A DNA stretch of 60,909 nucleotides from an uncultured Gammaproteobacteria bacterium (GTDB taxonomy: Bacteria > Patescibacteriota > Patescibacteriia > UBA9934 > GWF2-40-263), in NCBI GenBank assembly GCA_964538435.1, contig CAZIDX010000008.1:1-60909 (forward strand), in the 5' to 3' direction. Positions within the stretch are counted from its first letter, which is position 1, and each line of letters begins with the position of its first letter. Position numbers and translations under genes: made by a program. The notes beneath the pieces are model-generated. The model saw nothing but the letters and a program-made list of their open reading frames with translations, was not told where the DNA came from and made no database searches. Of the stretch, positions 1 to 60,909 are shown piece by piece.

Positions 1-646
1 CACTTACGGTCTGTACATTCTGCGCAAGTGTTCCCCAGTCAATTGGACCAGGCATGCCAAGTGAGAGAAGTGTCTCAATATCCAATGTGTCTGTGAGGGT
101 TCCTGTTCCACCTTGAGCGTCAGTCACCTTTACCCAAGCAGTCCAGTTTGTTCCTGCCTCTGAACCACCTGCCATTGATGAGTTGGTCCAGAATGCCAAG
201 GCGATTGTACAGTTGTACTGAAGTGAATCAGCGTCACCAGCCTGAGTTCCGCAGTTTGCTACTTTGTAACAATTGTTTGGATCTGCACTACATGACTGAC
301 TGACTCCCTCAGCTGAATAGAATGTCATCTCAACGTTTGAGATATCACTATCACCATTGGTGTCAGTAACAGTTCCTGAAATCTTAAGTGATGAATCTGT
401 ACCCGATTGAAGGGTTAAGGTTCCATCAGAAAGTGCCGGATTTTGATCCGATTGTGCGTATGTAGCGATGTGGTTAAAGAAGATGTTGTCCACGGTTGGG
501 TTTGCGTTTGCAACTCCAGCTGATGAGTTGAGCTCGTCTGCTTGTGAATTTACACCCACAAGAGCCACAACAACAAACAGCGCGATAAGGAGCAATGCAG
601 CCCCTAAAATCCAGTGCAATGCACTAGAATTGTTTGATTCGGCCAT
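1..646 (-). CDS. Partial CDS (C-terminus beyond window edge): signal-anchored, probably surface-exposed protein of unknown function
   Basis: The minus-strand frame is open from ATG 646-644 to the window edge. I checked that no tta/cta/tca falls in that frame. It is absent from the ORF track because it has no stop. The N-terminus MAESNNSSALHWILGAALLLIALFVVVALVG is a signal-anchor helix. A Thr/Ser/Asp/Gly-rich sequence with several Cys follows. Confidence 0.45.
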   Translation of the reverse strand, partial: MAESNNSSALHWILGAALLLIALFVVVALVGVNSQADELNSSAGVANANPTVDNIFFNHIATYAQSDQNPALSDGTLTLQSGTDSSLKISGTVTDTNGDSDISNVEMTFYSAEGVSQSCSADPNNCYKVANCGTQAGDADSLQYNCTIALAFWTNSSMAGGSEAGTNWTAWVKVTDAQGGTGTLTDTLDIETLLSLGMPGPIDWGTLAQNVQTVS

Positions 647-789
647 AATACGTAAGTAAGAATTAATTAGAAAAATGAATTATGTCCGGGAGCAAGGTCG
701 ATACCCCCGAATACTTGCCTTAATTATAGCAAAAAACAAACTTAAAATTGTCCACAACCAAAAAACACCCTCTCGGGTGTTAAAGATGA

Positions 790-2553
790 TCAGGAATTTT
801 CTCCTGCCACACGCAAAATCTCTTCAACGGTCGTGAGTCCATCAAGCACCTTAAGTATCCCGTCTTGCTGCATGGTTGTCATTCCTTGTTGCTTTGCCAG
901 CTCCCGCATCTGATACTCTGAAACATTATCTGACAGAGAGGCCTTGATCTCATCACTCATGGTTAGGATTTCATAAATACCAACACGTCCTTTATAGCCT
1001 GATCCATTACACGTGCTACAACCATCTCCTTTGTAGAACTTCCACTCAGTCTCTGGAGCAACCTTCTCACCCGATGCTTCAGGGATCTCTGAGGTTACTT
1101 TTTTTACAAACGCAAGCTGCTCCTCATCAAGTGTTGCCTCCTGCTTACACTCCTTGCAGATCCGCCGCGTTAAACGTTGACCAATGATTGCATTCAATGC
1201 CGGGGCAAGTAAAAACGGCTTTACACCCATGGAGATAAAACGAGGAATCGCACCAGCAGCATCGTTGGTGTGCAGAGTGGAAAGCATCATGTGTCCGGTA
1301 AGGGCTGCATTGATCGCAACCTCAGCTGTTTCCAGGTCTCGAATCTCTCCAACCATCACAACGTCTGGGTCCTGACGAAGGATCGATCGCAGCCCCCCTG
1401 CAAACGTATAGTTCTTCGAGTGGTCAATCTGTGACTGGTTAATCCCTTCGAGCTTGTACTCAATCGGGTCTTCAAGTGTGATGATTTTTACGTCAGTGGT
1501 GTTGAGTTTGCGCAAAATCGCGTAAAGCGTGGTTGTTTTACCAGATCCAGTTGGACCAGTAGTGATCACCATTCCATGAGGCTTTACAATTTCACGAAGG
1601 AGCTTTTTCTCAGCCAAGGGCCTGTATCCAAGCTGTTCAAACTCTACATTGATCGCACTTGGCTTTAGAAGTCGCATCACCACAGACTCACCCCAGGTCG
1701 TTGGAATGGTTGAAACACGAACATCAGTATCACCTTCTTTAAGAAAGATGGTAAATCGTCCATCCTGCGGACGATCAGTGACATTGATCTTGAGTCCGCT
1801 AATAAGTTTAATACGCGCGATAATTTTCTTCCAAAAATCATGAGGGAGAGCAGCGACTTCTTGTAGTACTCCATCGATTCTAAATCGCACAGCAATCGTC
1901 TCTTGCTCAGCTTCAACGTGAATGTCTGAGGTGTCAAACTGGAGCGCAGCAGCCATCACAATGGTAATGATGTCTGTAACACTCGAGTTGTCCATGACAG
2001 ATTGAACGTCTGAATACGCCTTAAGCTGCTTCTTGTACTTTTCAAGTTCGTCATCAGTTACCTTCACACCCTTCACCACTTCTTTGATCTGCGGGAGAGT
2101 GTCATACGCCTTAATCGCAACACGCAAACTTTCCTCTGAGATTTTATAAACACCACCATTTGCATTGTAGCGCTCCTGAAGCTCATGAAGCATTGATTTT
2201 ACCTCTTCGTTTTCAGGTTGCGTGCTGGCAAGTCGAATCTCAGGGCCTGTGTAAAGAAAACAAACCACACTGAGTTTCACAGCCCGATCTTTTTCAATGA
2301 TGCGCAGTGCTTCAGGTGAGATAGGGAAGCCTTTAAGGTTTACATACTTCACACCAGCCTGCGCAGCTTCCTGCTCAGCAACAGTTTCTTTTTCTTTGAG
2401 TCGCACCTCTCCCATCTTTTCATCAAACTTCTCCATGGCCGTCTGTTGGCCTGGAGCAGATGGGGTCGCGTTTGCCGAGTTGGTACCCGTAAACTTTAGG
2501 AGGTCTTCAATGCTTTGGATGTCATTTTGCATAAGAAAAAGGGTCAGAGGCAT
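790..2553 (-). CDS. pilB: Type IV pilus / type II secretion assembly ATPase (PilB/GspE family)
   Basis: 587-aa ORF with a GspE-type N-terminal domain, Walker A GPTGSGKTT and a C-terminal tetra-Cys cluster (CKECK...CSTCNGSGYKGRVGIYE). Confidence 0.9.
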   Translation of the reverse strand: MPLTLFLMQNDIQSIEDLLKFTGTNSANATPSAPGQQTAMEKFDEKMGEVRLKEKETVAEQEAAQAGVKYVNLKGFPISPEALRIIEKDRAVKLSVVCFLYTGPEIRLASTQPENEEVKSMLHELQERYNANGGVYKISEESLRVAIKAYDTLPQIKEVVKGVKVTDDELEKYKKQLKAYSDVQSVMDNSSVTDIITIVMAAALQFDTSDIHVEAEQETIAVRFRIDGVLQEVAALPHDFWKKIIARIKLISGLKINVTDRPQDGRFTIFLKEGDTDVRVSTIPTTWGESVVMRLLKPSAINVEFEQLGYRPLAEKKLLREIVKPHGMVITTGPTGSGKTTTLYAILRKLNTTDVKIITLEDPIEYKLEGINQSQIDHSKNYTFAGGLRSILRQDPDVVMVGEIRDLETAEVAINAALTGHMMLSTLHTNDAAGAIPRFISMGVKPFLLAPALNAIIGQRLTRRICKECKQEATLDEEQLAFVKKVTSEIPEASGEKVAPETEWKFYKGDGCSTCNGSGYKGRVGIYEILTMSDEIKASLSDNVSEYQMRELAKQQGMTTMQQDGILKVLDGLTTVEEILRVAGENS

Positions 2554-2637
2554 TCGCGCCCATGACTCCTTTATCAGGAGAATTCTCTCCCAGTGTACGT
2601 GTTTTTTATTGTCTTCGCAATTAACCTTCGTGAATAA

Positions 2638-3621
2638 CTAGTGATGCAGTAATTTAAGGATTCTTGCAAACGGATGGAGTCCGTGGATTCTGTGTGTGGC
2701 TTTCTTGTAGAACAGATACCAAGCTGTGTACTGGAACGTAGTAATAAGCCCACCAAAGAGCATGACAAGAAGCACAGCCACAAGTCCTGAAACAACATTT
2801 ACAGCAAGGAAGATGGTGTATGAGCCAGAAAGCAAGGCTGATGTGTACAGAATCGAATACGGAATTGACAAAGTGGAAAGAAGCAGAAGCATAACAAGGC
2901 CGGCTCCAAACGAGAACATGAAGAGGAGTAGTCCATACTCAAATGTAGCAATCCACTGCTTGCGGAACATCTTTGCGGCACGTTCAATTGCGTGAAGAGC
3001 TGAATGGTTTTTATTGACCACATCAATGAGTGCGAGAATCGAGATGATATTTACAATCAAAACAGCTGGAACAAACACAAGCATCGCAACAAAGAAAATG
3101 ATGGCATTGTATTGCGTTGTTTGCACGTAGAACAAAAGCAGGGGAAGAGTCATGAGCATGACCAAAATGGCAGTAGTGACTTTTGTGAGTGTGGCAATCG
3201 TAAGGATGTCCCAAAAGTGCTTATGTGTTTCTTTGCGAATTTCATGTGGATCAGGAGTGTGCTTAACCTTCATGCCCAAGATGATCGCTCCTTGAGAAAT
3301 GATCGCCATCACAAGCAGAAGAAGTGTAACGAGTGTAATGGCAGTTAGCAGGCCAGCTGCGCGTCCATTCCCAACCACAACAAGCTGGTGAATATATTGC
3401 GAGGCAATTTCATAACCAAAGAACGAGCTACTCATGAGTTGCTCAAGAAGATTGCCGCCAACCTTCACCTTTTTCATGGTCGCAAATGCAATATCAACGA
3501 CTCCGCCGGTTGAAATGATTGCCGCAAAGATACCAAAAACCCACAACGTCTTCCGCTGCCAAGTTAGGCGGGCTGCTTCAATAAGAAGTCTGCGGTAGAG
3601 AGCTGTGGGTTTTTTTGACAT
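2638..3621 (-). CDS. Polytopic membrane protein, function unknown
   Basis: The ORF track gives 2638..3759, but the upstream part overlaps the ftsH 3' end. The internal ATG at 3621 is preceded by AGGAGG (3625-3630 on the plus strand as cctcct). The product has about 7-8 hydrophobic helices. Confidence 0.6.
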   Translation of the reverse strand: MSKKPTALYRRLLIEAARLTWQRKTLWVFGIFAAIISTGGVVDIAFATMKKVKVGGNLLEQLMSSSFFGYEIASQYIHQLVVVGNGRAAGLLTAITLVTLLLLVMAIISQGAIILGMKVKHTPDPHEIRKETHKHFWDILTIATLTKVTTAILVMLMTLPLLLFYVQTTQYNAIIFFVAMLVFVPAVLIVNIISILALIDVVNKNHSALHAIERAAKMFRKQWIATFEYGLLLFMFSFGAGLVMLLLLSTLSIPYSILYTSALLSGSYTIFLAVNVVSGLVAVLLVMLFGGLITTFQYTAWYLFYKKATHRIHGLHPFARILKLLHH

Positions 3622-3640
3622 ATTCCTCCTAGCGCGGGAC

Positions 3641-5458
3641 CTACTCCTTTTCTGAGAGCAGCTCCTCGAACGCTTCTTTTTCAATGGTTTCTTCTTTGAG
3701 AAGCTTGTTTGTAATAAGTTCCAGCTTCTCCCTTTCTGTTTCGAGTATATCACGAGCAACGTTCATTGCGCCATTCACAAGCTTCTCCACTTCTGCATCA
3801 ATCGCTTCTGCTGTCTTCTCAGAGTAGTTGCGCTGCTCATGGATCTCCTTGCCAAGGAAAACCATTTCCTGTGACTCACCAAACACGCGTGGTCCGAGTG
3901 TTTCACTCATTCCAAAGCGTGTAACCAATTCTCGAGCAATGCGTGTACACTTTTTCAGATCATCAGATGCTCCAGTGGTCACGTCTCCAAACACAGCCTT
4001 CTCAGCCATGAACCCTCCGAGCATTACGGACATATCATCAATAAACTGTGCTCGCTTGTGGAGCCGTCGATCTTCAGATGGAAGCTTCAGGGTGTATCCG
4101 CCAGCAGAACCACGAGAGATAATAGAAACTTTATGAACAGGATCTGCATGCTCAAGCATGTGAGCAACAAGTGCGTGCCCAGCTTCGTGGTATGCCGTAA
4201 TTTTCTTCTCTTCCTTGTTCATGACATAGCTCTTTCGTTCTGGTCCAAGAAGAACCTTCTCAATTGAGTCAAGAACGTCTTCCTGATTGATCTTTTTGTC
4301 ATTTCGTCGCGCAGCGCGAATAGCTGATTCGTTAAGTAGGTTCATGAGATCTGCCCCAGAGAACCCTGGGGTCCGTTCAGCAACACGCCGAAGGTTCACA
4401 TCATCATCAAATGGTTTGTCCTTTGCATGCACCTTCAAGATCGCCTCTCGCTCATTAATGTCTGGCATGTCAATCATGACACGTCGATCAAATCGACCAG
4501 GGCGAAGAAGGGCTGGATCAAGAACATCTGGTCGGTTTGTTGCGGCAATCACGATCACTCCAATATTTGGATCAAACCCATCCATCTCAACCAAGATCTG
4601 GTTGAGAGTCTGCTCACGCTCATCATGGCTTCCACCAAGACCAGCTCCACGCTGACGTCCAACCGCATCAATCTCATCAACGAAAACAATGCAAGGTGCA
4701 GCCTTTTTCGCGCGAGTAAAGAGATCTCGTACACGAGATGCACCAACTCCCACAAACATTTCAACAAACTCTGAGCCGCTCATGTGGAAAAATGGCACCT
4801 TTGCTTCTCCAGCAACCGCTCGAGCAAGAAGGGTTTTACCAGTTCCAGGTCGCCCCATAAGAAGTACGCCCTTTGGAAGCTTGGCTCCAAGATCTGAGAA
4901 TTTCTTTGGATCCATGAGGAACTCAACAACTTCCTGCAGCTCTTCCTTTGCTTCCTGCGCACCTGCAACATCCTTGAATGAAACTTTTTGCTTTGTATCT
5001 TTAATCTCTCGTGCATTACTCATTCCAAAACTCATCGCCTTGCTGTTTGCACCCTGCATCTGCCGGATCATAAACCAGAAGATGAGCACAAGAAGAAGGA
5101 GTGGAAGCAGGGAAGGAAGGATGACGCCCATGATGTATGAGCGAGTTGATCGATCCTCAACGCTGATATCAGCTGCGCGCAGCTGCTCAGAAGTGATTCC
5201 GTAGTCAATGAGTACTTCAGACAAAGAAGCACCAGATTCTTTTCGGGTGAGTTGCTTTGTGCCGTCATTGAGGGTGATGTTCACCTCAACACCTTCCATC
5301 TCAATAGATTCAACAACGCCGTTTTCAATCTCCTCAACAAGTGTTGCCATGGAGATGTCCTCAGTCTTCTCGTTGCTAAGTGTGTAGCTTGAAAAAAGCG
5401 CAGCCACAACAAGCACAACAAGAATCCCGAGAACAATATTTTTTGATAGTGGTTTCAT
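3641..5458 (-). CDS. ftsH: ATP-dependent zinc metalloprotease FtsH
   Basis: N-terminal TM helices, AAA+ Walker [19 protein letters not shown] and zinc motif HEAGHA. 605 aa. Confidence 0.95.
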
Positions 5459-5511
5459 ATGCGTTTATGCAATCAACGCCGATCAGATTTTTGATCGGCG
5501 TTGTATTGTGT

Positions 5512-6786
5512 TTATTCGGTTGGCGTCTCTTCAGCCTCTTTCTCCTCCTCCGCCTCAGGTGCAGCTTCTTCAGCTGATATTTCTTCTGCTGCCACCTCTT
5601 CCACCTTCACCTCTTCAGTCTTTTCTTCTTCTTTCTTCTCTTCTACCACCTCTTCAGCTTCTTCTTCAGTCTTTTCCTCTACAGGTGCTTCTTCTTTCTT
5701 TGTCTCACTCAAAGCCTTTAGAGAAAGACCAAGGCGATGCTCCTTTGGTTCAATTGAGACGATTTTGAAGTCTATGAGATCACCAGGGCTTGCGATTTCA
5801 GTCACATCAGCAACTGGCTTGTCAGAAAGTTCACTGACATGAGCAAGTCCGTGGATTTCCTCATCAAGCTCTACAAACAATCCAAACGGGTTCACCTTAA
5901 GGACAGTTCCTTTTACTGTGTCGCCAACCTTGTATCGTTCCTTCACGTTTGACCAGGGGTCAGTGAGGAGCTTCTTCATAGAAAGGAAGATCTTGCTTCC
6001 CTCAATGCCGATAATCTCAGCATTAACTTTTTGTCCGATCTTAAGTATATCGCGCGGATGATCAATTCGTTGCCATGCAATCTCTGAGATGTGCACAAGC
6101 CCCTCAAGAGAGTCGAACTTCACAAACGCTCCAAAGTCAGCAACCGCAGTAACCTCACCTTCAACAACGTCGCTTACTTCAAACTTTGTAATAATATTCT
6201 TTTGTTCATCTTCCCAAACAACCTTTTCTGAAACAATGAGCTTTTCATCTTCCTCGTTTACATCAATGACACGTACTTTCATGGTCATGCCAATGTAAGA
6301 TTTGAGCTTTTCAAGAATCTTGTTCTTGTCACCACCGCTTACGCGTGGGTAGTGCTCAGGAGAAAGTTGTGACACAGGAAGGAACCCTGTGATGTGTGAG
6401 AGTCGAACAATGAGTCCGCCCTTGTTTGCTTCCAAGATCTTTGTCTCAGTTGCATCGCCTGAAGTGAACAATCGTCGAAGCTCTTCCCAAGCCTTTTGCT
6501 GTCCAGCAAAGCGGAAAGAAAGTTCCAGCTCACCATTTTCATTCTCGGTCTCCATGACCGTTGCTTCAACCGCCTCACCAGGTACAAGGTTGTTGTACTC
6601 AGCAGACTCAGCAAAAAGTTCTTTGCCTCGCACGACTCCGGTTGCAACACCGTCAACGTCAAGACGAATTTCCCGTCGTCCAGTCCCGATCACAGTTCCT
6701 GTGACCACATCACCGATCTGCGGGATATTTAGATAATCGCCCTCCTGAAGGAGTTTTTCAAACTCCGATACAGTTTTCTTTTGCAT
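5512..6786 (-). CDS. rpsA: 30S ribosomal protein S1 with acidic C-terminal tail
   Basis: Repeated S1 OB-fold motifs (GDVVTGTVIG, VVEGEVTAVADFGAFVKF, GDTVKGTVLKVNPFGLFVEL). The last roughly 60 aa form a Glu/Lys-rich tail. Confidence 0.9.
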   Translation of the reverse strand: MQKKTVSEFEKLLQEGDYLNIPQIGDVVTGTVIGTGRREIRLDVDGVATGVVRGKELFAESAEYNNLVPGEAVEATVMETENENGELELSFRFAGQQKAWEELRRLFTSGDATETKILEANKGGLIVRLSHITGFLPVSQLSPEHYPRVSGGDKNKILEKLKSYIGMTMKVRVIDVNEEDEKLIVSEKVVWEDEQKNIITKFEVSDVVEGEVTAVADFGAFVKFDSLEGLVHISEIAWQRIDHPRDILKIGQKVNAEIIGIEGSKIFLSMKKLLTDPWSNVKERYKVGDTVKGTVLKVNPFGLFVELDEEIHGLAHVSELSDKPVADVTEIASPGDLIDFKIVSIEPKEHRLGLSLKALSETKKEEAPVEEKTEEEAEEVVEEKKEEEKTEEVKVEEVAAEEISAEEAAPEAEEEKEAEETPTE

Positions 6787-6987
6787 AGTGTGTTCCGATA
6801 GGCTAGCCGCGTCTGATGCGGGGGCCCGTCGGGGCTATGGAATTAGTAGAATAACGGGCCAAGCATAGCCAAAACCTCGTTTTCTGTCAATGGCAATAGA
6901 GTTTGGGGCTGGCAGACAAAATTCAAGGAAAACCTCCGTGATCGTGCAAAAATGGCACACAACTTCCCGTACGTGCGAGAAGTTGTG

Positions 6988-7515
6988 TCACTGTTTTTTC
7001 GCAAGGAAAACCTCGACCCACTGTTCTGCTCCTGCACGATTAACAAAATGTTGCACATCTTCAAGAACATTTCTGTCCGATTCCCAAACGCTCATTTGTC
7101 TTTTTCTAAAACCAGCACGTTTGAGAAAGGACCTAAACGCATCCCTTCCTTTGTTGGCAGAAAGAGGGAAGTCATACATCACAATACAGACCTGATTGAA
7201 TGGGAGAAGACTCCTCTCTGCAAGTGTCCGAGAAAGCAGTTCTTTCTCACCTTCCTCGCTCAGTTCTAAGAAAATTCTATTCCTAATCTTCTTCTCTTTC
7301 ACCAAGTTTTTCTTTTTTAGATAAGACAATCGCCTCTGTGAAGTATTTTTGTTAGAGCGCTCACAGAGCATGCTCTTTCGCTGCCGGCCATGACCTGCCC
7401 ACAGAGAAAAAAGATCATCTGTGTCCCGTAAACCATCGGCTAGATATTTAAGAGTCGAGGTGATAATTTCTTTTCCCCGCGAGCTGTGTTGTTTGGAATC
7501 ATCTGTATGTTGCAT
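6988..7515 (-). CDS. wHTH plus Cas2-like (ferredoxin-fold) domain protein, PaaX-like architecture; paralog 1
   Basis: 175 aa. The C-terminal segment VCIVMYDFPLSANKGRDAFRSFLKRAGFRKRQMSVWES matches the Cas2/PaaX-C pattern (V.YDI...R..F...L...GF...Q.SVW). It is a clear paralog of 51303..51812. Confidence 0.6.
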   Translation of the reverse strand: MQHTDDSKQHSSRGKEIITSTLKYLADGLRDTDDLFSLWAGHGRQRKSMLCERSNKNTSQRRLSYLKKKNLVKEKKIRNRIFLELSEEGEKELLSRTLAERSLLPFNQVCIVMYDFPLSANKGRDAFRSFLKRAGFRKRQMSVWESDRNVLEDVQHFVNRAGAEQWVEVFLAKKQ

Positions 7516-7524
7516 ACATAAAAT

Positions 7525-7538
7525 CTCGTACGTACGAG
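7525..7538. promoter_or_regulatory. Palindrome CTCGTACGTACGAG (variant of the TTCGTA-SS-TACGAA motif), 10 nt upstream of ATG 7515
   Basis: Perfect 14-nt palindrome. It sits at the same position relative to the start codon as 51279-51292 does for paralog 2. Confidence 0.55.
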
Positions 7539-7576
7539 TTTTTGTGTTGTGCCTGGAGGTGCTTTTTCAAATACAA

Positions 7577-7620
7577 AACTCCCCAACACGATCGAATTAG
7601 AATCGCATCAAAGGGGAGTT
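7577..7620 (-). terminator. Terminator-like hairpin in the leader of wHTH-Cas2-like paralog 1
   Basis: On the minus strand: aactcccc-27 nt-ggggagtt followed by ttgtatttg. It lies between the promoter at 7633-7661 and the palindrome/ATG. Confidence 0.45.
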
Positions 7621-7632
7621 GCTTATAGGTTC

Positions 7633-7661
7633 ACTACAGCACCAACCAGCGTCAATGTCAA
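7633..7661 (-). promoter_or_regulatory. Promoter upstream of wHTH-Cas2-like paralog 1
   Basis: On the minus strand: TTGACA (7661-56), 17 nt spacer, TGTAGT (7638-33). Confidence 0.5.
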
Positions 7662-7742
7662 GACTTGAAACAGAAAACCCACCATCGCTTTGAGAGCTCT
7701 GGTGGGCAGTCTCGCCAGTAAAGGCGAGTTCGTGCTGAGGTG

Positions 7743-8471
7743 CTAGCTCGGCCGCGCGAGCAGTTTGCGCACACTGTGCGGGGTCATCTCGATCCAGCCG
7801 GGATCACGGATCATGGCCTTGTAGAACGGGACGGTCTCGCCCAGCTGAGGCTGCTCGTTCTCGGGCAGAAGCCTGAAGCCGAAGCGTTCGTAGTAGACCT
7901 GGTTGGCCGGGTTTGCGATCATCAGGAACACCGGCACCTTGTCCTGGTCAGCCATCCAGAGGATCGGGATGATCAGGGCGCTGCCATAGCGCTGACCCTG
8001 CAGGTCTTCGCTCACAGCGATGTTGTTGAGATACCAGTGCGGCTCCTCAGGACGAGTGCCATCGACTTCTCCCAGGATCTTGAAACCCTCGAGTGTCCGC
8101 TGCCAGCCGATGATGCGCATACCAACAGGCATGAGCTTGATCTGCTCCCATATGCTCAGCTTGCTGGCTGTGTGCGGGGTCCACCAGGCTGCTGCGTGTC
8201 CATGGTCTGCCTCCCAAGCAGTGCCGTAGGGAGCGATGAAGCCGTCGATGTCCATCTCGTAGAGCAGCTCACGCGCCTTGGCGCGGACGTCTTCCGGCCC
8301 CTTACGCACAACCCAGTCCATGAAGGCGTCATGCAGCCCAAAGACGTTGTCCATGTGAGCAACAGCGCGCCTGCGCGTATCTGCATCACCGAAGTCAATC
8401 GGTTGCAGGTTGAACGGTTCCAATTCCTTGAGCAGCCAGTCCGGCAGCTCGTTTTCCAGTCTCAAGGGCAT
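7743..8471 (-). CDS. GNAT family N-acetyltransferase (GC-rich islet gene)
   Basis: Motif A QGQRYGSALI followed by VFLMIANPANQVYYERFGF. I chose the ATG at 8471 with AAGGAG 6 nt upstream, because the track start at 8513 is GTG. Confidence 0.75.
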   Translation of the reverse strand: MPLRLENELPDWLLKELEPFNLQPIDFGDADTRRRAVAHMDNVFGLHDAFMDWVVRKGPEDVRAKARELLYEMDIDGFIAPYGTAWEADHGHAAAWWTPHTASKLSIWEQIKLMPVGMRIIGWQRTLEGFKILGEVDGTRPEEPHWYLNNIAVSEDLQGQRYGSALIIPILWMADQDKVPVFLMIANPANQVYYERFGFRLLPENEQPQLGETVPFYKAMIRDPGWIEMTPHSVRKLLARPS

Positions 8472-8503
8472 GGATGCTCCTTTTTTAGCTGAGGTGACAG
8501 AGC

Positions 8504-8532
8504 TTTTTAGCACTCCATTACCTTTTTGTCAA
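8504..8532 (-). promoter_or_regulatory. Promoter of the 7743..8471 GNAT gene
   Basis: On the minus strand: TTGACA (8532-27), 17 nt spacer, TAAAAA (8509-04). Confidence 0.5.
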
Positions 8533-8571
8533 TCAATAAGAAAACCCCGTCCTTCCGGCAGGGTTGTCGTC

Positions 8572-9120
8572 TCAGGCTGCAGCCTCCATGTGTCTGTTGA
8601 TGATACGGATCATCTCACACTTGTGAGGGCGTACATAGCCAGGAGGTTTTCTGTACTTGCCTTGGCGGCTGGGAGTGGTTCGGCGCTTGCGCGCCAGGTG
8701 TGCGCGGTTGTCTGCCTTGACCTTGCGAGCCCAGACCATGAACGACCGGTCCTTGAGCTTTCGAAGCAGTGCGCGTGCCAGATGTCGGTCCTCAGCCTCG
8801 ATCGTGAGCTTGTACTTCCCACGGCGAATCGAGATGTTCACAGACCAACGGTTCAGAGCATCGCGGAAGCGTCCGATCGGCAACTCGCTTCCCATGTCGA
8901 TCAGGCGAGTCATCCACACACGCTTGATCACATGGGAGAAGTCAGGCATCTCGTGCAAGCCGGTTGGGGGAGGAACGTACACCCCGCGCTTGTCCGTCAT
9001 GAGCAGGACGCTGCACTCAGAGCCATCAGGCATGGTGAACGTTGTGGTGTCAAAGAACCAGCCCTCCTCGCCGTCGATGGGGATGAGCTTGAGCTTGTCA
9101 GTGTCGACGTAGCACTTCAT
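8572..9120 (-). CDS. Hypothetical protein with basic C-terminal tail (GC-rich islet gene)
   Basis: ATG at 9120 is preceded by GGAGGTG. The gene has its own TTGACA-17-TAGGTT promoter and a downstream hairpin. I recognise no domain. Confidence 0.5.
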   Translation of the reverse strand: MKCYVDTDKLKLIPIDGEEGWFFDTTTFTMPDGSECSVLLMTDKRGVYVPPPTGLHEMPDFSHVIKRVWMTRLIDMGSELPIGRFRDALNRWSVNISIRRGKYKLTIEAEDRHLARALLRKLKDRSFMVWARKVKADNRAHLARKRRTTPSRQGKYRKPPGYVRPHKCEMIRIINRHMEAAA

Positions 9121-9163
9121 GGCCACCTCCAAGTCGTAGTTGATTGCCGTAAGCCAACGTTCC

Positions 9164-9192
9164 AACCTACGTTTTTTAAAGATTTTTGTCAA
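9164..9192 (-). promoter_or_regulatory. Promoter of the 8572..9120 gene
   Basis: On the minus strand: ATTCTTGACAAAAA with TTGACA (9192-87), 17 nt spacer, TAGGTT (9169-64). Confidence 0.55.
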
Positions 9193-9241
9193 GAATCAAG
9201 CAAAAAGAAAGGACCGACTCCGTGGAATCGGTCCAGCTCGC

Positions 9242-10069
9242 TCAGTTCTCGAGCAGGAGCTCCGGGAGCTCCTCGCGGCCCTGGTAGCGCCGGTAGGTGT
9301 TCTGTCCCTTGCGCGACCGCATGGCCGACTGCCACCGCAGGTTGCGGTACTCGTGTCCGCTGAGGCTCTGGAGGTGCTCGACCTCCTCGCTGGTGAGCTT
9401 GCGCGTGCGCGTGTACTCGAGCGGGTGGTAGCATTCGCGCCACTCACCGTCCTTCCAGACCACCTCGATGTGCCAGGTCAAGACCTCGACCCAGCAGAAC
9501 TCACCACTGTTCACGATGAAGTACGCGCTCTCGAGGTATCCGTCCATGATGGCGTCCAGGTCCGGGATGACCTGCTCGTGCACCGGCCAGGTGTCCGGCT
9601 CCGCGTGCTGCGGGCGCGGGCTCCGCGTCCAGTTCCACTCGTAGTCCTTGTCCGAGCGCAGGATGCCCTCGTGGTCCACGATGAGGTCCCGCCAGCCCGA
9701 GTGTGGGTCGTCCTCGAATCCGATCCAGTACCGGATCTGCTCTTCGAGGATCCTGTGTCCGCGCCAGGAACGCCGCGGGAACTTGCGGCACAGCCGGCTG
9801 TACACGTCGTCCCAGCGCTGTCCGATCTGCGACTGCAGCCAGCGGCTGAGGGCCTGCGAGCTGTGCTCGCGCTTGCCCGAGTATCCCCAGCACAGCGGCA
9901 GGGGCTCCGCCGGTTCGTGTTCCAGCCAGACTTCCTGGTCCAGGCTCAGCCTGTGGCAGTGCGCTCTCCAGCGCCTGCGCTCGCTCCGGTTGCTCGCCCG
10001 GCGGTTCTCCCGCCAGTCCGTCCTGCTCCCGCATTCCACCAGGGTGCGGGCCAAGTTCTTGGTGGACAT
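9242..10069 (-). CDS. Hypothetical Trp/Arg-rich protein (GC-rich islet gene)
   Basis: ATG at 10069 is preceded by AGGAGGTG. The gene has its own promoter (10147-10175) and a terminator hairpin (9216-9236). I recognise no domain. Confidence 0.55.
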   Translation of the reverse strand: MSTKNLARTLVECGSRTDWRENRRASNRSERRRWRAHCHRLSLDQEVWLEHEPAEPLPLCWGYSGKREHSSQALSRWLQSQIGQRWDDVYSRLCRKFPRRSWRGHRILEEQIRYWIGFEDDPHSGWRDLIVDHEGILRSDKDYEWNWTRSPRPQHAEPDTWPVHEQVIPDLDAIMDGYLESAYFIVNSGEFCWVEVLTWHIEVVWKDGEWRECYHPLEYTRTRKLTSEEVEHLQSLSGHEYRNLRWQSAMRSRKGQNTYRRYQGREELPELLLEN

Positions 10070-10081
10070 GTCTCTCACCTC

Positions 10082-10102
10082 CTATCGAAGACTTGAATAC
10101 AT
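10082..10102 (-). CDS. Candidate 6-codon leader ORF (MYSSLR)
   Basis: AAAGGAGGTG (10106-10115) lies 3 nt from ATG 10102. The TAG stop (10084-10082) overlaps the SD of the 9242..10069 gene. Confidence 0.25.
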   Translation of the reverse strand: MYSSLR

Positions 10103-10146
10103 GTGCACCTCCTTTCGTGGGGTTTTAGGGATTCTGGCAGCAACTC

Positions 10147-10175
10147 AGTATGTAATAATTTGCTCTTTTTGTCAA
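10147..10175 (-). promoter_or_regulatory. Promoter of the 9242..10069 gene
   Basis: On the minus strand: ATTCTTGACAAAAA with TTGACA (10175-70), 17 nt spacer, CATACT (10152-47). Confidence 0.55.
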
Positions 10176-10226
10176 GAATCTAGTATCATTCGAGCAGAGG
10201 CACGATAATCTGTAATCGTCATTTCT

Positions 10227-10916
10227 ATGCCACATCCACACCAATCCATGCTTGATGAGTTCGCTTTTGCAATCAGGCATTTTGTTCCAACGCTTCCAGA
10301 AGAAGTAAAAGCTGATGCAGAGCGAGTTCTCGAGTCTTTGACGCAAAACCCAGACGCTGACGAACCTATCATCAAGAAGGCCTTTCACGACATCGGGATC
10401 CAAGAATATCCGCATCGTCATGCCTACGATGAGCTCACAAGCACTTCCGCAGCAGATCAAATGAAAAAGATGGTCCTCTCGCATGTAGAAGACCCTGTCC
10501 GCGACATGATCAAGCCCCACCTTGATGCAGGTGTAGGCCTCACAGAGCTCGTACGCTCTGATGTGTTTGAAAAAGAGCTCTCTGCTGAGCAGCGCTACCA
10601 AGTGGAGGACGGAATTATGGTTGCAAAGTCAAAACTCGCAGATTCCCTTAAAGGCGAGGTAAATGACAATGCAGAGGCTTATCAAGACCTTCTCAAAAAA
10701 TGGCAGGACCACACAGAAGAGATCCAAATCAAGATCGAAGAACTAGAAAAGTACGCAGAAGGCGGCACAGAGTCCCAGCAAGAGGAGATCAGAGCCAAGG
10801 CCGAGCGCTACCGCGAAGGCTTCATTCTCACAGAAACCGACCCAGATCTGGAGGAAATCAAAAAGGAAATCGAGTACTGGCAAGAGACGTTTGCAAAAGA
10901 CGGAGAAAACGAATAA
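10227..10916 (+). CDS. Hypothetical acidic helical protein (backbone GC)
   Basis: 229-aa ORF, Glu/Lys/Asp-rich, with a coiled-coil-like C-terminal half. I recognise no domain. Confidence 0.55.
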   Translation: MPHPHQSMLDEFAFAIRHFVPTLPEEVKADAERVLESLTQNPDADEPIIKKAFHDIGIQEYPHRHAYDELTSTSAADQMKKMVLSHVEDPVRDMIKPHLDAGVGLTELVRSDVFEKELSAEQRYQVEDGIMVAKSKLADSLKGEVNDNAEAYQDLLKKWQDHTEEIQIKIEELEKYAEGGTESQQEEIRAKAERYREGFILTETDPDLEEIKKEIEYWQETFAKDGENE

Positions 10917-10954
10917 TAACAAACCAAAAAAGAGCCCCCAAGGCTCTTTTTTTG

Positions 10955-11497
10955 TTACGCACCCTGCTTTGCAAGCTGAAGGATCTCTTGAACAAAGTCA
11001 GATTTATCTTCTGTGTACTTCTCTCTTACACCTCGGTGCTCCGAAAACAACCTCTCCTTTAACTGGGTGTACTCCTCAGCCTTGTCTAAATGCTCGATGA
11101 GATAGTTGCGAAATAGCAAGTATTCTCTCCAGGTATCAGAATCAAGAGCAACAAGCTTCAAATAATGAGTCCGTTTCTCTTCGGGGCCCTTCACAAACAA
11201 AATACTTCCTTGAGTCTTTCGCTGGTCCCGCATAAAGGAATACCCGAGTTTTTCAAGTAGGGGTGTGCAACGCTCATAGTTGTCGAGTCGATCAATCGCA
11301 ACAGCAATATCCATAATGGGCTTCGCAAGCATTCCAGGGACAGCTGTGGACCCAACATGCTCAATTCCAAGAGCGATATCTCCAAGGGCTTCTTGCAAAG
11401 CCTGCTTCTCCTCTTGAAAAAGACGCGCCCACTCTGGGTTGTAAGGCACAAGTTTCACAGTGCCGCGTTTTAGCCCTAGCACATCATTCATATGCAT
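10955..11497 (-). CDS. GrpB/UPF0157 family protein
   Basis: GIEHVGSTAVPGMLAKPIMDIAV and LEKLGY motifs typical of GrpB nucleotidyltransferase-like proteins. Confidence 0.75.
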   Translation of the reverse strand: MHMNDVLGLKRGTVKLVPYNPEWARLFQEEKQALQEALGDIALGIEHVGSTAVPGMLAKPIMDIAVAIDRLDNYERCTPLLEKLGYSFMRDQRKTQGSILFVKGPEEKRTHYLKLVALDSDTWREYLLFRNYLIEHLDKAEEYTQLKERLFSEHRGVREKYTEDKSDFVQEILQLAKQGA

Positions 11498-11635
11498 ACA
11501 TATTATCAGATATTTTTACCAGAATCGATATCAACACATGTGCATTTTTCCCCTTGTTTTTTCTCTCAAAAAGTGCTAATATTTTGTCGTTAATTCTCCG
11601 TCAATCATGGACGGATTTCTCTTATTTTCTCCAGT

Positions 11636-12286
11636 ATGGAAATTACATGGAACGGACTTTCATCCTTTGAAATCAAGGCAGCTCGGCCAAGCGGGGACGT
11701 AAAGATTGTTACTGACCCCTACCAGAATACAACAGGGCTTCGCTTCTCTCGCACAGCGCAATCAGAGATCCTTCTTGTCTCACATGACGAAGACGACGCA
11801 AACAATATAAGCGCGATTGGAGGAGAGCCTTACGTTGTTGATATGCCAGGCGAGTTTGAGATAAAAGACATCTTCGTGTTTGCCATCGATGCTCCGCTCA
11901 AGCGTGAAGAAAAGAAAAAGCGCGTAAACAACCTAGTGTTTCGCATCGAAGCAGAAGGAATGAAGATCGCCCACCTAGGTGCGCTCGACAGGGCACTGAC
12001 AGACACAGAGCTCCAGCAACTCAACAACATCGACATTCTCATGATTCCAGTTGGTGGAGAGAGAGTGATGACTCCAAAAGTGGCTGCAGAGGTCATTTCT
12101 CAGGTTGAACCACGTATTGTGATTCCAATGACACACGGCATTCCTTCGCTCAAAGAAAAGCTTGGAACAGTGGATGTGTTTTGCAAAGAATTTGGAACCT
12201 GTAGGCGAGAAGACATGAGCAAGTTCAAGATCAAGAAAAAAGATCTTCCAGAAGAAGACATGCTTATCGTAACGCTCAGCAAGTAG
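11636..12286 (+). CDS. Metallo-beta-lactamase-fold hydrolase (UPF0173-like)
   Basis: N-terminal ITWNGLSSFEIK...VTDPY and VSHDEDD metal-site-like motifs. 216 aa. Confidence 0.7.
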   Translation: MEITWNGLSSFEIKAARPSGDVKIVTDPYQNTTGLRFSRTAQSEILLVSHDEDDANNISAIGGEPYVVDMPGEFEIKDIFVFAIDAPLKREEKKKRVNNLVFRIEAEGMKIAHLGALDRALTDTELQQLNNIDILMIPVGGERVMTPKVAAEVISQVEPRIVIPMTHGIPSLKEKLGTVDVFCKEFGTCRREDMSKFKIKKKDLPEEDMLIVTLSK

Positions 12287-12287
12287 T

Positions 12288-12662
12288 GTGGCCAAGAAAA
12301 AGGCTGTCAAACCTGTTCGGCTCCGTCCGCTCAGCACAAAACACCGCATCATGATGTATGCAAGCATCATGGTGGCCGTGCTGGTTATCAGTGTGGGTTG
12401 GTACATGACCATGAAAAACGTGCTGCCCGACCTGGGGCACTTTGGCGCCCAAGCCAGATCCACCTTTGAAGAAGTGACAGGCACGCTGATCGATTTTTCT
12501 CAACCAACCATCAACGAAGCCACAGAGCGTATTGAAGAGATCAAGCATCAATACAAAGACGCAACAGAAGCTGTGCAGGAAGAGATTCAGGCTCAAGAGC
12601 AAAGTGCTGCAACCGAAGAAGAGCCAGAAGATCAACAAACAAATCAAGACATAAGCGAGTAA
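12288..12662 (+). CDS. Small membrane-anchored protein, unknown function
   Basis: The GTG start lies 1 nt after the preceding stop. One TM helix (MMYASIMVAVLVISVGWY) is followed by an acidic tail. An internal ATG start is possible. Confidence 0.4.
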   Translation: MAKKKAVKPVRLRPLSTKHRIMMYASIMVAVLVISVGWYMTMKNVLPDLGHFGAQARSTFEEVTGTLIDFSQPTINEATERIEEIKHQYKDATEAVQEEIQAQEQSAATEEEPEDQQTNQDISE

Positions 12663-12684
12663 ACAATTTTCCGCATAAGACGAT

Positions 12685-15171
12685 ATGCCTCGAAAGAAAA
12701 AGTACAACCCTAATCAAGAGAAGCTCCTCAACAATGTTGGCAACATCGAGCCGCAAAGCTTGGTGAATGAAATGGAGACAGCCTACCTTGAGTACGCCAT
12801 GTCCGTTATTGTCGGACGTGCCCTCCCGGATATTCGCGACGGGCTCAAGCCAGTGCACAGACGTATTCTCTACTCCATGTGGCAGACAGGATTGCGCTCA
12901 ACAGCAAAGTTTAAAAAGTGTGCAACCGTTGTGGGAGACGTGCTTGGTAAGTATCACCCTCATGGCGACTCTGCAGTGTACGACTCTCTCGTGCGCATGG
13001 CGCAAGACTTTTCTATGCGCTACCCACTTGTGCGCGGACAAGGAAACTTCGGTTCCCTCGACGGTGACTCTGCGGCTGCCTATCGTTACACAGAGGCAAA
13101 GCTAGAAAAGATTTCAGAGGAACTGCTTCTTGACATTGAAAAAGACACAGTAGATTTCAAGCCAAACTTTGACGGCACGCACAAGGAGCCAACCGTGCTT
13201 CCAGCCAAGCTGCCAAACTTGCTTATCAACGGAACGGTTGGTATTGCAGTGGGAATGGCTTCAAACATTCCGCCACACAACCTCACAGAGATTGCCAATG
13301 CCGTGCTTGCGCTTATCAAAGACAAGAACACTACCATCGACGATCTCTCAGAAATCGTGCAAGGACCAGATTTCCCAACCGGAGCCATTGCGTACTCAAA
13401 GAACGACATCAAACAAGCGTTCTCAACAGGAAAGGGTGGTGTGGTTGTGCGCGCACGCACAGAGATTGTGGAGGGAAAGAAGGGATATCAAATTATCGTG
13501 ACCGAGATCCCATATCAGGTGAACAAGGCAAACCTTCTCATGAAGATTGCGCAGAATGTCAGGGACAAAAAGATCGAAGGTATTAAGGACTTGCGTGACG
13601 AGTCTTCAAAAGAAGGTGTGCGTATTGTGGTTGATCTGAAAAAAGATGCTTACCCGAAAAAGGTGCTCAACCGTCTCTATCAATCCACACAGTTGCAAGA
13701 GACCTTCCACTACAACATGCTTGCGCTGATCGATGGTATCCAGCCGCGTGTGCTCAACATCAAGATGATCCTGGAGGAGTACATCAAGCATCGGGTGGAA
13801 GTTGTGCGCCGAAGAACAGAGTTTGACCTTAAAAAAGCAAAGGACCGCGCACACATTCTCGAAGGATTGCGCATTGCGATTCTAAAGATCGACCAGGTAA
13901 TTAAGACGATTAAGGCATCAAAGGACAAGGACATCGCGCGCGAAAACTTGATGAAGAAGTTCAAGCTCTCAGAGCGCCAAGCGCTCGCGATCCTAGATAT
14001 GCGCCTCCAGCAGCTAGCTAACCTTGAGACGCTCAAGGTTGAGCAGGAATACAAAGACAAGCTCAAGATCATCAAGGAGCTCGAGTCCATTCTCAAATCA
14101 AAGAAAAAGATGATGGGTGTGATTGCAAAGGAAGTAGAAGAAGTGCGAGACAATCACGGGCAAGAGCGACGAACAGAAATCATCAAGCATGGCATCAAAG
14201 AATTCTCTATTGAAGACGTGGTGCCAGACAACCCAACCGTTGTCATGATGACGCGAGCAGGGTACATCAAGCGCCTCTCACCAGACACATTCAAGACGCA
14301 AAAGCGTGGTGGAAAGGGTGTGTCAGGACTTGCAACAAAGGAAGAAGATATTGTAGAGCAGGTATTCTCAACAACAACACACAAAGACCTTCTCTTCTTT
14401 ACCTCACGTGGTCGTGTGTTCAAGCTCAAGGCCTACGACGTGCCTGAGACATCGCGCACAGCCAAGGGGCAGGCCATTGTGAACTTCCTCCAGCTTGCAC
14501 CAGGAGAAAACATTTCAGCCTCATTCTCGCTGGGTGACATGGAAAAGATGAAGTACCTGGTCATGGTGACCAACCGTGGAACCATCAAAAAAGTCGAGCT
14601 CAGTCAGTTTGATAACGTGCGTCGCTCAGGACTCATCGCGATCAAACTAAAGGACGGTGAGAATCTCGAGTGGGTGCGACCAACCAGCGGAAAGGATCAA
14701 GTCGCGCTTGTGAGTGCAAAGGGGCAGGGAATCCGATTCTCAGAAGAAGACATCCGACCAATGGGGCGCGTAGCTGCAGGTGTGCGCGGAATGAAGCTCA
14801 AGTCAGACGACCAGATCGTTGGAATGGGAACCATCGACGCAACAGCTGCAAAGAAGAAGGGGAGCGTGCAACTCATGGTGATCATGCAAAACGGATACGG
14901 AAAGCGCTCAGACATCACAGAGTACAAAGTTCAAAAGCGCGGCGGTTCTGGAGTAAAGACCGCAAACATCACCAAGAAGACAGGAGACATTGTCTCAGCC
15001 CGCGTGGTTGCAGCAGACTCCAAGAACGATCTCTTCGTGATTACAGAAGCTGGACAAGTGCTCCGATCTCCAGTGAAATCCGTCTCAGTGCTCGGTCGAG
15101 CCACACAAGGTGTGCGTGTCATGCGATTCAAAAAAGCAGGAGACACCATCGCCAGCGTGGCGCTAGTTTAA
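12685..15171 (+). CDS. gyrA: DNA gyrase subunit A
   Basis: GKYHPHGD, active-site Tyr motif [10 protein letters not shown], and C-terminal beta-pinwheel repeats. 828 aa. Confidence 0.95.
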
Positions 15172-15213
15172 ATAAAGAACACCTCGGGGAAATCTCGAGG
15201 TGTTTGAATACAT

Positions 15214-15789
15214 ATGAAAATCGAATACGAAGCAACATTTGAAAACGTAAACAAAGAAGAGATTCGAGCTCGACTAAAAGAAGCAGGAGCCAAGCTGGAG
15301 AGAAAAGAGTTTCTTCAAAAAAGGGTGGTATTCAATCTCCCAAAGGGTCATGAGATTCCTGGAGGTTGGCTCAGGGTTCGGGATGAGGGAGATCGAATCA
15401 CCTGCAGCCTCAAAATCGTGGACGGAGATAAAATCGAGGATCAAAAAGAAATACAAATCGATGTGTCAGATTTTGATGAGGCAGTCAGATTACTCGAAAC
15501 ACTCGGTGCCGAGCGAAAGGCTTTTCAAGAGAGCAAGAGAGAGTTGTGGGTACTCGATGGAGTCGAAGTCATGATTGATGAATGGCCATGGCTCAGTCCG
15601 TTTATTGAGATAGAAGGGGAGAGTGAGGAGAAGGTTAGAGCTGTTGCTGAAAAACTCGGGTTTGATTATTCTAAGGCGCTTTTCTGTGCAGTGGGAGATC
15701 TCTACGCTCGTCAATTCAATATCACACTCGACCAGATCAACAATCAAACCCCACTCATCAAATTCGAGGATCCTTGCCCATTTGAGTAA
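15214..15789 (+). CDS. CYTH-domain protein (class IV adenylate cyclase / triphosphatase-like)
   Basis: N-terminal KIEYEATF (ExExK-like) motif and an overall alternating acidic/basic beta pattern typical of CYTH. 191 aa. Confidence 0.6.
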   Translation: MKIEYEATFENVNKEEIRARLKEAGAKLERKEFLQKRVVFNLPKGHEIPGGWLRVRDEGDRITCSLKIVDGDKIEDQKEIQIDVSDFDEAVRLLETLGAERKAFQESKRELWVLDGVEVMIDEWPWLSPFIEIEGESEEKVRAVAEKLGFDYSKALFCAVGDLYARQFNITLDQINNQTPLIKFEDPCPFE

Positions 15790-15838
15790 AACCACACCCC
15801 ACCCCCCAAAGAAAGTGTCAAAATACTTGTTGAGCGAA

Positions 15839-15933
15839 GCTGTGACATCAAAAACAAAAAACCGAGGTGGTGGTGCCCCTTGCGATATCGGGCGCCCGGC
15901 TCCGCCTCGGTTTTTTGTTTTTGATGTCATAGC
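15839..15933. terminator. Very long hairpin (about 32 bp, core 25 bp perfect), probably a bidirectional terminator
   Basis: 15843-15867 tgacatcaaaaacaaaaaaccgagg is the exact reverse complement of 15905-15929. The A-tract and T-tract lie inside the arms. It sits between the CYTH gene and the rpmF promoter. Confidence 0.6.
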
Positions 15934-15941
15934 AAGCGATC

Positions 15942-15970
15942 TTGACAAAAAACCCTCAACTTGATACACT
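15942..15970 (+). promoter_or_regulatory. Sigma70-type promoter of rpmF
   Basis: TTGACA (15942-15947), 17 nt spacer, TACACT (15965-15970). Confidence 0.55.
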
Positions 15971-15996
15971 TTCGCCGTTAAATAAGCAATTTTGTT

Positions 15997-16245
15997 ATGT
16001 CAGTACCAGCACGAAAAAAGTCAAATTCTGCAGGAAAGAGGCGCCGATCCCACATTCACGTAGACCCAGTAAACACTGCTGGTTGTGCTAAGTGTGGCAA
16101 GCCTGTGCTCTCTCACCGTGCATGTGGTTCATGTGGTTTCTACAAGGGACGACAGGCCGTTGATCACTCACGTGAGGCTGAGCGAACCATCAAGAAGATG
16201 GCAGCAGCCCCAGCACCAGAAGCAGAAGAAAAGACAGCAGAGTAA
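15997..16245 (+). CDS. rpmF: 50S ribosomal protein L32 (bL32) with C-terminal extension
   Basis: MSVPARKKSNSAGKRRRSH plus zinc ribbon CAKCGKP...CGSCGFYKGR. Confidence 0.85.
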   Translation: MSVPARKKSNSAGKRRRSHIHVDPVNTAGCAKCGKPVLSHRACGSCGFYKGRQAVDHSREAERTIKKMAAAPAPEAEEKTAE

Positions 16246-16249
16246 ACAA

Positions 16250-16272
16250 AAGCCCGGGGTTGCCCGGGTTTT
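16250..16272 (+). terminator. Intrinsic terminator after rpmF
   Basis: Stem cccggg / cccggg with loop gttg, followed by tttt. Confidence 0.6.
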
Positions 16273-16342
16273 GGCTTTTCATACAGCTCTTCCGGTGTTA
16301 CCATACCAGTAGTTCTTTTCGTTCATTAGTCCTTTTTGTTCT

Positions 16343-16840
16343 ATGTCCAATCGACACCTTTCACGTACAATTGCACTTCAGTCCCTGTACCAATGGGATT
16401 TTCAAGAGCAGCCAGCGGATCGCATGGCTGAAATTGTTAAATTCAATCGTCAGGAGTTCGCTCCAAAGTTTGATGATGAAGGCTTTGTAGACAAACTCAT
16501 AAATGGAGTGCTTGAGAACCTGGAAAAGATCGACCAGATCATCACCAAGTTCGCACCAAACTGGCCGCTCGATACAATCACGATCATTGATCGTAATGTA
16601 TTGCGCCTCGGCGTCTTTGAGCTCAAGATCGCAGAAGAGATCCCAGCCAAGGTTGCTATCAACGAAGCTATCGAGCTTGCAAAAGGGTTTGGAGGTCAAG
16701 CCTCAGGTCGATTTGTAAACGGCGTGCTCGGAGCCATCTACAAAGACATGGTCTCACGCGGTGTGGTCAAAGAAGTCGACAAAAAAGAAAAGCGAGAGAA
16801 ACCAGAGTCAGAAACAAAGGAGGACGAAGTTAATTCATAA
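16343..16840 (+). CDS. nusB: Transcription antitermination factor NusB
   Basis: RTIALQSLYQWDF... and VLRLGVFEL motifs. The C-terminus has a basic/acidic extension. Confidence 0.85.
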   Translation: MSNRHLSRTIALQSLYQWDFQEQPADRMAEIVKFNRQEFAPKFDDEGFVDKLINGVLENLEKIDQIITKFAPNWPLDTITIIDRNVLRLGVFELKIAEEIPAKVAINEAIELAKGFGGQASGRFVNGVLGAIYKDMVSRGVVKEVDKKEKREKPESETKEDEVNS

Positions 16841-16848
16841 CAAACCAT

Positions 16849-17544
16849 ATGCCCAAAGAAGATTTTTCTGATTTGGAACAAACCCTTGGTGTCACGTTTC
16901 AAAACAAAGATACGCTACGCCAAGCGCTTGTTCATCGCTCATACCTCAATGAGCACCCAGACTTTCCGCTCGGACACAACGAGCGACTCGAGTTCCTCGG
17001 CGACGCCGTGCTCGAGCTAGTCGTAACTGAAAACTTGTACGAAAATTACGAGAACCCAGAAGGGGAGCTCACAAACTGGCGCGCAGCACTAGTAAACTCA
17101 GAAATGCTAGCCAAGCTCTGCCACGAACTAGCAGCAGAGCCCTACCTCCACATGTCAAAAGGTGAGGCAAAGGATACAAAGTCAAAAGCGCGCAAGTACA
17201 TCCTAGCAAACGCCTTCGAGGCCATTATCGGAGCGATCTACCTTGACGCCGGATGGGAAGCAGCAAAAGTATTCATCACAGACCGCGTGCTCGCAGAACT
17301 TCCAGCAATCCTCAAAGACGAATCGTACATTGATCCAAAGTCTCGCTTCCAAGAAGCATCGCAAGAGCACCTTGGAATCACGCCTTCCTACAAGGTGATG
17401 TCAGAAACAGGTCCAGATCATGCAAAGGAGTTTGAAGTAGGTGTGTTCCTTGGCAAAGAAAAGGTTGCAGTAGGAAAAGGGACCTCAAAGCACGAAGCAC
17501 AAGTGGCAGCCGCACAAGCAGCAATCGAGCTCAAAGGCTGGTAA
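16849..17544 (+). CDS. rnc: Ribonuclease III
   Basis: Signature ERLEFLGDAVLELVV plus a C-terminal dsRBD (GPDHAKEFEVGV...GKGTSKHEAQVAAAQAA). Confidence 0.95.
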   Translation: MPKEDFSDLEQTLGVTFQNKDTLRQALVHRSYLNEHPDFPLGHNERLEFLGDAVLELVVTENLYENYENPEGELTNWRAALVNSEMLAKLCHELAAEPYLHMSKGEAKDTKSKARKYILANAFEAIIGAIYLDAGWEAAKVFITDRVLAELPAILKDESYIDPKSRFQEASQEHLGITPSYKVMSETGPDHAKEFEVGVFLGKEKVAVGKGTSKHEAQVAAAQAAIELKGW

Positions 17545-17613
17545 TCGTAACCCGGTTACGGAGTCTTTGCTAGAGTCAGTCAAAAAGAAAGCCGACCCCG
17601 CAATGGGTCGGTT

Positions 17614-18027
17614 TTAGATTGCAGCGAGCTCTGGAATACGGCCAAAGGCCACCAGGCGCTCTGCAGGGATGTTGCCGATCGGTGCTTCGATCACGCCAAG
17701 CGAAGAGTTCGCAGCATGAACGAATCGTCCAGACTCCGTGGTCATGCCAACATGCCCCACAAGATCGTGCTCGTGTCCCAAGCGTCGCTTGCCCTGACCA
17801 ACCATGAACACGAGGTCACAGGGTCTGAGGTCGTCCGGGTGAACTGGGATCGTGCGTTCAAACTGCTCCTGAGCGTAGCGTGGGAGCCGAATACCAGACT
17901 CAGCAAACACCCACCAGATCATCACAGAGCAGTTCACAATCTCTGGTGCATCCTCCGGCTGAGCACGAAGGATGTACTGCGCGCGACCAACCAGTGTCCG
18001 CGCCCGAGCTACGATTTCTTCGTGCAT
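17614..18027 (-). CDS. NlpC/P60 family cell-wall peptidase (GC-rich islet gene)
   Basis: Catalytic Cys context VNCSVMIWWVF, His GHVGMTT and FVHAANS. ATG at 18027 has GGAGGG upstream, because the track start at 18042 is TTG. Confidence 0.7.
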   Translation of the reverse strand: MHEEIVARARTLVGRAQYILRAQPEDAPEIVNCSVMIWWVFAESGIRLPRYAQEQFERTIPVHPDDLRPCDLVFMVGQGKRRLGHEHDLVGHVGMTTESGRFVHAANSSLGVIEAPIGNIPAERLVAFGRIPELAAI

Positions 18028-18075
18028 AAGGAGTCCCTCCAAATCGTACGTCGATAAGAATAGGGGATTTCATTC

Positions 18076-18117
18076 CCAACGTCCAGCGTCCAACGTCCAG
18101 CGTCCAATGCTGGACGT
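18076..18117 (+). repeat. 14-nt periodic TCCAA array (A-A-B) ending in a TCCAA-loop hairpin
   Basis: ccaacgtccagcgt occurs twice (18076-18103), then ccaatgctggacgt. 18093-18102 pairs with 18108-17 (10 bp, one GU). The loop is tccaa at 18103-18107. Confidence 0.8.
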
Positions 18118-18126
18118 CGAGGAGGA

Positions 18127-18155
18127 TTGACAAAACCACCAAAATACGCTTAAAT
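18127..18155 (+). promoter_or_regulatory. Promoter of the 18275..19747 gene
   Basis: TTGACA (18127-32), 17 nt spacer, TTAAAT (18150-55). Confidence 0.6.
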
Positions 18156-18274
18156 CCATTTCTAGCCGGCGCCGCCGGTTTAACGCTGAGAATGGACTTG
18201 CGATGCTCAGGCAACCCCTGAGATTGCGCCCGGAACCGCCGGGATCCGCAGCTCAGCACAACACAGGAGGAAGC

Positions 18275-19747
18275 ATGGCTTCCCGAAGAGACGACCGAGA
18301 AGGTGTGCGAAGCGAATATCTCGCCGCGCTCGCCGCTGAGGTGGCTCTTGCCGCCAAACCCGAAACCCTGTTTGCCGAGCGTACCTCGCTCGACATCAAG
18401 GGACGAACCCAAGCTCTCCAGGACGGACAAAGCGCCCTGCGCGAGCCTCTGGTGTCCGCGCACGTGGCAGCTGAGTTTCGCTCGGTTCCGGAGTGGATCA
18501 TCCATCCCAACACCGGCGAGATCTTCTTCGTTGGTGTGAAGATGACTGACATGGGTGAGTCCAGCGCTCGAGTCTACAAGGTGGGTCCCTGTGGCCCGAT
18601 CCCGCTCGACCAGCCAAACGACACCAAGCGCGTAAACGGGCTCCACTTCCCACTGGGAAGCAACGAGCCTGCCTGGACCGCTGTTCTCCAGTCCTCTCTC
18701 TGCGGAAAGGGAAGCAAGTCGCTCCAGTTCATCTGGGGAGACGACGTCTTCCGCCTCGGCTGGCCCAAGGCGAGTGAGGCTCGAGCCGCGACCTACCACC
18801 ATGCCCTGCACGCTTACGTGGATGTAAATGCTCGTAAGCACCTGATCGACCTGAATCTCTGGCGTCAAAGCAAGGTTGTCAGCTATTCAACCAAAGGGAT
18901 TCTCGATCTCTATGCGGCGTATGCTGGTGACGACGAACATGCCGAACTCGAGTACGCCACGGTCATCGAGGGGCACTTGATCCTGGTGCTAACCACGATC
19001 CTGCCTGATGAGCGAGCGCGCCTGATCTGGTGGTTCACACCAGAAGGAGATCGTTGCGAGCACAAGCTTCCACTTGGCAGCAACGTCAGTCGCGACGGGT
19101 TCCTCATCCGCAACGGGCTCCTTCACTTCGTGCGAACAGGCTACATGGGGTACACCCCCTCTCAGTTGACAGAGGACGGTCTGATCGAGGGGAACCGCAG
19201 CTGGCTCATGCCCGAAGGTGGATACATCCGTCGGGTAGGTAACCGGGTCATGCTCATCCAGCGCATGGGGATTGGTGAGCAGAACCCCAGCTTCTGCGTC
19301 ACAGACATGCTCTCTGGTCTCCGATACGGTGGCGAAGAGCACGTCATCCAGGGTGAGTTCAAGGACATCCAGTTGAACCACAACGCCATCCTGCTCCTTT
19401 GGGTGCGTGGAGGCATTCCTCGCTGGACGCGCTGGCCCATCGTCGCGAGCAAGCTGCTCGAGGTGGGGCCAGAAGAGGCTCTCGAGAACGAGTGGGACAT
19501 CGATGAGGGGACGCAGGCCGAACGTCTGGTGGTCTACCGCGACAACATCGGCTTCGTGGTCCACTCAAGCTACACGCACCCCAAGCTTGTCTGGAGCAGG
19601 CATTCTGGTTTGACCCAGGAGCTGCGCAGCCACAACGACAAGCCTGTCTGGGTCCCGGCCTATGGTCGGTTCGTGGTCGTGAGCTTTGGCTCCGGCACGA
19701 TCTACGTTCGCGCGTACAAGCCCCCGTTCGAATACGAATCGAACTAG
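18275..19747 (+). CDS. Hypothetical 490-aa protein (GC-rich islet gene)
   Basis: ATG at 18275 is preceded by AGGAGG (18265-70). The track start at 18203 has no SD. The product is Trp/Gly-rich with a beta-strand-like periodicity. I recognise no domain. Confidence 0.55.
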   Translation: MASRRDDREGVRSEYLAALAAEVALAAKPETLFAERTSLDIKGRTQALQDGQSALREPLVSAHVAAEFRSVPEWIIHPNTGEIFFVGVKMTDMGESSARVYKVGPCGPIPLDQPNDTKRVNGLHFPLGSNEPAWTAVLQSSLCGKGSKSLQFIWGDDVFRLGWPKASEARAATYHHALHAYVDVNARKHLIDLNLWRQSKVVSYSTKGILDLYAAYAGDDEHAELEYATVIEGHLILVLTTILPDERARLIWWFTPEGDRCEHKLPLGSNVSRDGFLIRNGLLHFVRTGYMGYTPSQLTEDGLIEGNRSWLMPEGGYIRRVGNRVMLIQRMGIGEQNPSFCVTDMLSGLRYGGEEHVIQGEFKDIQLNHNAILLLWVRGGIPRWTRWPIVASKLLEVGPEEALENEWDIDEGTQAERLVVYRDNIGFVVHSSYTHPKLVWSRHSGLTQELRSHNDKPVWVPAYGRFVVVSFGSGTIYVRAYKPPFEYESN

Positions 19748-19777
19748 GCCCGCGCAACCGAGCCAGGCTCGGCATAC

Positions 19778-19803
19778 AGGAGTTCCTTCGGGAACTCCTT
19801 TTC
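19778..19803 (+). terminator. Intrinsic terminator after the 18275..19747 gene
   Basis: Stem aggagttcc / ggaactcct with loop ttcg, followed by tttc. Confidence 0.7.
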
Positions 19804-19832
19804 AAATACTCGTTATTCATTTCAAAGTTTAA

Positions 19833-19920
19833 CTTCCAACGTCTGACTTCCAACGTCTGACTTCCAACGTCTGACTTCCAAAGTCAGGCTTCCAAAGTCA
19901 GGCTTCCAAAGTCAGGCTTC
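19833..19920 (+). repeat. Tandem array of six 14-nt units: 3x cttccaacgtctga then 3x cttccaaagtcagg
   Basis: Exact 14-nt period. Each unit has an invariant TCCAA plus a 9-nt variable part that is partly reverse-complementary between the two halves. The central hairpin is ctgact-tccaa-agtcag (19871-19887). Confidence 0.85.
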
Positions 19921-20044
19921 TAATTTCTCAAACAGAAAACCCCCGCGCGAGCAGACAATATCGACATCGAATGTCCATGTGGTGTTGGTGGGGTATTTAT
20001 GTGGTTGAAACAAAAAAACGACCAGTATGAACTGATCGTTTTTG

Positions 20045-20119
20045 TGGTACACCGGGTGGGGTTCGAACCCACGGCCAAGAGATTAAGAGTCTCCTGCTCT
20101 ACCACTGAGCTACCGGTGC
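20045..20119 (-). tRNA. tRNA-Lys (anticodon CTT), CCA encoded
   Basis: Hand-folded cloverleaf. Acceptor gcaccgg/ccggtgt, D arm gctc-agtggta-gagc, anticodon arm ggaga-CTCTTAA-tctct, T arm gtggg-ttcgaac-cccac, then A-CCA. Confidence 0.85.
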
Positions 20120-20161
20120 ATAGAAAAATTGTGGATCAACGGCAATAGTATGCCAAGAATA

Positions 20162-20190
20162 TTGACAATCGTCAATATCTGCGGTAGTAT
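20162..20190 (+). promoter_or_regulatory. Promoter of tRNA-Arg
   Basis: TTGACA (20162-67), 17 nt spacer, TAGTAT (20185-90). It lies 28 nt upstream of the mature 5' end. Confidence 0.6.
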
Positions 20191-20218
20191 CTTGCTGTGA
20201 ACAAAACCTTCACCCTGT

Positions 20219-20295
20219 GCGGGTGTAGCTCAGCTGGATAGAGCGCGTGGCTTCGGACCACGAGGTCGGGGGTTCGAGTCCTCCCGCCCGCACCA
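20219..20295 (+). tRNA. tRNA-Arg (anticodon TCG), CCA encoded
   Basis: Acceptor gcgggtg/cgcccgc, D arm gctc-agctggata-gagc, anticodon arm cgtgg-CTTCGGA-ccacg, T arm ggggg-ttcgagt-cctcc, then A-CCA. Confidence 0.9.
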
Positions 20296-20346
20296 CAAAA
20301 ACTACCAGAAATCTGGTGGTTTTTGTTTTGTCTGAGTTTTTATGCC

Positions 20347-20373
20347 AACATCCAGTGTCCAACACTGGGTGTT
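20347..20373 (+). repeat. TCCAA-loop hairpin (11-bp stem)
   Basis: aacatccagtg-TCCAA-cactgggtgtt with one GU pair. It has the same 14-nt spacing from an upstream CCAA as the arrays at 18076 and 19833. Confidence 0.75.
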
Positions 20374-20449
20374 GAATATTGTAAAACCCCCCAACTTTTG
20401 CTGAGGTTTTTTGTTTGTCAAAACATAACAAACTTTTTGTTGCAAACCC

Positions 20450-20478
20450 TTGACTTTCCACTGATTTTGTGGTAAATT
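20450..20478 (+). promoter_or_regulatory. Promoter of the LysM-vWA gene
   Basis: TTGACT (20450-55), 17 nt spacer, TAAATT (20473-78). Confidence 0.6.
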
Positions 20479-20550
20479 ACTCTCTTCCTACGGGCCAATC
20501 TAGACACACTAAACCCCTTTACCCCGTATGGATTCGAAGAGGAGAATCTG

Positions 20551-21444
20551 ATGCAGCAGTTCCTGCAGAACGTCCGCGCCCGTCTGGGCCGTCTGTCCCC
20601 CCGTCAGCGTCGCATCGGCACCATCGTCGGCATCTTCGTCCTGGCCTTCATGCTCGCCCTCGTCCTGTGGCCGAGCGGTGACGGCGCCATCGAGGTCGAC
20701 CCGGCCGACACCCAGCACAACGAGGTCACCCACGTCGTGCAGTCCGGCGAGTACCTGATTGCCATCGCCAAGGAGCACCAGGTGCCCTGGCAGGCGGTCG
20801 CCACCCGCAACCAGACCGATCTGGACCAGCTCGCCAACGAGCGGTGCGAGAAGCTCTCCGAGCGCTACCGCAATCGCACCAACGGTGGACACTACTGCGC
20901 CGAGCAGTTGGTCTACCAGGGGCGCAAGATGTACGGCCTCAACTCGCTCCAGCCTGGCGACAAGGTCATCATCCCGCTCACCAGTCACCCCGTGGTCGAC
21001 TCGGTGATGCAGTCCATCCCGGGCCAGTCCATCGCCATCGTGGTCGATGACACCGGCTCCATGGGCAACGACATCAGCGAGGTCAGCGCGTGGTACATGC
21101 GCGCCACCGGCCAGTTCGGCAAGGACATCGCCACGGTAGTCCTGTACGCCGACGGGTTCACGCGCGAGTACGAGTCCACCGGCCAGGTCCAGTTCCGGAC
21201 CACCGGTTCGGTCGAGACCACGCGCGCCGCCCTGGAACAGGCAGCAGCCTCGAACCCGGACGCCATCGTGCTCGTCAGCGACGAGCCCGGCGACGACTGG
21301 AAGGGCTTCCGCGGCCTGGACCTCCCGCCCGTCTACTCCCACTCGCTCGAGGAGGAGTCGCACGACAACCTGCGCAAGGTGTCGCGCAAGACCGGTGGCG
21401 AGTTCATGCGCCCGCCCCTGCACGCCGTGATCGCGTCCCGCTGA
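20551..21444 (+). CDS. Membrane-anchored LysM plus von Willebrand factor A domain protein (GC-rich islet gene)
   Basis: GAGGAG SD, N-terminal TM (IGTIVGIFVLAFMLALVLW), LysM (HVVQSGEYLIAIAKEHQVPWQAVATRNQ) and vWA MIDAS-like IAIVVDDTGSMGND. Confidence 0.7.
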   Translation: MQQFLQNVRARLGRLSPRQRRIGTIVGIFVLAFMLALVLWPSGDGAIEVDPADTQHNEVTHVVQSGEYLIAIAKEHQVPWQAVATRNQTDLDQLANERCEKLSERYRNRTNGGHYCAEQLVYQGRKMYGLNSLQPGDKVIIPLTSHPVVDSVMQSIPGQSIAIVVDDTGSMGNDISEVSAWYMRATGQFGKDIATVVLYADGFTREYESTGQVQFRTTGSVETTRAALEQAAASNPDAIVLVSDEPGDDWKGFRGLDLPPVYSHSLEEESHDNLRKVSRKTGGEFMRPPLHAVIASR

Positions 21445-21534
21445 CACGACGGTAACGAGCCCTGCGCTCGACAAAGCACCCTGTGAGGTGACTCTGTCGT
21501 CGCGCAGGGTGTTTTGTTTGTATGGCTCATTCGG

Positions 21535-21563
21535 TTGACAAAACAGTAAAATAGTGGTATCTT
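21535..21563 (+). promoter_or_regulatory. Promoter of the 21591..21896 gene
   Basis: TTGACA (21535-40), 17 nt spacer, TATCTT (21558-63). Confidence 0.6.
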
Positions 21564-21590
21564 ATGCTGTCCCCAACACCCGAGGACATC

Positions 21591-21896
21591 ATGAGACACC
21601 TCGTGGTCCTAACGCTCGTCAACGTAGTTCATGCGCAAGCCCAGTACGCGTGTGACGATCCGATCTGCATCAACTGGGAAAACATCTTCATCCTCCTCTT
21701 ATTCGCAGCATTCCTGGTGGTCTGCGCGATCGTCATTGCTTGCCTTGCTGGAATTCTGTACGTGCTGATGACGATCATCCTCCTGATCGTTCATCTGTTC
21801 AGGTGCTGCACCAGCGCCAAGTACAGACGCGAGTACAAAGAAGAAGTCGCTCGCAGCAAAGCAGAGCGAGAAGAAGCGAAACGCCAGGGCGACTAG
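21591..21896 (+). CDS. Small secreted/membrane protein (signal peptide plus one or two TM, basic tail)
   Basis: ATG at 21591 lies after GAGGA. The track start at 21564 falls immediately after the -10 box. MRHLVVLTLVNVVHAQA is signal-like. A long hydrophobic segment and the tail KYRREYKEEVARSKAEREEAKRQ follow. Confidence 0.5.
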   Translation: MRHLVVLTLVNVVHAQAQYACDDPICINWENIFILLLFAAFLVVCAIVIACLAGILYVLMTIILLIVHLFRCCTSAKYRREYKEEVARSKAEREEAKRQGD

Positions 21897-21980
21897 CCCA
21901 CAACGCACGTCCCCGCACGTGCAACGAAACACCCAATCGGTGACTCGTTGCTGTGCGGGTGTTTTGTTTCCTTTGAATAC

Positions 21981-22009
21981 TTGACAACCGAGTGAATAAT
22001 GATTAGTTT
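21981..22009 (+). promoter_or_regulatory. Promoter of the 22037..22261 gene
   Basis: TTGACA (21981-86), 17 nt spacer, TAGTTT (22004-09). Confidence 0.5.
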
Positions 22010-22036
22010 AGTAAGCTTGCTCAATGGAGGTGGAAG

Positions 22037-22261
22037 TTGGCAATCCTGTTCACGATTGCGTTCGTGATGCTCGCTGTGGTCGGCTACAAGCTGTCCTGGC
22101 ACATCGGTCTGATCATTCTGTTCTCAGGCCTCTCGTTCGCTTGCCTGATCTTCGCGATCTCCCGCAGGCGCAAGTACTCTGTCCAGATCAGTTGGATGGC
22201 GGAAAACCTCGACGACCTCATCCCAGACTGCGGCGATATCGACATCGACCTCTGGGATTGA
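22037..22261 (+). CDS. Small two-TM membrane protein with acidic C-terminus
   Basis: TTG start is preceded by GGAGGTGG (22026-33). AILFTIAFVMLAVVGY and IGLIILFSGLSFACLIFAI are hydrophobic helices. Confidence 0.45.
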   Translation: MAILFTIAFVMLAVVGYKLSWHIGLIILFSGLSFACLIFAISRRRKYSVQISWMAENLDDLIPDCGDIDIDLWD

Positions 22262-22329
22262 CTCCCTCTGCTGCGCTATGGTTCTCCCTGGCGCTTTTTC
22301 AATTAGAAAAGCGAGTCGGCGTAGACTCG

Positions 22330-23019
22330 CTAAGGGTGGGGAAGACGCGCAGGGGATCCCATGCGACGCCAGGTCGTAAACGGCACACGCACGCGGCAGG
22401 TGCGATCGCGCTGTCTGCACTGCGCAAAGTCAGTGCTTCCAGTCTTTGCAAATGAACACACGCAGGTGGCTTGGCAGATCCCAGGTGGGAGCTGATCAAA
22501 ACTGATCATCTGCATGCCGTGGCGTTGGCCAATGTGAATCGCCTTGATGTTCGTGGTCGTTCCCAGGATATTGGAGTTGCGGTAGCGATCCAGGAACAGG
22601 CGGTAGAGCACGTCCCCAATCGGCATGGAGCGCGCGCTACCGCTCTTGAATCGATACTCACGCACAACCACGTACGTACCGAGCTCGTACCACATCTCGC
22701 CTCGATCGTCTCGCTCAAGCTCCCAAAGGATGATGCAGCCAACCACACAGTTGTGAGATGTACGATCCACCGCGATCACCACGCGCCCATCGTACGCAGC
22801 AGGCTCAAGCTCAGCTCGGGTCTTGGTCAGAAGATGTCTCTCCTCGCGCGTGATGTCTTCGAGCTCGTTATACCAGCTTTCATCGAGGGCGAGCAAGCGC
22901 TCACCCCACAAGTAGTCGATCCCAGGTGTACCCCGACGATCCAGGGCGAATCGAACAGCCGCTCCCAAACGACTGGTGCGGATTGAAGTATTCAGATCAG
23001 TAGCCATCATCCCAAACAT
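22330..23019 (-). CDS. GNAT-fold-like acyltransferase with Cys-rich C-terminus (weak call; GC-rich islet gene)
   Basis: ATG at 23019 has AAGGAGAG upstream. The beta4-alpha3-beta5-like stretch ELGTYVVVREYRF...IGDVLYRLFL...NILGTTTN resembles the GNAT core. The motifs are not canonical. Confidence 0.45.
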   Translation of the reverse strand: MFGMMATDLNTSIRTSRLGAAVRFALDRRGTPGIDYLWGERLLALDESWYNELEDITREERHLLTKTRAELEPAAYDGRVVIAVDRTSHNCVVGCIILWELERDDRGEMWYELGTYVVVREYRFKSGSARSMPIGDVLYRLFLDRYRNSNILGTTTNIKAIHIGQRHGMQMISFDQLPPGICQATCVCSFAKTGSTDFAQCRQRDRTCRVRVPFTTWRRMGSPARLPHP

Positions 23020-23040
23020 CACTCTCTCCTTATGTTTCCA

Positions 23041-23072
23041 TGACTTTTATTCGTACCTACGAACAAAAGTCA
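23041..23072. promoter_or_regulatory. 32-nt near-perfect palindrome containing TTCGTACCTACGAA (candidate operator)
   Basis: tgacttttaTTCGTACCTACGAAcaaaagtca. The core is at 23050-23063. It overlaps the -10/TSS of the minus-strand promoter at 23069-23097. Confidence 0.6.
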
Positions 23073-23097
23073 TAGGTATTTTTGCTTGGTGTGACAA
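23069..23097 (-). promoter_or_regulatory. Candidate promoter of the 22330..23019 gene
   Basis: On the minus strand: TTGTCA (23097-92), 17 nt spacer, TATGAC (23074-69). Confidence 0.45.
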
Positions 23098-23267
23098 ACA
23101 AAAACACCCCGCGAGGAGGTATTTTTGCTTTGCATGAATTTACTCAGGGCATCACAAAACATCTCCCGCAATCGGGGTCTTCTTGCTCTGCTTTTTTGCG
23201 TTTGAGTAATTCATACTGCGCTTAAGATACTTGAAAAATAGCCCTTTGTCAAATATGATGGGCTCAT

Positions 23268-24149
23268 ATGCAAGAAGTCATGTCATCAATCTGGAGAGTT
23301 CAGGGCGAGAACCCAGGACCAACACTCACGATCACTGGAGGAATCCACGGTAATGAAAAAACAGGGATCGAAGTCGTCTCAAACCTGCGCGAAAAGATCA
23401 ACTCAGGCAAGATTAAGATCGTTGCTGGAACACTCTACCTCGCGCACGGCAACCTCGAGGCCATGAAGATCCCAGACCGCGGCACAGAGCCACGCCTAGA
23501 CCTCAATCGAGCATTCCACCTCAACCTACTCGACCGAGAGCCAGACGGAACTTACGAAGATGCTCGGGCTCGTGAGCTTGCACCAATCTTCAAGGAGACG
23601 GATCTGCTCGTTGACCTGCACGCCACCAACAAGCCATCCGAGCCTTTTATTGCTTGTTATAGTATTGACGAGGCTCATCAAGAACTCTATCAGTGGTATC
23701 CATGCAAAAAGATTATGCTTGATCCAGATAGTATTGTGGGTGGAACACCAGTCACAACCGAGGAGTATGTCGAAGACAATGGGGGAATCGGAATCTGTTT
23801 TGAAACCGGACAAGCCGATGATGTGAGTCGTATCGCAGAAGTGGAGGTTATGACCATGAATGTGCTCAAACACTACGGATTCGTTGAGGGTGATCCGCAG
23901 CCTCCAGAGCAAGTTGAGCAAGAAGTCTTCGAGCTCACGCTCCGCATCGACATGACCGAAGCCGGTTGGGGCTACGCAGAAGGTTTTGGAAACAAGTCCT
24001 GGGAACCATTCACAGCAGGGACACAAATCGGAAGACACGGAGACGAGCCACTCATCCCAGATTATGACGGAATGATCGTCTTCCCAAAGATGCCGCGACA
24101 CAGAGTGCTTGGAAAACCCGTTGGATATCTTGCAAAGAAAATTTCATAA
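23268..24149 (+). CDS. Succinylglutamate desuccinylase/aspartoacylase (AstE/AspA, M14-like) family deacylase
   Basis: Zinc-site motifs TGGIHGNEKTG and VDLHAT. 293 aa, backbone GC. Confidence 0.7.
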   Translation: MQEVMSSIWRVQGENPGPTLTITGGIHGNEKTGIEVVSNLREKINSGKIKIVAGTLYLAHGNLEAMKIPDRGTEPRLDLNRAFHLNLLDREPDGTYEDARARELAPIFKETDLLVDLHATNKPSEPFIACYSIDEAHQELYQWYPCKKIMLDPDSIVGGTPVTTEEYVEDNGGIGICFETGQADDVSRIAEVEVMTMNVLKHYGFVEGDPQPPEQVEQEVFELTLRIDMTEAGWGYAEGFGNKSWEPFTAGTQIGRHGDEPLIPDYDGMIVFPKMPRHRVLGKPVGYLAKKIS

Positions 24150-24154
24150 TCAGA

Positions 24155-24179
24155 AAAGCTCGGCCGTGTGCCGAGCTTT
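24155..24179. terminator. Bidirectional terminator between convergent genes
   Basis: Stem aaagctcggc / gccgagcttt (10 bp) with loop cgtgt. Confidence 0.7.
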
Positions 24180-24182
24180 CGC

Positions 24183-24584
24183 TTATGCGCAGACGAATGG
24201 AATCGAAGGAGACCCGGTCTTGCCGACCTGATCCGGATCCGGCGGATCCCGATCAATGTTGAGCACGCACAGATCCGTGACAGAACGCCGTGACTCGACC
24301 CAGGAGCGGACGTCCTCGAGCGAGTCGAAACCTGGCTCATCGCGCACGGTGAGCCACTTCATCCCGCATGCCTTCATGCTCTCGATCGTGTCCATCACAT
24401 TCTGAAGCGTGATCTCGACGAACGTTCTGTCACCTCCAGCGCTCCGGTAGTAGGTCTGGTCTTCCTCGGTCTCGTGGTTGTCTGCGTACGGGTGTGGGGG
24501 CCAGCATTTCTCAGCGTGGACCACCAAGACGAGCCCACAACTCTCCCCAGCGCAGATGATGTGGTAGCGCTTTTTCCCAGCCAC
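24183..24584 (-). CDS. Hypothetical 133-aa protein (GC-rich islet gene)
   Basis: GTG start with GAGG 8 nt upstream. The promoter at 24621-24649 is divergent from the 24657 promoter. I recognise no domain. Confidence 0.45.
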   Translation of the reverse strand: MAGKKRYHIICAGESCGLVLVVHAEKCWPPHPYADNHETEEDQTYYRSAGGDRTFVEITLQNVMDTIESMKACGMKWLTVRDEPGFDSLEDVRSWVESRRSVTDLCVLNIDRDPPDPDQVGKTGSPSIPFVCA

Positions 24585-24620
24585 TTGTATGCCTCGTTTC
24601 TCCAGCTGGTTAAGATAGAC

Positions 24621-24649
24621 ACATTGCCCTCAAAACACGGTTTTGTCAA
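24621..24649 (-). promoter_or_regulatory. Promoter of the 24183..24584 gene
   Basis: On the minus strand: TTGACA (24649-44), 17 nt spacer, CAATGT (24626-21). Confidence 0.5.
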
Positions 24650-24656
24650 GGGATTG

Positions 24657-24685
24657 TTGACAAATTCTCATTTTCTGGCATTATG
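24657..24685 (+). promoter_or_regulatory. Promoter of the 24714/24780 transcription unit
   Basis: TTGACA (24657-62), 17 nt spacer, ATTATG (24680-85). Confidence 0.55.
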
Positions 24686-24713
24686 GGCTGTTCGCAGCAA
24701 AGAGGAGCAAACA

Positions 24714-24764
24714 GTGGAAGCAACACTTTCCGACACGGACATTGCCCTGATTCTCAAGGGGTGA
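24714..24764 (+). CDS. Candidate 16-codon leader ORF (VEATLSDTDIALILKG) ending in TGA, in frame with the 24780 ORF
   Basis: AGAGGAG (24701-07) lies 6 nt upstream of GTG 24714. The TGA at 24762-64 is in the same frame as ATG 24780, which has no SD of its own. Confidence 0.3.
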   Translation: MEATLSDTDIALILKG

Positions 24765-24779
24765 ATCGATCTGATTCCC

Positions 24780-25475
24780 ATGTTTGGCCCAAACGCACTT
24801 GGGGCCATCGGAATCCTGCTGAGCACAGACAAAGCAGACGCTCTCCCAAGAGTGATCTGCCTGGCCCAGGAGGTGGATGATGAGATGCGGCAGCTCGCTG
24901 CAAAGCGACTGTTCGCACAAGAAGACCGAGTGTTTCTCGTCACGCAGCAGGAGGCAGCAAATCTCCTCGCAGACAAGATGCGTCCCATCCTGGATGAGCT
25001 GGATGTCAGCCTGCGCAAGTTCTACGGTCCGATCCTGGATGTTCTCACTTGCGCAATCATGCAAATCGGCCCGCCCTGGTACCCAGACCTCCGGTTCCAA
25101 GACGAGCTCGAGTATCTGCGTGCGTTCGTGAGCCTTGCCAAGCAGTTCAGGATCACTCCGCAAGCGTTTAATGAGCAAGGGGTTCGCGCTCACCACCAGG
25201 CATTCCGCTATGTGACAACTCCCGAGCAGTACCGTCAAAGGATTCTGGACGCTATCGATCGCTCAGGTCCCCAGGTGATTCCGATGCTGCGTGCAAACCT
25301 CAGGAGAGACTGCGCAGCTCGTCTGGGTGTTCCAGAGTCAAAGCTTGGAACCTGGGATGAGGTGATCAACGAGAATGTATTCTGGAGTCTGCGCGCAAGC
25401 CTGATCCAGGAGATCGAAAAGAACATCCTCCGCATCTGGCCCGAAACCGCCCAGATCGGAACGCCCGAGGCCTAA
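24780..25475 (+). CDS. Hypothetical helical 231-aa protein (GC-rich islet gene)
   Basis: Longest protein-like frame in the GC-rich stretch, with a terminator overlapping the stop codon. I recognise no domain. The start is uncertain (see leader ORF 24714..24764). Confidence 0.5.
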   Translation: MFGPNALGAIGILLSTDKADALPRVICLAQEVDDEMRQLAAKRLFAQEDRVFLVTQQEAANLLADKMRPILDELDVSLRKFYGPILDVLTCAIMQIGPPWYPDLRFQDELEYLRAFVSLAKQFRITPQAFNEQGVRAHHQAFRYVTTPEQYRQRILDAIDRSGPQVIPMLRANLRRDCAARLGVPESKLGTWDEVINENVFWSLRASLIQEIEKNILRIWPETAQIGTPEA

Positions 25476-25534
25476 CCCAAGGCCTCTTTCTATTTGTAGG
25501 CAAAACGCCACGTTTCTGGTAGTATTCCTTTCGT

Positions 25535-26806
25535 ATGCGATATTCACAACTTTTCGGAAAAACAACAAAGTCTGCGCCACATGACGCTGACTCACCAAAC
25601 GCACGACTGCTCACGCAGGCCGGTTTTGTGCACCAGCTTATGGCTGGGGTGTACTCCTACCTCCCGCTCGGTCTTCGCACACTCGACAAAATCAAAGACA
25701 TCGTACGAGACGAGATGAACAAGCTCGGCGCAAACGAGATCTACATGCCAGCACTGCACCCAAAGGATGTGTATGACAAAACAGAACGCTGGGACAAGAT
25801 TGACGTACTCTTCAAACTCGAAGGGCATGGCGGAAAAAAGTACGCACTCGGTTCAACACATGAAGAAACAGTAACTCCACTTGTCCGCGACTACGTGCGT
25901 TCATACAAAGACCTCCCAATGGCTGTCTACCAGATTCAAGACAAGTTTCGCAACGAAGCGCGTGCCAAGTCAGGTCTCCTGCGCGGACGAGAGTTCTCAA
26001 TGAAAGACATGTACAGCTTCCACACAGACGAGGAAGATTTCAATAAGTTCTACGAAGGCTCAAAGCAGGCTTACCTGAATGTATTCAACCGCTGTGGACT
26101 TGATGCAAAGATCGTAGAAGCCGACGGGGGAGTGTTCTCACGCTTCAGCCACGAGTTCCAAGTAGAGACCCCGCATGGAGAAGACATCATCTTCACCTGT
26201 GACTGTGGATTCGCGCAGAACAAAGAAATCGTAGAGGTAAAAGAAGGTGACACCTGCCCAGCATGTAGCAAGGGAACCGTCCGCACAGAAAAAGCCATCG
26301 AGGTTGGAAACATCTTCCCACTCAAAACAAAATTCTCAGACGCATTCGATTTCAAAGTACAAGGAGCAGACGGAGAAATGATCGACATCCTGATGGGATG
26401 CTACGGCATCGGCCCATCACGCGTCATGGGATCAATCGTTGAGGTGCACCACGACGACAAAGGAATGGTCTGGCCAAAATCAGTCGCACCGTTCCACGTC
26501 CAGCTCATCACACTCCCAGGCAACGACCGTATCCAAGAAGTCGCATCCACGCTTGCAGATGATCTAGAAGCCGAAGGAGTCCAGGTGCTCTGGGACGACC
26601 GCGACACAAGAGCAGGGGAGAAGTTTGCAGATGCAGACCTGATCGGACTGCCACTACGTCTCGTTGTCTCAGACAAGACGCTCGCAGAAGATTCAATCGA
26701 GTGGAAAGAGCGGCGCGAGAGCGAAGCGAGACTCGTGAAACTCGATGCAATCGCAAGTGAGGTAAAAGAGTGGCTCGCAGCCCCAGACCACCTCACATCA
26801 CACTAG
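25535..26806 (+). CDS. proS: Prolyl-tRNA synthetase, short form without INS editing domain
   Basis: The N-terminus MRYSQLFGKTTKSAPHDADSPNARLLTQAGF is typical of ProRS. Class II motifs 2 and 3 (FRNEARAKSGLLRGREF; GCYGIGPSR) and an anticodon-binding C-terminal domain are present. The product is only 423 aa. Confidence 0.9.
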   Translation: MRYSQLFGKTTKSAPHDADSPNARLLTQAGFVHQLMAGVYSYLPLGLRTLDKIKDIVRDEMNKLGANEIYMPALHPKDVYDKTERWDKIDVLFKLEGHGGKKYALGSTHEETVTPLVRDYVRSYKDLPMAVYQIQDKFRNEARAKSGLLRGREFSMKDMYSFHTDEEDFNKFYEGSKQAYLNVFNRCGLDAKIVEADGGVFSRFSHEFQVETPHGEDIIFTCDCGFAQNKEIVEVKEGDTCPACSKGTVRTEKAIEVGNIFPLKTKFSDAFDFKVQGADGEMIDILMGCYGIGPSRVMGSIVEVHHDDKGMVWPKSVAPFHVQLITLPGNDRIQEVASTLADDLEAEGVQVLWDDRDTRAGEKFADADLIGLPLRLVVSDKTLAEDSIEWKERRESEARLVKLDAIASEVKEWLAAPDHLTSH

Positions 26807-26811
26807 ACATC

Positions 26812-26839
26812 AAAACCCGGCCACCAAGCCGGGTTTTTT
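26812..26839. terminator. Bidirectional terminator after proS
   Basis: aaaa-cccggc-caccaa-gccggg-tttttt. Confidence 0.7.
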
Positions 26840-26882
26840 GTATTCGAAAAGAGGTGCTGCAAGACACCTCTGCGTGGTTGAG

Positions 26883-27086
26883 CTAACGCTCGAAGTTCTT
26901 GCGACCGCTCTTTGCGTTGCACAGATCGCAATCGGTGAAAGTGCAGCCTTCACACGGATCGCTGCTGCGAGGGGGGTCGTAGTCACGGGAATCCTCTTCC
27001 TCGTCGCGTCCTCCGCCAGAACCGCTGGCAGCAACGGCTCCGAGGCCAAGGAGAATTCCGATTCCGGTGCTGACGGGATCGGGCAT
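26883..27086 (-). CDS. Small (67-aa) protein with a hydrophobic Gly-rich N-terminus, an acidic linker and C-terminal CxxC-x4-CxxC
   Basis: ATG at 27086 is preceded by AAGGGAG and lies downstream of the promoter at 27133-27161. Sequence: MPDPVSTGIGILLGLGAVAASGSGGGRDEEEDSRDYDPPRSSDPCEGCTFTDCDLCNAKSGRKNFER. Confidence 0.4.
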   Translation of the reverse strand: MPDPVSTGIGILLGLGAVAASGSGGGRDEEEDSRDYDPPRSSDPCEGCTFTDCDLCNAKSGRKNFER

Positions 27087-27132
27087 GATGTGCTCCCTTG
27101 GTTGTGTTACCAAATCATTTGGCAACACCTTC

Positions 27133-27161
27133 AACATAGATGATGCAACCCAACATGTCAA
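27133..27161 (-). promoter_or_regulatory. Promoter of the 26883..27086 gene
   Basis: On the minus strand: TTGACA (27161-56), 17 nt spacer, TATGTT (27138-33). Confidence 0.55.
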
Positions 27162-27171
27162 AAGAGATTAC

Positions 27172-27199
27172 TTGACAAACCCATTTTTTATGCTACGCT
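27172..27199 (+). promoter_or_regulatory. Promoter of a short transcript (27205-27355)
   Basis: TTGACA (27172-77), 16 nt spacer, TACGCT (27194-99). It sits back-to-back with the minus-strand promoter. Confidence 0.45.
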
Positions 27200-27209
27200 T
27201 AGTCCAGAT

Positions 27210-27305
27210 ATGAATAACAGAAAGCACTACACGAATATGTTCCAGCCGCTCGCATCAGGTATTGATTGCGTGCAGCTTTTGCATTTCCGGGTAGTGATGT
27301 TCTGA
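27210..27305 (+). CDS. Candidate 31-aa peptide (MNNRKHYTNMFQPLASGIDCVQLLHFRVVMF), or the non-coding body of a small RNA
   Basis: This is the only ORF between the promoter at 27172 and the terminator at 27333-27355. It has no SD. The ATG lies about 5 nt from the predicted TSS, so the mRNA would be nearly leaderless. Confidence 0.2.
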   Translation: MNNRKHYTNMFQPLASGIDCVQLLHFRVVMF

Positions 27306-27332
27306 TAGAGATTTTTTAATCAGACCAGAATC

Positions 27333-27355
27333 AACCCGGGAAACCGGGTTGTTTT
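27333..27355 (+). terminator. Intrinsic terminator with GAAA tetraloop
   Basis: aacccgg-gaaa-ccgggtt followed by gtttt. Confidence 0.65.
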
Positions 27356-27430
27356 AATTCGTAGCACAAAATTGAACGATCGTGACCTCACGTTCGGTTG
27401 GTTTTGTGCACCCTAACCACGAGGTGACGT

Positions 27431-28606
27431 ATGGGTGCAAGACGCACATACTATCTGTTCACAGCTCTCTGTGGACTCGGCATGGCAGCAACCGCAACAG
27501 CCTACACACCCTTCCTGCAAACCCTCGGGCTAACGCTTGGAGAGATCGCGCTCGTCAATGCGATCTTCTGGGCCACGCTGATCGCTGCAGAGATGCCGAC
27601 CGGCATGCTCGCTGATGGAAAGTCCAGGGCCTGGTCGCTTCGCTGCGGTGTGGTGTTCTATGGAGCAGGCGCGCTCGCATATCTGTTCGCAATCGGATTC
27701 TGGTCTGCTGTCTTCGCTGAGATACTGATCGCTGTGGGGGGAGCCTTCCTCTCTGGCGCGCAGCAAGCCTGGATCGCAGATGCGCTCGCGCGCGAAGGAG
27801 CAAAAGATGAGCTCCGAAAAGTGTACGCAACCGATTCTGTAATCCGAGGAACCATCATGGTGTTCGGAGGATTTGCTGGCTCTGCAATCGCGCTCACATT
27901 CGGCTACAGGTTTATCTGGGTGCCATTCATCTTCACAGGAGCAATCGCGTTCTACGTTGCAAAACGATTCATGAACGGCAAAGGCGAGCCACTTGAGTAC
28001 GTAACCGAACTCCAAGCGTTCAAGCTCAGCCTCAAGCTCCTAAGAGAAAGCCGCGCGCTCCTCTGGGTGGTCGCAGCTCTCATCGTGTTCGGTGCAGTGG
28101 TCGCATTCAATCACTACTGGGCGCTCTACTTCCTGCCACAAGTAGGGCAGTGGAACTTGTCGTACTTCTGGGTCGCGATCTACGTCGGGTTCGTGCTCGC
28201 TGGCATGCTCGCTCGCAAGCTAACGATCCCGCTCGGGCAAGAGGCAAGGCTCATTGCGCTCGCACTCGCGCTCACAGGGCTCGGTCTGCTCGCCGCAGCT
28301 TCTCCGTATCTCGGAATTGCAGCCAGCGGCGTAGTCCTCCACGAGTTTGGTCGAGGGTTCTTCGTGCCCCTCACCGACAGCTTCGTGCAGCACCGCGTGC
28401 ACACCAGCTACAGAGCCACCTTCGGCTCCCTCCAGTCATTCCTAGGACGCATCGGCTTTGCCATCGTCCCATTCATCGTCTGGATCGGTGTGGAAGGCAA
28501 GCCAGACTCCCCAGAAACGATCTCAATCGTCTGGATGATCTGCGCAGCCTTCATCCTGCTCGGAGCCGCCGTGCTCTACCTAGTCCGCCCAAACGGCCGT
28601 GACTAA
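27431..28606 (+). CDS. MFS transporter (moderately GC-rich)
   Basis: 391 aa with about 12 TM helices. A GAGGTGA SD precedes the ATG. The loop motif GMLADGKSR resembles MFS motif A. Confidence 0.7.
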   Translation: MGARRTYYLFTALCGLGMAATATAYTPFLQTLGLTLGEIALVNAIFWATLIAAEMPTGMLADGKSRAWSLRCGVVFYGAGALAYLFAIGFWSAVFAEILIAVGGAFLSGAQQAWIADALAREGAKDELRKVYATDSVIRGTIMVFGGFAGSAIALTFGYRFIWVPFIFTGAIAFYVAKRFMNGKGEPLEYVTELQAFKLSLKLLRESRALLWVVAALIVFGAVVAFNHYWALYFLPQVGQWNLSYFWVAIYVGFVLAGMLARKLTIPLGQEARLIALALALTGLGLLAAASPYLGIAASGVVLHEFGRGFFVPLTDSFVQHRVHTSYRATFGSLQSFLGRIGFAIVPFIVWIGVEGKPDSPETISIVWMICAAFILLGAAVLYLVRPNGRD

Positions 28607-28610
28607 GCAA

Positions 28611-28638
28611 AACAACCCTCGTACGTGAGGGTTGTTTT
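28611..28638 (+). terminator. Intrinsic terminator after the MFS gene
   Basis: Stem aacaaccctc / gagggttgtt with loop gtacgt, followed by tt. Confidence 0.65.
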
Positions 28639-28664
28639 CAATAAGAAAACCTGATCAAGATTGA

Positions 28665-29174
28665 TCAGGTCGTATAATGTTTTCCCGCCAGAAGCTCGGC
28701 AGAGCGGCGCTCGGTCCACTCCAGGGCCTCTTGCTCGGTCCCAAAGGCGGCAAAGAGCAGGCTGTAGAGCGGGACACCCTCGTGTTCGCTCCCGTCCGGC
28801 AGGATCAGGTGGTCATGCTGCGGGTCAGGATCGCCCTCACGAAGAAACAGGGGGCCGAACTGATGCCAGGTAGCAAGCACGCAAGGTTCCATGTTCTCGT
28901 ATCCGCGCTCACCAGGCCTAAGCCAGGTGACCCACAGACCACACTTTTCGATAGTGATTTCATGCGCAGCTGGAATCACGGCGGTCACAGGCTTGCGGCT
29001 GCTGTGACGACAGTTCTTGATACCACCCATCACATCAGCTTTGATCACACCCACCCAAGCTCGTGCCTCCTCTCGCGCTCGCACAGGCCTGACATAGTGG
29101 TAGTCGAACATGACCTCCGAATGCACGCGGTGGATCTTCCGAAGAAGCTCAAGCTCTTTTCTTGTTCGTGCCAT
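28665..29174 (-). CDS. Hypothetical 169-aa protein (GC-rich islet gene)
   Basis: ATG at 29174 is preceded by GGGAGGTGAG. The stop codon lies inside a terminator hairpin (28650-28669), followed by gttttcttattg. I recognise no domain. Confidence 0.5.
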   Translation of the reverse strand: MARTRKELELLRKIHRVHSEVMFDYHYVRPVRAREEARAWVGVIKADVMGGIKNCRHSSRKPVTAVIPAAHEITIEKCGLWVTWLRPGERGYENMEPCVLATWHQFGPLFLREGDPDPQHDHLILPDGSEHEGVPLYSLLFAAFGTEQEALEWTERRSAELLAGKHYTT

Positions 29175-29290
29175 TTCTCACCTCCCACCTTAAGTATTCC
29201 TTCAGAAGGCACATGCAACCAGACCAACTGTCTAATTTTCAGACAACAAAAAACACCCTGATTCATCAAGGTGTTTTTAAATCTTTGGTT

Positions 29291-29581
29291 TTAGATCTCT
29301 CGCTTTCCTTTCAGAGTATCCTTTAGCGCCTTTCCAGCTTTAAACTTTGGAACAAGCACAGATGGAATCTGAATCTTTTCTGTTGGATTTTGAGGATTTA
29401 CTCCGATTCGACCCTTACGCATACGTGCGCTAAAGGTTCCAAACCCTGCAATGGTGACTTCTTCACCATGAACGAGGGCTCGAGTAACAATCTCTTCAAA
29501 ATACTCAACGAAATCTTCGGCAAGCTTTTTTGAGATATCGAGTTTGTCCGCAAGACGTGCGGCAAGTTCTGCTTTGTTCAT
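29291..29581 (-). CDS. hup: DNA-binding protein HU
   Basis: MNKAELAARLADKLDISKK... plus the beta-arm RMRKGRIGVNPQNPTEKIQIP. 96 aa. Confidence 0.9.
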   Translation of the reverse strand: MNKAELAARLADKLDISKKLAEDFVEYFEEIVTRALVHGEEVTIAGFGTFSARMRKGRIGVNPQNPTEKIQIPSVLVPKFKAGKALKDTLKGKREI

Positions 29582-29639
29582 ACAAGTAGCTATAAATAAT
29601 CTGCACTAAATATAGCAAAGAAAACGATATTTGTCAAGT

Positions 29640-31202
29640 CTACTTTGCGTATTCAACCACTCGAGTCTCACGAATAACCGTGACCTTGATCTCACCTGGA
29701 TAGCTGAGTTCTGACTCGATTTTGTTTGTAATATCCTTTGCAAGCTTATATGCCTGGAGGTCATCGATCTGCTTTGGATTGATAAATACCCTAATCTGAC
29801 GCCCAGCCTGGATGGCATAGGTCTTTTCAACACCTTCAAACGTACTTGCTGTGCGCTCAAGCTCCTCCATGCGTTGAATGAACTGCTCCAGAGACTGCTT
29901 TCGAGCTCCAGGGCGCGCTCCGCTAATAGCGTCAGCTGCTTTGATGATGGCACCCTCAATAGTCTTTGGCCGATCCTCATGGTGAGCAATCGACTGGTAA
30001 CAAATTTCTTCAGGGAAACCAAACTTCTTCATGATGTTATATCCGATCTCAGGATGCGCTCCTTGCATGTCGTGATCAACGGCTTTTCCAATGTCGTGGA
30101 AGAGCCCACCCTTTTTACACACAAACACATCAGCTCCAAGCTCCTCACCAATCATTCCAGCAATAAGTCCAACTTCCATTGAGTGCTGTAGCGCATTCTG
30201 GCCATAGCTCGTTCTAAAGCGCATGCGTCCAAGAATAGAAACAAGCTTTGGATCAACAGAAGACACGGGAATACCAAGTTGATAAAGAGCTTCCTCTCCA
30301 AACTTACGCAGATCCTTTGCCAAACTCTTTTTGGCATCATGGATAGATTCCTCAATGCGAGCCGGATGAATACGCCCGTCTTTGATAAGCGCATCAAGCG
30401 CACGCTTTGCAACCTGACGTCGGATAGGCGAGAACCCACTGATTGTGATCATCTCTGGTGTGTCATCAACAATGATCTCAGTTCCAGTTAAAAGCTCAAT
30501 AGCCTTAATGTTTCGCCCTTCCTTTCCAATCACACGCCCCTTCATCTCGTCATTTGGAAGGTTTACGGATGTGGTGGTTGTGTCAGTGGAAACAGATGAA
30601 GCGAATCGAGTGAGGGCAAGTGACAAGAGTTTGCGAGACTGCTTTTCAATCTCGTCCTCATTATCCTTTTCAAGTTTGCGAATGCGGCTCATGAGCATTT
30701 CCTCTGAATCTCTCTCCACAAGTCGCAAAAGATGCTCCTGTGCCATGGCTTTGTCCATGCCAGCAATCTCTTGAAGCTTGTCAGCTTGTTCCTGCTTGAT
30801 TGCGCGAACACGATCCTTTAGCTCCTCAAGCTTTTTTGCCTTCTCTTCGATCTTGTTTTTTCGATCTTCGATTTCAATGATCTTCTTATCAAACATGGAC
30901 TCCCTTTTTTCTAGTCGTCGCTGTTGATCCTGAAGGTCACGCCTTCGAGATTGTTCATCTCGCTTTGCATCATCAAGGATCTTCATGGCCTTATCTTTGG
31001 CCGAGAGAAGAACCTCTTGATGTTTTGATTTTGCGTCTTGGAGTACGTCTTGGTGCTTTTGCTTTGCATCCGAGATCAGCTTTTCAGCACGATCTTCTGC
31101 CTGGTCAATAGCTTTCCTGGCCTGAGCCTTTCGAAAGAAGTATCCCAGCACAGCACCGATAACCATTGCTCCAACACCTAGTAATATGGTTTCAAATGAC
31201 AT
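29640..31202 (-). CDS. rny: Ribonuclease Y
   Basis: N-terminal TM helix, long coiled coil, KH domain (VIGKEGRNIKAIE) and HD domain (LFHDIGKA...HHED). Confidence 0.9.
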   Translation of the reverse strand: MSFETILLGVGAMVIGAVLGYFFRKAQARKAIDQAEDRAEKLISDAKQKHQDVLQDAKSKHQEVLLSAKDKAMKILDDAKRDEQSRRRDLQDQQRRLEKRESMFDKKIIEIEDRKNKIEEKAKKLEELKDRVRAIKQEQADKLQEIAGMDKAMAQEHLLRLVERDSEEMLMSRIRKLEKDNEDEIEKQSRKLLSLALTRFASSVSTDTTTTSVNLPNDEMKGRVIGKEGRNIKAIELLTGTEIIVDDTPEMITISGFSPIRRQVAKRALDALIKDGRIHPARIEESIHDAKKSLAKDLRKFGEEALYQLGIPVSSVDPKLVSILGRMRFRTSYGQNALQHSMEVGLIAGMIGEELGADVFVCKKGGLFHDIGKAVDHDMQGAHPEIGYNIMKKFGFPEEICYQSIAHHEDRPKTIEGAIIKAADAISGARPGARKQSLEQFIQRMEELERTASTFEGVEKTYAIQAGRQIRVFINPKQIDDLQAYKLAKDITNKIESELSYPGEIKVTVIRETRVVEYAK

Positions 31203-31449
31203 AAAAACTTCTCAGTACACTGAGAAGCCAACAATCCTTTCTGTGAAAGGTGTGCAAGATTTGGGATTTCAAAAACGCGTGTTTTTACAACAAATCTTCC
31301 TCGAAAATCAAGGAAGGTAATAGTGAAATTGAGAGATTCCAAGCGTTTTTTGACATAATATGCTCGTCCCTGAGATCTTGCTTCGGCTTCGTCTAGTGCT
31401 TCTTTAACAAATAGTTACATCCGAAGGTTAGCAAAGAAACCCTCTTGTG

Positions 31450-32154
31450 TCAAAGGGTGGGAGAGAGTTGTTCAAGCACTTTTTCAACGGGAAAAAGATG
31501 CTCTGCAACGTTCTCGCTTGAGAGTCGATCTAACGTTTGTGCATCGTCAATCGAAAATGTTCCAATTTTTGTGCGTCGAAGCTCCTCAACATACCCGCCA
31601 CCACCCAGGTCCTTTCCAATATCCCGAGCAAGCGCACGAATATAGGTTCCGCTGGAGCATTCAATCGTTACAGCGATCCTATCTTCACACATGGGGAACT
31701 GCGCATCCATGCGATACACAGTCACGCGCCGAGGCTTGACCTCGAGCACCTCTCCTTTGCGCGCAGCCTCATACATCTTCTGTCCCTTCACCTTTATGGC
31801 GCTGTACGCAGGAGGAATCTGCTCAATCACACCAGTGTAGCTTTCAAACACGGCTCTGATTTCTTTTTCACCAACACTGTCAATCGGTGCTGGAGTGATT
31901 TCACCTTCCCTGTCGTCTGTATCAGATTGCGCACCGAACATAAACACAGCCTCGTACGTCTTATCAAGCCCAACGAGTTTCTGCATCTCCCGCGTTGCAG
32001 GGCGGCCAACACCAACAATCAGAAGCCCAGTTGCAAACGGGTCTAGTGTGCCAGCATGCCCAACCTTTCGAATACCAGTCACGCGCCGAACACGATCAAC
32101 AACATCATGGCTCGTCATGCCAGCGGGCTTGTCGATAAGTAAGAATCCTTCCAT
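31450..32154 (-). CDS. truB: tRNA pseudouridine-55 synthase TruB
   Basis: LLIDKPAGMTSHDVV and catalytic GHAGTLDPFATG motifs. Confidence 0.9.
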   Translation of the reverse strand: MEGFLLIDKPAGMTSHDVVDRVRRVTGIRKVGHAGTLDPFATGLLIVGVGRPATREMQKLVGLDKTYEAVFMFGAQSDTDDREGEITPAPIDSVGEKEIRAVFESYTGVIEQIPPAYSAIKVKGQKMYEAARKGEVLEVKPRRVTVYRMDAQFPMCEDRIAVTIECSSGTYIRALARDIGKDLGGGGYVEELRRTKIGTFSIDDAQTLDRLSSENVAEHLFPVEKVLEQLSPTL

Positions 32155-32174
32155 ATATCTTGTAGTCTACAAGG

Positions 32175-32203
32175 TTGACGCCTTTTATCAAATCAGATTA
32201 AGT
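32175..32203 (+). promoter_or_regulatory. Promoter of the 32241 MFS gene
   Basis: TTGACG (32175-80), 17 nt spacer, TTAAGT (32198-203). Confidence 0.5.
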
Positions 32204-32240
32204 GCAAGCTCGGTCAATAAGCCAACAAAACGGAGAAACC

Positions 32241-33437
32241 ATGAAGAGTAATGTCTCGCGGAATCCGCGCTTGCTCTTCTGGGGAAGAGCGTTCTTTGAG
32301 ATCAAGATGATGACAGCCGTCACTGTCTTGTTTTACCTCAGCCGCGACATGTCGCTCGAGCAAGTGTTCTACATGAGCATTGTTTGGTCCATTGTCGCAA
32401 TTGCAACAGAGGTGCCGTCTGGGTATCTCGCAGACAAGATTGGTCGCAAGCGCACGCTCATCCTGGGTGTGCTGCTCATGCTTGGGGCGCACATCGCAAC
32501 CTTGATTGCATATGGACCGTGGGCATTCGCCGGAATCTTTGTGCTCATGTCTGCATCCTTTTCCTGCTTCTCAGGAACAGATGAAGCACTTTTGTACGAG
32601 AGTCTCAAAGAAATCGGCAAAGAAGAAGAGATGACCAAGCACAACGGTCGCCTCATGTCAGCGCGAACCATCTTCAAGCTCTTCATCCCACTCATCGGGG
32701 CATTTGTCGCACGCGATCTTCTCGATTGGCAGTTCCAACTGCTCATCTGGGTAAACATCGCCGCCGTCCTGCTCTCTCTTGCGTTCCTTCTAAGGCTGGT
32801 GGAGCCGAAGCGAATAAAAAGCGTGTTCAGCGCTGAGCTAGGTGTCTTCCGTCAAAGCATCGACACAATCCGAAACCATCCATGGCTCCTCAAGGCATCG
32901 CTCAACAAGATCCTCATCTTTATCGCAGTCTTCATCACATGGCGCATCTACCAACCCCTGCTTGCAGAGTCTGGTATGAGCATTATGTGGCTCGGAGTGT
33001 TTGACGTCATTGGTTACATCATTCTCACATCAATGCGTTGGAATACTGACGTGCTGGTGAAGTGGTTTGGTGCTGCGCGTTACATTGCTCTCACAGCGTG
33101 GATAGGTGTTGCGTTCTTAGTCGTGAGTATTCTGGCAACAAACCTGTGGCTCGATTTTGTAGCGCTCGCGCTTGTAATAGGAGTGATAAGCGGACGCGAA
33201 CCAGCATTTGCACACGCGATCAACCAGCGAATCGAATCGCGATCTCGAGCCACAACGCTCTCAAATCTCAACATGATCAAGAGCGTGCTCGACATCCCCA
33301 TCTTCATTGTCGTAGCTCAGTTGACACTATATGGATACGACACTGTGCTCATGCTCGCAGCATCTCTATGTGTGATCACACTCGTACTCCTACCGCTTCG
33401 AGAGCACGAACTTAAACCACTAGCTGCTTCTGGCTAG
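32241..33437 (+). CDS. MFS transporter (backbone GC)
   Basis: ATG at 32241 lies after GGAGA, because the track start at 32202 is GTG. Motif A-like GYLADKIGRKRT. About 12 TM helices. Confidence 0.7.
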   Translation: MKSNVSRNPRLLFWGRAFFEIKMMTAVTVLFYLSRDMSLEQVFYMSIVWSIVAIATEVPSGYLADKIGRKRTLILGVLLMLGAHIATLIAYGPWAFAGIFVLMSASFSCFSGTDEALLYESLKEIGKEEEMTKHNGRLMSARTIFKLFIPLIGAFVARDLLDWQFQLLIWVNIAAVLLSLAFLLRLVEPKRIKSVFSAELGVFRQSIDTIRNHPWLLKASLNKILIFIAVFITWRIYQPLLAESGMSIMWLGVFDVIGYIILTSMRWNTDVLVKWFGAARYIALTAWIGVAFLVVSILATNLWLDFVALALVIGVISGREPAFAHAINQRIESRSRATTLSNLNMIKSVLDIPIFIVVAQLTLYGYDTVLMLAASLCVITLVLLPLREHELKPLAASG

Positions 33438-33495
33438 CAAAACGACACTCACCACCAGGTGGGTGTTTCTATTTATCCCGACCAAGGCGTCGGGA

Positions 33496-33524
33496 TTGAC
33501 AAATTCGTCTTTTTTAGCTACAAA
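33496..33524 (+). promoter_or_regulatory. Promoter of the 33647 gene
   Basis: TTGACA (33496-501), 17 nt spacer, TACAAA (33519-24). A perfect 7-bp hairpin tcccgac-caaggc-gtcggga abuts the -35 box. Confidence 0.5.
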
Positions 33525-33646
33525 TCATTTCTAATTTGGACGCAGCGCAAAGGATCTACAAGGATCTTTCGCGTTGCGACTAAGGTTTGCTGATTGCGTA
33601 AAGAGGCGCAGGCTCAACACTCCGACGCACAGAAAGGTGGTCAGTC

Positions 33647-34240
33647 ATGACGCTGACCAAAGACCAACAGGAGCTCATGAATCGGCTCGGGGAGCTGGTT
33701 CCTTGGGGCATGATCGACACAAGGCAGGTCCTTTGTGGGGTGAGTGGCAGAAAATCTCCGAGGAAACCCTCAACCAGACCCCAGAGAAGAAGTAGGGTCA
33801 AGCGCGATATCTCGGTTCCGCCTGAGCTCGCCTGCCTGCCATACGAGTTCGGTCTCAGTGCTGAGATTCGACCGCAGGATCAGATCTCGGGTCGATATCA
33901 AGGTAATCCAGAGCTGAGCATTGATCTCATAAAACTCGTAAAAGCTCCGCCACACAACGTGCCTGCGAAAAAACGACATCTTGAGAACTGGAAAGAAGAG
34001 CTTGAGGACAAGCCTGTTCTCACGGTGCAGGTGCTCAGTCATCTTCTGAGGAATACCAGACTCGTCACTGAGCAATGGGGGAGATTCTCAGTGTTCTTCT
34101 GGGGAACAATAAGCCGCAGCTCAAGAAACAGTCTTTATGTGCCCTACATTCATTTCAGTAGTGGAAAATTGTATGTGGGCATGTACTGGACTCAGGGGTT
34201 CTTTGGAAAAAATTTCTATGCAGCTGTCCTGGCTGCCTGA
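33647..34240 (+). CDS. Hypothetical 197-aa protein
   Basis: AAAGGTGG SD precedes the ATG, after a roughly 120-nt leader. I recognise no domain. Confidence 0.45.
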   Translation: MTLTKDQQELMNRLGELVPWGMIDTRQVLCGVSGRKSPRKPSTRPQRRSRVKRDISVPPELACLPYEFGLSAEIRPQDQISGRYQGNPELSIDLIKLVKAPPHNVPAKKRHLENWKEELEDKPVLTVQVLSHLLRNTRLVTEQWGRFSVFFWGTISRSSRNSLYVPYIHFSSGKLYVGMYWTQGFFGKNFYAAVLAA

Positions 34241-34325
34241 GATTCCCGCTCAAGCACTCTTCCTGCGACCTAACGCAACAGGTCTGCAGCGAGGAGTGCT
34301 TTTTCAGTTCCTGCATCATGGACAT

Positions 34326-34491
34326 GGGGCCGGGTCGTTACATGTAGCATTTGAACAATTTTCAGTGAAAAACATAGATATTTTTTCGAAGCTCATTGTC
34401 ATCGAATAAGATGATAACAGAATTTCATAGAAATTTAACAATCCAAAAGATGAATTCAATCTACCCATGCTACATGTAACGACCCGGCCCC
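34326..34491. repeat. MITE-/inverton-like element with perfect 25-bp inverted repeats flanking a 116-bp AT-rich core
   Basis: 34326-34350 ggggccgggtcgttacatgtagcat is the exact reverse complement of 34467-34491. The core contains TTGAAC-17-ATAGAT (34351-34379). Confidence 0.7.
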
Positions 34492-34526
34492 TCTCTGTAC
34501 GACCCGGCCCCTCTCCGGCCCCTCTC
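34479..34526 (+). repeat. Direct repeats acgacccggcccctctc x2 plus a partial cggcccctctc
   Basis: Copies at 34479-34495, 34499-34515 and 34516-34526. The first copy overlaps the right inverted repeat. Confidence 0.75.
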
Positions 34527-34550
34527 GATCTCTCTCTTCATCGAGAATGA

Positions 34551-34579
34551 TTGACTAAATTCCTAATTTTAGCTAAACT
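34551..34579 (+). promoter_or_regulatory. Promoter of infB
   Basis: TTGACT (34551-56), 17 nt spacer, TAAACT (34574-79). The track's TTG start at 34551 is this -35 box. Confidence 0.6.
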
Positions 34580-34607
34580 CGCCAGCGTATATACCTATTT
34601 TTTGCCT

Positions 34608-36647
34608 ATGAACATTACCGAACTTGCGCGTCGTCTTAGAGCCAACCCTGAAGAGCTGCGGGAAAAACTCCCAGCGCTCGGATTTAGCGTTGGAAAAAAG
34701 GCGCTAAAAATTGATAATCGCCAGGCTCAGAAGATCATGAATGCCTGGAGCGAAATGAAGCGCAAGGAGCGGCTTGCAGAAAAAGTTGAGCGCCAAAAAG
34801 CGCGTGCAGAAGCAAAAGAGAACCGCGATCCATCAACACTCAAGCCAATCTCGGTACCGGCTGTTATTACGGTCCGAGACTTTGCCTCAAAGCTTGAGAT
34901 TCCAGTTCCTCGTCTCATGCAAGAGCTCATGCAAAACGGAATCCTCGCTTCTATCAACCAGCGCATCGACTTTGATACAGCAGCGATCATTGCAGAAGAT
35001 ATAGGTTTCCGCGCAGAGCTTGAGGGTGAGGAGGGTTCAGAAGAAGATGTGCAGGGGCTAGAGAAGATCAAGAGCAGCATTGAAAACGAAGACGCTGAGA
35101 AGCTTCTCGAGCGCGCGCCAGTCGTTGTGGTGATGGGGCACGTAGATCATGGAAAAACAAAACTCCTCGACGCAATCCGCTCAACAAATGTTGTTGACAC
35201 AGAGGCAGGTGGAATCACGCAGCATATCGGTGCGTACCAGGTTGAACGCAAGGGGCGTCAGCTTACATTTATTGACACACCAGGACACGAGGCTTTTACC
35301 GTGATGCGTTCTCGCGGTGCAAAGGTCGCTGACATTGCTATCTTGGTGGTGGCCGTTGATGACGGTGTGCAACCACAGACAAAGGAGGCGATCAACATTA
35401 TCAAATCAGCAAACCTTCCGTTCATTGTTGCGCTCAACAAGATCGACCGAGAGCAAGCCAACATTGACCGCGTAAAGGGAGAGCTTGCAGAGCATGATCT
35501 TACAGCAGAAGACTGGGGCGGAAAGACCGTCATGGTGCCGATCAGTGCCAAGCAGGGAACCAACATTGATGATCTGCTCGACATGCTTTTGCTTGTCGAA
35601 GACATGGAAAAGGAAAACATTGTTGCAAATCCAGACAGGCGTGCAATTGGAACCGTGATCGAATCAAACATGAACCCTGGTTCTGGTCCTGTGGCAACTG
35701 TACTTGTCCAAAGTGGAACCCTCAAAGTAGGGGACCCACTCGGTGTGCGTGGATCACTTTACGGGCGTGTGCGCGCGATGAAGAACTGGAAAGGAGAGGA
35801 AATCAAAGAAGCCCCTCCTTCAACTCCAGCCAAGATTATTGGGTGGAAACTTGCACCAGCAGTTGGTGACATCATGGAGATTCCTGAAAACGCAAAAGAC
35901 CTGGATCGCATCAAATCAACAGACACCTCTCGCAAAGCCACAGAAGAACTTGCATCAATCAAGTACAGCGCTCCTGAATCAGAGGGGTCTGAAGAGTCTG
36001 ACGCAAAGAAAGAAATCGTCAATCTCATCATTCGATGTGATGTGCTCGGCTCCCTTGAAGCAATCCTTGGAATGCTCGACAAGATCAAGCACGACGATGT
36101 CGGAGTGAAGGTGATTCAAAAAGGACTTGGAAACATCACAGACGGAGACGTAAACACAGCAGAAGCATCAAACGCCATTCTGGTTGGATTCAACGTCCAA
36201 ACAACAGGAACCGCAGAAGAGCTTGCGCGAGACAAAGAAGTTGATGTGCGCGAGTACAAGATCATTTACAAATTATTCGAAGATGTGCTCGCAGAGCTTG
36301 AAAAGCGATTGCCATCTGAGATGATCCTCACAGAGCAAGGTCAATTCGAGGTGCTCAAGAACTTCAAGAAGACAGACAATGGTTGGATCATTGGTGGTCG
36401 TGTGAAAGGCGACAAGATCAGACCAAAAGCCAAGCTTCGCCTCTCTCGAAACGGCGAATATGTTGGAGAAGGAGAGATCCTCTCCATCCAACTCGGAAAG
36501 TCTGAGCTAAAGGAAGGTCAAGTTGGGCAAGAGTGTGGAATCATGTACAAAGGAAAGGTGAAGCCAGAAGAAGGGGATGTGCTCGAGGCTTACACAGAAG
36601 AACGCAAGGCAAAAGCTTTCAGCATCGAAGGAATCAACCTGCGCTAA
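34608..36647 (+). CDS. infB: Translation initiation factor IF-2
   Basis: ATG at 34608 (MNITELARRL). GTPase motifs GHVDHGKT, DTPGH and NKID. C-terminal domains follow. Confidence 0.95.
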   Translation: MNITELARRLRANPEELREKLPALGFSVGKKALKIDNRQAQKIMNAWSEMKRKERLAEKVERQKARAEAKENRDPSTLKPISVPAVITVRDFASKLEIPVPRLMQELMQNGILASINQRIDFDTAAIIAEDIGFRAELEGEEGSEEDVQGLEKIKSSIENEDAEKLLERAPVVVVMGHVDHGKTKLLDAIRSTNVVDTEAGGITQHIGAYQVERKGRQLTFIDTPGHEAFTVMRSRGAKVADIAILVVAVDDGVQPQTKEAINIIKSANLPFIVALNKIDREQANIDRVKGELAEHDLTAEDWGGKTVMVPISAKQGTNIDDLLDMLLLVEDMEKENIVANPDRRAIGTVIESNMNPGSGPVATVLVQSGTLKVGDPLGVRGSLYGRVRAMKNWKGEEIKEAPPSTPAKIIGWKLAPAVGDIMEIPENAKDLDRIKSTDTSRKATEELASIKYSAPESEGSEESDAKKEIVNLIIRCDVLGSLEAILGMLDKIKHDDVGVKVIQKGLGNITDGDVNTAEASNAILVGFNVQTTGTAEELARDKEVDVREYKIIYKLFEDVLAELEKRLPSEMILTEQGQFEVLKNFKKTDNGWIIGGRVKGDKIRPKAKLRLSRNGEYVGEGEILSIQLGKSELKEGQVGQECGIMYKGKVKPEEGDVLEAYTEERKAKAFSIEGINLR

Positions 36648-36655
36648 CAATAGTC

Positions 36656-36693
36656 AAAAAACACCGCTACACATTTCAAGGGCGGTGTTTTTG
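36656..36693 (+). terminator. Intrinsic terminator after infB
   Basis: Stem acaccgc / gcggtgt with a 14-nt loop, followed by ttttt. Confidence 0.55.
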
Positions 36694-36763
36694 CTTGGGT
36701 CAGTGGGAAAATAGGTGTACAATCTTGGGGCAATAATATTTCTAATATCTTTTTGAAAAACCT

Positions 36764-37081
36764 ATGTCAGAACAAACATTTACACAGGACAATTTCGATG
36801 CAGCCGTACTCCAGGCAGAAAAGCCAGTACTCGTAGACTTCTGGGCACCATGGTGCGGTCCGTGCAAAATGATGTCTCCTATTATTGAAGAGCTTGCTGG
36901 TGAAATGGAGGAGGTTGTCATTGGAAAAGTAAACGTAGACGAGAATGCAGACATTGCGCAGCGCTACAACATCCTCTCAATCCCAACCTTCATTGTGTTT
37001 AAAGGCGGGCAGGTTGTTGAGCAGTTTTCAGGCGCCATGAACAAAGAACAGCTAAAAGAAAAGCTCCAAAAGCACATCTAG
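36764..37081 (+). CDS. trxA: Thioredoxin
   Basis: Active site WAPWCGPCK. 105 aa. Confidence 0.9.
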   Translation: MSEQTFTQDNFDAAVLQAEKPVLVDFWAPWCGPCKMMSPIIEELAGEMEEVVIGKVNVDENADIAQRYNILSIPTFIVFKGGQVVEQFSGAMNKEQLKEKLQKHI

Positions 37082-37085
37082 AGCT

Positions 37086-38024
37086 ATGAGTGTTGAGAAT
37101 GTAATCATCATTGGATCAGGTCCTGCTGGGCACACAGCAGCCATCTACACAGCCCGCGCTGAGCTAAAGCCGCTTCAGTTTGAGGGGCTTCAGCTTGGTG
37201 GTCAGCCAGGCGGTCAGCTCATGCTCACCACAGAAGTAGAAAACTACCCAGGTTTCCCAGAGGGCAAAGAAGGTCCAGAGCTCATGCAGCTTTTCAAAAA
37301 ACAGTCAGAGCGATTTGGAACCCGTGTTGTCTCAGCTGATGTCACAAAAGTAGATTTCTCTGCGCAACCACTCAAGGTTTGGGCAGGAGAGGATGAGTAT
37401 CAGACAAAGTCTGTGATCATCACAACCGGAGCGCAGGCGATGTGGATTGGTGTGCCAGGTGAGGTTGAGTATCAAGGCAAAGGCGTATCAGCATGTGCGA
37501 CCTGCGACGGATTCTTCTTCCGCGACAAAGAGATTGTGATCGTGGGCGGGGGAGATTCAGCAATGGAAGAAGCAAACTTCCTCACGCGCTTTGCAAAGAA
37601 AGTGACTGTGATGCATCGTCGCGATGAACTCCGTGCATCAAAGATTATGCAGCAGCGCGCATTCGACAACCCAAAGATCGAGTTCGCCTGGAACACAGAG
37701 GTAAAAGAAGTTCTTGGAGACGGAGACAAGATCACAGCTCTGCGCGTCTACAACAACAAAACAGAAGAGACCAGCGAGTTCCCAACTGAAGGACTCTTTG
37801 TTGCAATCGGTCACAAACCAAACACAAAGATCTTTGATGGGCAGCTCGACCTCGATGAAAAAGGCTACATCGTCACCACGCCTGGGACCAGCAAGACAAG
37901 CGTAGAAGGCGTGTTTGCCGGCGGAGATGTAGCAGATCACGTGTATCGCCAAGCCATCACTGCAGCAGGAACAGGCTGCATGGCCGCCCTCGACGCCGAA
38001 CGCTACCTTTCGGCAAACGAATAA
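37086..38024 (+). CDS. trxB: Thioredoxin-disulfide reductase
   Basis: GSGPAG FAD motif, redox-active CATCDG and GGGDSAMEEA NADPH motif. Confidence 0.95.
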   Translation: MSVENVIIIGSGPAGHTAAIYTARAELKPLQFEGLQLGGQPGGQLMLTTEVENYPGFPEGKEGPELMQLFKKQSERFGTRVVSADVTKVDFSAQPLKVWAGEDEYQTKSVIITTGAQAMWIGVPGEVEYQGKGVSACATCDGFFFRDKEIVIVGGGDSAMEEANFLTRFAKKVTVMHRRDELRASKIMQQRAFDNPKIEFAWNTEVKEVLGDGDKITALRVYNNKTEETSEFPTEGLFVAIGHKPNTKIFDGQLDLDEKGYIVTTPGTSKTSVEGVFAGGDVADHVYRQAITAAGTGCMAALDAERYLSANE

Positions 38025-38091
38025 CAACAACCCCGACGTTTTAGTCAGGGTCCCGACACCCTGGGTCGTCGGGGCTACCACCTACTCGCCT

Positions 38092-39312
38092 ATGAACAAC
38101 CCATTTGAAAACGCAATCACGCAGCTTGAGCGTGCAACATCGCTTACAGAGTTTGATAAAGATTTCCTTGAGCAGATTCGTCATGCAAACCGAGAGGTGC
38201 GCGTGAACATTCCTATAAAGATGGATGATGGATCACTCCGTGTCTTTGAGGGGTATCGCGTTCAGTTCAACAACGCGCGCGGTCCATACAAAGGAGGGAT
38301 TCGTTTTCACCAGGACACAGACATTCACGAGGTGAAGGCTCTAGCGTTCTGGATGGCGCTTAAATGTGCGGTGGCAAACATCCCAATGGGTGGAGGTAAG
38401 GGTGGTGTCACAGTAAACCCAAAGGAGCTCTCAATCGGCGAGATCGAGAGTCTTTCACGTGGGTGGATGGCCGCAATGTCAGATGTCGTTGGGCCTCAGC
38501 AGGACGTTCCAGCACCCGACGTAAACACCACACCGCAGATCATGGCCTGGATGGCAGATGAGTATGAAAAGATCACTGGAGATGACTCAGGAGCAGTAAT
38601 CACAGGAAAGCCTTTGGAAAACGGTGGATCAGAAGGCCGCGGCTCAGCAACAGCGCAGGGTGGTTTCTATGTATTCAACGCGCTCCGCACACGACTCGGG
38701 CTTCCAGAGAAATGTTCAGTCGTAGTACAAGGTTTCGGAAACGCAGGTCAGCACGCAGCCAGGCTCTGGGCCGAGGCAGGTCACAAAGTGATCGCAGTCT
38801 CAGACTCGCGAGCAGCTGTCATGAATCCAGAAGGTCTCGATGTGCAAGCGCTCATCAATCACAAAACCAAGACCCGATCAGTGGGCGACTTCGAAGGCGC
38901 AGAGAGTCTCGATCCAAACGAGCTCCTCTTCCAGGAGTGCGACCTGCTTATCCCAGCCGCGCTGGAAAATCAGATCCATAAAGACAATGCAGAAAAAGTG
39001 AGTGCAAAGGCTGTGCTCGAGCTCGCAAACGGACCAACCACACCAGCAGCAGACGACGAACTCTTTGAGCGAGGAATCCTAGTTGTACCAGACATTCTCG
39101 CAAACGCCGGTGGAGTAACAGTCTCAACCTTTGAGTGGGAGCAAAACGTCAAAGGTGAACACTGGACCGAAGAAGAAGTATTCGAAAAGCTCAAAAAGAT
39201 CATGGAGCTAGAAGCCGGCATGATCGCAGATGAGGCAGAAGAGCTCGGAGCTGACCTTCGCCGCGCCGCATTCGTGATCGCACTGCGCAGACTCCAAGAA
39301 GCAATGAAATAG
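38092..39312 (+). CDS. gdhA: Glutamate dehydrogenase (Glu/Leu/Phe/Val dehydrogenase family)
   Basis: YKGGIRFH, catalytic-Lys region PMGGGKGG, and Rossmann motif VQGFGNAG. Confidence 0.9.
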   Translation: MNNPFENAITQLERATSLTEFDKDFLEQIRHANREVRVNIPIKMDDGSLRVFEGYRVQFNNARGPYKGGIRFHQDTDIHEVKALAFWMALKCAVANIPMGGGKGGVTVNPKELSIGEIESLSRGWMAAMSDVVGPQQDVPAPDVNTTPQIMAWMADEYEKITGDDSGAVITGKPLENGGSEGRGSATAQGGFYVFNALRTRLGLPEKCSVVVQGFGNAGQHAARLWAEAGHKVIAVSDSRAAVMNPEGLDVQALINHKTKTRSVGDFEGAESLDPNELLFQECDLLIPAALENQIHKDNAEKVSAKAVLELANGPTTPAADDELFERGILVVPDILANAGGVTVSTFEWEQNVKGEHWTEEEVFEKLKKIMELEAGMIADEAEELGADLRRAAFVIALRRLQEAMK

Positions 39313-39367
39313 AAAGCAAAAGAGGTCCTCATGGGTCTCTTTTTGATTTACAATAAGAAAACGCCCT

Positions 39368-40252
39368 CTACGAGGACGTGCCAGGCAAAGCTTGAGCGCG
39401 TTCTTCTGCTCTCGCTCGCAGCCATCGAACAAGGTCGTTTGTCCATTTTCGTTGGTGAGTCTGGTGAGGAACTTGATGGAACCCTTGGCTTTTTGTGCCA
39501 ACAAGCGCGAGTAGTGGATGCCAGTCCAGCTCATACTCACGGTTGATGTCTCTTGTGCCATAAGCGATACGACTCCAGTCTTTTTGGCATTGAGGAGGAG
39601 TATCTTCCTTGATCTGCTTGGAGCTGATATACCAATGACTCCGTCGTCCAAGAAGAGATTTGACACTGACGCAAACACCTTCGGTTCCGTCCAAGAGGTG
39701 TGCAAACAGATCCACTCCCCACAAAACATCTTCTTGCACAGTTGGGGTGTACACCGAAAGCTCGTTGTGCTTTGCAAGATCAACAAGTGTATTCGAGGCA
39801 GCATGTGCCCCAGAAAGTGTGTTGATCCACAGTTTTCTGTGCTTTCGCTTGTTGAAAAGCCTGATCAGACGCTCTCGGTCATTCCGATTGATGCCCACAA
39901 GCGCCAAGGTGAGGCGGTGCTGGGTCATTGAACCAACAATGGCTATCACGCGGCGCTGATCTCGCTTGGGCAGTTGCCGGTACACCCCAAACAGGATCAG
40001 GGCTTCCAGCATCCACACTTCTTTGTCCAAGAAATGGTCGCGAACATGTGCCAGCTCGCTCTCCAAGATCTGCTCGAACATCGAAGTGATTACAGTGATC
40101 GGAACATGCTCACGATAATTTGGGATCACAGGGATCGGCTGTCGCGTCCGCGCAATGATATATGCAAGCGCGTAGAACTCAGGACTGAAGCCTCGGATCG
40201 TGAATGTGCTCAGGTCGATCTTTTCATGAGTGGCAAGAAACGACTCAGACAA
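39368..40252 (-). CDS. Hypothetical 294-aa protein
   Basis: TTG start at 40252 is preceded by AAGGAGG. Promoter at 40291-40319. The 3' flank contains gttttcttattg. I recognise no domain. Confidence 0.5.
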   Translation of the reverse strand: MSESFLATHEKIDLSTFTIRGFSPEFYALAYIIARTRQPIPVIPNYREHVPITVITSMFEQILESELAHVRDHFLDKEVWMLEALILFGVYRQLPKRDQRRVIAIVGSMTQHRLTLALVGINRNDRERLIRLFNKRKHRKLWINTLSGAHAASNTLVDLAKHNELSVYTPTVQEDVLWGVDLFAHLLDGTEGVCVSVKSLLGRRSHWYISSKQIKEDTPPQCQKDWSRIAYGTRDINREYELDWHPLLALVGTKSQGFHQVPHQTHQRKWTNDLVRWLRARAEERAQALPGTSS

Positions 40253-40290
40253 GCGTCCTCCTTATTCTCAGGCTATAGGGCCAGGCAAGG

Positions 40291-40319
40291 ACATTAAGCA
40301 AAACCTGGGGTTTTGTCAA
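40291..40319 (-). promoter_or_regulatory. Promoter of the 39368..40252 gene
   Basis: On the minus strand: TTGACA (40319-14), 17 nt spacer, TAATGT (40296-91). Confidence 0.55.
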
Positions 40320-40391
40320 TGTTGCAGGTAATATTTCGCTTCTTTTCATCCTAGTTTAGGCATATATGCGTCGATCGTCGCATAGGCGCCT

Positions 40392-40422
40392 AAACAGAAA
40401 AGACGGCAGCTTTCGCTAACCG
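40392..40422. repeat. 31-nt direct repeat, copy 1 (terminator-like on the minus strand)
   Basis: aaacagaaaagacggcagctttcgctaaccg is identical to 40794-40824. Read on the minus strand it is a hairpin plus ttttctgttt. Confidence 0.85.
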
Positions 40423-40448
40423 CCTCGTGTCGTTATGGGCAGCAGGAT

Positions 40449-40694
40449 CTACCAGTAGTCGCGCCTTCCGCGCGGGAAGCCGATCCGGCCGCTCTTGGAC
40501 TTGCTGCCGCCGCTCGATCTCGAGCGCTGGCTGTCACGCGCCGCGACTGCGCGCGCCGCACGGGCGACATCCGAGGTCACGAGGTAGCCCTCCGAATTCC
40601 TGACCGTACCATCGCTGTAGACCTTCAGCGGTTGGGTGTGGCCGTGTCCAGTGGGGGTGCGTACGCGCGTGGGGCAAACAGTGCGATAACCCAT
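40449..40694 (-). CDS. Small (81-aa) basic protein with Arg/Ser/Gly-rich tail
   Basis: ATG at 40694 is preceded by GGGAGGA and lies downstream of the promoter at 40762-40790. Sequence: MGYRTVCPTRVRTPTGHGHTQPLKVYSDGTVRNSEGYLV...SGRIGFPRGRRDYW. Confidence 0.4.
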   Translation of the reverse strand: MGYRTVCPTRVRTPTGHGHTQPLKVYSDGTVRNSEGYLVTSDVARAARAVAARDSQRSRSSGGSKSKSGRIGFPRGRRDYW

Positions 40695-40761
40695 CTTGGG
40701 TATCCTCCCTGGTCCTATCCTTGGACCATGTTGCGGAGACGAGGGTCTCCCAGGCTCAAGC

Positions 40762-40790
40762 ATCTTGCTTAAAAGAAGATGAAATGTCAA
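40762..40790 (-). promoter_or_regulatory. Promoter of the 40449..40694 gene
   Basis: On the minus strand: TTGACA (40790-85), 17 nt spacer, CAAGAT (40767-62). Confidence 0.5.
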
Positions 40791-40793
40791 CCC

Positions 40794-40824
40794 AAACAGA
40801 AAAGACGGCAGCTTTCGCTAACCG
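40794..40824. repeat. 31-nt direct repeat, copy 2
   Basis: Identical to 40392-40422. It lies just 3' of the 40834..41058 ORF on the minus strand. Confidence 0.85.
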
Positions 40825-40833
40825 TCCGTTGAC

Positions 40834-41058
40834 TTACGCCCGAAGCGTTACCAGACCTCTTGGCTCGAGCCAAAGCTTGGTCACGATCAGGTAGTTGAAC
40901 ACGCCCCAGGATGCACCGATCAGCGATCCGACCAGCACACCTATTGCCCCGCCGCCCATGAAGTGAACGATGCCAGCACCAATCGCTGCATCCACACTAC
41001 AGATCAGTCGTGCATCCGAGTGGATGCCCAGGAAGAGTGAGACTATGAAGACCTTCAC
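40834..41058 (-). CDS. Small hydrophobic glycine-zipper-like membrane peptide (start uncertain)
   Basis: GTG start with a weak SD. The sequence contains AAIGAGIVHFMGGGAIGVLVGSLIGASWG. It is divergent from leuS and sits behind ATTCTTGACAAAA. Confidence 0.3.
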   Translation of the reverse strand: MKVFIVSLFLGIHSDARLICSVDAAIGAGIVHFMGGGAIGVLVGSLIGASWGVFNYLIVTKLWLEPRGLVTLRA

Positions 41059-41140
41059 GAACTTCCCAGCAACCAGTCCAAGAAAAGGTGTTTTGTCAAG
41101 AATTGGCTAATCCTCACCCATTTGATACGATACGTCGCGT

Positions 41141-44100
41141 ATGAGTTACAACCACCAAGAGATTGAAAAGAAATGGCAGGATCGTTGGTTTTCAACCGAC
41201 GTCTTTCACGCCAAGAACGACTCTGATAAAGAGAAGTTTTATTGCTTGATTGAGTTCCCATACCCATCGGGGGCTGGCCTGCACGCTGGGCACCCACGAA
41301 GCTACACAGCGCTCGACGTGGTTGCGCGCAAGCAGCGTCATCTTGGCAAGAACGTTCTCTATCCAATTGGATGGGATGCGTTTGGGCTTCCAACAGAAAA
41401 CTACGCCATCAAGACCGGACGTAAGCCGCAGGATATTACAAAAGAAAATACAGACAAATTCCGTGAGCAGCTTAAGGGTCTTGGAATCTCTTTTGATTGG
41501 TCGCGCGAGATCAACACCACAGACCCGGAATACTACAAGTGGACGCAGTGGATGTTCCTTGAGTTTTTCAAAGCAGGCCTCACGTACAAATCAAATCTTG
41601 CTATCAACTGGTGTCTCTCTTGCAAGATTGGGCTTGCAAACGAAGAAGTGGTAAACGGTGCCTGTGAGCGCTGTGGTGGGGAAGTAGAAAAGCGGGACAA
41701 AGAGCAATGGATGATTGAGATCACAAAATACGCCGAGGAGCTTCTATCAGGACTCGATGAGGTCAATTATCTTGAAAAGATTAAAACGCAGCAACGCAAC
41801 TGGATCGGAAAGAGCGAAGGAGCCATGGTGGACTTCGAGGTTGCTGACCCACTGGGGCCTGTCACACCAGTGATCCGAGTGTTCACCACACGCCCAGACA
41901 CACTTTTTGGTGCAACCTACATGGTGCTCGCTCCAGAGCACGAGCTGGTTGAGCAGATTACGAGCAGTGAAAAGATGGGAGAGGTGAGCGAGTACGTCAA
42001 AGAAGCAAAAGCAAAAGCAGATATTGACCGAACGAACGACGAGAAAGAAAAAACAGGAGTCTTCACGGGTAGCTATGCAATCAACCCAGTCAATGGAGAA
42101 AAGATTCCAATCTGGGTAGCTGACTACGTAATGATGGGCTACGGAACAGGAGCCATCATGGCCGTCCCAGCCCACGACGAGAGGGACTTTGCATTTGCGA
42201 CCAAGTACGAGATCCCAATCATCAAGGTGGTTGAGCCTCCAGTGCTCCAGAACGTTATCAACCCAGACATCGGCATCGCCCACGCCATGCAGTCTGACAT
42301 CAAGATCGAACATGAATGCTACACAGGCGAAGGAAAGGCGATTAACTCTGGAGAGTTCAACGGACGTTCAACCGAAGAGTTCAAGACCGCCATCACAAAA
42401 TGGCTCGAAGAAAAAGAACTCGGAAAAGCCGCAACAAACTACAAGCTCCGAGACTGGGTCTTCTCCCGCCAGCGCTACTGGGGTGAGCCAATCCCGCTTG
42501 TGTACTGCCAGGCATGTCACAATAAGACAATTGAAAGAGATAATGTTGTAATCTTTCACGGCTGGGAAGACACATCCGAGCACACATTCATCCCAGGGCT
42601 CCGAGAAGAGCTCGAGAAAAAGAACTACAACACCCACGCCTTTGACGCTCCAAATCCAATGGAGCCGAATTTTGATGAGTGGTGGAAGTTTGCAAACGAA
42701 AAACTCGAAGGAATCAACACAGAAAACCTCGTACTCGTCGGTCACAGCATGGGTGGTGGGCTTGCGTGTAAGCTCGCAGAGAAATACAAAGTCAAAAAAC
42801 TTGTTCTTGTAGCTCCGGTTGGGTTCAAAGGTTCAGATGAGTACTTTGCTCAGTTCAAAGATGAGCTCACAGAGGATGAAATGAACACCTTTCGCTCTTA
42901 CATGGACCGAGAACTTGATATTAAAAAAGTGAAAGAGAACGTTGATGAAATCACTGTTATCTTTGGAGAGGATGACAAGTGGATCTCAAAGGAAGTTCAG
43001 GATTTCTACAAAACAAACTTTGGTGACGTGGCACAGATTGTCACCTGGCCAGGTGTAGGTCATATGGGGGGAGAAGAAGGAGCCAAGTTTGCTACAAGAA
43101 TCTCAAAGTATTTTGACACAAAAGACTTCTCAGGCTGGATCCCAGTTCCAGAAGCCGAGCTTCCTGTCACGCTCCCAGACGTAGAAAAGTACGAGCCAAC
43201 AGATTCAGGCGAGTCTCCGCTTGCAGTCATCGAGGACTGGGTGAATACAACCTGTCCTGAGTGTTCAGGGCCAGCCAAGCGAGAAACTGACACCATGCCA
43301 AACTGGGCAGGATCAAGCTGGTACTTCCTCGCCTACGCAATGAAACTCACAAACGATTTCAAATTCCCAATGAGCTCGTACGCGGATGTTCTGAAAAAAT
43401 GGATGCCTGTCGATTTCTACAACGGTGGAAACGAACACATCACACTTCACCTTCTTTACTCACGCTTTTGGAACAAGGTGATGCATGATCGTGGTCATGT
43501 GCCAGTGTCAGAGCCTTACAAGCGACGTCATGGTCACGGCCTTGTGCTTGCAGAGGATGGCACGAAGATGAGTAAGTCAAAGGGGAATGGAGTAGATCCA
43601 GATGAAGTCATTCGAGAGTACGGAGCTGATGCGCTGCGCATGTACATCATGTTCATGGGTCCATTTGAAGAACCAGCACCATTTAACATGAGCGGACTCA
43701 TCGGCGTGCGCCGCTTCCTCGACAAAGTCATGCGCTATGTTTCAGATTGGAACGAGAGTGGTGCAGAAGACCTCGGAAAGATTATCGAACCTCACATCAA
43801 AAAGGCTTCAGATGATATTGATAACTTTAGGTTTAACACAGCAGTTTCTAGTTTCATGAAGCTCTTCAACGAGCTCGGCGACAAAGCTTGCACCAAAGAT
43901 CAGCTCAAGCGGATCCTCACCGTGCTTTGCCCATTTGCTCCTCATATCGCAAACGAGTGCTGGGAAATGATCGGGGAGACAGGTCTTGTTGAAGAACAAG
44001 CTTGGCCAGAGTTTGACGAGAGTCTGCTCATCCGCGACACCATCGAAATGGGAGTCCAAGTAAACGGAAAAGTCCGTGCCAGCATCCAGCTTGCTCCAGA

Positions 44101-44227
44101 CGCAAGCGAGGAGGAAGCAAAAAAGATCGCGCTCGCAGAAGAAAATATTCAAAAACATCTTGAAGGCAAAGAGATTGTAAAGATCATCTACGTACCAGGT
44201 CGCATCCTAAACATTGTCGTGAAATAG
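41141..44227 (+). CDS. leuS: Leucyl-tRNA synthetase carrying an inserted alpha/beta-hydrolase domain
   Basis: HIGH (HAGH), KMSKS, CP1 editing domain (TRPDTLFGATYMVLAPEH) and zinc knuckles. The product is 1028 aa because of an insert of about 205 aa at residues ~460-665. Confidence 0.95.
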   Translation: MSYNHQEIEKKWQDRWFSTDVFHAKNDSDKEKFYCLIEFPYPSGAGLHAGHPRSYTALDVVARKQRHLGKNVLYPIGWDAFGLPTENYAIKTGRKPQDITKENTDKFREQLKGLGISFDWSREINTTDPEYYKWTQWMFLEFFKAGLTYKSNLAINWCLSCKIGLANEEVVNGACERCGGEVEKRDKEQWMIEITKYAEELLSGLDEVNYLEKIKTQQRNWIGKSEGAMVDFEVADPLGPVTPVIRVFTTRPDTLFGATYMVLAPEHELVEQITSSEKMGEVSEYVKEAKAKADIDRTNDEKEKTGVFTGSYAINPVNGEKIPIWVADYVMMGYGTGAIMAVPAHDERDFAFATKYEIPIIKVVEPPVLQNVINPDIGIAHAMQSDIKIEHECYTGEGKAINSGEFNGRSTEEFKTAITKWLEEKELGKAATNYKLRDWVFSRQRYWGEPIPLVYCQACHNKTIERDNVVIFHGWEDTSEHTFIPGLREELEKKNYNTHAFDAPNPMEPNFDEWWKFANEKLEGINTENLVLVGHSMGGGLACKLAEKYKVKKLVLVAPVGFKGSDEYFAQFKDELTEDEMNTFRSYMDRELDIKKVKENVDEITVIFGEDDKWISKEVQDFYKTNFGDVAQIVTWPGVGHMGGEEGAKFATRISKYFDTKDFSGWIPVPEAELPVTLPDVEKYEPTDSGESPLAVIEDWVNTTCPECSGPAKRETDTMPNWAGSSWYFLAYAMKLTNDFKFPMSSYADVLKKWMPVDFYNGGNEHITLHLLYSRFWNKVMHDRGHVPVSEPYKRRHGHGLVLAEDGTKMSKSKGNGVDPDEVIREYGADALRMYIMFMGPFEEPAPFNMSGLIGVRRFLDKVMRYVSDWNESGAEDLGKIIEPHIKKASDDIDNFRFNTAVSSFMKLFNELGDKACTKDQLKRILTVLCPFAPHIANECWEMIGETGLVEEQAWPEFDESLLIRDTIEMGVQVNGKVRASIQLAPDASEEEAKKIALAEENIQKHLEGKEIVKIIYVPGRILNIVVK

Positions 44228-44229
44228 TT

Positions 44230-44790
44230 ATGGCGCATTTACCAGAATCAGCAAAAAAGGTCTTCGACGGGATCGTCTTTGATGTCTACCAGTGGGAGCA
44301 AGAGCTCTTTGATGGCACTACAGCAACCTTTGAAATGCTCAGGCGCAACGATGGTGCAGAAGTCATTGCGGTCAAAGACGATAAGATCATGATTCAGATC
44401 CAAGAGCAGCCATACAAACCAGAATTCATATGTCTCCCAAGTGGAAACATCGAGGACGGAGAAGATGCACACACAGGAGCAGCTCGAGAACTGCTTGAAG
44501 AATCAGGTCATGTCTCAGACGACTGGGATCATTACAGCAAAAGAAACCCCTACTCAAAATACGATTGGACCATGCATGTGTTCATCGCACGCAACTGCCG
44601 CTACCAGCAAGAGCCAGAGCTTGATGGGGGAGAGAAGATCAAAGTTGAGTGGGTAACATTCGACGAACTTGTCGATCTCGTGGACTCAGGAAAGATGAAC
44701 AGAATCGAGCAAGAGCTAAGAGCACAGCTCATCCGCGCCAAGTATCACAAGCCAAGCTATGACGCGCTCAAGAAACGCATTTTCGGATAG
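44230..44790 (+). CDS. Nudix hydrolase
   Basis: Nudix box GNIEDGEDAHTGAARELLEESG. The start lies 2 nt after the leuS stop. Confidence 0.85.
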   Translation: MAHLPESAKKVFDGIVFDVYQWEQELFDGTTATFEMLRRNDGAEVIAVKDDKIMIQIQEQPYKPEFICLPSGNIEDGEDAHTGAARELLEESGHVSDDWDHYSKRNPYSKYDWTMHVFIARNCRYQQEPELDGGEKIKVEWVTFDELVDLVDSGKMNRIEQELRAQLIRAKYHKPSYDALKKRIFG

Positions 44791-44808
44791 GTTTCCACAA
44801 GCGTATCA

Positions 44809-44836
44809 TTGACAACAAACACGAGTCATGTACGAT
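44809..44836 (+). promoter_or_regulatory. Promoter of a short transcript
   Basis: TTGACA (44809-14), 16 nt spacer, TACGAT(AAT) (44831-39). Confidence 0.45.
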
Positions 44837-44844
44837 AATCACAG

Positions 44845-44922
44845 ACGAGTGAGGTAAGAAATTACTTCCATATCTCGGTGTCCCAAAACTCCCCAAACAA
44901 CTTTTTGTTGTGGGGAGTTTTT
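44845..44922 (+). ncRNA. Candidate small RNA (~80 nt) ending at a strong terminator
   Basis: The promoter at 44809 is followed by an 11-bp terminator stem aaaactcccca / tggggagtttt (44885-44895 / 44911-44921). No ORF with an SD lies between them. Confidence 0.35.
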
Positions 44923-44963
44923 GGTCATCCCGGGCCACGGGCCTGTGGAGGTAATATGATTTA

Positions 44964-45100
44964 GCCGCCTCAAAAACTCGATGAGATTACCTTGAACGGG
45001 CTGGCAATCGCCGAGTCGTACTGGAACGTACGTCGAGGTGATGCCTGGGTGCCCGTGAAAGGTAAGATCGTGAGTTTTTAGGTGGCCGGTTTGCTGTTTT
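44964..45100 (+). ncRNA. Candidate rod-like structured RNA (123-nt imperfect hairpin plus U-rich tail) upstream of ugd
   Basis: Hand-folded helices are 44964-79/45072-86 (15 bp, one bulge), 44996-45001/45051-56, 45003-12/45037-45 and 45017-21/45028-32 with a tggaac loop. The tail is cggtttgctgtttt. Confidence 0.35.
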
Positions 45101-45127
45101 CAGTCAATTTGCTAAAGTTCTATTCCT

Positions 45128-46444
45128 ATGAACCTCGTCATTATTGGAACCGGATACGTTGGGCTCACAACAGGAGTCGGATACGCCACACTTGGGCACA
45201 AAGTGGCTTGCGTTGATATTGATTCAAGCAAGATCGCCAAGCTCGACATGGGCCAAGTGCCGTTTTTCGAGCCTGGTGTGCAAGAAGCCCTCAGCGACCT
45301 TCAAGAGCAGGGAAGAATCGTTTTCACCACTGATCTTAAGGGGGTTATCAATCAGGCCGACGTAATCATGATCGGTGTAGGCACGCCACCAAAGAGCACA
45401 GGAGAGGCAGACCTCTCAGCGGTGTTTAAGGTGGCAGAGCAGATTGGAAAGCTTCTCGAGCACGAGGCAGTGATCGCAATCAAGAGCACGGTACCAGTTG
45501 GAACCAACCGCAAGGCACTTGGCATCATCAGGGAGAATCTCAAAGCTTCAGGTCGCGGTGCGCTCACAAGCCTGATCAACATCGTCTCACTCCCAGAGTT
45601 CCTTCGAGAGGGAACAGCACTCAAGGATTTCCTTGAGCCTGACCGTATCGTGATTGGATCAGACGACGAGGTTGCTGCGCAAACCATCGACAAGCTCCAC
45701 GAAAAAGTGAATGCCCCGCGCGTGCACACAACCATCGAGAGTGCAGAGCTCACCAAGTACGCTGCAAACGCCTTTCTTGCAACAAAGATTTCCTTTATTA
45801 ACGAAATTGCCAACCTGGCAGATCGTGTTGGGGCCGATGTACGCGATATTGCAACAGGAATCGGTCTTGACGCGCGCATTGGCCCTCACTTCCTCCGCGC
45901 AGGAATCGGTTACGGAGGCTCGTGCTTTCCAAAAGACGTCTCAGCCCTCGCACAGATCTCAGGCTCAAATGGGTATTCGTTTAAACTCCTCTCATCAGTG
46001 ATCGAGGTTAACAACCGCCAGCGCGACATGTTTTTTGCAAACATTCAACAAGTGCTCGGCCGGATCAAAGGGCGTCGCATTGCGGTCTGGGGACTTTCGT
46101 TCAAACCAAACACAGACGATGTTCGAGAATCAGCTGCAATTGATATCACGCAGCGTCTTATTGCGCATGGTGCAGAAGTGGTTGCTTATGACCCAGAAGG
46201 CATGGAGAGTGCAAAAAAGATTCTTCCAGACTCGGTCCAGTTCGCTCCAACCGCCGTTGATGCAACAGCTGGAGCTGAGGCGCTTGTTGTGCTAACAGAA
46301 TGGTCTGAGTTTCAAGATGTTTCGTTCGATACAGTAAAATCACGAATGCTTGAGCCGATTATTTTTGACGGACGCAATCATCTAGCAAACCTGAGACTCG
46401 ACCAAAAAGGATTTGCCTACTTTGGCGTAGGGCTATGCCTCTAG
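45128..46444 (+). CDS. ugd: UDP-glucose 6-dehydrogenase
   Basis: N-terminal IIGTGYVG Rossmann motif, catalytic GGSCFPKD and the UDPG_MGDP_dh C-terminal domain. Confidence 0.9.
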   Translation: MNLVIIGTGYVGLTTGVGYATLGHKVACVDIDSSKIAKLDMGQVPFFEPGVQEALSDLQEQGRIVFTTDLKGVINQADVIMIGVGTPPKSTGEADLSAVFKVAEQIGKLLEHEAVIAIKSTVPVGTNRKALGIIRENLKASGRGALTSLINIVSLPEFLREGTALKDFLEPDRIVIGSDDEVAAQTIDKLHEKVNAPRVHTTIESAELTKYAANAFLATKISFINEIANLADRVGADVRDIATGIGLDARIGPHFLRAGIGYGGSCFPKDVSALAQISGSNGYSFKLLSSVIEVNNRQRDMFFANIQQVLGRIKGRRIAVWGLSFKPNTDDVRESAAIDITQRLIAHGAEVVAYDPEGMESAKKILPDSVQFAPTAVDATAGAEALVVLTEWSEFQDVSFDTVKSRMLEPIIFDGRNHLANLRLDQKGFAYFGVGLCL

Positions 46445-47913
46445 ACAGAATCCGCTTATCACCATCAAAAACACTCGCCGCATTTTTGGCGGTGTTTTGT
46501 TTTGGAATCCTGCTCGGTGGATTCACAAACACGCTCGCAACCTCAACAGGGCTGCTACTCATCTTGATCCCCTTTGGGCTCGGACTGCTCACACCAAACA
46601 ACAGACACAAGTTTGTTCTGTTGCTCCTGGCAATGCTCATGCTCGGTGTCTTCCGCCACTATCAAGCTCTGCTCCCACCAAATATCCCAACCGTCGCTGA
46701 TCACACTGGAGTTCCTGTTCGTGTGGAGGGGGTTGTTGCTGCGGAGGTTGAGTCTCGAGAAAATAACCAGCGCGTGATTATCGATAGTGTGAGAGTGGTT
46801 GATGAATCAGTGGATGGAAAGGTGTTGGTTCAGCTCCCGCTCTACCCAGCCGCAAGCTACAATGACACACTTGTGTTCAGCTGCGCACTCGAGAAACCTG
46901 AACCATTTAATGGTTTCGCTTACGATCGCTACCTGGCCACACAAGGTATTCTTGCAACCTGTCCGTTCCCTCAATTTGCAGATGTGATCGAGTCAGACAA
47001 ATTCTCTGTTGTTGGTTCTATTCTCGCGATAAAATCATTTCTTCTAGATAAACTCGATCAGCTCGTCCCAGAACCACATTCAAGCTTTCTCTCAGGCCTG
47101 CTCTTTGGTGGAAACTCATCGCTCAGCACTGATCTCAAAGATGATTTCTCACGCACAGGAACCTCTCACATTCTCGCAGCCTCGGGTTTTAATGTGTCAT
47201 TATTCTCACTTGTCTTTTTGGGTTGGATCCTGCAGACGCCTCTTGGCCGAAAACGCGGCCTCGCTCTCACTGGGCTACTTCTTGTGATTTACACCATCAC
47301 AGCCGGAGCAACACCTGCAGTCATCCGCGCAGCTATCATGGGATTCCTTGTGCTCATCGAGCGCTGGATTTCACGAAAGGCACTCATGACAAATGTGATC
47401 CTGCTCGCGCTCTCGCTCATGCTGCTCACAAACCCACTACTCCTGCTCTCAGACGTTGGGTTCCAGCTCTCATTTGTGGCAACAACCGCGCTTCTTCTCT
47501 ACACTAAGCCGCTCTCAGAAAAACTTGAATTCATTCCTGCTCGCCTTGGGCTCAGAGAATCCTTCTCTGCTTCTTTGGCAGCGATTATCGCTACACTCCC
47601 AATCGTTATCTACCATTTTGGCCAAGTCTCACTGATCGCACCAATTGCAAACCTGCTCATCCTCCCGCTCGTTCCTTATGCAATCGGATTTGGAATCCTC
47701 GCACTAGCCGTCTCGCTTGCTTCTCTGCTGATAGGCACGGTCTTTGCTGCACCTGCATGGGCGCTCTCGCTCATCATGCTCTGGATCCTCACGGTCCTTG
47801 GGTCAATTGATTTGTTCGTGCTCTCAATCGAGTTTGTTCCAATCGTGGTTGTCTGCAGTCTGCTCGCACCAGCTCTCCTTGAGATTCTCCGTCGCAAATA
47901 TGCCCACTCATAG
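46435..47913 (+). CDS. comEC: ComEC/Rec2 DNA-uptake channel, N-terminal OB plus competence (multi-TM) part
   Basis: DUF4131-like VRVEGVVAAEV...VIIDSVRV followed by a polytopic competence domain (GTSHILAASGFNV). It overlaps the ugd stop by 10 nt. Confidence 0.8.
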   Translation: MPLDRIRLSPSKTLAAFLAVFCFGILLGGFTNTLATSTGLLLILIPFGLGLLTPNNRHKFVLLLLAMLMLGVFRHYQALLPPNIPTVADHTGVPVRVEGVVAAEVESRENNQRVIIDSVRVVDESVDGKVLVQLPLYPAASYNDTLVFSCALEKPEPFNGFAYDRYLATQGILATCPFPQFADVIESDKFSVVGSILAIKSFLLDKLDQLVPEPHSSFLSGLLFGGNSSLSTDLKDDFSRTGTSHILAASGFNVSLFSLVFLGWILQTPLGRKRGLALTGLLLVIYTITAGATPAVIRAAIMGFLVLIERWISRKALMTNVILLALSLMLLTNPLLLLSDVGFQLSFVATTALLLYTKPLSEKLEFIPARLGLRESFSASLAAIIATLPIVIYHFGQVSLIAPIANLLILPLVPYAIGFGILALAVSLASLLIGTVFAAPAWALSLIMLWILTVLGSIDLFVLSIEFVPIVVVCSLLAPALLEILRRKYAHS

Positions 47914-48808
47914 AGCAAGACCACGCAAGATGCCAAGCAAACAACTTGAGCGTGCACTCATTGCTCTTCTTGGAATCACACTAGCACTCTTAATCACATT
48001 TTTTTCTTCGCATGGAATCAGGCGATTGGATGATCAGACCATGCAGATCTGGTTCTTTGATGTGGGGCAGGGGGATGCAACGTTTATTGTCACACCAAAC
48101 GGCAAGCAGATTCTCGTTGATGCAGGCCCAAACAAAGGTGTGCTCTCAAAGCTTGGTCAGATCATGCCGTTTTGGGACCGCTCAATTGATGCAATCGTGC
48201 TCACACACCCAGACGCAGACCACATCACAGGTTTTGCTCAGGTGCTTGAACGTTATGAGGTTCACTCTGTGATCGAGTCAGGGCAAGAGGCCACCACAAG
48301 CATTGCTCGTGAAGTGGATCAGGCAATTGAAAACGAAAACGCGCACCACAATCTTGTGAGCGCAGGCGACAGCTTCGTATTCGATGAAGTTCTCTTTGAG
48401 GTTATCTGGCCCAATGCTCTCGAAGAAGGGGAGGTGGTTAAAGATCGAAACGAGCAGTCTGTTGTTTTGCGCGTGACATACGGCGAGACAACGGTGTTGC
48501 TCACAGGAGACATTGAAGAATCAACTGAACTTCAAATCCTTGATGATCTGCGACCTGTTGATGTGCTCAAAGCCGGTCATCACGGATCAGTTACATCAAG
48601 CTCGCCAGAATTTATCTCCGTCACACACCCGCGCGACACCATTATTTCCTGCGGTATAGATAATCGATATGGCCACCCACACCCCATCGTAATTGAGCGC
48701 ATAGAGGGGGTTGAATCAGAGATTTGGCGAACGGACACAGATGGAGACATTCTACTTTCATCAGATGGGGGAGAACCTACATTGCGCGCAGCACCCTTGA
48801 TGTTTTAG
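47900..48808 (+). CDS. comEC: ComEC C-terminal metallo-beta-lactamase domain encoded as a separate overlapping ORF
   Basis: ATG at 47900 overlaps the upstream TAG (47911-13) in a different frame. One TM helix, then FFDVGQGDA, THPDADHITG and KAGHHGS motifs. Confidence 0.75.
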   Translation: MPTHRARPRKMPSKQLERALIALLGITLALLITFFSSHGIRRLDDQTMQIWFFDVGQGDATFIVTPNGKQILVDAGPNKGVLSKLGQIMPFWDRSIDAIVLTHPDADHITGFAQVLERYEVHSVIESGQEATTSIAREVDQAIENENAHHNLVSAGDSFVFDEVLFEVIWPNALEEGEVVKDRNEQSVVLRVTYGETTVLLTGDIEESTELQILDDLRPVDVLKAGHHGSVTSSSPEFISVTHPRDTIISCGIDNRYGHPHPIVIERIEGVESEIWRTDTDGDILLSSDGGEPTLRAAPLMF

Positions 48809-48849
48809 TCTGGCTATGGTATTTTTTGGGCGAAAATAATCACCAAATT

Positions 48850-49317
48850 ATGTCACAGACACAAAAGACCCTTGTCCTTCTCAAGCCAGACGCACTTCAG
48901 CGTGATTTGCTTGGACAGATCGTTGATCGATTCGAGCGAAAAGGAATGAAGATCGTTGGAATGAAGTTTATCCGACTCGACGACAACTTGCTCGACGAGC
49001 ACTACTCCCATCTCTCAGACAAGCCATTCTTCGACTCCCTCAAGCAGTTCATGATGCAAACACCAGTCGTGGGAATGGTGCTCGAAGGATTCGATGCAGT
49101 AGCAGAAGTTCGAAAAGTCGTTGGATCAACCAACCCACGAGAAGCAGATGCTGGAACAATCCGCGCTGACTTCTCAATGAACATGCCATCAAATCTCATC
49201 CACGCCTCAGACTCAGAAGAGACAGCAGCAGCAGAGCTCGAGCGCTTCTTCCTTCCAGAAGAAATCTTCAACTACGAGAAAATCACAGACCGATACATTT
49301 TCGGTGAAGGAGTCTAA
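48850..49317 (+). CDS. ndk: Nucleoside diphosphate kinase
   Basis: ATG at 48850 (MSQTQKTLVLLKPDA). Active-site NLIHASDS. Confidence 0.9.
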   Translation: MSQTQKTLVLLKPDALQRDLLGQIVDRFERKGMKIVGMKFIRLDDNLLDEHYSHLSDKPFFDSLKQFMMQTPVVGMVLEGFDAVAEVRKVVGSTNPREADAGTIRADFSMNMPSNLIHASDSEETAAAELERFFLPEEIFNYEKITDRYIFGEGV

Positions 49318-49442
49318 GTTCAAAAAGAAAACTCGCCCATAACGGACGAGTTTTTGGTTTACCCTTTGACGATCTTGTGATTGTTTGATAGCCTGGGCCA
49401 TGCATTTCGCCACAACGACAACCAGAGGGGTATTCCGCGAAA

Positions 49443-49979
49443 ATGGCATCGACAAGAAAGAAGTTGGAAGACGTCTACTCAGGCCTGTCACCGGCAGCAA
49501 GAGCCTGGCTACTCAACGGCAAGATCACGCTCAAGGACGCTGAGCTCATCACAGAGGAGGAGATGAGTGAGCAAGAAGCCCTCGAGTGGATTCAGCGGTT
49601 CCGGATCAACAAGCGGTGGATCTGGGATCAGTGTGCATGCATCAAGGCGATCACGGACTTGTCCGGGCTCATCGATGATATTCTCGCCTACGAGGCGGTC
49701 AACGCGTTCTCCACAGAACAGTTCCTCATCGGAGATCTCACGCTCGAGCAGATGCGATATGCCTGCCTGAAGATGATGGGGCGCCGCAGTGTGCGCATGT
49801 TCACCCTGCTCAACTACCCAGGCATGGTGCAAGAGCGCCGCAACCTCGCTTACGATGCTCGCCGCAAAGCAGCCAAGCGTCGACCTGTACGTGCCAAGAG
49901 CAGCTCCAGGCAATGGGATCACTTCCTGCGTCACCACCACACCCAGGTTCGGGTGGGAGACACCGCGATCTTCATCTGA
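49443..49979 (+). CDS. Hypothetical 178-aa protein (GC-rich islet gene)
   Basis: Candidate promoter TTGACG-17-TAGCCT (49366-49394). A terminator cccgcaa...ttgcggg follows the stop. I recognise no domain. Confidence 0.45.
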   Translation: MASTRKKLEDVYSGLSPAARAWLLNGKITLKDAELITEEEMSEQEALEWIQRFRINKRWIWDQCACIKAITDLSGLIDDILAYEAVNAFSTEQFLIGDLTLEQMRYACLKMMGRRSVRMFTLLNYPGMVQERRNLAYDARRKAAKRRPVRAKSSSRQWDHFLRHHHTQVRVGDTAIFI

Positions 49980-50036
49980 TCACCGCTCCACGCGCCCGCA
50001 AGCTACGGTTTGCGGGCTTTCTCATCCACAAATTTT

Positions 50037-50065
50037 TTGACAGAAAAAACAATCACTGATAACCT
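50037..50065 (+). promoter_or_regulatory. Promoter of the 50211 GNAT gene (long leader)
   Basis: TTGACA (50037-42), 17 nt spacer, TAACCT (50060-65). Confidence 0.5.
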
Positions 50066-50168
50066 AAATACAGCGTATGACAATGCATTCAAACACATTT
50101 TTCTTTAGCTTCTTCTTCCGCTAAGCGGGGTGTGTTTGTCATAGTCTAAGCGAAACGCTAGAAAGACC

Positions 50169-50196
50169 AACCGCCTCCAAGCGGTTGTTTTGTTTG
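50169..50196 (+). terminator. Terminator-like TCCAA-loop hairpin inside the 5' leader of the GNAT gene (possible attenuator)
   Basis: aaccgc-cTCCAA-gcggtt followed by gttttgtttg. It ends 15 nt before the GTG start at 50211. Confidence 0.45.
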
Positions 50197-50210
50197 TCAC
50201 TGGAGGATAC

Positions 50211-51134
50211 GTGACGCAGCAAGCCATTAGTCTTCTCTCAGAAAAACCAACCATTCGAAACGCGATCCAGACAGATGTGCCAGGAATCAACAAGTTGTTC
50301 ACTGATGAGTACGGCCAAGGGTATCCATACAAGATTCAGGTGCTCGATCCACATACGATCGATGTCGTGGCTGAACTCTTTGGTGAGATCGTGGGATTCG
50401 CGCGCGCTGTGCCCTATGGTCACTACAGCCATGTCTGGGAGCTCGGCGGACTGGTTGTTCGACCTGACTGCCGACGCATGGGGATCGCACGCGCATTCAC
50501 AATCGAGCGCATCCGTCAGTTGAGGCTTCGCGGTGTAAAGACACTCGTTTCCGAATCAGTGGCCTGCTATGAAAACTGTGCTTCCCAGCACAACCTCATC
50601 AAGTTTGGTTTTCGTCCATACGGCATCCTTCCGTTCCAGCACCCCTGGATTCGACCCGAGTACCACGGAGAGCAGCCGCTCTCGCTCGTGCTCATGGTTG
50701 GTGATCTCAATGGTGGAACCAGATTCGGTACACGTAAGGTAAACATGACTAGCTGTGACTACCGAGCTTCCTTGCGTTTTCTCCAACGGACCAAGCTACG
50801 CCCTCCTTGGAGATGGGTGCGGGAAGCAAAGATGCCAGATGTCTTGTATGCTAAGCCAAAGCAAACACATGGAATCACTGGCTCAGCCTTTGTAGACATT
50901 CCCATCAACTGGGAAGCGTCAAGGGAAGTTTCGCGCGACTTGCGCGGACAGGGGTATCGATTCAGCGCGATCTTGCCTGGCTTTGGTCATACCAGCAGGA
51001 GCGAACCCTACGACCTCCTGCGCATGTATAAACCACCCGAGGCCTGCAAGCACGAACATGCATTCGACAAAGTGCATGTATTACCCAAACTCGAGCCGCT
51101 CAAAGCCTTCTGCGCCGCTGAGCTCGTTACCTAA
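50211..51134 (+). CDS. GNAT N-acetyltransferase with a ~150-aa C-terminal extension (GC-rich islet gene)
   Basis: GTG at 50211 is preceded by GGAGGA. Motif A VRPDCRRMGIARAF, then LIKFGFRPYG. Confidence 0.65.
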   Translation: MTQQAISLLSEKPTIRNAIQTDVPGINKLFTDEYGQGYPYKIQVLDPHTIDVVAELFGEIVGFARAVPYGHYSHVWELGGLVVRPDCRRMGIARAFTIERIRQLRLRGVKTLVSESVACYENCASQHNLIKFGFRPYGILPFQHPWIRPEYHGEQPLSLVLMVGDLNGGTRFGTRKVNMTSCDYRASLRFLQRTKLRPPWRWVREAKMPDVLYAKPKQTHGITGSAFVDIPINWEASREVSRDLRGQGYRFSAILPGFGHTSRSEPYDLLRMYKPPEACKHEHAFDKVHVLPKLEPLKAFCAAELVT

Positions 51135-51170
51135 GAGGTCCACGCAAGACCTCTTTTTCTATTTCATGGG

Positions 51171-51199
51171 TTGACACAATTGCATACGCATGCTGCAAT
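51171..51199 (+). promoter_or_regulatory. Promoter upstream of wHTH-Cas2-like paralog 2
   Basis: TTGACA (51171-76), 17 nt spacer, TGCAAT (51194-99). Confidence 0.5.
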
Positions 51200-51222
51200 A
51201 AAGACACAAATAACTCTCTCCT

Positions 51223-51262
51223 CCCCGTGCGCGTCCACAAAACCGCAGGGGTTTTTGTTTTT
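51223..51262 (+). terminator. Terminator-like hairpin in the leader of paralog 2
   Basis: ccccgtgcg / cgcagggg (one bulge) followed by tttttgttttt. It lies between the promoter and the palindrome/ATG. Confidence 0.45.
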
Positions 51263-51278
51263 AAATATGTAATAAAAG

Positions 51279-51292
51279 TTCGTACCTACGAA
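51279..51292. promoter_or_regulatory. Palindrome TTCGTACCTACGAA (candidate operator), 11 nt upstream of ATG 51303
   Basis: Arms TTCGTA/TACGAA. The same 14-mer occurs at 23050-23063. An inverted near-copy lies at 51818-51831. Confidence 0.6.
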
Positions 51293-51302
51293 AAAGAATT
51301 GT

Positions 51303-51812
51303 ATGCCAAGACAAAAAGGAAAAGGTGAGAATCTCATAACCTCCACTCTAGAATTTCTTAGCAATGGTGCTTGTGAAGCAAATCACTTGTTTGATTTGTG
51401 GACAGGGGACTCCAGAACAAGGAAAAGTATGGGGTGTGAAAAAACCTATCAAAGCAAAAAAGCCAGACTCAGGTATTTAAAAGAGAAAAAACTTATCGCT
51501 GTTAAAAAGAAAGAAGATAAAGTGATTGTTGAGCTGACAAAAAAAGGTGACAGAGAAAGAAAAAAACGCAGAAAAAATAAAGCAAGCAAACTACCTGTCA
51601 ATCAGGTGTGTTTAGTCACCTATGATATTCCTACTACTGCAAATAAGGCCAGAGATGCTTTTCGGTTCTTTTTGAAAAAACTTGGTTTCAAGAAAATAAA
51701 CCAGAGTGTCTGGCAGACAGAGTTTAATGTCATCGATGAGGTTCTGGGTTTTGTAAGGAAGGCAAAGATAGGTGAGTGGGTGTGTGTCTTTGTCGCAGCA
51801 AAAACAGGGTAA
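51303..51812 (+). CDS. wHTH plus Cas2-like (ferredoxin-fold) domain protein, PaaX-like architecture; paralog 2
   Basis: 169 aa. VCLVTYDIPTTANKARDAFRFFLKKLGFKKINQSVWQT. It aligns along its full length with 6988..7515. Confidence 0.6.
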   Translation: MPRQKGKGENLITSTLEFLSNGACEANHLFDLWTGDSRTRKSMGCEKTYQSKKARLRYLKEKKLIAVKKKEDKVIVELTKKGDRERKKRRKNKASKLPVNQVCLVTYDIPTTANKARDAFRFFLKKLGFKKINQSVWQTEFNVIDEVLGFVRKAKIGEWVCVFVAAKTG

Positions 51813-51817
51813 TTCTT

Positions 51818-51831
51818 TTTCGTAGGTGCGA
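51818..51831. promoter_or_regulatory. Palindrome variant TTCGTAGGTGCGAA just 3' of paralog 2
   Basis: 51810-51831 aattctttttcgtaggtgcgaa is the reverse complement of 51279-51300 with one mismatch, so the gene is bracketed by 22-nt inverted repeats. Confidence 0.55.
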
Positions 51832-51984
51832 ACAGGAATCACGATATTCAAAACACGCACTACAGCTGGATACATATGTTGTTCAGTGGAACAAGTATTG
51901 AGAAGAGCATTCCTGTATTTTTTGTTGTGGAAAGTGCTGTGTAAAAACCGTGGATGAACAGGGGACTACTCACCCTTGAAAAAC

Positions 51985-52012
51985 TTGATTCGAAATGTCA
52001 GAATGGTATATT
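51985..52012 (+). promoter_or_regulatory. Promoter of the 52018-52298 transcript
   Basis: TTGATT (51985-90), 16 nt spacer, TATATT (52007-12). Confidence 0.5.
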
Positions 52013-52017
52013 TAATT

Positions 52018-52298
52018 ATGCCTTACGGTCGAGTGGGTGTGTTCCACCTACAACAATCTAAACCTGGCCTGGGAATGCGCGGCTTCGGCAACGCAATAAG
52101 GCCAACCCGGTTCATCCGACTGATGTGGACGACATGGTGGATTCGACAAGCTGCCATCATCGCTACAGTGCCGGATAGATGCGTGCTCGAGAGGACTGCA
52201 AACAGGAGTACTCGTCAGACCGAACATGAACCCGTAATCATTGGGCCGCCCACTTCCCCGTTAGGCGCTAAAAGCCACCCAGCATTGGGTGGTTTTTC
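52018..52298 (+). ncRNA. Candidate structured ncRNA (~280 nt, GC-rich) between its own promoter and terminator
   Basis: Hand-found helices are 52031-39/52247-55, 52065-69/52100-04, 52076-79/52092-95 with a UUCG-capped tip, 52109-15/52226-32 and 52134-40/52154-60. The terminator is ccaccca-gcat-tgggtgg+ttttt (52275-97). The only ORF runs through the terminator and the next promoter. Confidence 0.4.
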
Positions 52299-52303
52299 AT
52301 TGA

Positions 52304-52332
52304 TTGACAATTTGGGTTATTTTTCCTAATCT
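52304..52332 (+). promoter_or_regulatory. Promoter of the 52367 gene
   Basis: TTGACA (52304-09), 17 nt spacer, TAATCT (52327-32). It is similar in sequence to the promoter at 53853. Confidence 0.6.
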
Positions 52333-52366
52333 AACCCTCTGCTCTTTCCAAGACGGAGATCTGTAC

Positions 52367-53356
52367 ATGACGTACAAACATAACTGCACAGGCTGCGGCA
52401 AATGCAAGCTCGAAGTTGAGTTGCCTCAGAGGGTCAGGAAGATTCTAGGTGACAATACAGCGATCGCAGAACCGTTCTTCATCAACGATCCAACGGACAT
52501 GGGTGCGCTCAAAGACGCATTTGTGCAGAGGGTGGGCGGTGAAGGTCCGATGATTGATGCTGTTGCATATGCAAATGCCGTGATGCGTCTTTCCTTGAAT
52601 GTGAAACGTGGTGCCCTCGAAGTCATGATGACTCACTACCAAGAGATGAGTAATCGAATGGTGGAGATTTGGGGATCGCACGAAAGCAGTGTTCGAGCCC
52701 TGATGGCTGCTGAAAAAGCTGGTATCTGTTTTGCGACCTACGAAGAAACCATTGAGATGTTTCGCATGGTCGTTTCTGTGCTTGAGAAAACTCACAGCTT
52801 TGAGCCTGCTGAGGACGAAACAGAAGAGCAGCAGCTTGTGGAATTGTGGGAGGTCATTGCGTGGCGCTTCGGAAAGTGCTTCGGTGCTGATAAGTACCTT
52901 GAGCGTGAAGAACTCCCGCCTTCAATGCAAGTCCCTACATTTGCTCCTGCGTTCTGCATCTCAATGCTCATGCAGCTAGGTGCCAACTCTGCACTCGATG
53001 TCATGTTGCGCAGAGCAGGCGAGGTGAATGAAGCCGAACGCGATCAGGTGTGTGTCGAGGATTTCTGGGCAGTCGTTGCAGCTCTCTCGAGCCGGAGTGT
53101 CACACTCGAAGAGTTCAAGAAACTCATCGAAATATCTGGGGTGTGGAAGTTTGTTGCGCTAGGACCGCTCGCACAATCGCGTGTGGTAAATGCGCACGTG
53201 TTCAGGCAATTAATAAACAATCCTCAGATCATCCAGGACCGCAGTGCTAATGAGATTGTCTCGCTCCTAAACGACTGGCACCAAGTTCGTCGCCGTGTCC
53301 GTCTCAATGAGTTTGCTCAGCGTTGGGGAAGCCTCGATGCTTACACAGCCTGGTGA
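52367..53356 (+). CDS. Hypothetical 329-aa protein, homologous to the N-terminal two-thirds of 53910..55322
   Basis: ATG at 52367 lies after GGAGA and downstream of the promoter. N-terminal CTGCGKCK. Alignable blocks with the fused paralog include DFWAVVAAL.../DIWLAVRAAH... and EIVSLLNDWHQ/EIMNLTEQWHS. Confidence 0.5.
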   Translation: MTYKHNCTGCGKCKLEVELPQRVRKILGDNTAIAEPFFINDPTDMGALKDAFVQRVGGEGPMIDAVAYANAVMRLSLNVKRGALEVMMTHYQEMSNRMVEIWGSHESSVRALMAAEKAGICFATYEETIEMFRMVVSVLEKTHSFEPAEDETEEQQLVELWEVIAWRFGKCFGADKYLEREELPPSMQVPTFAPAFCISMLMQLGANSALDVMLRRAGEVNEAERDQVCVEDFWAVVAALSSRSVTLEEFKKLIEISGVWKFVALGPLAQSRVVNAHVFRQLINNPQIIQDRSANEIVSLLNDWHQVRRRVRLNEFAQRWGSLDAYTAW

Positions 53357-53362
53357 GCGTTC

Positions 53363-53827
53363 ATGCGAGCAAGCAAGAAACCCAAGAAGCCTCCTCTCAC
53401 CCCGAGCGTCGTCCAAGCACCCGTGTCATCCAAGCCTGCACCAGAACCCGAACTCGAGGAAACCAAGCTTGCCCCCGATGGAATCGACTGGGACTGGGTC
53501 ATGGCCGAGCTCATGGTTGAGGATCAAGTTCCTGATCTGGACCCACGACTCGTGCGCATCACGATTGTGCACGGCCTGCTCCGCCAGGGTGATCGCATGT
53601 CCTCCATGGACCGACTACCCACACGGAGCCGTAGGCGATTCTGGAAAGAGTGTCGAGGCGCTGGAGTCAATCGCTCAAAGCTCGAAGCCGTTCGCGACCA
53701 GCTCAAGACACGTGGACTCATCAAGCTCAAGGCAGGAAAGTACTCCCTCGCCAGTCAGCTGAGTGTTGCCGACGAACTCCACATCCTTCACGACCGCATC
53801 CGAGAACTCTCGGAGCGCTACGTATAG
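53363..53827 (+). CDS. Hypothetical 154-aa protein (Pro/Lys-rich linker plus winged-helix-like domain), homologous to the C-terminal third of 53910..55322
   Basis: It is in the same frame as 52367..53356, separated only by TGA plus 2 codons. GIDWDWVMAE...LDPRLVRITIVHGLLRQGDRM...FWKECRG...GLIKLKAGKYSLA matches GLDWDWVMAE...LDPCIVRVIIVHGMLRSGDRV...LWKECEG...GLIERKKGKYSLA. Confidence 0.5.
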   Translation: MRASKKPKKPPLTPSVVQAPVSSKPAPEPELEETKLAPDGIDWDWVMAELMVEDQVPDLDPRLVRITIVHGLLRQGDRMSSMDRLPTRSRRRFWKECRGAGVNRSKLEAVRDQLKTRGLIKLKAGKYSLASQLSVADELHILHDRIRELSERYV

Positions 53828-53828
53828 A

Positions 53829-53849
53829 CCCACCAAATGGTGGGTTTTT
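53829..53849 (+). terminator. Intrinsic terminator after 53363..53827
   Basis: cccacc-aaat-ggtggg followed by ttttt. Confidence 0.65.
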
Positions 53850-53852
53850 CTG

Positions 53853-53881
53853 TTGACAAATGGGGGATTTTTGACTAATGT
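53853..53881 (+). promoter_or_regulatory. Promoter of the 53910 gene
   Basis: TTGACA (53853-58), 17 nt spacer, TAATGT (53876-81). Confidence 0.6.
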
Positions 53882-53909
53882 GATTTCTGCTCTTTTAATT
53901 GGGAGGAAC

Positions 53910-55322
53910 ATGCGAGTCATCATGAAGCTCGTGAATCAAATAGAGGTTACGTACCCAATCGTTCCCAACTCCAACCACCTGCGAGACCAGGAATTCATCA
54001 AGGAAGCACTCATCCAAGTCTGTTGTGAAAGCGAGCCCCCAGTTTGGGTCGAAATGTGGTTCCCGATCGCTATGGTCCGCCACTATCTGGAGCAAAACCC
54101 CATCAGGGTCAAGCAGGCCAACGATATCTTGTCCAAGATCATTCTGGATCACACAAAGATCTGGGGTGGAGCCTCACACGAAGCTCTTGGTGCGCTTGCG
54201 ATTGCAGAGGCCGTAGGGCTTCAGTTCGATTCCCATCGCGAGACCATGCAAGCGTTCACGCGCATACTCAAGGTCATCAACCGGAATAAAAAGTGGGACC
54301 ACTCAACGATCGCACTTTGGAAACGTGCAATCAGTGCAATGACTTCACGGGCCACGCCCGGCGGACAAGACTTCACTGAGTTGTATGACCGGCTAGAGGT
54401 TCCACCCTGGCTTCCTGGCTATTGCCTGGATCTGCTCTGTCAACTCGATGTAGACGACCCAACAGGCGTGAAGCACGTCTCATTCGATGATGGCACCACA
54501 GTTGTCAAAATGGACATTGGAGCTCCAGACATCTGGCTTGCTGTAAGGGCGGCACATGAACTCACACTCGGTGAAGTGCAGATCAGACGCTTCATCAAGG
54601 AGCATGGGCTTGTTAGGTTCATCTGGCTTGGTATGTGTTATAGCGAGAAGCTGATCAATCGATCGGCGTTCCTTCGCATGACCGCAAAACCAAGCCTCAT
54701 CAAAAACCTCTCCATGATCGAGATTATGAATTTAACAGAGCAGTGGCACAGTGCTGGGTGTCCTGATCTCGACAAGTTCATCAAGGTCGGGGGGACAGTC
54801 GAAAGCTTCGAGAGGCATCAGCAAGCTGAGCAAGAGCGACAGGCAGAGATACAAAGGCAGAAGCGTCGCAAACCTCAGCCCAAGCCCGAGCCAAGGGCGG
54901 CAGCGCCAGTCTACGTTGCTCCCAAACCCGAGCCTAAGCCAGAACCTGCCGCACTTGTTCCCGAAGGACTTGATTGGGACTGGGTCATGGCTGAGTTCAC
55001 TGGAGTCGAGGAGGTTTTCCCAAATCTGGATCCATGCATTGTGCGCGTGATCATCGTGCACGGAATGCTCAGGTCTGGAGACCGAGTCATGCCCATGGGA
55101 AGGCTTCCATCCAAGAAACTTCCAAAGCTCTGGAAAGAGTGCGAGGGTCCGCTGTGCTCGGACAAAGGGCAGTTCACAGGCGCACTCGAGCATCTCCGCA
55201 GAAGCGGCCTGATCGAACGCAAGAAAGGGAAGTACTCCCTGGCGCGAGCTCATCCACGCAACAAAGAGATGCATCCCATCCTCGAGCAGATCGAAGCGGT
55301 CTGCCAGAGGTACGCATCCTGA
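53910..55322 (+). CDS. Hypothetical 470-aa protein, the fused paralog of the 52367 and 53363 pair
   Basis: ATG at 53910 is preceded by GGGAGGA. It is colinear with the two upstream ORFs, including a Pro/Lys/Glu-rich linker (KPQPKPEPRAAAPVYVAPKPEPKPEP). Confidence 0.55.
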   Translation: MRVIMKLVNQIEVTYPIVPNSNHLRDQEFIKEALIQVCCESEPPVWVEMWFPIAMVRHYLEQNPIRVKQANDILSKIILDHTKIWGGASHEALGALAIAEAVGLQFDSHRETMQAFTRILKVINRNKKWDHSTIALWKRAISAMTSRATPGGQDFTELYDRLEVPPWLPGYCLDLLCQLDVDDPTGVKHVSFDDGTTVVKMDIGAPDIWLAVRAAHELTLGEVQIRRFIKEHGLVRFIWLGMCYSEKLINRSAFLRMTAKPSLIKNLSMIEIMNLTEQWHSAGCPDLDKFIKVGGTVESFERHQQAEQERQAEIQRQKRRKPQPKPEPRAAAPVYVAPKPEPKPEPAALVPEGLDWDWVMAEFTGVEEVFPNLDPCIVRVIIVHGMLRSGDRVMPMGRLPSKKLPKLWKECEGPLCSDKGQFTGALEHLRRSGLIERKKGKYSLARAHPRNKEMHPILEQIEAVCQRYAS

Positions 55323-55387
55323 GGGGTCTTCGGACCTCCATGCTCCGACCGTAGCGTCGGAGTTTTCTTAAACAAACAGCACTTTAC

Positions 55388-55416
55388 TTGACTAAAGTAC
55401 AGGTGCATGATAGCCT
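55388..55416 (+). promoter_or_regulatory. Promoter of the yerC-like gene; geometry implies a leaderless mRNA
   Basis: TTGACT (55388-93), 17 nt spacer, TAGCCT (55411-16). ATG 55423 lies 7 nt after the -10 box and has no SD. Confidence 0.5.
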
Positions 55417-55422
55417 AGTGGC

Positions 55423-55713
55423 ATGCGAGTAGAAACACCAGACAAAGAAAAGTTATTTGAGGCAATGTTAAGCCTCGAATCACTCGAAGAGTCAAAAGCT
55501 TTTTTCCGAGATCTTCTAACTGAAAACGAGATCGAGGAGTTTGCATTGCGCTTCAAAGCCGCCTGCATGCTCTCAGACGAGATACCATACACCACCATCC
55601 AGAACGAGACAGGCCTCAGCTCAACAACCGTGGCTCGCATTTCAAAATGGCTTAATTCAGGTATGAACGGATACAAACTCATCATCGACCGAGTGCATCA
55701 TCACGACTCCTAA
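55423..55713 (+). CDS. TrpR-like YerC/YecD family DNA-binding protein
   Basis: LFEAMLSL...FFRDLLTENEIEEFALRFKAA..L......Y..I...TGLSSTTVARISKWL is typical of YerC/YecD. Confidence 0.7.
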   Translation: MRVETPDKEKLFEAMLSLESLEESKAFFRDLLTENEIEEFALRFKAACMLSDEIPYTTIQNETGLSSTTVARISKWLNSGMNGYKLIIDRVHHHDS

Positions 55714-55784
55714 CGAGGCGTTGATTTGAATTGTCTTCAACAACGTCTCCACGGAGCCGTTTTTTGTTTACCTAACTTACTTTT

Positions 55785-56495
55785 ATGAACCAAACGCTAT
55801 TCATTGCAGCCACGCACGGCGACGAACCAATCGGTGTGCGTGCACTCGAAGCTCTTGAGAAAAAACAAGAGGACTTTGACTGGATCATCGGCAACCCGCG
55901 CGCGCTCAAGCAAGAACAACGCTTCACAGAAGCCGATCTCAACCGCAGCGCCCCAGGCCTGTTTACAGGCGCCACCTACGAATCCCGCCGCGCAGCCGAG
56001 CTGCTCTCGCTCACAAAAAAGTACGACGCTGTGATTGATCTGCACGGCACAACGCAAGACTGCGGGATCTTTGTGATCGTCACAAACCCGACTGACGAGA
56101 ATCTCAGGCTCGCATCAATGCTCGACATAGAGCGCATCGTCATCTGGCCAGCCATCACCCCAGACCTATCTGGCCCACTATCAGAGTTCTTCCCAGTTGG
56201 TCTTGAGATCGAGTGTGGGCGTAAAGATGCTCCAGAAACACAAAAACAACTCGAGAAAATCCTGACAAGCTTTCTAGAAAACAAAGAAGCACTCGAAAAA
56301 CAAGATTGGAAAAAAGCACTCAGGTACAAGCGGGTCTACGAGGTCTACGGAGAGCTTCGCAAAGACCCAGGCTTCAAGCTCAAAGAGTTTCAAGAAGTTC
56401 TGCTTGATGGAGAAACCTTCACCCCGCTTCTCATCTCTGTCTACAACAACATGTACGGAGTTGTTTGCTACAAACTCAAAAAGATAAAAGTATAA
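55785..56495 (+). CDS. AstE/AspA-family (succinylglutamate desuccinylase/aspartoacylase-like) deacylase, short paralog
   Basis: FIAATHGDEPIG and VIDLHGTT zinc-site motifs. It is distantly paralogous to 23268..24149. Confidence 0.6.
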   Translation: MNQTLFIAATHGDEPIGVRALEALEKKQEDFDWIIGNPRALKQEQRFTEADLNRSAPGLFTGATYESRRAAELLSLTKKYDAVIDLHGTTQDCGIFVIVTNPTDENLRLASMLDIERIVIWPAITPDLSGPLSEFFPVGLEIECGRKDAPETQKQLEKILTSFLENKEALEKQDWKKALRYKRVYEVYGELRKDPGFKLKEFQEVLLDGETFTPLLISVYNNMYGVVCYKLKKIKV

Positions 56496-56498
56496 ATT

Positions 56499-56552
56499 GG
56501 TAGCCGCAGGCTTTAGCCTGTGTTCGGACGCAAGCTGAAGCTTGCGGCTACC
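56499..56552 (+). other. Structured intergenic element (10-bp closing helix with internal hairpins)
   Basis: ggtagccgca (56499-508) pairs with tgcggctacc (56543-52). Inner hairpins are ggc-ttta-gcc and gcaagc-tgaa-gcttgc, and the latter competes with the closing helix. No U-tract follows. Confidence 0.35.
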
Positions 56553-56580
56553 GCATGCAAACCAAGGTCTGGAGGACACC

Positions 56581-57174
56581 ATGACCATCGCCCTGTTCGA
56601 TCCCGCGCGCGACATGTCTCGCATCATCGATCTCTACCAGAGCTGCTTTGCAGAGCCGCCCTGGCATGAGCGCTTTGACCCTTCAGAGCTCGAGGCCAAC
56701 TTCGAAGAAATGCTCTGCTGGCCCGATACACGCTTCCTGGTCTTCATCCAGGACAAAAGAGCAGTCGCGGCCACGATCGGCTTTCACGTCTCAAGAAAAC
56801 CTGACGTGCTCAAGCTCCTCGATTCCATTGACCAGAGCAGCTTCTACGCAGCCGAGCTTTTCGTGGACCCAAACAAACGCAAGCGCGGCGTGTGTACCAA
56901 GCTTCTGGAGTCGCTGCTCTCTCTGGGGGTAGAGCAAGGATTCACTCGCGTAAGCGCACGCACAAGCACAGCGCAATCCATCATCCAGCACTTGTTCCTG
57001 GAGCGCCTCGGTTGCAAAGTGGTAAGCAGACAGGATGTGGTCTCAACCAAGTGGCTTGATGGCAAAGAGTTGCTGGTGCCTGACCAGCGCATCATTATGA
57101 CGGGTTCCATCCCAAACGAGATTGCCGCTCTGGCAACTTCCACACGACCCCTTCTTGGCCACTGCGGCTTCTAA
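56581..57174 (+). CDS. GNAT N-acetyltransferase (GC-rich islet gene)
   Basis: ATG at 56581 is preceded by [18 protein letters not shown], motif A-like [18 protein letters not shown], and [10 protein letters not shown]. Confidence 0.7.
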
Positions 57175-57209
57175 GAAGGGGATTTCTATTTGTGCTATTA
57201 TCTATCCAT

Positions 57210-57647
57210 ATGCGAGCAGTCATCCAACGCGTCAAAGAATCCTCTGTCACCGTTGATGGGGAAGTGGTCGGAAAAATCGATCAGGGCCTTCTGGTTCTTC
57301 TTGCCATCCACAAAGACGATAACGAGGCCATGATTGAAAAAATGGCGCACAAAATTTCGCACCTACGAATTTTTGTTGACGATCAAGATAAGATGAGTCG
57401 CTCAGTCCAGAACGTGGCCGGCAGCGTGCTTGTGATCTCCCAGTTCACACTCTATGGCGACGTTCGCAAGGGAAACCGCCCAGGATTCACAGATTCAGCT
57501 CACCCTGACAAAGCAAAGCCTTACTACGAAAAAGTCGTGGACAAGATCCGTGCTCAAGGCCTGAAAGTAGAAACAGGAACATTCGCTGCTATGATGGATG
57601 TGTCACTTACAAACGATGGGCCAGTAACAATAATCGTTGATCTATAA
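57210..57647 (+). CDS. dtd: D-aminoacyl-tRNA deacylase
   Basis: ATG at 57210 (MRAVIQRV). SQFTLYGD and NDGPVT motifs. 145 aa. Confidence 0.9.
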
Positions 57648-57657
57648 AAGGGTGTTT

Positions 57658-57679
57658 CTTTTTCGTAGGTACGAAAAAG
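57658..57679. promoter_or_regulatory. 22-nt palindrome ctttttcgtaGGtacgaaaaag containing TTCGTAGGTACGAA
   Basis: Perfect 10-nt arms. It is the fifth copy of the TTCGTA-SS-TACGAA motif and lies between the convergent dtd and 57729 genes. Confidence 0.55.
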
Positions 57680-57728
57680 ATTCCCAAATTTGAAAACCCG
57701 TCCTTCCTGCGTGGGGGGCGGGTTTCGT

Positions 57729-58253
57729 TTACGCATCATCGAGCGAGTTGTGCGTAGTGGGTTGCTCTGCAAATTCGATTTCCTCTCCGGTCGTGAGGTC
57801 AACGAACACGAGAACGCCACCGCGCTTTGGCTTCAGTGCGATCCAGTTGTCACCAATGCGTAGCATCTGTGCTGTGCGCTTGAAGTGCACCTCGAGCGTT
57901 GCATTGATCTGTCCGTGACTGACTCTTGTCGACCCAACGAGCAGGTCCCACCCTCGAATCATAGCGAGGCGAGGCGGATTGCCCTTCACAGCACCGCACT
58001 TGGGGCAGAACGGTAGCGTGGCTCCATCCCTCTCGTGATACGAGTTCCTGCACGGCTCGTGGATATGAATCCTCATGTCCGTCATCGTCAGTGCAGCCAG
58101 CCTCAGATGGACCGTGCCACGGAATCCATCACTGCCATAGCTGGTCTTGCCAGTCTTCCCCATGGTGATAGCACCATCAGCGTTTCGAACAATGGTCCAG
58201 GTCGGCGCCATCGAGTATCCCTTCTCGTCCTTGACGGGCTCTTCAAGCGACAT
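57729..58253 (-). CDS. Hypothetical protein with a zinc-ribbon-like CxxxxH...CPKC motif (GC-rich islet gene); start uncertain
   Basis: 174-aa ORF. ATG 58253 lies inside the -10 (TAATGT) of a TTGACA-17 promoter (58250-58278), so the internal ATG at 58211 (MAPTWTIV) is an alternative start. Confidence 0.45.
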   Translation of the reverse strand: MSLEEPVKDEKGYSMAPTWTIVRNADGAITMGKTGKTSYGSDGFRGTVHLRLAALTMTDMRIHIHEPCRNSYHERDGATLPFCPKCGAVKGNPPRLAMIRGWDLLVGSTRVSHGQINATLEVHFKRTAQMLRIGDNWIALKPKRGGVLVFVDLTTGEEIEFAEQPTTHNSLDDA

Positions 58254-58328
58254 TACGCAAGTAAGTCCTCTATGTCAACCAATAAGAAAACCCGCACCTC
58301 CGTAGAGGGCGGGTGTTTTCGTTTCGGC

Positions 58329-59177
58329 CTAGTCGCCGAAGTGGTTGAACCCTTCGCGCTCGAACCGAGGCATGGGCGCACGCTTGTGACGCGTCGAGCG
58401 CATCAGCTGCAAGAACCGATCGCGCTTGCCATGCGGGTCGTCCATGGCCATGACTGCCTTCTCACCGCCAGCAGCGAACGCGCGCGCGAACGCATCCAGG
58501 GTCGAGTAGGACATCTCCAGGTCGGCCTCGTCACTCTGCCGGTTGCCGTCCGCGTCCTCGCCTTCGAGGTCCGCGCTCGGCACCTTGTCGATGATCCACT
58601 GCGGAGCGTTGAGCATGCGCAAGATGGACCAGACGTCCTCCTTGACGAACTGCACCAGCGGACCGAAGTCGCCATCCGCATCGCCGCCACCCTTGGTGTC
58701 GTAGCCCACGATGGTCTCGGACCAGTTGCAGGTGTTGATGAACAGGTAGCCGTTCACCTCGGCCCAGAGACGTCCCAGAGTCGTGCGCAGACGCGCCTTG
58801 ACATTGCCTTCGGCGATCTTCTTCCTCTTGTCCGAGAGCGCTTCCCAGCCATTGGTGCCCTCGATGTCGGCTTCGAGCATGAAGGTCGCGAACGTACGAT
58901 CGAGCTCGCGATCGGCGCATCGCACGCCAGCCCACTCGCAGAGTCGGTGAGCATCGGTCTTGGCGTAGTCAGCCGATCCGATCGGGATCGTGAGTGCCAG
59001 AACGCGCTCCGGGCCCAGAGCCTTGACCAGAAGACCCAGAGCAGCGGCGCTGTCAGCACCTCCACTCTTGTTGAGCAAGACACCCTTGGCGCCGGTGCTG
59101 TCCACAAACTCGCGGATCCACTCGATCTGCGCGAGCATCTCGTCGTAGGTGACGGGTTTGAGCATAGGGACGGTCAT
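58329..59177 (-). CDS. nadE: NH3-dependent NAD+ synthetase-like PP-loop ATPase
   Basis: ATG at 59177 is preceded by AAGGAG. PP-loop LNKSGGADSAAA and the NadE-like C-terminal ...STRHKRAPMP. Confidence 0.7.
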   Translation of the reverse strand: MTVPMLKPVTYDEMLAQIEWIREFVDSTGAKGVLLNKSGGADSAAALGLLVKALGPERVLALTIPIGSADYAKTDAHRLCEWAGVRCADRELDRTFATFMLEADIEGTNGWEALSDKRKKIAEGNVKARLRTTLGRLWAEVNGYLFINTCNWSETIVGYDTKGGGDADGDFGPLVQFVKEDVWSILRMLNAPQWIIDKVPSADLEGEDADGNRQSDEADLEMSYSTLDAFARAFAAGGEKAVMAMDDPHGKRDRFLQLMRSTRHKRAPMPRFEREGFNHFGD

Positions 59178-59297
59178 GATGACTCTCCTTACAGTCGATT
59201 GAGAGGGTTGGGTTTCCCACGAGCTCCGCATCAAAACGATGGGGCTCTCATGGAAACCCCCGACTCTAGCGCGCGTGGCTAGGGTCGGGGAAGGGGG

Positions 59298-60401
59298 TTA
59301 CTCGAGTCCTGCGAGCATGGTATCCAGCAGGAACTCCACCGTGGCCTCAGGGTGCATGACCTGGTGGCTCTCCTTGGTCTGGCCGATGACCAGGACGCGG
59401 TAGCCGTCGTCCTTACCGACCTTGACCCGCACCGGAGCGAAGTGCTCCTCACGGACGGCCTTGATGGCGGTCTGGTCGTACAGGTTGAAGACCAGGATGT
59501 GATCCCAGATCCGGTCGTCGCCGTTCAGGTGCGCGATGTTGTCGTGACCACCGCAGAACACGTTGCCGAACCAGGTGGAATCTCCCACCTTGCCCGGGAA
59601 GCAGGGGAGGCCTTCTCGACCTTCCTTGTCGTCAGCCGGCAGGTTGCACCGGTACCAGAGGTGCTGGATCAGGGCTTCCTGCATGGCCTGCAGACGGATA
59701 CCCACCGGGTGACCCGTGTCAGCGAACTCGTCGTAGCAGTCGCGCGGGCTGGCCGCGGCATACGCCGCCCACTTGCTGGTGATGGCCAGCGGGATGCCCA
59801 GGGTCTGCAGGACGTGGAACGCGTAGATGGACGCACCTTCATCGTGCTTGTTGTTCACAGCAGCGAACCAGGGCTTGAGCAGGCCGTTCTCGTCGAAGAC
59901 GAAGTTGCCGTGCTCGTCCACCTCAGCGCCACCCATCATGGACACGCCACGCAGCTTGCGCTGGAGCAGGTTCAGGTAGTAGGGCTTGCCCTCGGCCTCG
60001 CGCAGGTACTGAGCGATGTCGCTCATGCCACCAGCCGCCACGAACACCACGCTGTGGTTCGGGGACTCCTCGAGGATCTGCCAGAACAGGTCGCTGCCCT
60101 TGGGGAAGTCCATTTCCGCGCTGATGTACGGGACATCGAACTGGATGTGCTCGTTGGTCTGCCGACCACCGAAGTTCTTGCCAATGGCCACCGGGACATG
60201 GCTCAAACCGAGCTCATCCAGAGTGCCACGAGCCACACGTGCGCGCATCTCCACCGGGTTGCGGTGAACGATCACGCCACCGATCTTGATCTGACCGTGA
60301 CTCCTCATCCCAGCGAGCATGACCAGGCTGCCTTCTTCGTCCGGATCGTTGCCGGTCTCGCCGTTGAAGATGATGATCGGGGCATTGGGATCTCGAATCA
60401 T
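59298..60401 (-). CDS. Nucleoside hydrolase-like (IUNH-fold) protein, divergent
   Basis: AAGGAG SD. The N-terminal acidic cluster NGETGNDPDEEGSLVMLA resembles DxDxxxDD. AAVNNKHDEGASIYAFHVLQTLGIP resembles the (E)FNi..DPeAA..V motif. Confidence 0.5.
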   Translation of the reverse strand: MIRDPNAPIIIFNGETGNDPDEEGSLVMLAGMRSHGQIKIGGVIVHRNPVEMRARVARGTLDELGLSHVPVAIGKNFGGRQTNEHIQFDVPYISAEMDFPKGSDLFWQILEESPNHSVVFVAAGGMSDIAQYLREAEGKPYYLNLLQRKLRGVSMMGGAEVDEHGNFVFDENGLLKPWFAAVNNKHDEGASIYAFHVLQTLGIPLAITSKWAAYAAASPRDCYDEFADTGHPVGIRLQAMQEALIQHLWYRCNLPADDKEGREGLPCFPGKVGDSTWFGNVFCGGHDNIAHLNGDDRIWDHILVFNLYDQTAIKAVREEHFAPVRVKVGKDDGYRVLVIGQTKESHQVMHPEATVEFLLDTMLAGLE

Positions 60402-60496
60402 GTTTGTTCTCCTTCAGCAACAGAGGTTGACAGAATGTCCAACTCTGTTGGAAAGGGGCAAGCCGCGCAGAGCGAGACTTGCCTCGTTGGTTGGGC

Positions 60497-60909
60497 CTAG
60501 CAGCCCTTGTTGCGCTTGCGGAGCAGGCGCCTCAGCGCGCCGCCCAGCAGGTTCTCGTCGACCTGGCGGGCGATCCAGCGAAGGTCGTCGCGGTCGTTGA
60601 TGGCCTTGAGGATCTTGTCCATCTTCTCGCGAAGATCCTCGAGCATCTCACGGATCTTCTCCAGGCTCTCGCCCTGGTACAGGGCCAGCGCGATCTGGAG
60701 CTTGGCGTCCGGGATGCTGTAGAGCTCCTTCCAGGGCACCACCACGATCTTGATGTTCTCGTGGTCGCCCTCACCACCCTCGCTGCCCTGGATCTGCTCG
60801 ATGACCGAGTCGTCGACCAGGAGCTTGAGGTGGTAGAAGCCCATGCGCTCGTTGCAGCCGCCCGGCGAGATCCAGACCGGATCCTCGCACAGCGGCTTGA
60901 TGCGATCGG
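60497..60909 (-). CDS. Partial CDS (N-terminus beyond window edge), hypothetical protein
   Basis: The frame stays open upstream of the track's ATG (60844) to the window end (…DRIKPLCEDPVWISPGGCNERMGFYHL…). The stop is TAG at 60497-99. Confidence 0.45.
   Translation of the reverse strand, partial: DRIKPLCEDPVWISPGGCNERMGFYHLKLLVDDSVIEQIQGSEGGEGDHENIKIVVVPWKELYSIPDAKLQIALALYQGESLEKIREMLEDLREKMDKILKAINDRDDLRWIARQVDENLLGGALRRLLRKRNKGC

Follow-up and report, generated by a model that had tools for sequence, protein, structure and literature searches.

Heptameric simple sequence repeats (SSRs) are over-represented in the intergenic DNA of bacteria, where the units are genome-specific and are sometimes arranged as inverted pairs (PMC4692102; PMC4679880). 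Named units include STRR of Calothrix and Nostoc, GGGAATC of Xanthomonas, GGGGAYT of Nostoc, and TAACTGA, which is present in Beggiatoaceae, Cyanobacteria and Bacteroidetes (PMC4692102, PMC4679880). Why the period is seven, and how one unit comes to be spread over several loci, is a known open question (PMC4692102, PMC4679880).

CGTC-tagged REPs are another class of short intergenic repeats. They have a CGTC tag that is unpaired at one end, a stem of 8-9 bp that starts with A/T pairs, a loop of 4-5 nt, and a CCA 3' tail, and they are present in tens to hundreds of copies; examples that have no dedicated transposase are known (PMC3733652). Lastly, clusters of hairpins have been proposed to be termination devices (PMC8355165).

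We analyzed a 60.9-kb stretch of DNA (the window) that contains three small repeat arrays, A, B, and C, within 2.3 kb. The arrays are like heptanucleotide SSRs in that they have a 7-nt period (here 7+7), are intergenic, and have a unit that was seen at three loci in the window and probably at a fourth; in both, length and sequence differ between close relatives and some occur as inverted pairs that could form stem-loops (PMC4692102, PMC4679880). As with STRR, the units are head-to-tail, a multiple of 7 nt long, intergenic, and absent from a close relative. However, the unit here is a 14-mer of two diverged heptamers, it is present in 2-6 copies at 3-4 loci (as opposed to >100), and every array ends in an inverted copy with a TCCAA loop. 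TAACTGA repeats are mostly located just upstream of a start codon, whereas none of A, B, and C is.

Results

The window and its genes

The window is a chromosome segment of an uncultured Candidatus Uhrbacteria (Patescibacteria/CPR) from seawater, with housekeeping genes that include those for PilB, FtsH, ribosomal protein S1, GyrA, NusB, RNase III, TruB, IF-2, LeuRS, ComEC, and NDK. Its GyrA is 82% identical to the best matches among species representatives, and the only Logan assemblies with DNA of the window were those of four metagenome runs from seawater (SRR8146440 and its siblings). Protein and domain searches found no integrase, transposase, or HUH protein encoded in the 60.9 kb, and there was no Y1/HUH transposase (RAYT) among the proteins of the window.

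The arrays are around an islet gene, orf490 (18275-19747, + strand), which encodes a 490-aa protein with no Pfam domain. The GC content of orf490 is ~60% (compared to ~47% in the flanks), and a search of 5.8 billion proteins yielded a single homologue (P0002, 53% identity). The gene is divergent from that for an NlpC/P60 hydrolase (17614-18027, - strand, start at 18027). It has a promoter-like site, read from the sequence (18127-18155, + strand; TTGACA, 17 nt, TTAAAT), and is followed by a terminator-like hairpin with a UUCG loop (19778-19803, + strand; AGGAGTTCC-TTCG-GGAACTCCT, then TTTTC) that the terminator scan did not flag, as the tail has only four T. Downstream are tRNA-Lys (CTT) (20045-20119, - strand), with its terminator at 20014-20043 (- strand, terminator scan), and tRNA-Arg (TCG) (20219-20295, + strand), with its terminator at 20295-20326. 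Both tRNAs were above the Rfam gathering threshold. A gene for a LysM-domain protein comes next, with a promoter-like site at 20450-20478 (+ strand; TTGACT, 17 nt, TAAATT).

Three arrays in intergenic DNA

Array B (19833-19916, + strand) consists of two blocks of three identical 14-nt units each, as determined by reading the sequence, TRF, and a direct-repeat scan. The left block (19833-19874) has CTTCCAACGTCTGA at 19833-19846, 19847-19860, and 19861-19874, and the right block (19875-19916) has CTTCCAAAGTCAGG at 19875-19888, 19889-19902, and 19903-19916. A degenerate seventh half-unit, CTTCTAA, can be read at 19917-19923 (+ strand). TRF reported a period of 14 with 6.5 copies, 92% matches, and a score of 119. 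The right unit differs from the left at three of 14 positions (C8A, T12A, A14G), and AAGTCAGGC is the reverse complement of GTCTGACTT except for one transition. The array was correctly placed in the original prediction, between the orf490 terminator and tRNA-Lys. On its left is the terminator-like hairpin of orf490, and on its right, in order, are a minus-strand terminator-like hairpin (19942-19955, then GGTTTTCTGT; terminator scan), the tRNA-Lys terminator, and the tRNA-Lys gene.

The design recurs at two nearby sites. Array A (18075-18117, + strand) consists of CCCAACGTCCAGCG, TCCAACGTCCAGCG, TCCAA, and an inverted arm, TGCTGGACGT. It occupies the spacer that separates the divergently oriented nlpC/P60 and orf490, between their -35 boxes, and stops 9 nt short of the -35 sequence TTGACA. 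TRF detected 4.6 copies with a period of 7 (CCAACGT, 18076-18107) and 2.3 copies with a period of 14. Site C (20345-20374, + strand) consists of CCAACATCCAGTG, TCCAA, and CACTGGGTGTTG, and is between the tRNA-Arg terminator and the promoter-like site of the LysM-domain gene, which is 76 nt downstream. Both sites had been pointed out before, and hairpin and repeat scans confirmed them (18075-18117 and 20345-20374). The claim that direct copies are followed by an inverted copy at C is right about the inverted arm, but there are only ~1.5 direct units.

All three arrays are in spacers between genes, and we think that they are probably in DNA that is not transcribed or that is reached by read-through alone, judging from the arrangement of genes and signals around them. 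Long hairpins with an exact TCCAA loop were found in the 60.9 kb only at A, B, and C, all on the + strand (stems of 10, 8, and 12 bp), and a window-wide scan found nothing else that resembles the repeat unit.

The arrays are real and non-random. TCCAA-N9-TCCAA occurs seven times in the window versus 0.30 expected, and none of 100 shuffles reached seven; one of the seven, at 17334 within the RNase III ORF, is an unrelated coding coincidence. The two blocks of B and the junction between them were each recovered with 0-1 mismatch in Logan assemblies from three seawater runs. The Logan k=31 contigs break inside B, such that this support covers the blocks and the junction and not the copy number of 3+3; polymorphism in copy number is what marks an SSR as active. 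In the deepest metagenome assembly, A and C each occur once, and both are inside long contigs without variation.

Make-up of the unit and a proposed origin of the arrays

The 14-nt unit is a dimer of heptamers (CGTCCAG|CGTCCAA) and has a 7-nt sub-period. The N9 parts, CGTCCAGCG, CGTCTGACT, and CATCCAGTG, had been described as different at each site, but they are related: seven of nine positions are identical between A and C and five of nine between A and B. The core, GTC-T-GAC, is near-palindromic, and changing the central T to A gives a right unit that is complementary to the left. GTCTGACTT has AAGTCAGAC as its reverse complement, compared to AAGTCAGGC in the actual right unit; therefore, two of the three differences between left and right units in B are those expected from a single template switch on the left arm (quasi-palindrome correction). 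The third, a transition, leaves a G.T. In both A and C, the 9-12 nt that precede the inverted arm are copied straight in reverse, and each copy has one G.T.

These features suggest how the arrays could have formed. All three sites would have been built from one heptamer-derived 14-nt unit (C-R-T-C-Y-R-R / Y-K-T-C-C-A-A). Replication slippage would have produced the head-to-tail copies, and an intramolecular template switch (quasi-palindrome formation/correction) would have produced the inverted copy of the variable part, leaving an unconverted TCCAA as the hairpin loop at the end of each array. In B, one quasi-palindrome event and one transition would have generated a unit variant complementary to its neighbors, and later slippage would have amplified each variant three times; the AAABBB order of the blocks is as expected of local slippage. 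We favor, with somewhat better than even confidence, the interpretation that A, B, and C are recent, lineage-specific SSR expansions of the heptamer class that arose by slippage and template switching in unconstrained spacers.

There are observations that simple slippage in situ does not explain. Three arrays within 2.3 kb share TCCAA, the 14-nt unit, and the strand, and there is a further contig, described below, that has the B-type junction and a sequencing depth that tracks that of the window's contig.

The arrays are absent from relatives

We found only one genome with an orthologue of orf490, GCA_002998485.1 (L205), in which the orthologue is orf489 (53% identity). The order of genes is that in the window: RNase III (rnc), NlpC/P60 (-), orf489, tRNA-Lys (-), and tRNA-Arg (+). 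There was no tandem repeat and no TCCAA hairpin in L205 at any of the three orthologous positions. According to the alignment, L205 retains the TTGACA (-35) box and the entire orf490 5' leader, as well as the tRNAs and both terminators; the counterpart of the orf490 terminator is GGAGTCTCT-ACG-GAGAGACTCC-TTTTCG. Because L205 has the islet without the arrays, the arrays are younger than the islet, and they are therefore neither islet borders nor needed for expression of the flanking genes. The original prediction took absence from relatives as the mark of a chance local duplication, and the situation in L205 bears this out insofar as it points to a largely local, lineage-specific expansion.

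At the position of array A, L205 has GGGGATTT-GAG-TCAACGTGCCA where the window has GGGGATTT-CAT-TCCCAACGTCCAG, and the gap between the divergent -35 regions is 13 nt in L205 and 47 nt in the window. These two differences are suggestive of, and do not prove, growth of array A from a local seed sequence. There was no target-site duplication at A in the alignment with L205.

More distant Uhrbacteria have kept the tRNA pair after gyrA-nusB-rnc, do not have the arrays, and at the position of the islet have other genes or none (one, L002, has a different gene for a 359-aa protein). In the gyrA loci of 80 Patescibacteria, the arrays were not conserved at the syntenic spot.

Heptamer arrays in other genomes

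Period 7 was the commonest tandem-repeat period in the CPR loci examined. In 1.39 Mb of unselected CPR loci there were 62 arrays of period 7, compared to 0 in shuffles, and 41 of period 14, compared to 7.3 in shuffles; periods 6 and 8 gave three and 25, respectively. Arrays of periods 7 and 14 were concentrated outside ORFs (~8-fold enrichment), and an inverted partner was present within 150 nt of 34 of the 103. No strand or context bias that could point to a function was found for heptamer arrays, and those in the CPR loci were not located preferentially in convergent spacers.

When genomes were scanned for four TCCAA spaced 14 nt apart, the matches listed were almost only heptamer repeats of the type NNTCCAA, from many phyla, several of them followed by inverted copies. 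In 105 arrays among the matches listed, units that were not constrained by the search pattern differed from TCCAA at 0.09-0.16 per position. The NN dinucleotides differed from those of the neighboring unit at 0.18-0.29, and all 16 NN types were present. A two-fold gap is expected when two diverging units are compared; therefore, the TCCAA core is no more conserved than NN. We conclude that an apparent family of TCCAA heptamers across phyla, among the matches listed, is an artefact of the search pattern. Near-identical units (CGTCTAAC TTCCAA) are found in Chloroflexi, Bacteroidota, and others.

The design of B was not found elsewhere in a scan of species genomes with the B unit. The 25 loci, 15 of them in Chloroflexi, have heterogeneous arrays of CTTCCAA/CGTCTAA/CCTCCAA, many of which are paired with a TTGGANN arm upstream and many of which stop immediately ahead of a start codon.

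Predicted folds and possible selection for hairpins

The arrays were predicted to fold into hairpins. The sequence, TRF, and the predicted folds agree on what the original prediction had seen, that is, a fixed TCCAA, a 14-nt period, and direct followed by inverted copies that can form a rod or hairpin. The helices of the predicted rod of B (19841-19917, + strand) are not 6 bp, as had been proposed; there are three 9-bp helices (GUCUGACUU/AAGUCAGGC), a CCA triloop (19878-19880) with U-A as its closing pair, and two internal loops that are symmetric (5x5). The predicted energy of the + strand RNA is -36.5 kcal/mol (z = -6.9), and the fold of the minus strand is weaker (z = -3.9). DNA parameters gave the same fold (-15.8 kcal/mol, z -3.7). 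Site C is predicted to form 13 bp with a CCA triloop (12-13 bp, depending on whether the loop is taken as CCA or TCCAA), and array A 10 bp with a TCCAA loop, in a hairpin that spans 18093-18117.

When the three hairpins were aligned on the loop, 29 of 30 cells were paired and six of ten pairs were changed on both sides; TCCAA and the start of the arm, ACRTC, were invariant. The variation had been called compensatory. Pairing is indeed kept, but this is no proof of selection because template-switch copies are complementary by construction. Of four cells without Watson-Crick pairing, three have G.T on the + strand (p ~0.125, not significant), which hints at pairing that is specific to the + strand, as would result from selection on a fold of + strand RNA or ssDNA. 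In addition, the spacer between orf490 and tRNA-Lys is predicted to be strongly structured in both genomes, with z -7.1 for the window and -6.5 for L205, even though the two sequences do not align; six to seven different hairpins are predicted in the L205 orf489-tRNA-Lys spacer. A structured convergent spacer in both genomes hints at selection for hairpins there. The kept pairing, the G.T on the + strand, and the structured spacer in both genomes are among the observations that stand against reading the arrays as neutral SSRs.

It is unlikely, in our estimation, that the arrays, and B above all, were selected as stem-loops that insulate neighboring transcription units. Such a cluster of hairpins would block read-through into tRNA-Lys antisense, stall RNA polymerase, or shield 3' ends from exonucleases, and the periodic sequence would be merely the cheapest way to build hairpins. 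This would account for the location of B, exactly between the + strand terminator and the minus-strand terminator-like hairpin, for the structured spacers, and for the strand favored by the G.T wobbles, and it has a precedent in the role proposed for the hairpin clusters mentioned above (PMC8355165). However, A and C are upstream of promoters and not behind genes that need insulation, C is behind the complete tRNA-Arg terminator, there is no U-tract after the hairpins, the arrays are absent from L205 at all three places, and the heptamer arrays of CPR loci show no preference for convergent spacers.

Further copies and possible dispersal

B-like arrays were found on three further metagenome contigs, with different 30-nt flanks. 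One of the contigs has the B-type left/right junction, and its depth relative to that of the window's contig was 1.18, 1.17, and 0.70 in three samples. Because its depth covaries with that of the window's contig, it probably represents a fourth copy within one and the same genome, and the array as a whole was probably copied to another place there. The depth of the other two did not covary, and one of these has the CGTCTAAC variant that is typical of other phyla; they are probably from other organisms. Thus, in the window and the metagenome contigs, the unit recurs at three loci in the window and on one depth-covarying contig. Searching JGI metagenome contigs for the B junction gave only three isolated chance matches. 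Across 185,579 species genomes, the hairpin pattern of A and C matched four coding sequences by chance, and a phage terminator was matched as well.

We regard it as quite unlikely that the arrays are REP-like or MITE-like dispersed elements or a protein-binding array, in which a trans-acting factor would recognize the TCCAA hairpin with its CGTC-starting arm and spread or maintain the copies. Candidates for such a factor would be a regulator, a transposase from elsewhere in the genome, or a protein that binds ssDNA or RNA in a structure-specific manner, with the direct copies serving as iterons. Such an element would explain why the three copies agree in their loop, in how the arm starts (ACRTC), and in strand, why a probable fourth copy has the same junction, and why A and C share a half-site, CCAGYG-TCCAA-YRCTGG, upstream of two promoters. 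Short extragenic palindromes between unidirectional or convergent genes, with a CGTC arm start (in A and B), a CCA motif, and no dedicated transposase nearby, are also reminiscent of REP/BIME, and CGTC-tagged REPs can be transposase-less (PMC3733652).

The details do not match those of a REP. In the arrays, CGTC is paired in the stem, the stems do not start with A/T pairs, CCA is in the loop rather than in a tail, tandem direct copies precede the hairpin, and the copies seen are few, three in the 60.9 kb (PMC3733652). With the tag paired, CCA as the loop, and no RAYT (the associate of GTAG REPs) in the window, we rejected an assignment to the CGTC-tagged REPs. As to a REP-like element more generally, A and C are unique in the metagenome, their pattern and the B junction gave only chance matches in species genomes and JGI metagenomes, the window has no RAYT, HUH protein, or transposase, and A appears to have been seeded locally with no target-site duplication relative to L205. 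The more specific proposal, that of a lineage-specific dispersed element consisting of a TCCAA hairpin and phased direct copies that is spread or maintained in untranscribed spacers by a trans-acting, structure-specific factor, strikes us as distinctly improbable. If it were true, a minimal CPR genome would have a REP-like system that does without a RAYT, and this would provide a handle on the reason that Patescibacteria have so many heptamer-phased direct-plus-inverted arrays.

Attachment sites and assembly artefacts

It is very improbable that the arrays are sites of recombination or attachment at the borders of a mobile islet with orf490 beside the tRNA genes. The original prediction had listed this role, and there are features that bring it to mind: A and B flank orf490 in direct orientation, the GC content of orf490 departs from that of its flanks, and the spot by tRNA-Lys and tRNA-Arg is variable in Uhrbacteria (as in L002, with its 359-aa gene). 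The reading is largely refuted by L205, which has the islet gene at the same place and in the same order without arrays. Furthermore, there is no integrase, transposase, or other recombinase in the window, C is outside the islet, and the arrays and the tRNA 3' ends have no sequence in common.

A collapsed or chimeric repeat made during assembly is scarcely credible: Logan contigs do break inside B, but three runs that were assembled independently yielded its blocks and junction, and A and C show no variation inside long contigs.

Other known elements

The arrays are not intrinsic terminators. An intrinsic terminator is a G+C-rich hairpin directly followed by a U-run. The arrays share with terminators and hairpin clusters that they are stable stem-loops in 3' spacers, and a phage contig (L233) has a near-identical hairpin, CGTCCAGTG-TCCAA-CACTGGACG, followed by a T-run. 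In contrast, the hairpins of A, B, and C have no U-tract, none was reported by the terminator scan, and B and C are behind real, complete terminators. The termination signal that had been suggested is thereby discounted.

The arrays are also not integron attC sites. In attC, R'' (RYYYAAC) pairs with R' (GTTRRRY), the site is 55-140 nt, the cassettes are promoterless, and there is an IntI nearby or a cluster of attC sites. The likeness is in imperfect hairpins with conserved ends and variable stems beside variable genes; GTCCAAC fits the inverse core RYYYAAC, and the end of site C, GTTGAAT, fits GTTRRRY. However, neither A (43 nt) nor C (30 nt) reaches the length of an attC (55-140), TCCAA is direct in both arms of A and B and does not pair with GTTGGA, and there is no integron integrase. 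Based on motif, length, and genes, we rejected attC/CALIN: the match at site C is only partial, no integrase was found, and orf490 comes with a promoter and a terminator of its own.

Like rolling-circle origins, the arrays have direct repeats immediately 5' of a hairpin with an invariant loop. They differ in that there is no Rep/HUH gene, in that there are three sites within 2.3 kb of the chromosome core, and in that L205 does not have them. We also considered whether orf490 could itself encode a recombinase or an HUH enzyme; its protein had no domain matches, and the locus of its orthologue is without arrays.

CRISPR arrays have repeats of 23-50 nt and unique spacers of similar length. The units here are 14 nt and contiguous, in agreement with the earlier exclusion of CRISPR. 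A known repeat family in Rfam had been raised as an identity that would undo the prediction, and none was found: only the two tRNAs passed the gathering threshold, and no family matched even at E up to 5 other than below threshold (the best such match on B was CC0196, with 14.7 bits and E = 4.9). A 6S-like rod was rejected as B is too short and has no Rfam match.

Two further candidates were rejected, and a third was set aside. A DNA-uptake sequence was considered since ComEC and PilB are encoded and CGTCTGA is similar to the Neisseria DUS core; there are only three sites in 61 kb. A DnaA-box cluster or oriC near gyrA (TGTCCAA versus TGTCCACA) does not fit arrays that are perfectly tandem and absent from L205. 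A CsrA sponge on the minus strand, which has six UUGGAAG, would have no promoter, and the array is behind the tRNA-Lys terminator.

Discussion

We believe that the arrays most likely have no sequence-specific function. In our preferred interpretation, SSR expansion in unconstrained spacers, they are probably neutral, or at most part of a hairpin-rich insulating spacer. Array B may add stable hairpins to a spacer that is also hairpin-rich in L205, and may thereby help to insulate tRNA-Lys from convergent read-through.

The single locus matters little in itself. It is an example of how a striking, seemingly designed periodic hairpin can be explained by slippage and template switching in an unconstrained spacer, and of why selection does not follow from "compensatory" pairing in inverted repeats. 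More generally, the small genomes of the CPR could be tractable for studying the preference for a period of seven and the presence of one unit at several loci.

Heptamer repeats in Patescibacteria and other bacteria

Across 1.39 Mb of Patescibacteria DNA around gyrA (loci L002-L081), tandem repeats with a period of 7 nt were the commonest class. We found 62 period-7 arrays, compared with 0 in shuffles, and only 3 tandem repeats with a period of 6. Together, the period-7 and period-14 arrays were enriched approximately 8-fold in intergenic regions, and about one third had an inverted partner array no more than 150 nt away. Examples of such combined direct and inverted arrays are found in L015 (4881-4952), L055 (1417-1457), and L062 (15567-15656).

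Heptamer arrays were also found elsewhere. Loci L091 and L206-L229, mostly from Chloroflexi, contain mixed NNTC[CT]AA arrays (CTTCCAA, CGTCTAA, CCTCCAA, and CATCCAA), often with an inverted TTGGANN arm on the 5' side; of the paired arms, one is enriched for GGAGG-like and the other for CCTCC-like sequences. Many of these arrays are in the sense orientation and end 0-40 nt upstream of an ATG, often where there is no Shine-Dalgarno sequence (L215, L216, L218, and L225). In a Candidatus Doudnabacteria contig (L207, MFEK01000002.1), a heptamer hairpin at approximately 100-200 is within the 23S rRNA gene and reads TTGGAG ATTAGAA ATTGGAG ... TCTAAC TTCCAAC TTCCAAC GTCTAAC TTCCAA. Alignment of this rRNA to the Rfam LSU model placed 1031 nt on 804 model positions, leaving approximately 227 nt of insertions. 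The hairpin resembles either an intervening sequence or an expansion segment made of heptamer repeats.

Two further sequences resemble the TCCAA repeat. The string TCCAAAGTCTCGCTTCCAA and an inverted partner occur at 17334-17386 of the window, and a similar string is at position 14083 of the gyrA-neighbourhood locus L018. The window copy is within the RNase III coding sequence; it is a coding coincidence and does not belong to the repeat family. An IMG/VR phage contig (L233, 2536-2558) has CGTCCAGTG-TCCAA-CACTGGACG followed by a T-run. The hairpin has the design of window sites A and C and serves here as an ordinary intrinsic terminator; the likeness is probably a chance match.

The orf490 neighbourhood and its conserved leader

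A conserved tRNA-Lys/tRNA-Arg pair adjoins a variable patch (window 17600-23000; L002 14700-15800; L205 2172-7213) that has high GC (57-68%) and whose gene content differs between species. In the window it contains cell-wall-related and orphan genes (NlpC/P60, orf490, and a LysM protein); the version in L205, the contig with the orf490 homologue orf489, has a CHAP gene. A CYTH gene between gyrA and nusB (15214-15789) is likewise restricted to the window's lineage. Elsewhere in the window, 41141-44227 encodes a leucyl-tRNA synthetase of 1028 aa with an alpha/beta (serine) hydrolase domain inserted at residues ~469-648, where it separates the editing domain from the remainder of the enzyme.

In L205, four hairpins fall within the spacer between orf489 and tRNA-Lys (3735-3882), each with a palindrome of the GCTNAGC or GTCTGAGAC type at its centre. 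CCGTCTGAGACG is approximately 97 nt past the orf489 stop codon, an offset nearly equal to that of the first CGTCTGA of window array B (93 nt past the orf490 stop). The leader motif CTTGCGATGCT has its second copy in this spacer as well.

The orf490 5' leader, from the promoter-like site to the start codon (window 18150-18274; L205 2043-2171), is far more conserved than the encoded protein (53% amino acid identity), with near-identity across CGCTGAGAATGGACTTGCGATGCTCAGG-AACCCCTGAG-TTGC. A search of Rfam with the leader gave no match. The predicted fold is multi-stem (31 pairs, -41.5 kcal/mol), and in the two flanking hairpins three pairs have both sides changed between the window and L205. We propose the leader as a candidate new cis-regulatory RNA.

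Follow-up and report, generated by a model that had tools for sequence, protein, structure and literature searches.

The leuS gene in the window, by which we mean the whole 60,909-nt stretch of DNA analysed here, raises the question of why a leucyl-tRNA synthetase (LeuRS) should carry a second, apparently complete enzyme inside one of its zinc knuckles, and what that enzyme would do there. Few enzymes have been studied as thoroughly as the aminoacyl-tRNA synthetases, whose accessory domains often point to functions in fidelity or moonlighting. The gene and its landmarks are the following:

41141..44227, + strand: leuS, bacterial-type LeuRS bearing the inserted hydrolase (ORF, 1028 aa)
41795..42409, + strand: CP1 editing domain, residues 219–423, intact (Pfam PF13603, 226 bits)
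42506..42517, + strand: first CxxC of zinc knuckle ZN-2 (C456, C459), abutting the insert and aligning to C439/C442 of T. thermophilus LeuRS
42518..43132, + strand: inserted YdeN/RBBP9-family α/β serine hydrolase, residues 460–664, 205 aa (PF06821; indel relative to T. thermophilus LeuRS and the orthologue P0014)
43253..43264, + strand: second CxxC of ZN-2, CPEC (C705, C708), 40 residues past the insert, invariant in alignment A1 (49 CPR LeuRS, with or without insert)
43565..43579, + strand: KMSKS catalytic loop (K809, M810, S811, K812 and S813, invariant in A1)

The host is essentially shown to be an otherwise complete LeuRS of an Uhrbacteria-like CPR bacterium. The whole protein scores 975.6 bits against TIGR00396 (leuS_bact; cutoff 548.4), and the motifs HAGH (residues 48–51) and KMSKS (809–813) are invariant in the CPR LeuRS relatives. 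ZN-1 is formed by CLSC/CERC (residues 158–178), and CP1 is inserted after ZN-1, which is the bacterial topology. The canonical order of HIGH, ZN1, CP1 and KMSKS given in the original prediction is thus borne out. Within CP1, the motifs TTRPDT (249–254) and AHDERD (344–349) are invariant in the insert-bearing and the insert-less proteins of A1. A further landmark at residues 436–452 is followed by CQAC (456–459), in which C456 is invariant and C459 at least 90% conserved in A1; directly after the insert, the synthetase continues with GWIPVPEAELPVTLPD (residues 665–680). The leucine-specific domain that precedes KMSKS is absent, and residues ~581–624 of the T. thermophilus enzyme are left without counterpart in the phmmer alignment. 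This domain is present in Thermus and E. coli LeuRS, but not every member of the family has it, and the assignment as a bacterial LeuRS is unaffected. A full-length AF2 model (pLDDT 86, pTM 0.76) superposes on the E. coli and T. thermophilus LeuRS structures 2BTE, 4AQ7 and 5OMW with target-normalised TM scores of 0.81–0.85, and in this model the host fold is intact despite the insert. Upstream of leuS, a GC-rich gap was considered as a candidate structured RNA and rejected, having no Rfam match and only a modest fold z-score.

The limits of the insert follow from two comparisons. In a phmmer search against the PDB, residues 2–459 correspond to T. thermophilus LeuRS 3–442 and residues 665–805 to 443–580, with the break point exactly between C442 and G443. 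A syntenic LeuRS orthologue (P0014), 80% identical, lacks exactly residues 460–664 in the alignment. Both alignments place a complete hydrolase between the two CxxC pairs of ZN-2, as had been proposed from the sequence; the coordinates then given (42518–43135) were right to within one codon, and all the motifs named were found at their positions.

The match of the insert to its family is far beyond chance. The insert alone aligns to Pfam Ser_hydrolase (PF06821) with 45.2 bits (E = 1.2e-11) and the full protein with 40.6 bits, against a cutoff of 22, and a profile of the insert family matches YdeN (E = 2e-32) and RBBP9 (5e-20) over their full length. Modelled on its own, the insert has a pLDDT of 95 and a pTM of 0.92 and consists of alternating β-α-β elements, which supports the expectation that it would fold independently. 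The best Foldseek matches of this model in the PDB are human RBBP9 (2QS9, 7OEX and 9FCR) and YdeN (1UXO), with a probability of 1.00 and target-normalised TM scores of 0.76–0.81, so the initial guess of a Ser_hydrolase/YdeN domain was exactly right. The residues expected of an active serine hydrolase are all present:

42557..42562, + strand: HG motif of the oxyanion hole (H473 G474) in FHGWED (472–477), after strand β-1 (467–472)
42746..42748, + strand: putative catalytic nucleophile Ser536 in GHSMGG (534–539), between strand 530–535 and helix 537–548
42974..42976, + strand: putative catalytic acid Asp612 in GEDDKW (609–614), after strand 601–609; at least 90% conserved (D153 in alignment A2)
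43061..43063, + strand: putative catalytic His641 in GVGHMG (638–643), after strand 631–636; invariant (H182 in A2)

In A2, which comprises 27 modules, the nucleophile (S77) and the oxyanion-hole histidine (H14) are invariant and the adjoining glycine (G15) is at least 90% conserved; the nucleophile is also invariant in a MAFFT alignment of 36 modules. The same pattern, with invariant Ser and His and at least 90% conservation of Asp and HG, extends across at least four divergent hydrolase subfamilies. The triad follows the canonical Ser-Asp-His order, and the full-length AF2 model shows its members where they are expected with respect to the strands. With a pI of 4.9 and a net charge of −13 the module is acidic, as are nearly all of its copies.

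An insert that is missing from the mature, functional protein, whether as an intein-like or mobile element, a chimera or a decayed spacer, could account for the patchy distribution on the LeuRS core tree and for the clean absence from a close orthologue, but is effectively refuted by the remaining evidence. No Hint or intein Pfam domain is matched by the window LeuRS at E ≤ 0.1, and no flanking repeats were found at the junctions. Furthermore, the insert opens with His460, ends in ...DFS and is followed by Gly665, where splicing would call for Cys, Ser or Thr; the junctions are thus wrong for splicing. The same LeuRS protein occurs in frame on an independent Logan contig, and the same insert is present at 74% identity at the syntenic locus of P0013 and dozens of relatives have such a sequence in frame, which likewise disposes of an assembly artefact. 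The conserved triad, the confident fold predicted both alone and in the full-length model, and the NG86 ω of 0.112 (LeuRS core, 0.088) are those of a retained domain. The judgement that the region is neither intein nor artefact therefore holds.

What had been claimed about composition holds in part. The GC content of the insert (0.439) is not that of the backbone and falls in the lowest 1.3% of 618-nt gene windows, but GC3 is ordinary (0.476, 33rd percentile), and the dip can therefore be ascribed to amino-acid composition. Relative to P0013 the dS of the insert is similar to that of the core, and a recent acquisition of foreign DNA is rejected. The insert is native in composition and was already present in the common ancestor of the window LeuRS and P0013; the description "native, not recent" has to be qualified in that the insert is missing from the next-closest syntenic orthologue and occurs patchily across the LeuRS tree. 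Judged from sequence conservation and the structural models, the insert is almost certainly a real, natively expressed minimal hydrolase of the YdeN/RBBP9 type with catalytic competence, forming an autonomous domain in the surface-exposed ZN-2.

The architecture is not a one-off. Among the 120 closest LeuRS proteins, all from CPR, 28 carry the Ser_hydrolase family, and some LeuRS have been labelled automatically by the JGI pipeline as [quoted passage not shown]. The statement that no fusion of such a hydrolase with a synthetase was known must be narrowed accordingly, and the original prediction had itself counted a common and already annotated insert against its proposal, an objection that applies in part. 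Our literature searches found no paper describing a hydrolase within LeuRS, or the wider fusions discussed below, and as far as found an α/β-hydrolase nested in a synthetase is new to the literature. LeuRS-embedded copies are missed by word-indexed searches with the insert and were recovered by exhaustive and full-length searches.

Three hydrolase insertion sites are found in CPR LeuRS, namely ZN-2, CP1-N and CP1-C, and at one single site the hydrolase subfamilies are swapped between relatives. The same sites hold NUDIX, Ham1, GNAT, methyltransferase, nucleotidyltransferase or DUF559 domains in other relatives; in P0013, the LeuRS with the shared insert also bears an internal NUDIX domain. At least seven unrelated types of domain have found a place in three of its loops, which makes CPR LeuRS a general hub for insertions. 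This raises the possibility that the domain is merely piggy-backing, as a general short-chain esterase or aminopeptidase uncoupled from LeuRS, and, as a related suggestion, that the tiny genomes of CPR and DPANN fuse accessory enzymes to abundant proteins and thereby secure expression and stability. Both propositions agree with the use of any of the three sites, with the subfamily swaps and with a close orthologue (P0014) that works without the insert, and the related enzyme ML-005 is a plain pNP-butyrate esterase. Against them, purifying selection on the insert is on a par with that on the LeuRS core, and the module occupies the identical ZN-2 site in an archaeal LeuRS whose core is only 35–46% identical. 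We regard each as rather unlikely, also in view of the range of hosts described next. Even a mere passenger would make CPR LeuRS a striking natural case of many domains being tolerated at defined loops.

Outside LeuRS, archaeal uL22, eS19 and FtsY carry a fused copy of the hydrolase module (SRP54 domain of the FtsY fusions, 234–242 bits), which is also found in the wing/scaffold domain of SecA. The hosts identified among 52 multi-domain representatives, of which about 40 are LeuRS, all belong to translation or co-translational targeting, an observation that counts against piggy-backing; RNA polymerase, chaperone, ATP synthase and metabolic-enzyme hosts are absent from these 52. In one protein the hydrolase is combined with a CP1-like editing domain and NUDIX without a synthetase body. 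Most family members are standalone proteins of ~185 aa from CPR and DPANN with varied neighbours, which again suits an uncoupled enzyme. One standalone copy lies within an rpsP-KH-trmD operon and a second precedes a class I LysRS gene by 33 nt, while two of the four inspected standalone contexts are unrelated to translation. A single-sequence scan of species-representative genomes retrieved only three archaeal loci. On these sequences, tethering of the module to the translation and targeting machinery appears as a recurrent habit in CPR and DPANN, both large radiations of ultra-small symbionts in which unusual translation systems have been described before. The independent insertion at three LeuRS sites, the subfamily swaps and the fusions to uL22, eS19, FtsY and SecA together constitute a Rosetta-stone signal for an uncharacterised, translation-linked activity, and give a clue to the physiology of the little-understood YdeN/RBBP9 family.

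The mechanism that we prefer, and put forward tentatively by analogy, is that the tethered domain hydrolyses aminoacyl esters beside the translation machinery. The piggy-backing discussed above and the detoxification discussed below are close competitors of this mechanism. Its substrates would carry a free α-amine, i.e., the ester at the tRNA 3′ end or an aminoacyl-nucleotide, and the domain would add an accessory site for deacylation or recycling beside the intact CP1 editing site, with RNA or substrate binding supplied by the host protein. With single amino acids RBBP9 gives an acyl-enzyme, for which the free α-amine is strictly required (PMC8866121). It also activates valacyclovir, in which a nucleoside analogue is esterified with L-valine (Shenoy et al. 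2020, cited in PMC7730578). [quoted passage not shown] The conserved triad and an ω of the insert close to that of the core point to a domain that is active and under selection. It would be dispensable for aminoacylation itself, and its accessory nature is indicated by the patchy occurrence on the core tree and the clean presence or absence at orthologous loci. Repeated gain, loss and swapping of the module probably proceeded by recombination through the highly conserved LeuRS flanks.

A precise role in editing is weakened by several observations. Since the CP1 motifs are intact in all carriers, editing shows no evident deficit that the domain would make up for, and the idea that it substitutes for a decayed CP1 site is rejected. 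An acidic module should bind RNA poorly by itself, which counts against tRNA editing, and its occurrence at three sites shared with unrelated enzymes points to permissive loops rather than to tRNA 3′-end geometry. The insert has no Pfam or NCBIfam match at E ≤ 0.1 to AlaX/tRNA_SAD, YbaK/ProX, DTD, Pth or Pth2; it lies outside the known trans-editing and Pth families, and would represent a new fold for tRNA deacylation if it had this activity. The more ambitious version of the preferred proposal, in which an unrecognised translation hydrolase of RBBP9/YdeN fold acts on the tRNA 3′-ester of aminoacyl-, N-blocked aminoacyl- or peptidyl-tRNA from its tethers on LeuRS, uL22, eS19, FtsY and SecA, is in our judgement unlikely. 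If true, LeuRS would possess a third hydrolytic site beside the synthetic and CP1 sites, the enzyme would be the first tRNA deacylase or quality-control factor with an α/β-hydrolase fold, and a hydrolase would be seen to spread laterally between two ultra-small-cell lineages, CPR and DPANN.

The gene that follows leuS may bear on a different kind of substrate:

44230..44790, + strand: gene for a NUDIX hydrolase of 186 aa (PF00293), 2 nt past the leuS stop

The gene order leuS-NUDIX-UDPG dehydrogenase-ComEC is kept in the P0013 and P0014 genomes, and at this locus the NUDIX gene is always directly 3′ of leuS; its link to the insert is one of association only. The possibility that it is a detached copy of a NUDIX domain inside LeuRS was rejected, because only the NUDIX box is common to both and because the P0013 genome has the downstream gene in addition to the internal domain; it is not orthologous to the NUDIX domains within the LeuRS of relatives. 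Together with the domains that accompany the hydrolase in one polypeptide, i.e., NUDIX (P0187 and many LeuRS), Ham1 (P0227, P0139), GNAT (P0153), His_Phos_1 (the FtsY fusions P0137 and L004) and an aminoglycoside-nucleotidyltransferase-like domain (P0078), this gene suggests a function in sanitation or self-protection. The hydrolase would then cleave soluble aminoacyl- or acyl-nucleotide compounds instead of tRNA, with non-cognate aminoacyl-adenylates, antibiotics that mimic aminoacyl-adenylates, and acyl esters of nucleotides or cofactors as candidates. As a companion proposition, it would work with the adjacent NUDIX, Ham1, GNAT, nucleotidyltransferase and phosphatase activities, sited on the target for local protection. 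An acidic domain fits small-molecule substrates, the family accepts aminoacyl groups and esters of nucleoside analogues, and a patchy pattern of gain and loss is typical of accessory functions in defence or detoxification. However, the evidence consists entirely of domain co-occurrence, neither the window nor the related loci examined showed inhibitor, immunity or biosynthetic genes in the neighbourhood, and tethering to uL22, eS19, FtsY and SecA is unexplained by sanitation itself. We regard both the substrate class and the local cooperation as rather unlikely.

The remaining candidate is an N-terminal aminopeptidase that, like RBBP9, cuts hydrophobic N-terminal residues from peptides. uL22, FtsY and SecA work where the nascent chain leaves the ribosome or close by, and CPR and DPANN are generally auxotrophic; the domain could accordingly trim nascent chains on ribosomal proteins, FtsY and SecA, and at LeuRS release leucine from imported peptides. 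RBBP9, the closest structural relative, is a serine aminopeptidase that acts on a free α-amine and prefers aromatic or hydrophobic residues. In contrast, eS19 belongs to the small subunit and lies well away from the exit tunnel, the channelling of leucine to LeuRS is speculative, and the profile is nearer to the esterase-like YdeN than to RBBP9. The lid region can be aligned to that of RBBP9 with little reliability, as subfamily A carries ~13 additional residues there, and the column aligned with the α-amine anchors of RBBP9 (Glu108, Tyr99 and Ser76) is not conserved. Both the peptidase activity and its two proposed settings seem improbable.

Compared with known systems, the insert shares with RBBP9, its best structural match (Foldseek E = 1e-12), a minimal α/β fold of ~190 aa, the GxSxG elbow and the Ser-Asp-His triad. 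The two are only 20–22% identical, and RBBP9 is a free-standing eukaryotic protein, whereas the insert is nested in another enzyme. YdeN from B. subtilis is closest by sequence profile (target-normalised TM 0.81 for 1UXO); this minimal hydrolase has no lid, and water-soluble esters or thioesters are its presumed substrates. The metagenomic esterase ML-005 hydrolyses short-chain pNP esters. Unlike the insert, YdeN and ML-005 are standalone proteins, ML-005 being secreted, and have no known physiological substrate or link to translation. An IleRS with an N-acetyltransferase domain, already represented in NCBIfam (NF040702), provides a precedent for combining a class Ia synthetase with an unrelated small-molecule enzyme, and in this respect favours sanitation; its extra domain is a GNAT, that of LeuRS an α/β hydrolase. 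MccF-type Ser peptidases, which protect a synthetase by cleaving aminoacyl-adenylate mimics, are the model for the same alternative, but belong to family S66, are not fused to the synthetase and showed no sequence relationship to the insert. The closest parallel for the preferred mechanism lies within LeuRS, where CP1 is also a hydrolytic domain inserted in the Rossmann fold, and cleaves an aminoacyl ester in post-transfer editing. CP1 has an unrelated fold without a Ser-His-Asp triad and is universal and essential for fidelity, while the insert is optional and patchy; it is nevertheless this analogy that supplies the functional model for a tethered aminoacyl-ester hydrolase.

The leuS product of the window is a bacterial LeuRS, scoring 975.6 bits against the cutoff of 548 for the bacterial LeuRS equivalog TIGR00396, with Pfam matches to tRNA-synt_1, the LeuRS editing domain and Anticodon_1. 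The motifs quoted in the original prediction were all recovered.

Features of leuS and its product; the insert comprises residues 460–664
41141–44227, plus strand: leuS, a single long ORF, 1028 aa
Residues 48–51: HAGH
Residues 219–423: LeuRS editing domain, CP1 (PF13603, 226 bits)
Residues 456–459: CQAC, first CxxC of the second zinc site (ZN-2)
Residues 472–477: FHGWED, insert
Residues 534–539: GHSMGG, insert, nucleophile Ser536
Residues 609–614: GEDDKW, insert
Residues 638–643: GVGHMG, insert
Residues 665–680: GWIPVPEAELPVTLPD, directly after the insert
Residues 705–708: CPEC, second CxxC of ZN-2
Residues 809–813: KMSKS

In phmmer alignments to PDB sequences, residues 2–459 match residues 3–442 of Thermus thermophilus (Tth) LeuRS and residues 665–805 match 443–580. 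The alignment breaks precisely at the Tth C442–G443 junction, which places the insert between the CxxC pairs of ZN-2 and thus inside the zinc knuckle, as had been predicted. The pairs C439/C442 and C484/C487 of Tth correspond to C456/C459 and C705/C708, and all four cysteines are kept in 49 related LeuRS, with or without insert. Around residues 795–813 (window 43520–43580), nothing corresponds to the leucine-specific domain found ahead of KMSKS in Tth (approximately 581–624), a domain that is not universal in LeuRS.

The insert belongs to the Ser_hydrolase family PF06821 (45.2 bits for the insert alone, cutoff 22), with further matches to Abhydrolase_1 and Abhydrolase_6, which bears out the proposed alpha/beta-hydrolase. 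A profile of 27 modules matches Bacillus subtilis YdeN (E = 2e-32) and human RBBP9 (E = 5e-20), both over their full length. When modeled alone by AlphaFold2 with the 27-module alignment, the insert is predicted with pLDDT 95 and pTM 0.92 and has the expected beta-alpha-beta order; the top Foldseek ranks against the PDB are RBBP9 (2QS9, 7OEX, 9FCR) and YdeN (1UXO), at target-normalised TM scores of 0.76–0.81. The same fold is retained in the full-length model (pLDDT 86, pTM 0.76), where Ser536 lies directly behind strand 530–535, in agreement with an independently folding domain. The remainder of that model superposes on Escherichia coli and Thermus LeuRS (target-normalised TM 0.81–0.85), which shows the host fold to be undisturbed. 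Across 36 modules from different hosts, neither the catalytic Ser nor the His varies, and conservation of the Asp and of the HG motif is 90% or higher. The insert is an autonomous, conserved, triad-bearing predicted serine hydrolase covalently joined to LeuRS.

It is highly improbable that the mature protein lacks the insert or that the insert is an artefact. An intein was rejected since no Hint domain was found, the residues at the junctions do not suit protein splicing and junction repeats are absent; an assembly artefact was rejected since the identical protein occurs on an independent Logan contig. Compared with P0013, the closest insert-bearing orthologue, omega (NG86) is 0.112 in the insert against 0.088 in the core, values that are approximate because dS is about 1.3–1.5. 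The window holds a single copy of the module.

The 120 closest LeuRS are all from CPR/Patescibacteria (the named ones from Uhrbacteria, Falkowbacteria, Magasanikbacteria and Parcubacteria), and 28 of them carry PF06821. Landmark spacing in the related proteins (P-handles) defines three insertion hot spots.

Insertion sites in related LeuRS
ZN-2: baseline 34–51 residues, 217–239 with insert; hydrolase in 23 proteins, the window protein counted
CP1 N-terminal edge: baseline 22–52 residues, approximately 204 with insert; hydrolase in P0049, P0056, P0065 and P0120
CP1 C-terminal variable loop: baseline 42–104 residues, 157–272 with insert; hydrolase in P0082 and P0114, NUDIX in 17 others

Some of these proteins are named [quoted passage not shown] by the JGI pipeline, and some "alpha/beta fold hydrolase" or "hypothetical protein" by NCBI. 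Because the architecture is recurrent and machine-annotated, the window is not a unique discovery; in the literature, full-text searches returned no paper describing a LeuRS–hydrolase architecture. CPR LeuRS is more generally an insertion hub, the same three loops hosting GNAT (P0153), Ham1-like (P0139, and by eye P0152, P0165 and P0190), SAM methyltransferase (P0128 from the precomputed Pfam list, P0116 by sequence) and aminoglycoside-nucleotidyltransferase-like (P0078) domains. P0074 combines DUF559 endonuclease-like and REase_MTES_1575 matches with an additional insert at ZN-2, and further inserts occur in P0057 and P0025. Some CPR LeuRS hold two or three inserts at once, with lengths of up to 1344 aa.

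The modules form at least four divergent subfamilies, A (HGWED...GHSMGG, the window type), B, C and D. One subfamily occurs at different LeuRS sites and one site takes different subfamilies. As judged by pairwise identity, the insert is decoupled from its host.

Identity to the window protein
P0013: core 86–93%, insert 74%
P0015: core 69–76%, insert 47%
P0132, archaeal LeuRS: core 35–46%, insert 54%
CPR hosts of subfamilies B, C or D: N-terminal core approximately 70%, insert 24–36%

In a neighbor-joining tree of 793 core columns, calculated without bootstraps, insert-bearing and insert-less LeuRS are neighbors several times. The clearest example is the window's own locus: leuS, NUDIX, UDP-glucose dehydrogenase and ComEC follow one another in the same order there, in the P0013 genome and on the contig of P0014, these being the two closest relatives (NUDIX at L015 6944–7504 and L016 2727–3287). 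At these syntenic loci, the window LeuRS has the hydrolase only, P0013 has the hydrolase and an internal NUDIX, and P0014 has neither. P0014 lacks exactly residues 460–664, which marks the insert as accessory to LeuRS function. The insert does not have the backbone GC ascribed to it, being low in GC (0.439) with ordinary GC3. That it is native rather than recent agrees with the GC3 and with its presence in P0013, and is opposed by its absence from P0014 and the patchy tree. We infer that the insert would spread by recombination through the very conserved LeuRS sequence on its flanks (a 16-residue stretch and RETDTMPNWAGSSWYF).

Neighboring features in the window
20045–20295: tRNA-Lys(CUU), minus strand, and tRNA-Arg(UCG), plus strand, divergently oriented and separated by 100 nt
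40449–40790, minus strand: Arg/Gly/Ser-rich ORF of 113 aa, followed by a terminator-like hairpin at 40424–40405
44230–44790, plus strand: NUDIX hydrolase gene, 186 aa, starting 2 nt past the leuS stop

A non-orthologous NUDIX domain, different from the downstream gene product, lies inside the CP1 variable loop of many related LeuRS, so that LeuRS and NUDIX are associated in two independent ways. For a compact genome, the gap upstream of leuS (40253–41140, approximately 890 nt) is unusually long; it is GC-rich in part (0.61–0.63 at 40350–40800) and has no Rfam match, and its fold z-scores are only −2.9 and −2.4. The 113-aa ORF in this gap may be a genuine small gene. No RNA genes other than the two tRNAs were detected in the window.

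phmmer, run exhaustively over 1.84 billion representatives, gave 780 clusters at E ≤ 1e-3 and only 14 at E ≤ 1e-30, the latter corresponding to subfamily A. LeuRS accounts for approximately 40 of the 52 multi-domain representatives inspected. The archaeal genome "Euryarchaeota archaeon SM23-78" encodes a LeuRS in which the module occupies the same point of ZN-2.

Other hosts and standalone copies
Archaeal FtsY/SRP receptor: P0137, P0142 and Woesearchaeota genome L004 (SRP54 domain, 234–242 bits)
uL22 fusion: P0143, P0002–P0004
eS19 fusion: P0005, P0007; also a Pacearchaeota genome, on a contig with Pelota and Hjc
SecA wing/scaffold domain fusion: P0211
NUDIX fusion: P0187
Ham1 fusion: P0227
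CP1-like editing domain and NUDIX fusion without synthetase body: P0161
Standalone: between rpsP and KH-trmD
Standalone: P0338, L010 4001–6180, followed after 33 nt by a class I LysRS gene; P0338 seen on >50 contigs
Standalone: before dnaG-rpoD
Standalone: after a MNT-HepT pair

Standalone copies of approximately 185 aa are common in CPR and DPANN, in mixed gene contexts; P0338 gives the Ser_hydrolase family a second synthetase association, by neighborhood and not by fusion. In P0137 and at L004 3791–6229 (Candidatus Woesearchaeota archaeon RIFOXYD1_FULL_40_14), the N-terminal region of archaeal FtsY contains a subfamily-A hydrolase and His_Phos_1 before the NG domain. P0161 (452 aa) joins Ser_hydrolase, a CP1-like editing domain (45 bits) with its T-rich motif degenerated to VNRPEA, and NUDIX, and may represent either an editing-like factor that stands alone or a piece of a split gene. 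P0138 (265 aa), probably cut off at a contig end, runs from the hydrolase through a Lys/Glu-rich linker to a C-terminal stretch (...SESWEPKTKLGKEVKDGKV) whose likeness to the archaeal uS5 N-terminus was judged by eye and is not confirmed by Pfam. The LeuRS–hydrolase architecture and this wider tethering pattern appear unstudied.

[quoted passage not shown] 2020, as cited in PMC7730578, the enzyme activates valacyclovir, a nucleoside analogue esterified with valine. An RBBP9-like aminopeptidase role for the insert is improbable. ML-005 is a short-chain esterase; the substrates proposed for YdeN, on the grounds that it is lidless, are soluble esters or thioesters (PMC6119806). One substrate class that LeuRS, ribosomes and ribosome-docking factors have in common, and that fits RBBP9/YdeN chemistry, is the ester linking an aminoacyl or peptidyl group to the tRNA 3' end, or else the related aminoacyl-adenylate. 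Because of this fit, we tentatively prefer an accessory aminoacyl-ester hydrolase, to which the host (LeuRS, ribosome or targeting factor) would bring the substrate. Three observations count against the aminoacyl-ester hydrolase: with a pI of 4.9 and a net charge of −13 the module is acidic, CP1 is intact, and GNAT, Ham1, NUDIX, methyltransferase, nucleotidyltransferase and DUF559 domains are also accepted at the three LeuRS sites, a pattern that points to permissive loops and not to a tuned geometry. The same three points favor two strong rivals, each of which we hold to be somewhat less probable than the preferred reading. One is a sanitation or self-protection role, in which the enzyme would act on aminoacyl- or acyl-nucleotide compounds together with NUDIX, Ham1 and GNAT partners; the other is a generic esterase carried along by a permissive and abundant host. 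In Pfam and NCBIfam, the insert matches none of the known families of tRNA-editing enzymes or peptidyl-tRNA hydrolases, and a tRNA-directed role, as in the preferred aminoacyl-ester hydrolase reading, would therefore be new for the hydrolase fold. The LeuRS–hydrolase architecture itself we rate as belonging to a known category, that of a synthetase with an accessory catalytic domain.

Follow-up and report, generated by a model that had tools for sequence, protein, structure and literature searches.

The closest described relative of the proteins considered here is PaaX, which acts in E. coli and Pseudomonas as a phenylacetyl-CoA-responsive repressor (structures 8a39 and 3l09) and in which a winged helix is followed by a Cas2-like domain (PF20803). 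PaaX represses its own promoter and binds the inverted repeat TGATTC-N27-GAATCA; its middle part has been described as a dimerisation motif, and its C-terminal helical domain binds the inducer (PMC9493321). Winged-helix proteins of the PadR and AspA type likewise bind palindromic DNA as dimers, and Cas2, with its beta-alpha-beta-beta-alpha-beta fold, is a homodimer. A gene between two palindromes is familiar from the REP/RAYT system, in which a single-copy, vertically inherited gene is flanked by the palindrome that its product recognises, and inverted doublets of that palindrome are found elsewhere. Paired operators are used by loop-forming repressors, among them lambda CI, whose OL and OR flank the cI region, and the Gal, Lac and Deo repressors.

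The window (the whole stretch of 60,909 nucleotides analysed here) carries two related genes, paralog 1 and paralog 2. The features of paralog 2 are:

51133 to 51165, plus strand: intrinsic terminator of the upstream GNAT gene (50190 to 51134), an 8-pair stem followed by TTTTCTATTTC
51171 to 51199, plus strand: sigma-70-like promoter, TTGACA (51171-51176), 17-nt spacer, TGCAAT (51194-51199)
51223 to 51262, plus strand: leader hairpin, from CCCC at 51223 to GGGG at 51251, then TTTTTGTTTTT (51252-51262)
51269 to 51302, no strand assigned: 5' site, extended form GTAATAA-AAG-core-AAA-GAATTGT with core TTCGTACCTACGAA at 51279-51292, ending 1 nt before the ATG
51303 to 51812, plus strand: open reading frame of paralog 2, 169 aa, ATG start
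51809 to 51842, no strand assigned: 3' site, an imperfect 34-nt palindrome GTAATTC-TTT-core-CAG-GAATCAC with core TTCGTAGGTGCGAA at 51819-51832 and the TAA stop in its left arm

The original prediction gave paralog 2 a winged helix and a Cas2-like fold that it equated with the C-terminal domain of PaaX. Profile and structure searches found the Cas2/PaaX-like fold and corrected the domain: the Pfam match is to PaaX_M (PF20803, 'central Cas2-like domain'; residues 103-167, E 2.4e-11, 44 bits where the cut-off is 24), which in PaaX is the middle domain, and neither PaaX_C nor the PaaX N-terminal-domain model appears among Pfam hits at E <= 1. The AlphaFold model (pLDDT 89) shows a wHTH plus a ferredoxin-like domain; the predicted layout is a winged helix at residues ~7-78, a linker helix, and the Cas2-like beta-alpha-beta-beta-alpha-beta domain at 101-166. 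The top Foldseek match, PaaX 8a39 (E 2.5e-4), extends over 168 columns and both domains, while the C-terminal half of paralog 2 resembles Cas2 chains and the N-terminal half resembles winged helices of the PadR/AspA type, with probabilities of ~1.0 for PadR, LmrR and the pNOB8 centromere-binding protein AspA. A profile search against the PDB also matched Cas2 (E 6e-4). The protein ends at residue 169, directly after the Cas2-like domain, and the model contains no further helices. As modelled, paralog 2 may be described as a "mini-PaaX", a PadR/PaaX-type winged helix joined to PaaX_M, without the PaaX C-terminal domain (169 aa, compared with ~305 aa for PaaX).

The likeness to PadR and AspA covers residues ~7-93; however, paralog 2 has no Pfam PadR match, and PadR dimerises through C-terminal helices rather than a ferredoxin-like domain. 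With Cas2 the family shares the fold and a motif, (Y/F)D(I/V)P...R..FR..L...GF...Q.SVW, which parallels YDI...R...L..G....Q.SVF of Cas2, and the Asp, Arg and Ser residues common to Cas2 are invariant in an alignment of 44 family members. It differs from Cas2 in that paralog 2 falls below the family cut-off and is fused to a winged helix, and no array was found. Among the proteins scanned near paralog 2 there were no paa genes; its neighbours are NDK, an unknown protein, a GNAT protein, unknowns, an AstE-like protein, a second GNAT protein and dtd.

The TTGACA-17-TGCAAT promoter is present as originally predicted; the promoter scan did not list it because its -10 hexamer has no A at position 2. 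The same arrangement, TTGAC(A/G)-17-T(G/C)(C/T)A(A/G)T with a spacer of exactly 17 nt, precedes paralog 1 and the family genes at L003 and L004 (relatives are cited by locus number), and CAATAAAGACACAAA, in the promoter region, is identical between the window and L004. The hairpin between promoter and gene, also noted earlier, is terminator-like and folds at -12.8 kcal/mol (each leader was folded singly). Its CCCC/GGGG base and U-tract recur with differing inner stems at paralog 1, L003, L004 and L007 and upstream of a further site at 23050; promoter and terminator are conserved parts of the leader, and the stem sequences differ. The GNAT terminator at 51133-51165, which has an equivalent hairpin in the ortholog locus L004, would by its sequence insulate the regulator gene from read-through. 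The ATG is preceded by 10 nt in which we read no Shine-Dalgarno-like purine run, in agreement with the original prediction.

The 22-nt 5' arm of the inverted repeat, ttcgtacctacgaaaaagaatt, was correctly placed at 51279-51300. Its reverse complement, with the one mismatch reported, lies at 51811-51832, one nucleotide beyond the position first given (51810-51831), and takes in the final two bases of the TAA stop. In the extended 3' site, the outer arms (TAATTC...GAATCA) resemble the PaaX half-sites TGATTC and GAATCA. Family sites nonetheless differ from those of PaaX: the core is 14 bp long, the outer arms are optional and 20 bp apart instead of being separated by N27, and there are sites on both sides of the gene.

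Paralog 1 is bracketed in the same manner as paralog 2, by a variant of its own, CTCGTACGTACGAG, an arrangement newly seen here. The copy at 7525-7538 had been taken for a variant, and the fifth copy, of a single motif; it exists, and is a separate site, cognate to paralog 1. The features of this second locus are:

6956 to 6989, no strand assigned: 3' site with core CCCGTACGTGCGAG (6966-6979), just past the stop
6988 to 7515, minus strand: paralog 1, 175 aa, 44.6% identical to paralog 2
7525 to 7538, no strand assigned: 5' site, CTCGTACGTACGAG, 9 nt upstream of the ATG
7569 to 7661, minus strand: leader with TTGACA (7661-7656), 17-nt spacer and TGTAGT (7638-7633)
7618 to 7569, minus strand: leader hairpin CTCCCC...GGGGAG, then TTTTGTATTT

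The relationship between the paralogs is evident in tblastn (E 3e-42), and paralog 1 too matches PaaX_M (E 1.4e-10, 41.5 bits). Its leader hairpin folds at -20.4 kcal/mol (z -4.3) and was also returned by the terminator scan. The 3' site, the 34-nt palindrome cacacaactt...aagttgtgtg, precedes ccaTTTTTg on the gene strand; the same scan lists it, with 13 pairs and the tail GCCATTTTTG, and it appears to double as a terminator hairpin.

Bracketing by matching palindromes is a family-wide trait, which the original prediction had missed and which we regard as the most interesting point of the analysis. An exhaustive profile search placed 1524 representative clusters in the family (150-240 aa, E <= 1e-3). 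A word-indexed homolog search returned only the query itself, and a single-protein search of JGI metagenomes found no relative. Database labels for the family are confined to 'hypothetical' and 'PaaX-like central Cas2-like domain-containing', and a literature search found no publication on a CPR regulator family of this PaaX-like/Cas2-like (PF20803) type. The gene stands alone and is common across CPR genomes, and a small regulator made of a wHTH and a Cas2-like domain is typical of these ultra-small bacteria.

Of 13 members retrieved by protein, 12 have matching 5' and 3' palindromes (both window paralogs, L001, L003, L004, L127, L129, L131, L139, L140, L141 and L142); the remaining one, L138, has the 5' palindrome only. 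Scans by DNA pattern added three further bracketed family genes. In 596 Gb searched for nothing but two palindromes 526-556 bp apart there were 4 matches, 2 of which enclose a family gene, from Saccharibacteria and Uhrbacteria; L154 is the third. A scan for doublets with a gap of 58-85 nt returned mostly TTCGCA..TGCGAA repeats of unrelated bacteria and yielded L148 and L154 only. An exact 11-mer common to the 5' and 3' zones was found for 8 of 10 family ORFs as compared to 10 of 482 others (Fisher p 2e-11). In every relative the palindrome precedes the start codon by 5-37 nt, a position conserved in all 15 aligned family genes, and the bracket spacing, 527-573 bp, is simply the length of the gene.

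The sequence of the palindrome differs from protein to protein. Cores include TTCGTA..TACGAA, CTCGTA..TACGAG, TTCGCATATGCGAA, TTCACGATCGTGAA, TTCCGACGATCGTCGGAA, TCACCATGGTGA and TTGACGRYCGTCAA, among others. L001 and L131 are syntenic (a tRNA upstream; cation ATPase, translin and Mur ligase downstream) but have different cores, and therefore sites and protein have changed in place. The central dinucleotide (CC, GG, TG or CG) occurs in either orientation relative to the gene, and the two L129 sites have an asymmetric stretch of 25 nt in common, oppositely oriented. At L006, L127, L131 and L139, hexamers resembling -35/-10 elements overlap the 5' palindrome; at L006 the overlap includes a TATAAT 7 nt before the ATG.

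The palindrome is low-copy. Allowing one mismatch, TTCGTANNTACGAA occurs in the window at 23050, 51279, 51819 (1 mismatch), 57356 (1 mismatch) and 57662. These 5 copies compare with 0.05 expected by chance, and 0 of 100 shuffles reached 5. The earlier statement that five copies are beyond chance holds, although its tally had included 7525 and missed 57356. The sites outside the bracket are:

23040 to 23073, no strand assigned: 34-nt palindrome ATGACTTTTA-TTCGTACCTACGAA-CAAAAGTCAT
57356 to 57369, no strand assigned: TTCGCACCTACGAA, one mismatch, inside the dtd coding sequence
57658 to 57679, no strand assigned: perfect 22-nt palindrome CTTTTTCGTAGGTACGAAAAAG

The first of these is 17 nt upstream of the GTG that opens the minus-strand ORF 22330..23022, an ORF in which an AAGGAG Shine-Dalgarno sequence and an in-frame ATG come after that GTG. 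It lies in the divergent region that this ORF shares with an AstE-like gene (23268..24149), near a minus-strand promoter, TTGACA-17-TATCTT at 23252-23224, and leader hairpins. The last falls between the convergent genes dtd (57192..57647, plus strand) and 57729..58253 (minus strand), 306 bp from the site at 57356, which has no equivalent in the dtd gene of L004 and may be functional or due to chance. A regulon theme shared among sites near GNAT and AstE-like pairs was considered and set aside: the AstE-like proteins are weak paralogs (28% identity), and the theme stays speculation because ORF 22330..23022 has no detectable family.

No further copies of the 23050 and 57662 sites were found in four metagenomes (runs X1-X4). 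Within 10 kb of each family gene, the two bracket copies of the cognate core are the only ones in L001, L003, L006, L007, L127, L129 and L131 (~95 kb). A scan of species representatives, a set that included neither the source genome of the window nor FLOH01, for TGAC-N5-core gave five matches; since L137 is the only one from CPR, that exact core is confined to a narrow clade. Among the matches listed in a scan of genome contigs for the 16-mer TTCGTACCTACGAAAA were chance matches in unrelated taxa.

We lean towards the view that paralog 2 is a sequence-specific repressor that regulates itself, its gene lying between its cognate operators. Among the alternatives in the original prediction, the architecture, the placement of the sites, their co-variation with the protein and their low copy number favour the autoregulated repressor with a small regulon. 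The argument starts from the architecture, which is that of a truncated PaaX, itself an autorepressor (PMC9493321), and continues with the palindrome, which precedes the start codon, co-varies with the protein and is low-copy. The protein would bind double-stranded DNA at the core TTCG(T/C)A-NN-T(A/G)CGAA, with the Cas2-like domain as a dimerisation module that possibly also senses a ligand as effector. A dimer at the 5' site would block initiation or elongation from TTGACA-17-TGCAAT, giving negative autoregulation, and the leader terminator may additionally keep expression low. The 3' site most likely cooperates with the 5' site through a ~540-bp loop between two bound dimers, and its longer self-complementary arms may also serve as a transcript-end hairpin or insulator. 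Two predicted operators tens to hundreds of base pairs apart, with the gene between them as in lambda cI, are what loop-forming repressors have; in contrast to those, the spacing here follows gene length and shows no constraint of helical phase. Paralog 1 would follow the same scheme with its variant CTCGTA-CG-TACGAG, and further targets of paralog 2 within the clade may be the 23050 site before 22330..23022 and the sites near dtd.

Several observations sit less easily with a repressor. Autorepressors do not usually have a 3' operator, and the role given to it here is a guess. Many sites are near-perfect palindromes of 30-42 nt, and outer arms that differ between sites are self-complementary nonetheless (the two L148 sites; the window's 23050 site and paralog 1 3' site), a signature of hairpins or cruciforms rather than of base-specific contacts. 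The paralog 1 3' site resembles an ordinary terminator, and the extra sites are not at conserved positions between the window and L004: the window has one downstream of a Zn-ribbon-like gene, L004 one upstream of the homolog. In the window's clade the 5' site is ~80 nt downstream of the sole convincing promoter and after the terminator, so repression would have to act as a roadblock. Roadblock-assisted termination at the leader terminator was rejected, as the U-tract and the site are anywhere from 16 to ~90 nt apart.

Some of these observations would be accounted for if the protein acted on RNA. The palindromes would then be mRNA hairpins through which the protein, a winged helix with an RRM-like Cas2 fold, would control translation, termination or stability of its own message, the 5' hairpin standing in place of the missing Shine-Dalgarno sequence and the 3' hairpin at the transcript end. 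We think this unlikely, though not negligible. It fits the 5' sites, which end 1-13 nt before the ATG in most members, the 14 of 15 family genes without a Shine-Dalgarno sequence, the outer arms that vary in sequence and keep their complementarity, and the scoring of the paralog 1 3' site as an intrinsic terminator; with the sole convincing promoter upstream, the 5' site in the window's clade is transcribed. Cas2 proteins were, moreover, first described as endoribonucleases and are so named in the PDB. Set against this, the imperfections in the cores (L129 3', L007 3', paralog 1 3' and 57356) are mostly A.C mismatches on the mRNA strand and not G.U wobbles, the central NN that would form the loop is not conserved on the transcribed strand, and a core of 6 bp around a 2-nt centre can form nothing more than a weak hairpin of 5 bp and a tetraloop. 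At L006, L127 and L131 the -10-like hexamers are downstream of or inside the palindrome, which would consequently not be fully transcribed. The mismatches, the free orientation of the dinucleotide, the opposed L129 sites and the overlap with promoter-like hexamers all argue for DNA as the target.

A gene between cognate palindromes throughout a family also recalls a selfish or domesticated cassette, with the palindromes as ends or recognition hairpins on which a Cas2-like nuclease acts, on the model of RAYT genes flanked by REP sequences or of an autonomous element and its MITE. We consider this improbable, and the small mobile cassette of the original prediction is mostly contradicted. Far from occupying variable loci, the paralog 2 unit has its ortholog, L004, in GCA_900089805 within the same NDK / 175-aa / GNAT ... 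AstE / GNAT / dtd neighbourhood, syntenic at ~72% DNA identity, and L001 and L131 have kept their location despite diverged cores. The asymmetry of the flanks is direct at L001, L003, L004 and L007 and inverted in the window and at L129; the direct cases and syntenic location, together with the lack of a clear target-site duplication at the bracket ends in the window, set the family apart from insertion sequences and MITEs. Searches of Pfam, NCBIfam, PADLOC and PHROGs revealed no transposase, HUH/Y1 (IS200-like) or recombinase domain, and no HxH motif is among the invariant residues of the 44-member alignment. Each genome sample has one copy per type, and four metagenomes showed no copy-number expansion and no excision joint in cognate contigs. 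In REP/RAYT there are tens to hundreds of dispersed repeats, whereas here the palindrome is at the bracket only in most genomes sampled, with one extra locus in four metagenomes. That locus, in the source metagenome, leaves the idea a small probability: it is a gene-less doublet (a 5'-type site, 50 nt and a 3'-type site; runs X1, X2 and X4) with different flanks, and 36 nt of its 3'-type site are identical to the paralog 2 3' site (runs X2 and X4). A similar doublet, 85 nt from start to start, occurs in L004. The invariant Asp, Arg and Ser shared with Cas2 and the non-conserved extra sites also point this way, as does a G+C content below that of the loci (38% against 51% here), but low G+C tracks the Lys/Arg-rich composition of family proteins (19-25% K+R). 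It is a long shot that gene and palindromes form a new self-contained unit, in which a winged helix recognising hairpins or cruciforms, with an active Cas2-like domain, would cut, protect or recombine the palindromes as RAYT does, with an unrelated fold, and would occasionally seed doublets in CPR genomes. Least probable by far is the Cas2-derived nuclease, toxin or CRISPR-adaptation remnant under attenuation control that had also been proposed. It could draw on the Asp conserved where strand 1 ends, on the leader terminator and on a weak similarity to Cas2 models (E about 1e-5 to 1e-4). Those models, however, align over their first ~40 residues only (positions 3-42 of 96 in TIGR01573, 22.1 bits against a cut-off of 24.5), no antitoxin-like partner gene lies inside the bracket, and, as in PaaX, a DNA-binding winged helix is joined to the domain. 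TRF detected no CRISPR-like array in the window, as had been reported, and the precomputed genes around 13 relatives include no cas domain.

CPR bacteria (Patescibacteria) have very few recognisable transcription factors, and their gene regulation is almost uncharted. In this family the Cas2 fold has a stand-alone role away from CRISPR, in a form that stands between Cas2 and PaaX. The conserved position of one of the two sites at the 3' end of the gene departs from the textbook arrangement and raises the question of looping, insulation or a selfish origin. As nearly every member examined has its own pair of sites, protein-site pairs can be read straight from sequence. These predicted pairs are a natural set for learning the recognition code of winged helices; they could also help to predict regulons in uncultivated bacteria and supply orthogonal repressor-operator pairs.

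The window, a contig of 61 kb, comes from a seawater metagenome, and the runs that contain it are all DNA runs. Two things place the organism in the CPR/Patescibacteria, close to Candidatus Uhrbacteria: its gene content (NDK, ComEC, S1, dtd and numerous ORFs that match no Pfam family) and the closest relatives of the protein studied here. G+C reaches 57-63% in blocks at 8000-10000, 18000-23000 and 58000-60000, compared with 45-52% in the remainder of the contig, and some 130 nt separate a tRNA-Lys from a 14-nt tandem repeat, CAAAGTCTGACTTC (19823-19913; 6.5 copies with 92% matches).

The paralog 2 ORF is intact and starts with ATG, without an SD. The 22-nt inverted repeats described around it in the original prediction are present, as are the promoter-like TTGACA-17-TGCAAT and the leader hairpin with its T-tract. 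The 14-mer does recur: TTCGTANNTACGAA occurs five times in the window at up to one mismatch, where 0.05 would be expected. The variant palindrome at 7525 exists but is not the fifth copy it was taken for, since it belongs to the start of a second gene that is 44.6% identical to paralog 2.

Paralogs and adjacent sites in the window
6966-6979: paralog 1 3' site, CCCGTACGTGCGAG, just past the stop, an imperfect second copy of the variant palindrome
6988..7515, minus strand: paralog 1, 175 aa
7525: variant palindrome, 9 nt before the paralog 1 ATG (minus strand)
51303..51812, plus strand: paralog 2, 169 aa
51811-51832: 3' arm at paralog 2, one position beyond the 51810-51831 first reported

The paralog 1 palindromes thus precede its ATG and follow its stop, so that both paralogs are bracketed, with a separate core for each: TTCGTA-SS-TACGAA at paralog 2 and CTCGTA-CG-TACGAG at paralog 1. 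CCCGTACGTGCGAG sits within a 34-nt hairpin followed by TTTTT, which a terminator scan scored as a terminator.

Several lines of evidence bear on the nature of the protein. Residues 103-167 of paralog 2 match PaaX_M, the "central Cas2-like domain" of PaaX, above the Pfam cut-off (E = 2.4e-11), which puts the protein in the PaaX_M superfamily by domain content. An AlphaFold model made from 44 relatives is confident (pLDDT 89). It begins with a winged helix, made up of three helices and a beta-wing; a linker helix and then a beta-alpha-beta-beta-alpha-beta domain follow. The top Foldseek match across the full length is E. coli PaaX, followed by Cas2 chains on the C-terminal half and PadR/LmrR/AspA on the N-terminal half. 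D108, P110, R117, R121 and S135, at positions common to the Cas2 signature, are invariant in 44 family members. Matches to the Cas2 models are weak and below the trusted score, and a Cas2-type toxin is highly improbable. Because of these results, paralog 2 is predicted to be a half-size PaaX without the C-terminal domain. It lacks two features that define PaaX proper: that domain, to which phenylacetyl-CoA is said to bind (PMC9493321), and the paa context. The representative relatives recovered by an exhaustive profile search number 1524, and almost all are 150-240 aa long; the named ones, from Uhrbacteria, are annotated "hypothetical" or "PaaX-like central Cas2-like domain-containing". A literature search found no paper on the family.

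Relatives' contigs (L numbers) were picked by protein similarity only and then checked for flanking palindromes. Matching palindromes stood at both ends in 12 of 13 members, both window paralogs included.

Palindromes flanking family genes (before the start / after the stop)
L001: TTCGTATGTACGAA / TTCGTACCTACGAA
L003: TCACCATGGTAA / TCACCATGGTGA; the 5' copy shows the true start to be the ATG at 10076
L004: TTCGTACCTACGAA on both sides
L127: 34-nt palindrome around TTCCGACGATCGTCGGAA
L129: 36-nt palindrome around TTCGCGGGTGTGAA
L131: TTCACGATCGTGAA
L139, L140 (40 nt), L141, L142: matching palindromes on both sides
L138: 5' copy without a 3' copy, the sole exception

The reverse test was blind to protein: 596 Gb of genomes were scanned for two copies of TTCGYANNTRCGAA 526-556 bp apart. 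Two of the four matches enclose a family gene, in L006 (Saccharibacteria) and L007 (Uhrbacteria). L154 adds one more bracketed gene. As a control, an exact 11-mer common to the 5' and 3' zones was found for 8 of 10 family ORFs versus 10 of 482 other ORFs of the same loci (p = 2e-11). Bracketing is characteristic of the family.

At any one gene the two copies agree, and the core varies between proteins. L001 and L131 are syntenic, with a tRNA upstream and a cation ATPase, translin and Mur ligase downstream, despite unlike cores; the protein and both sites have therefore diverged in place. In these two Uhrbacteria-like genomes the family gene lies between the tRNA gene and the P-type cation ATPase (L001 5780-7268, L131 1-3566). 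The L131 3' palindrome stands directly before the ATPase start and hints at the ATPase as a possible target in that genome. Across some 95 kb surrounding seven members, the cognate core is confined to the two bracket positions. Extra copies occur only in the window's clade (window 23050, 57356 and 57662, the second with one mismatch; L004 15673 and 15758; one in L137), and sites 23050 and 57662 have no other copy in four metagenomes. The palindrome is thus of low copy number in loci and metagenomes, not frequent irrespective of context (a frequent palindrome would have counted against the original prediction), and is best regarded as a putative cognate recognition site rather than a generic repeat. 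A conserved 144-174-aa protein with CxxC...CxxC and no Pfam hit is encoded at 57729-58253 (minus strand) and at L004 15078-15512 (71% identity); paralog-2-type sites lie downstream of its gene in the window and upstream in L004.

The promoter-terminator leader proposed earlier is conserved in the window's clade, with the same order in four genes (both window paralogs, L003 and L004).

Leader elements, in order
1: terminator of the upstream gene
2: TTGAC(A/G), exactly 17 nt, T(G/C)(C/T)A(A/G)T
3: spacing of about 17-23 nt
4: hairpin with a CCCC/GGGG base and a variable inner stem
5: U-tract, then the site and ATG

L007 has the hairpin too, and the candidate target gene 22330..23022 is laid out in a similar way, downstream of a 10/12 promoter. 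A fixed roadblock geometry at the leader terminator was rejected, as the distance from U-tract to site is too variable (16 to about 90 nt). The hairpin's 5' arm reads CCUCCCC or CUCCCC, as does the 16S rRNA anti-SD (window 51220-51226, 7618-7613 and 23100-23115; also L003 and L004), and the 3' arm is correspondingly SD-like (GGGG, GAGGG or GGGGAG).

The stretch 51937-52300, after the 3' site and before the next gene, matches L004 10609-10969 at 88% identity over 361 nt, compared with about 72% in the flanking coding DNA. Promoter-like hexamers occur at 51976-52012, and a plus-strand terminator, CCACCCAgcatTGGGTGG then TTTTT, closes the stretch; Rfam gave no hit at E <= 1 and ARAGORN no tmRNA. 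It is a candidate for an RNA of about 285 nt without a known family. In 52304-55322, ORFs 52304..53356 and 53363..53827 resemble a split copy of the 519-aa ORF 53763..55322 (22% identity over the body, 45% over the C-terminal GLDWDWVMAE...KGKYSLA segment). Pfam recognises no domain in any of the three, and one 485-aa gene stands at this position in L004.

Inverted repeats around a gene could mark a selfish or domesticated cassette. The window is collinear with L004 (GCA_900089805) over 48013-51789 at 72% identity (NDK, a 175-aa ORF, GNAT, leader, gene), and collinearity picks up again past the 3' site. Flank asymmetries are direct in L001, L003, L004 and L007 and inverted in the window and L129, which is not the behaviour of terminal inverted repeats. 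No transposase-like domain was detected in the paralog 2 protein. The paralog 2 unit thus does not appear to be a recently mobile cassette, with one caveat. One other locus in the source metagenomes (contigs of 6444, 978 and 1095 nt in runs X1, X2 and X4, outside the window) has a 5'-type site and a 3'-type site separated by 50 nt, ordered as they are at paralog 2. Identity extends over 36 nt of the 3'-type site in X2 and X4 and over 24 nt of the 5'-type site in X1. The flanks are unrelated to those of paralog 2 (...CAAACCCAAACGTAATTCTT before, CCATAGACTGACATGCGAG after), and depth in X1 is 42.8 versus 17 for the window contig. A doublet spaced in the same way, at 85 nt, is present in L004 as well; no such gene-less copy of paralog 1 was found in the source metagenomes. 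There are two readings of the metagenome doublet: a pair of operators at some other promoter, or a cassette derivative without its gene; we consider a cassette origin of the unit quite improbable.

Recognition of an RNA hairpin is unlikely, though somewhat less so. Duplex DNA is favoured as the target by the central dinucleotide, whose orientation with respect to the gene varies (the mRNA strand reads CC, GG, TG or CG); by imperfect copies, mostly giving A.C mismatches on that strand (L129 3', L007 3', paralog 1 3', 57356); and by the two L129 sites, which carry one asymmetric 25-nt sequence in opposite orientations. Promoter overlaps point the same way: the L006 gene has TATAAT 7 nt ahead of its ATG, and its palindrome covers the -35 position; similar overlaps occur in L127, L131 and L139. 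So does the lack of an SD in 14 of 15 family genes, which fits short or absent leaders. Structure is favoured by the plausible terminator at the paralog 1 3' site and by the arms: many sites reach 30-42 nt, and outer arms vary between sites yet stay self-complementary. In L148 (7253-7362, a Saccharibacteria MAG) two copies of TTCGCATATGCGAA, 96 nt apart, each lie in a perfect 40-42-nt palindrome with the same core and unrelated outer 13-nt arms (GACTAATAAT... versus CTTGCTTACAATT...); complementarity is kept, not sequence. Our reading is composite: the core is a predicted sequence-specific duplex operator, and the arms may add a transcript hairpin or favour extrusion.

On balance we lean toward an autorepressor with putative operators at both gene ends. 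The protein would dimerise through its Cas2-like domain, as in Cas2 and PaaX, and dimers would occupy the core on each side of the gene. Binding at the 5' site would repress the gene's own expression; the dimer at the 3' site would cooperate with the 5' one by forming a loop of about 540 bp (bracket distances are 527-573 bp across members) and/or keep transcription from running into or out of the gene. The protein probably has an effector. The closest likeness in the proposed mode of action is to the PadR/PaaX autorepressors. The placement of the sites recalls lambda cI, which lies between OL and OR, and RAYT genes, which lie between REPs. In the window's clade, paralog 2 may control a few other promoters as well, the best candidate being the region from which ORF 22330..23022 and an AstE-like deacylase gene diverge. 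The new element here is family-wide self-bracketing with co-varying palindromes.
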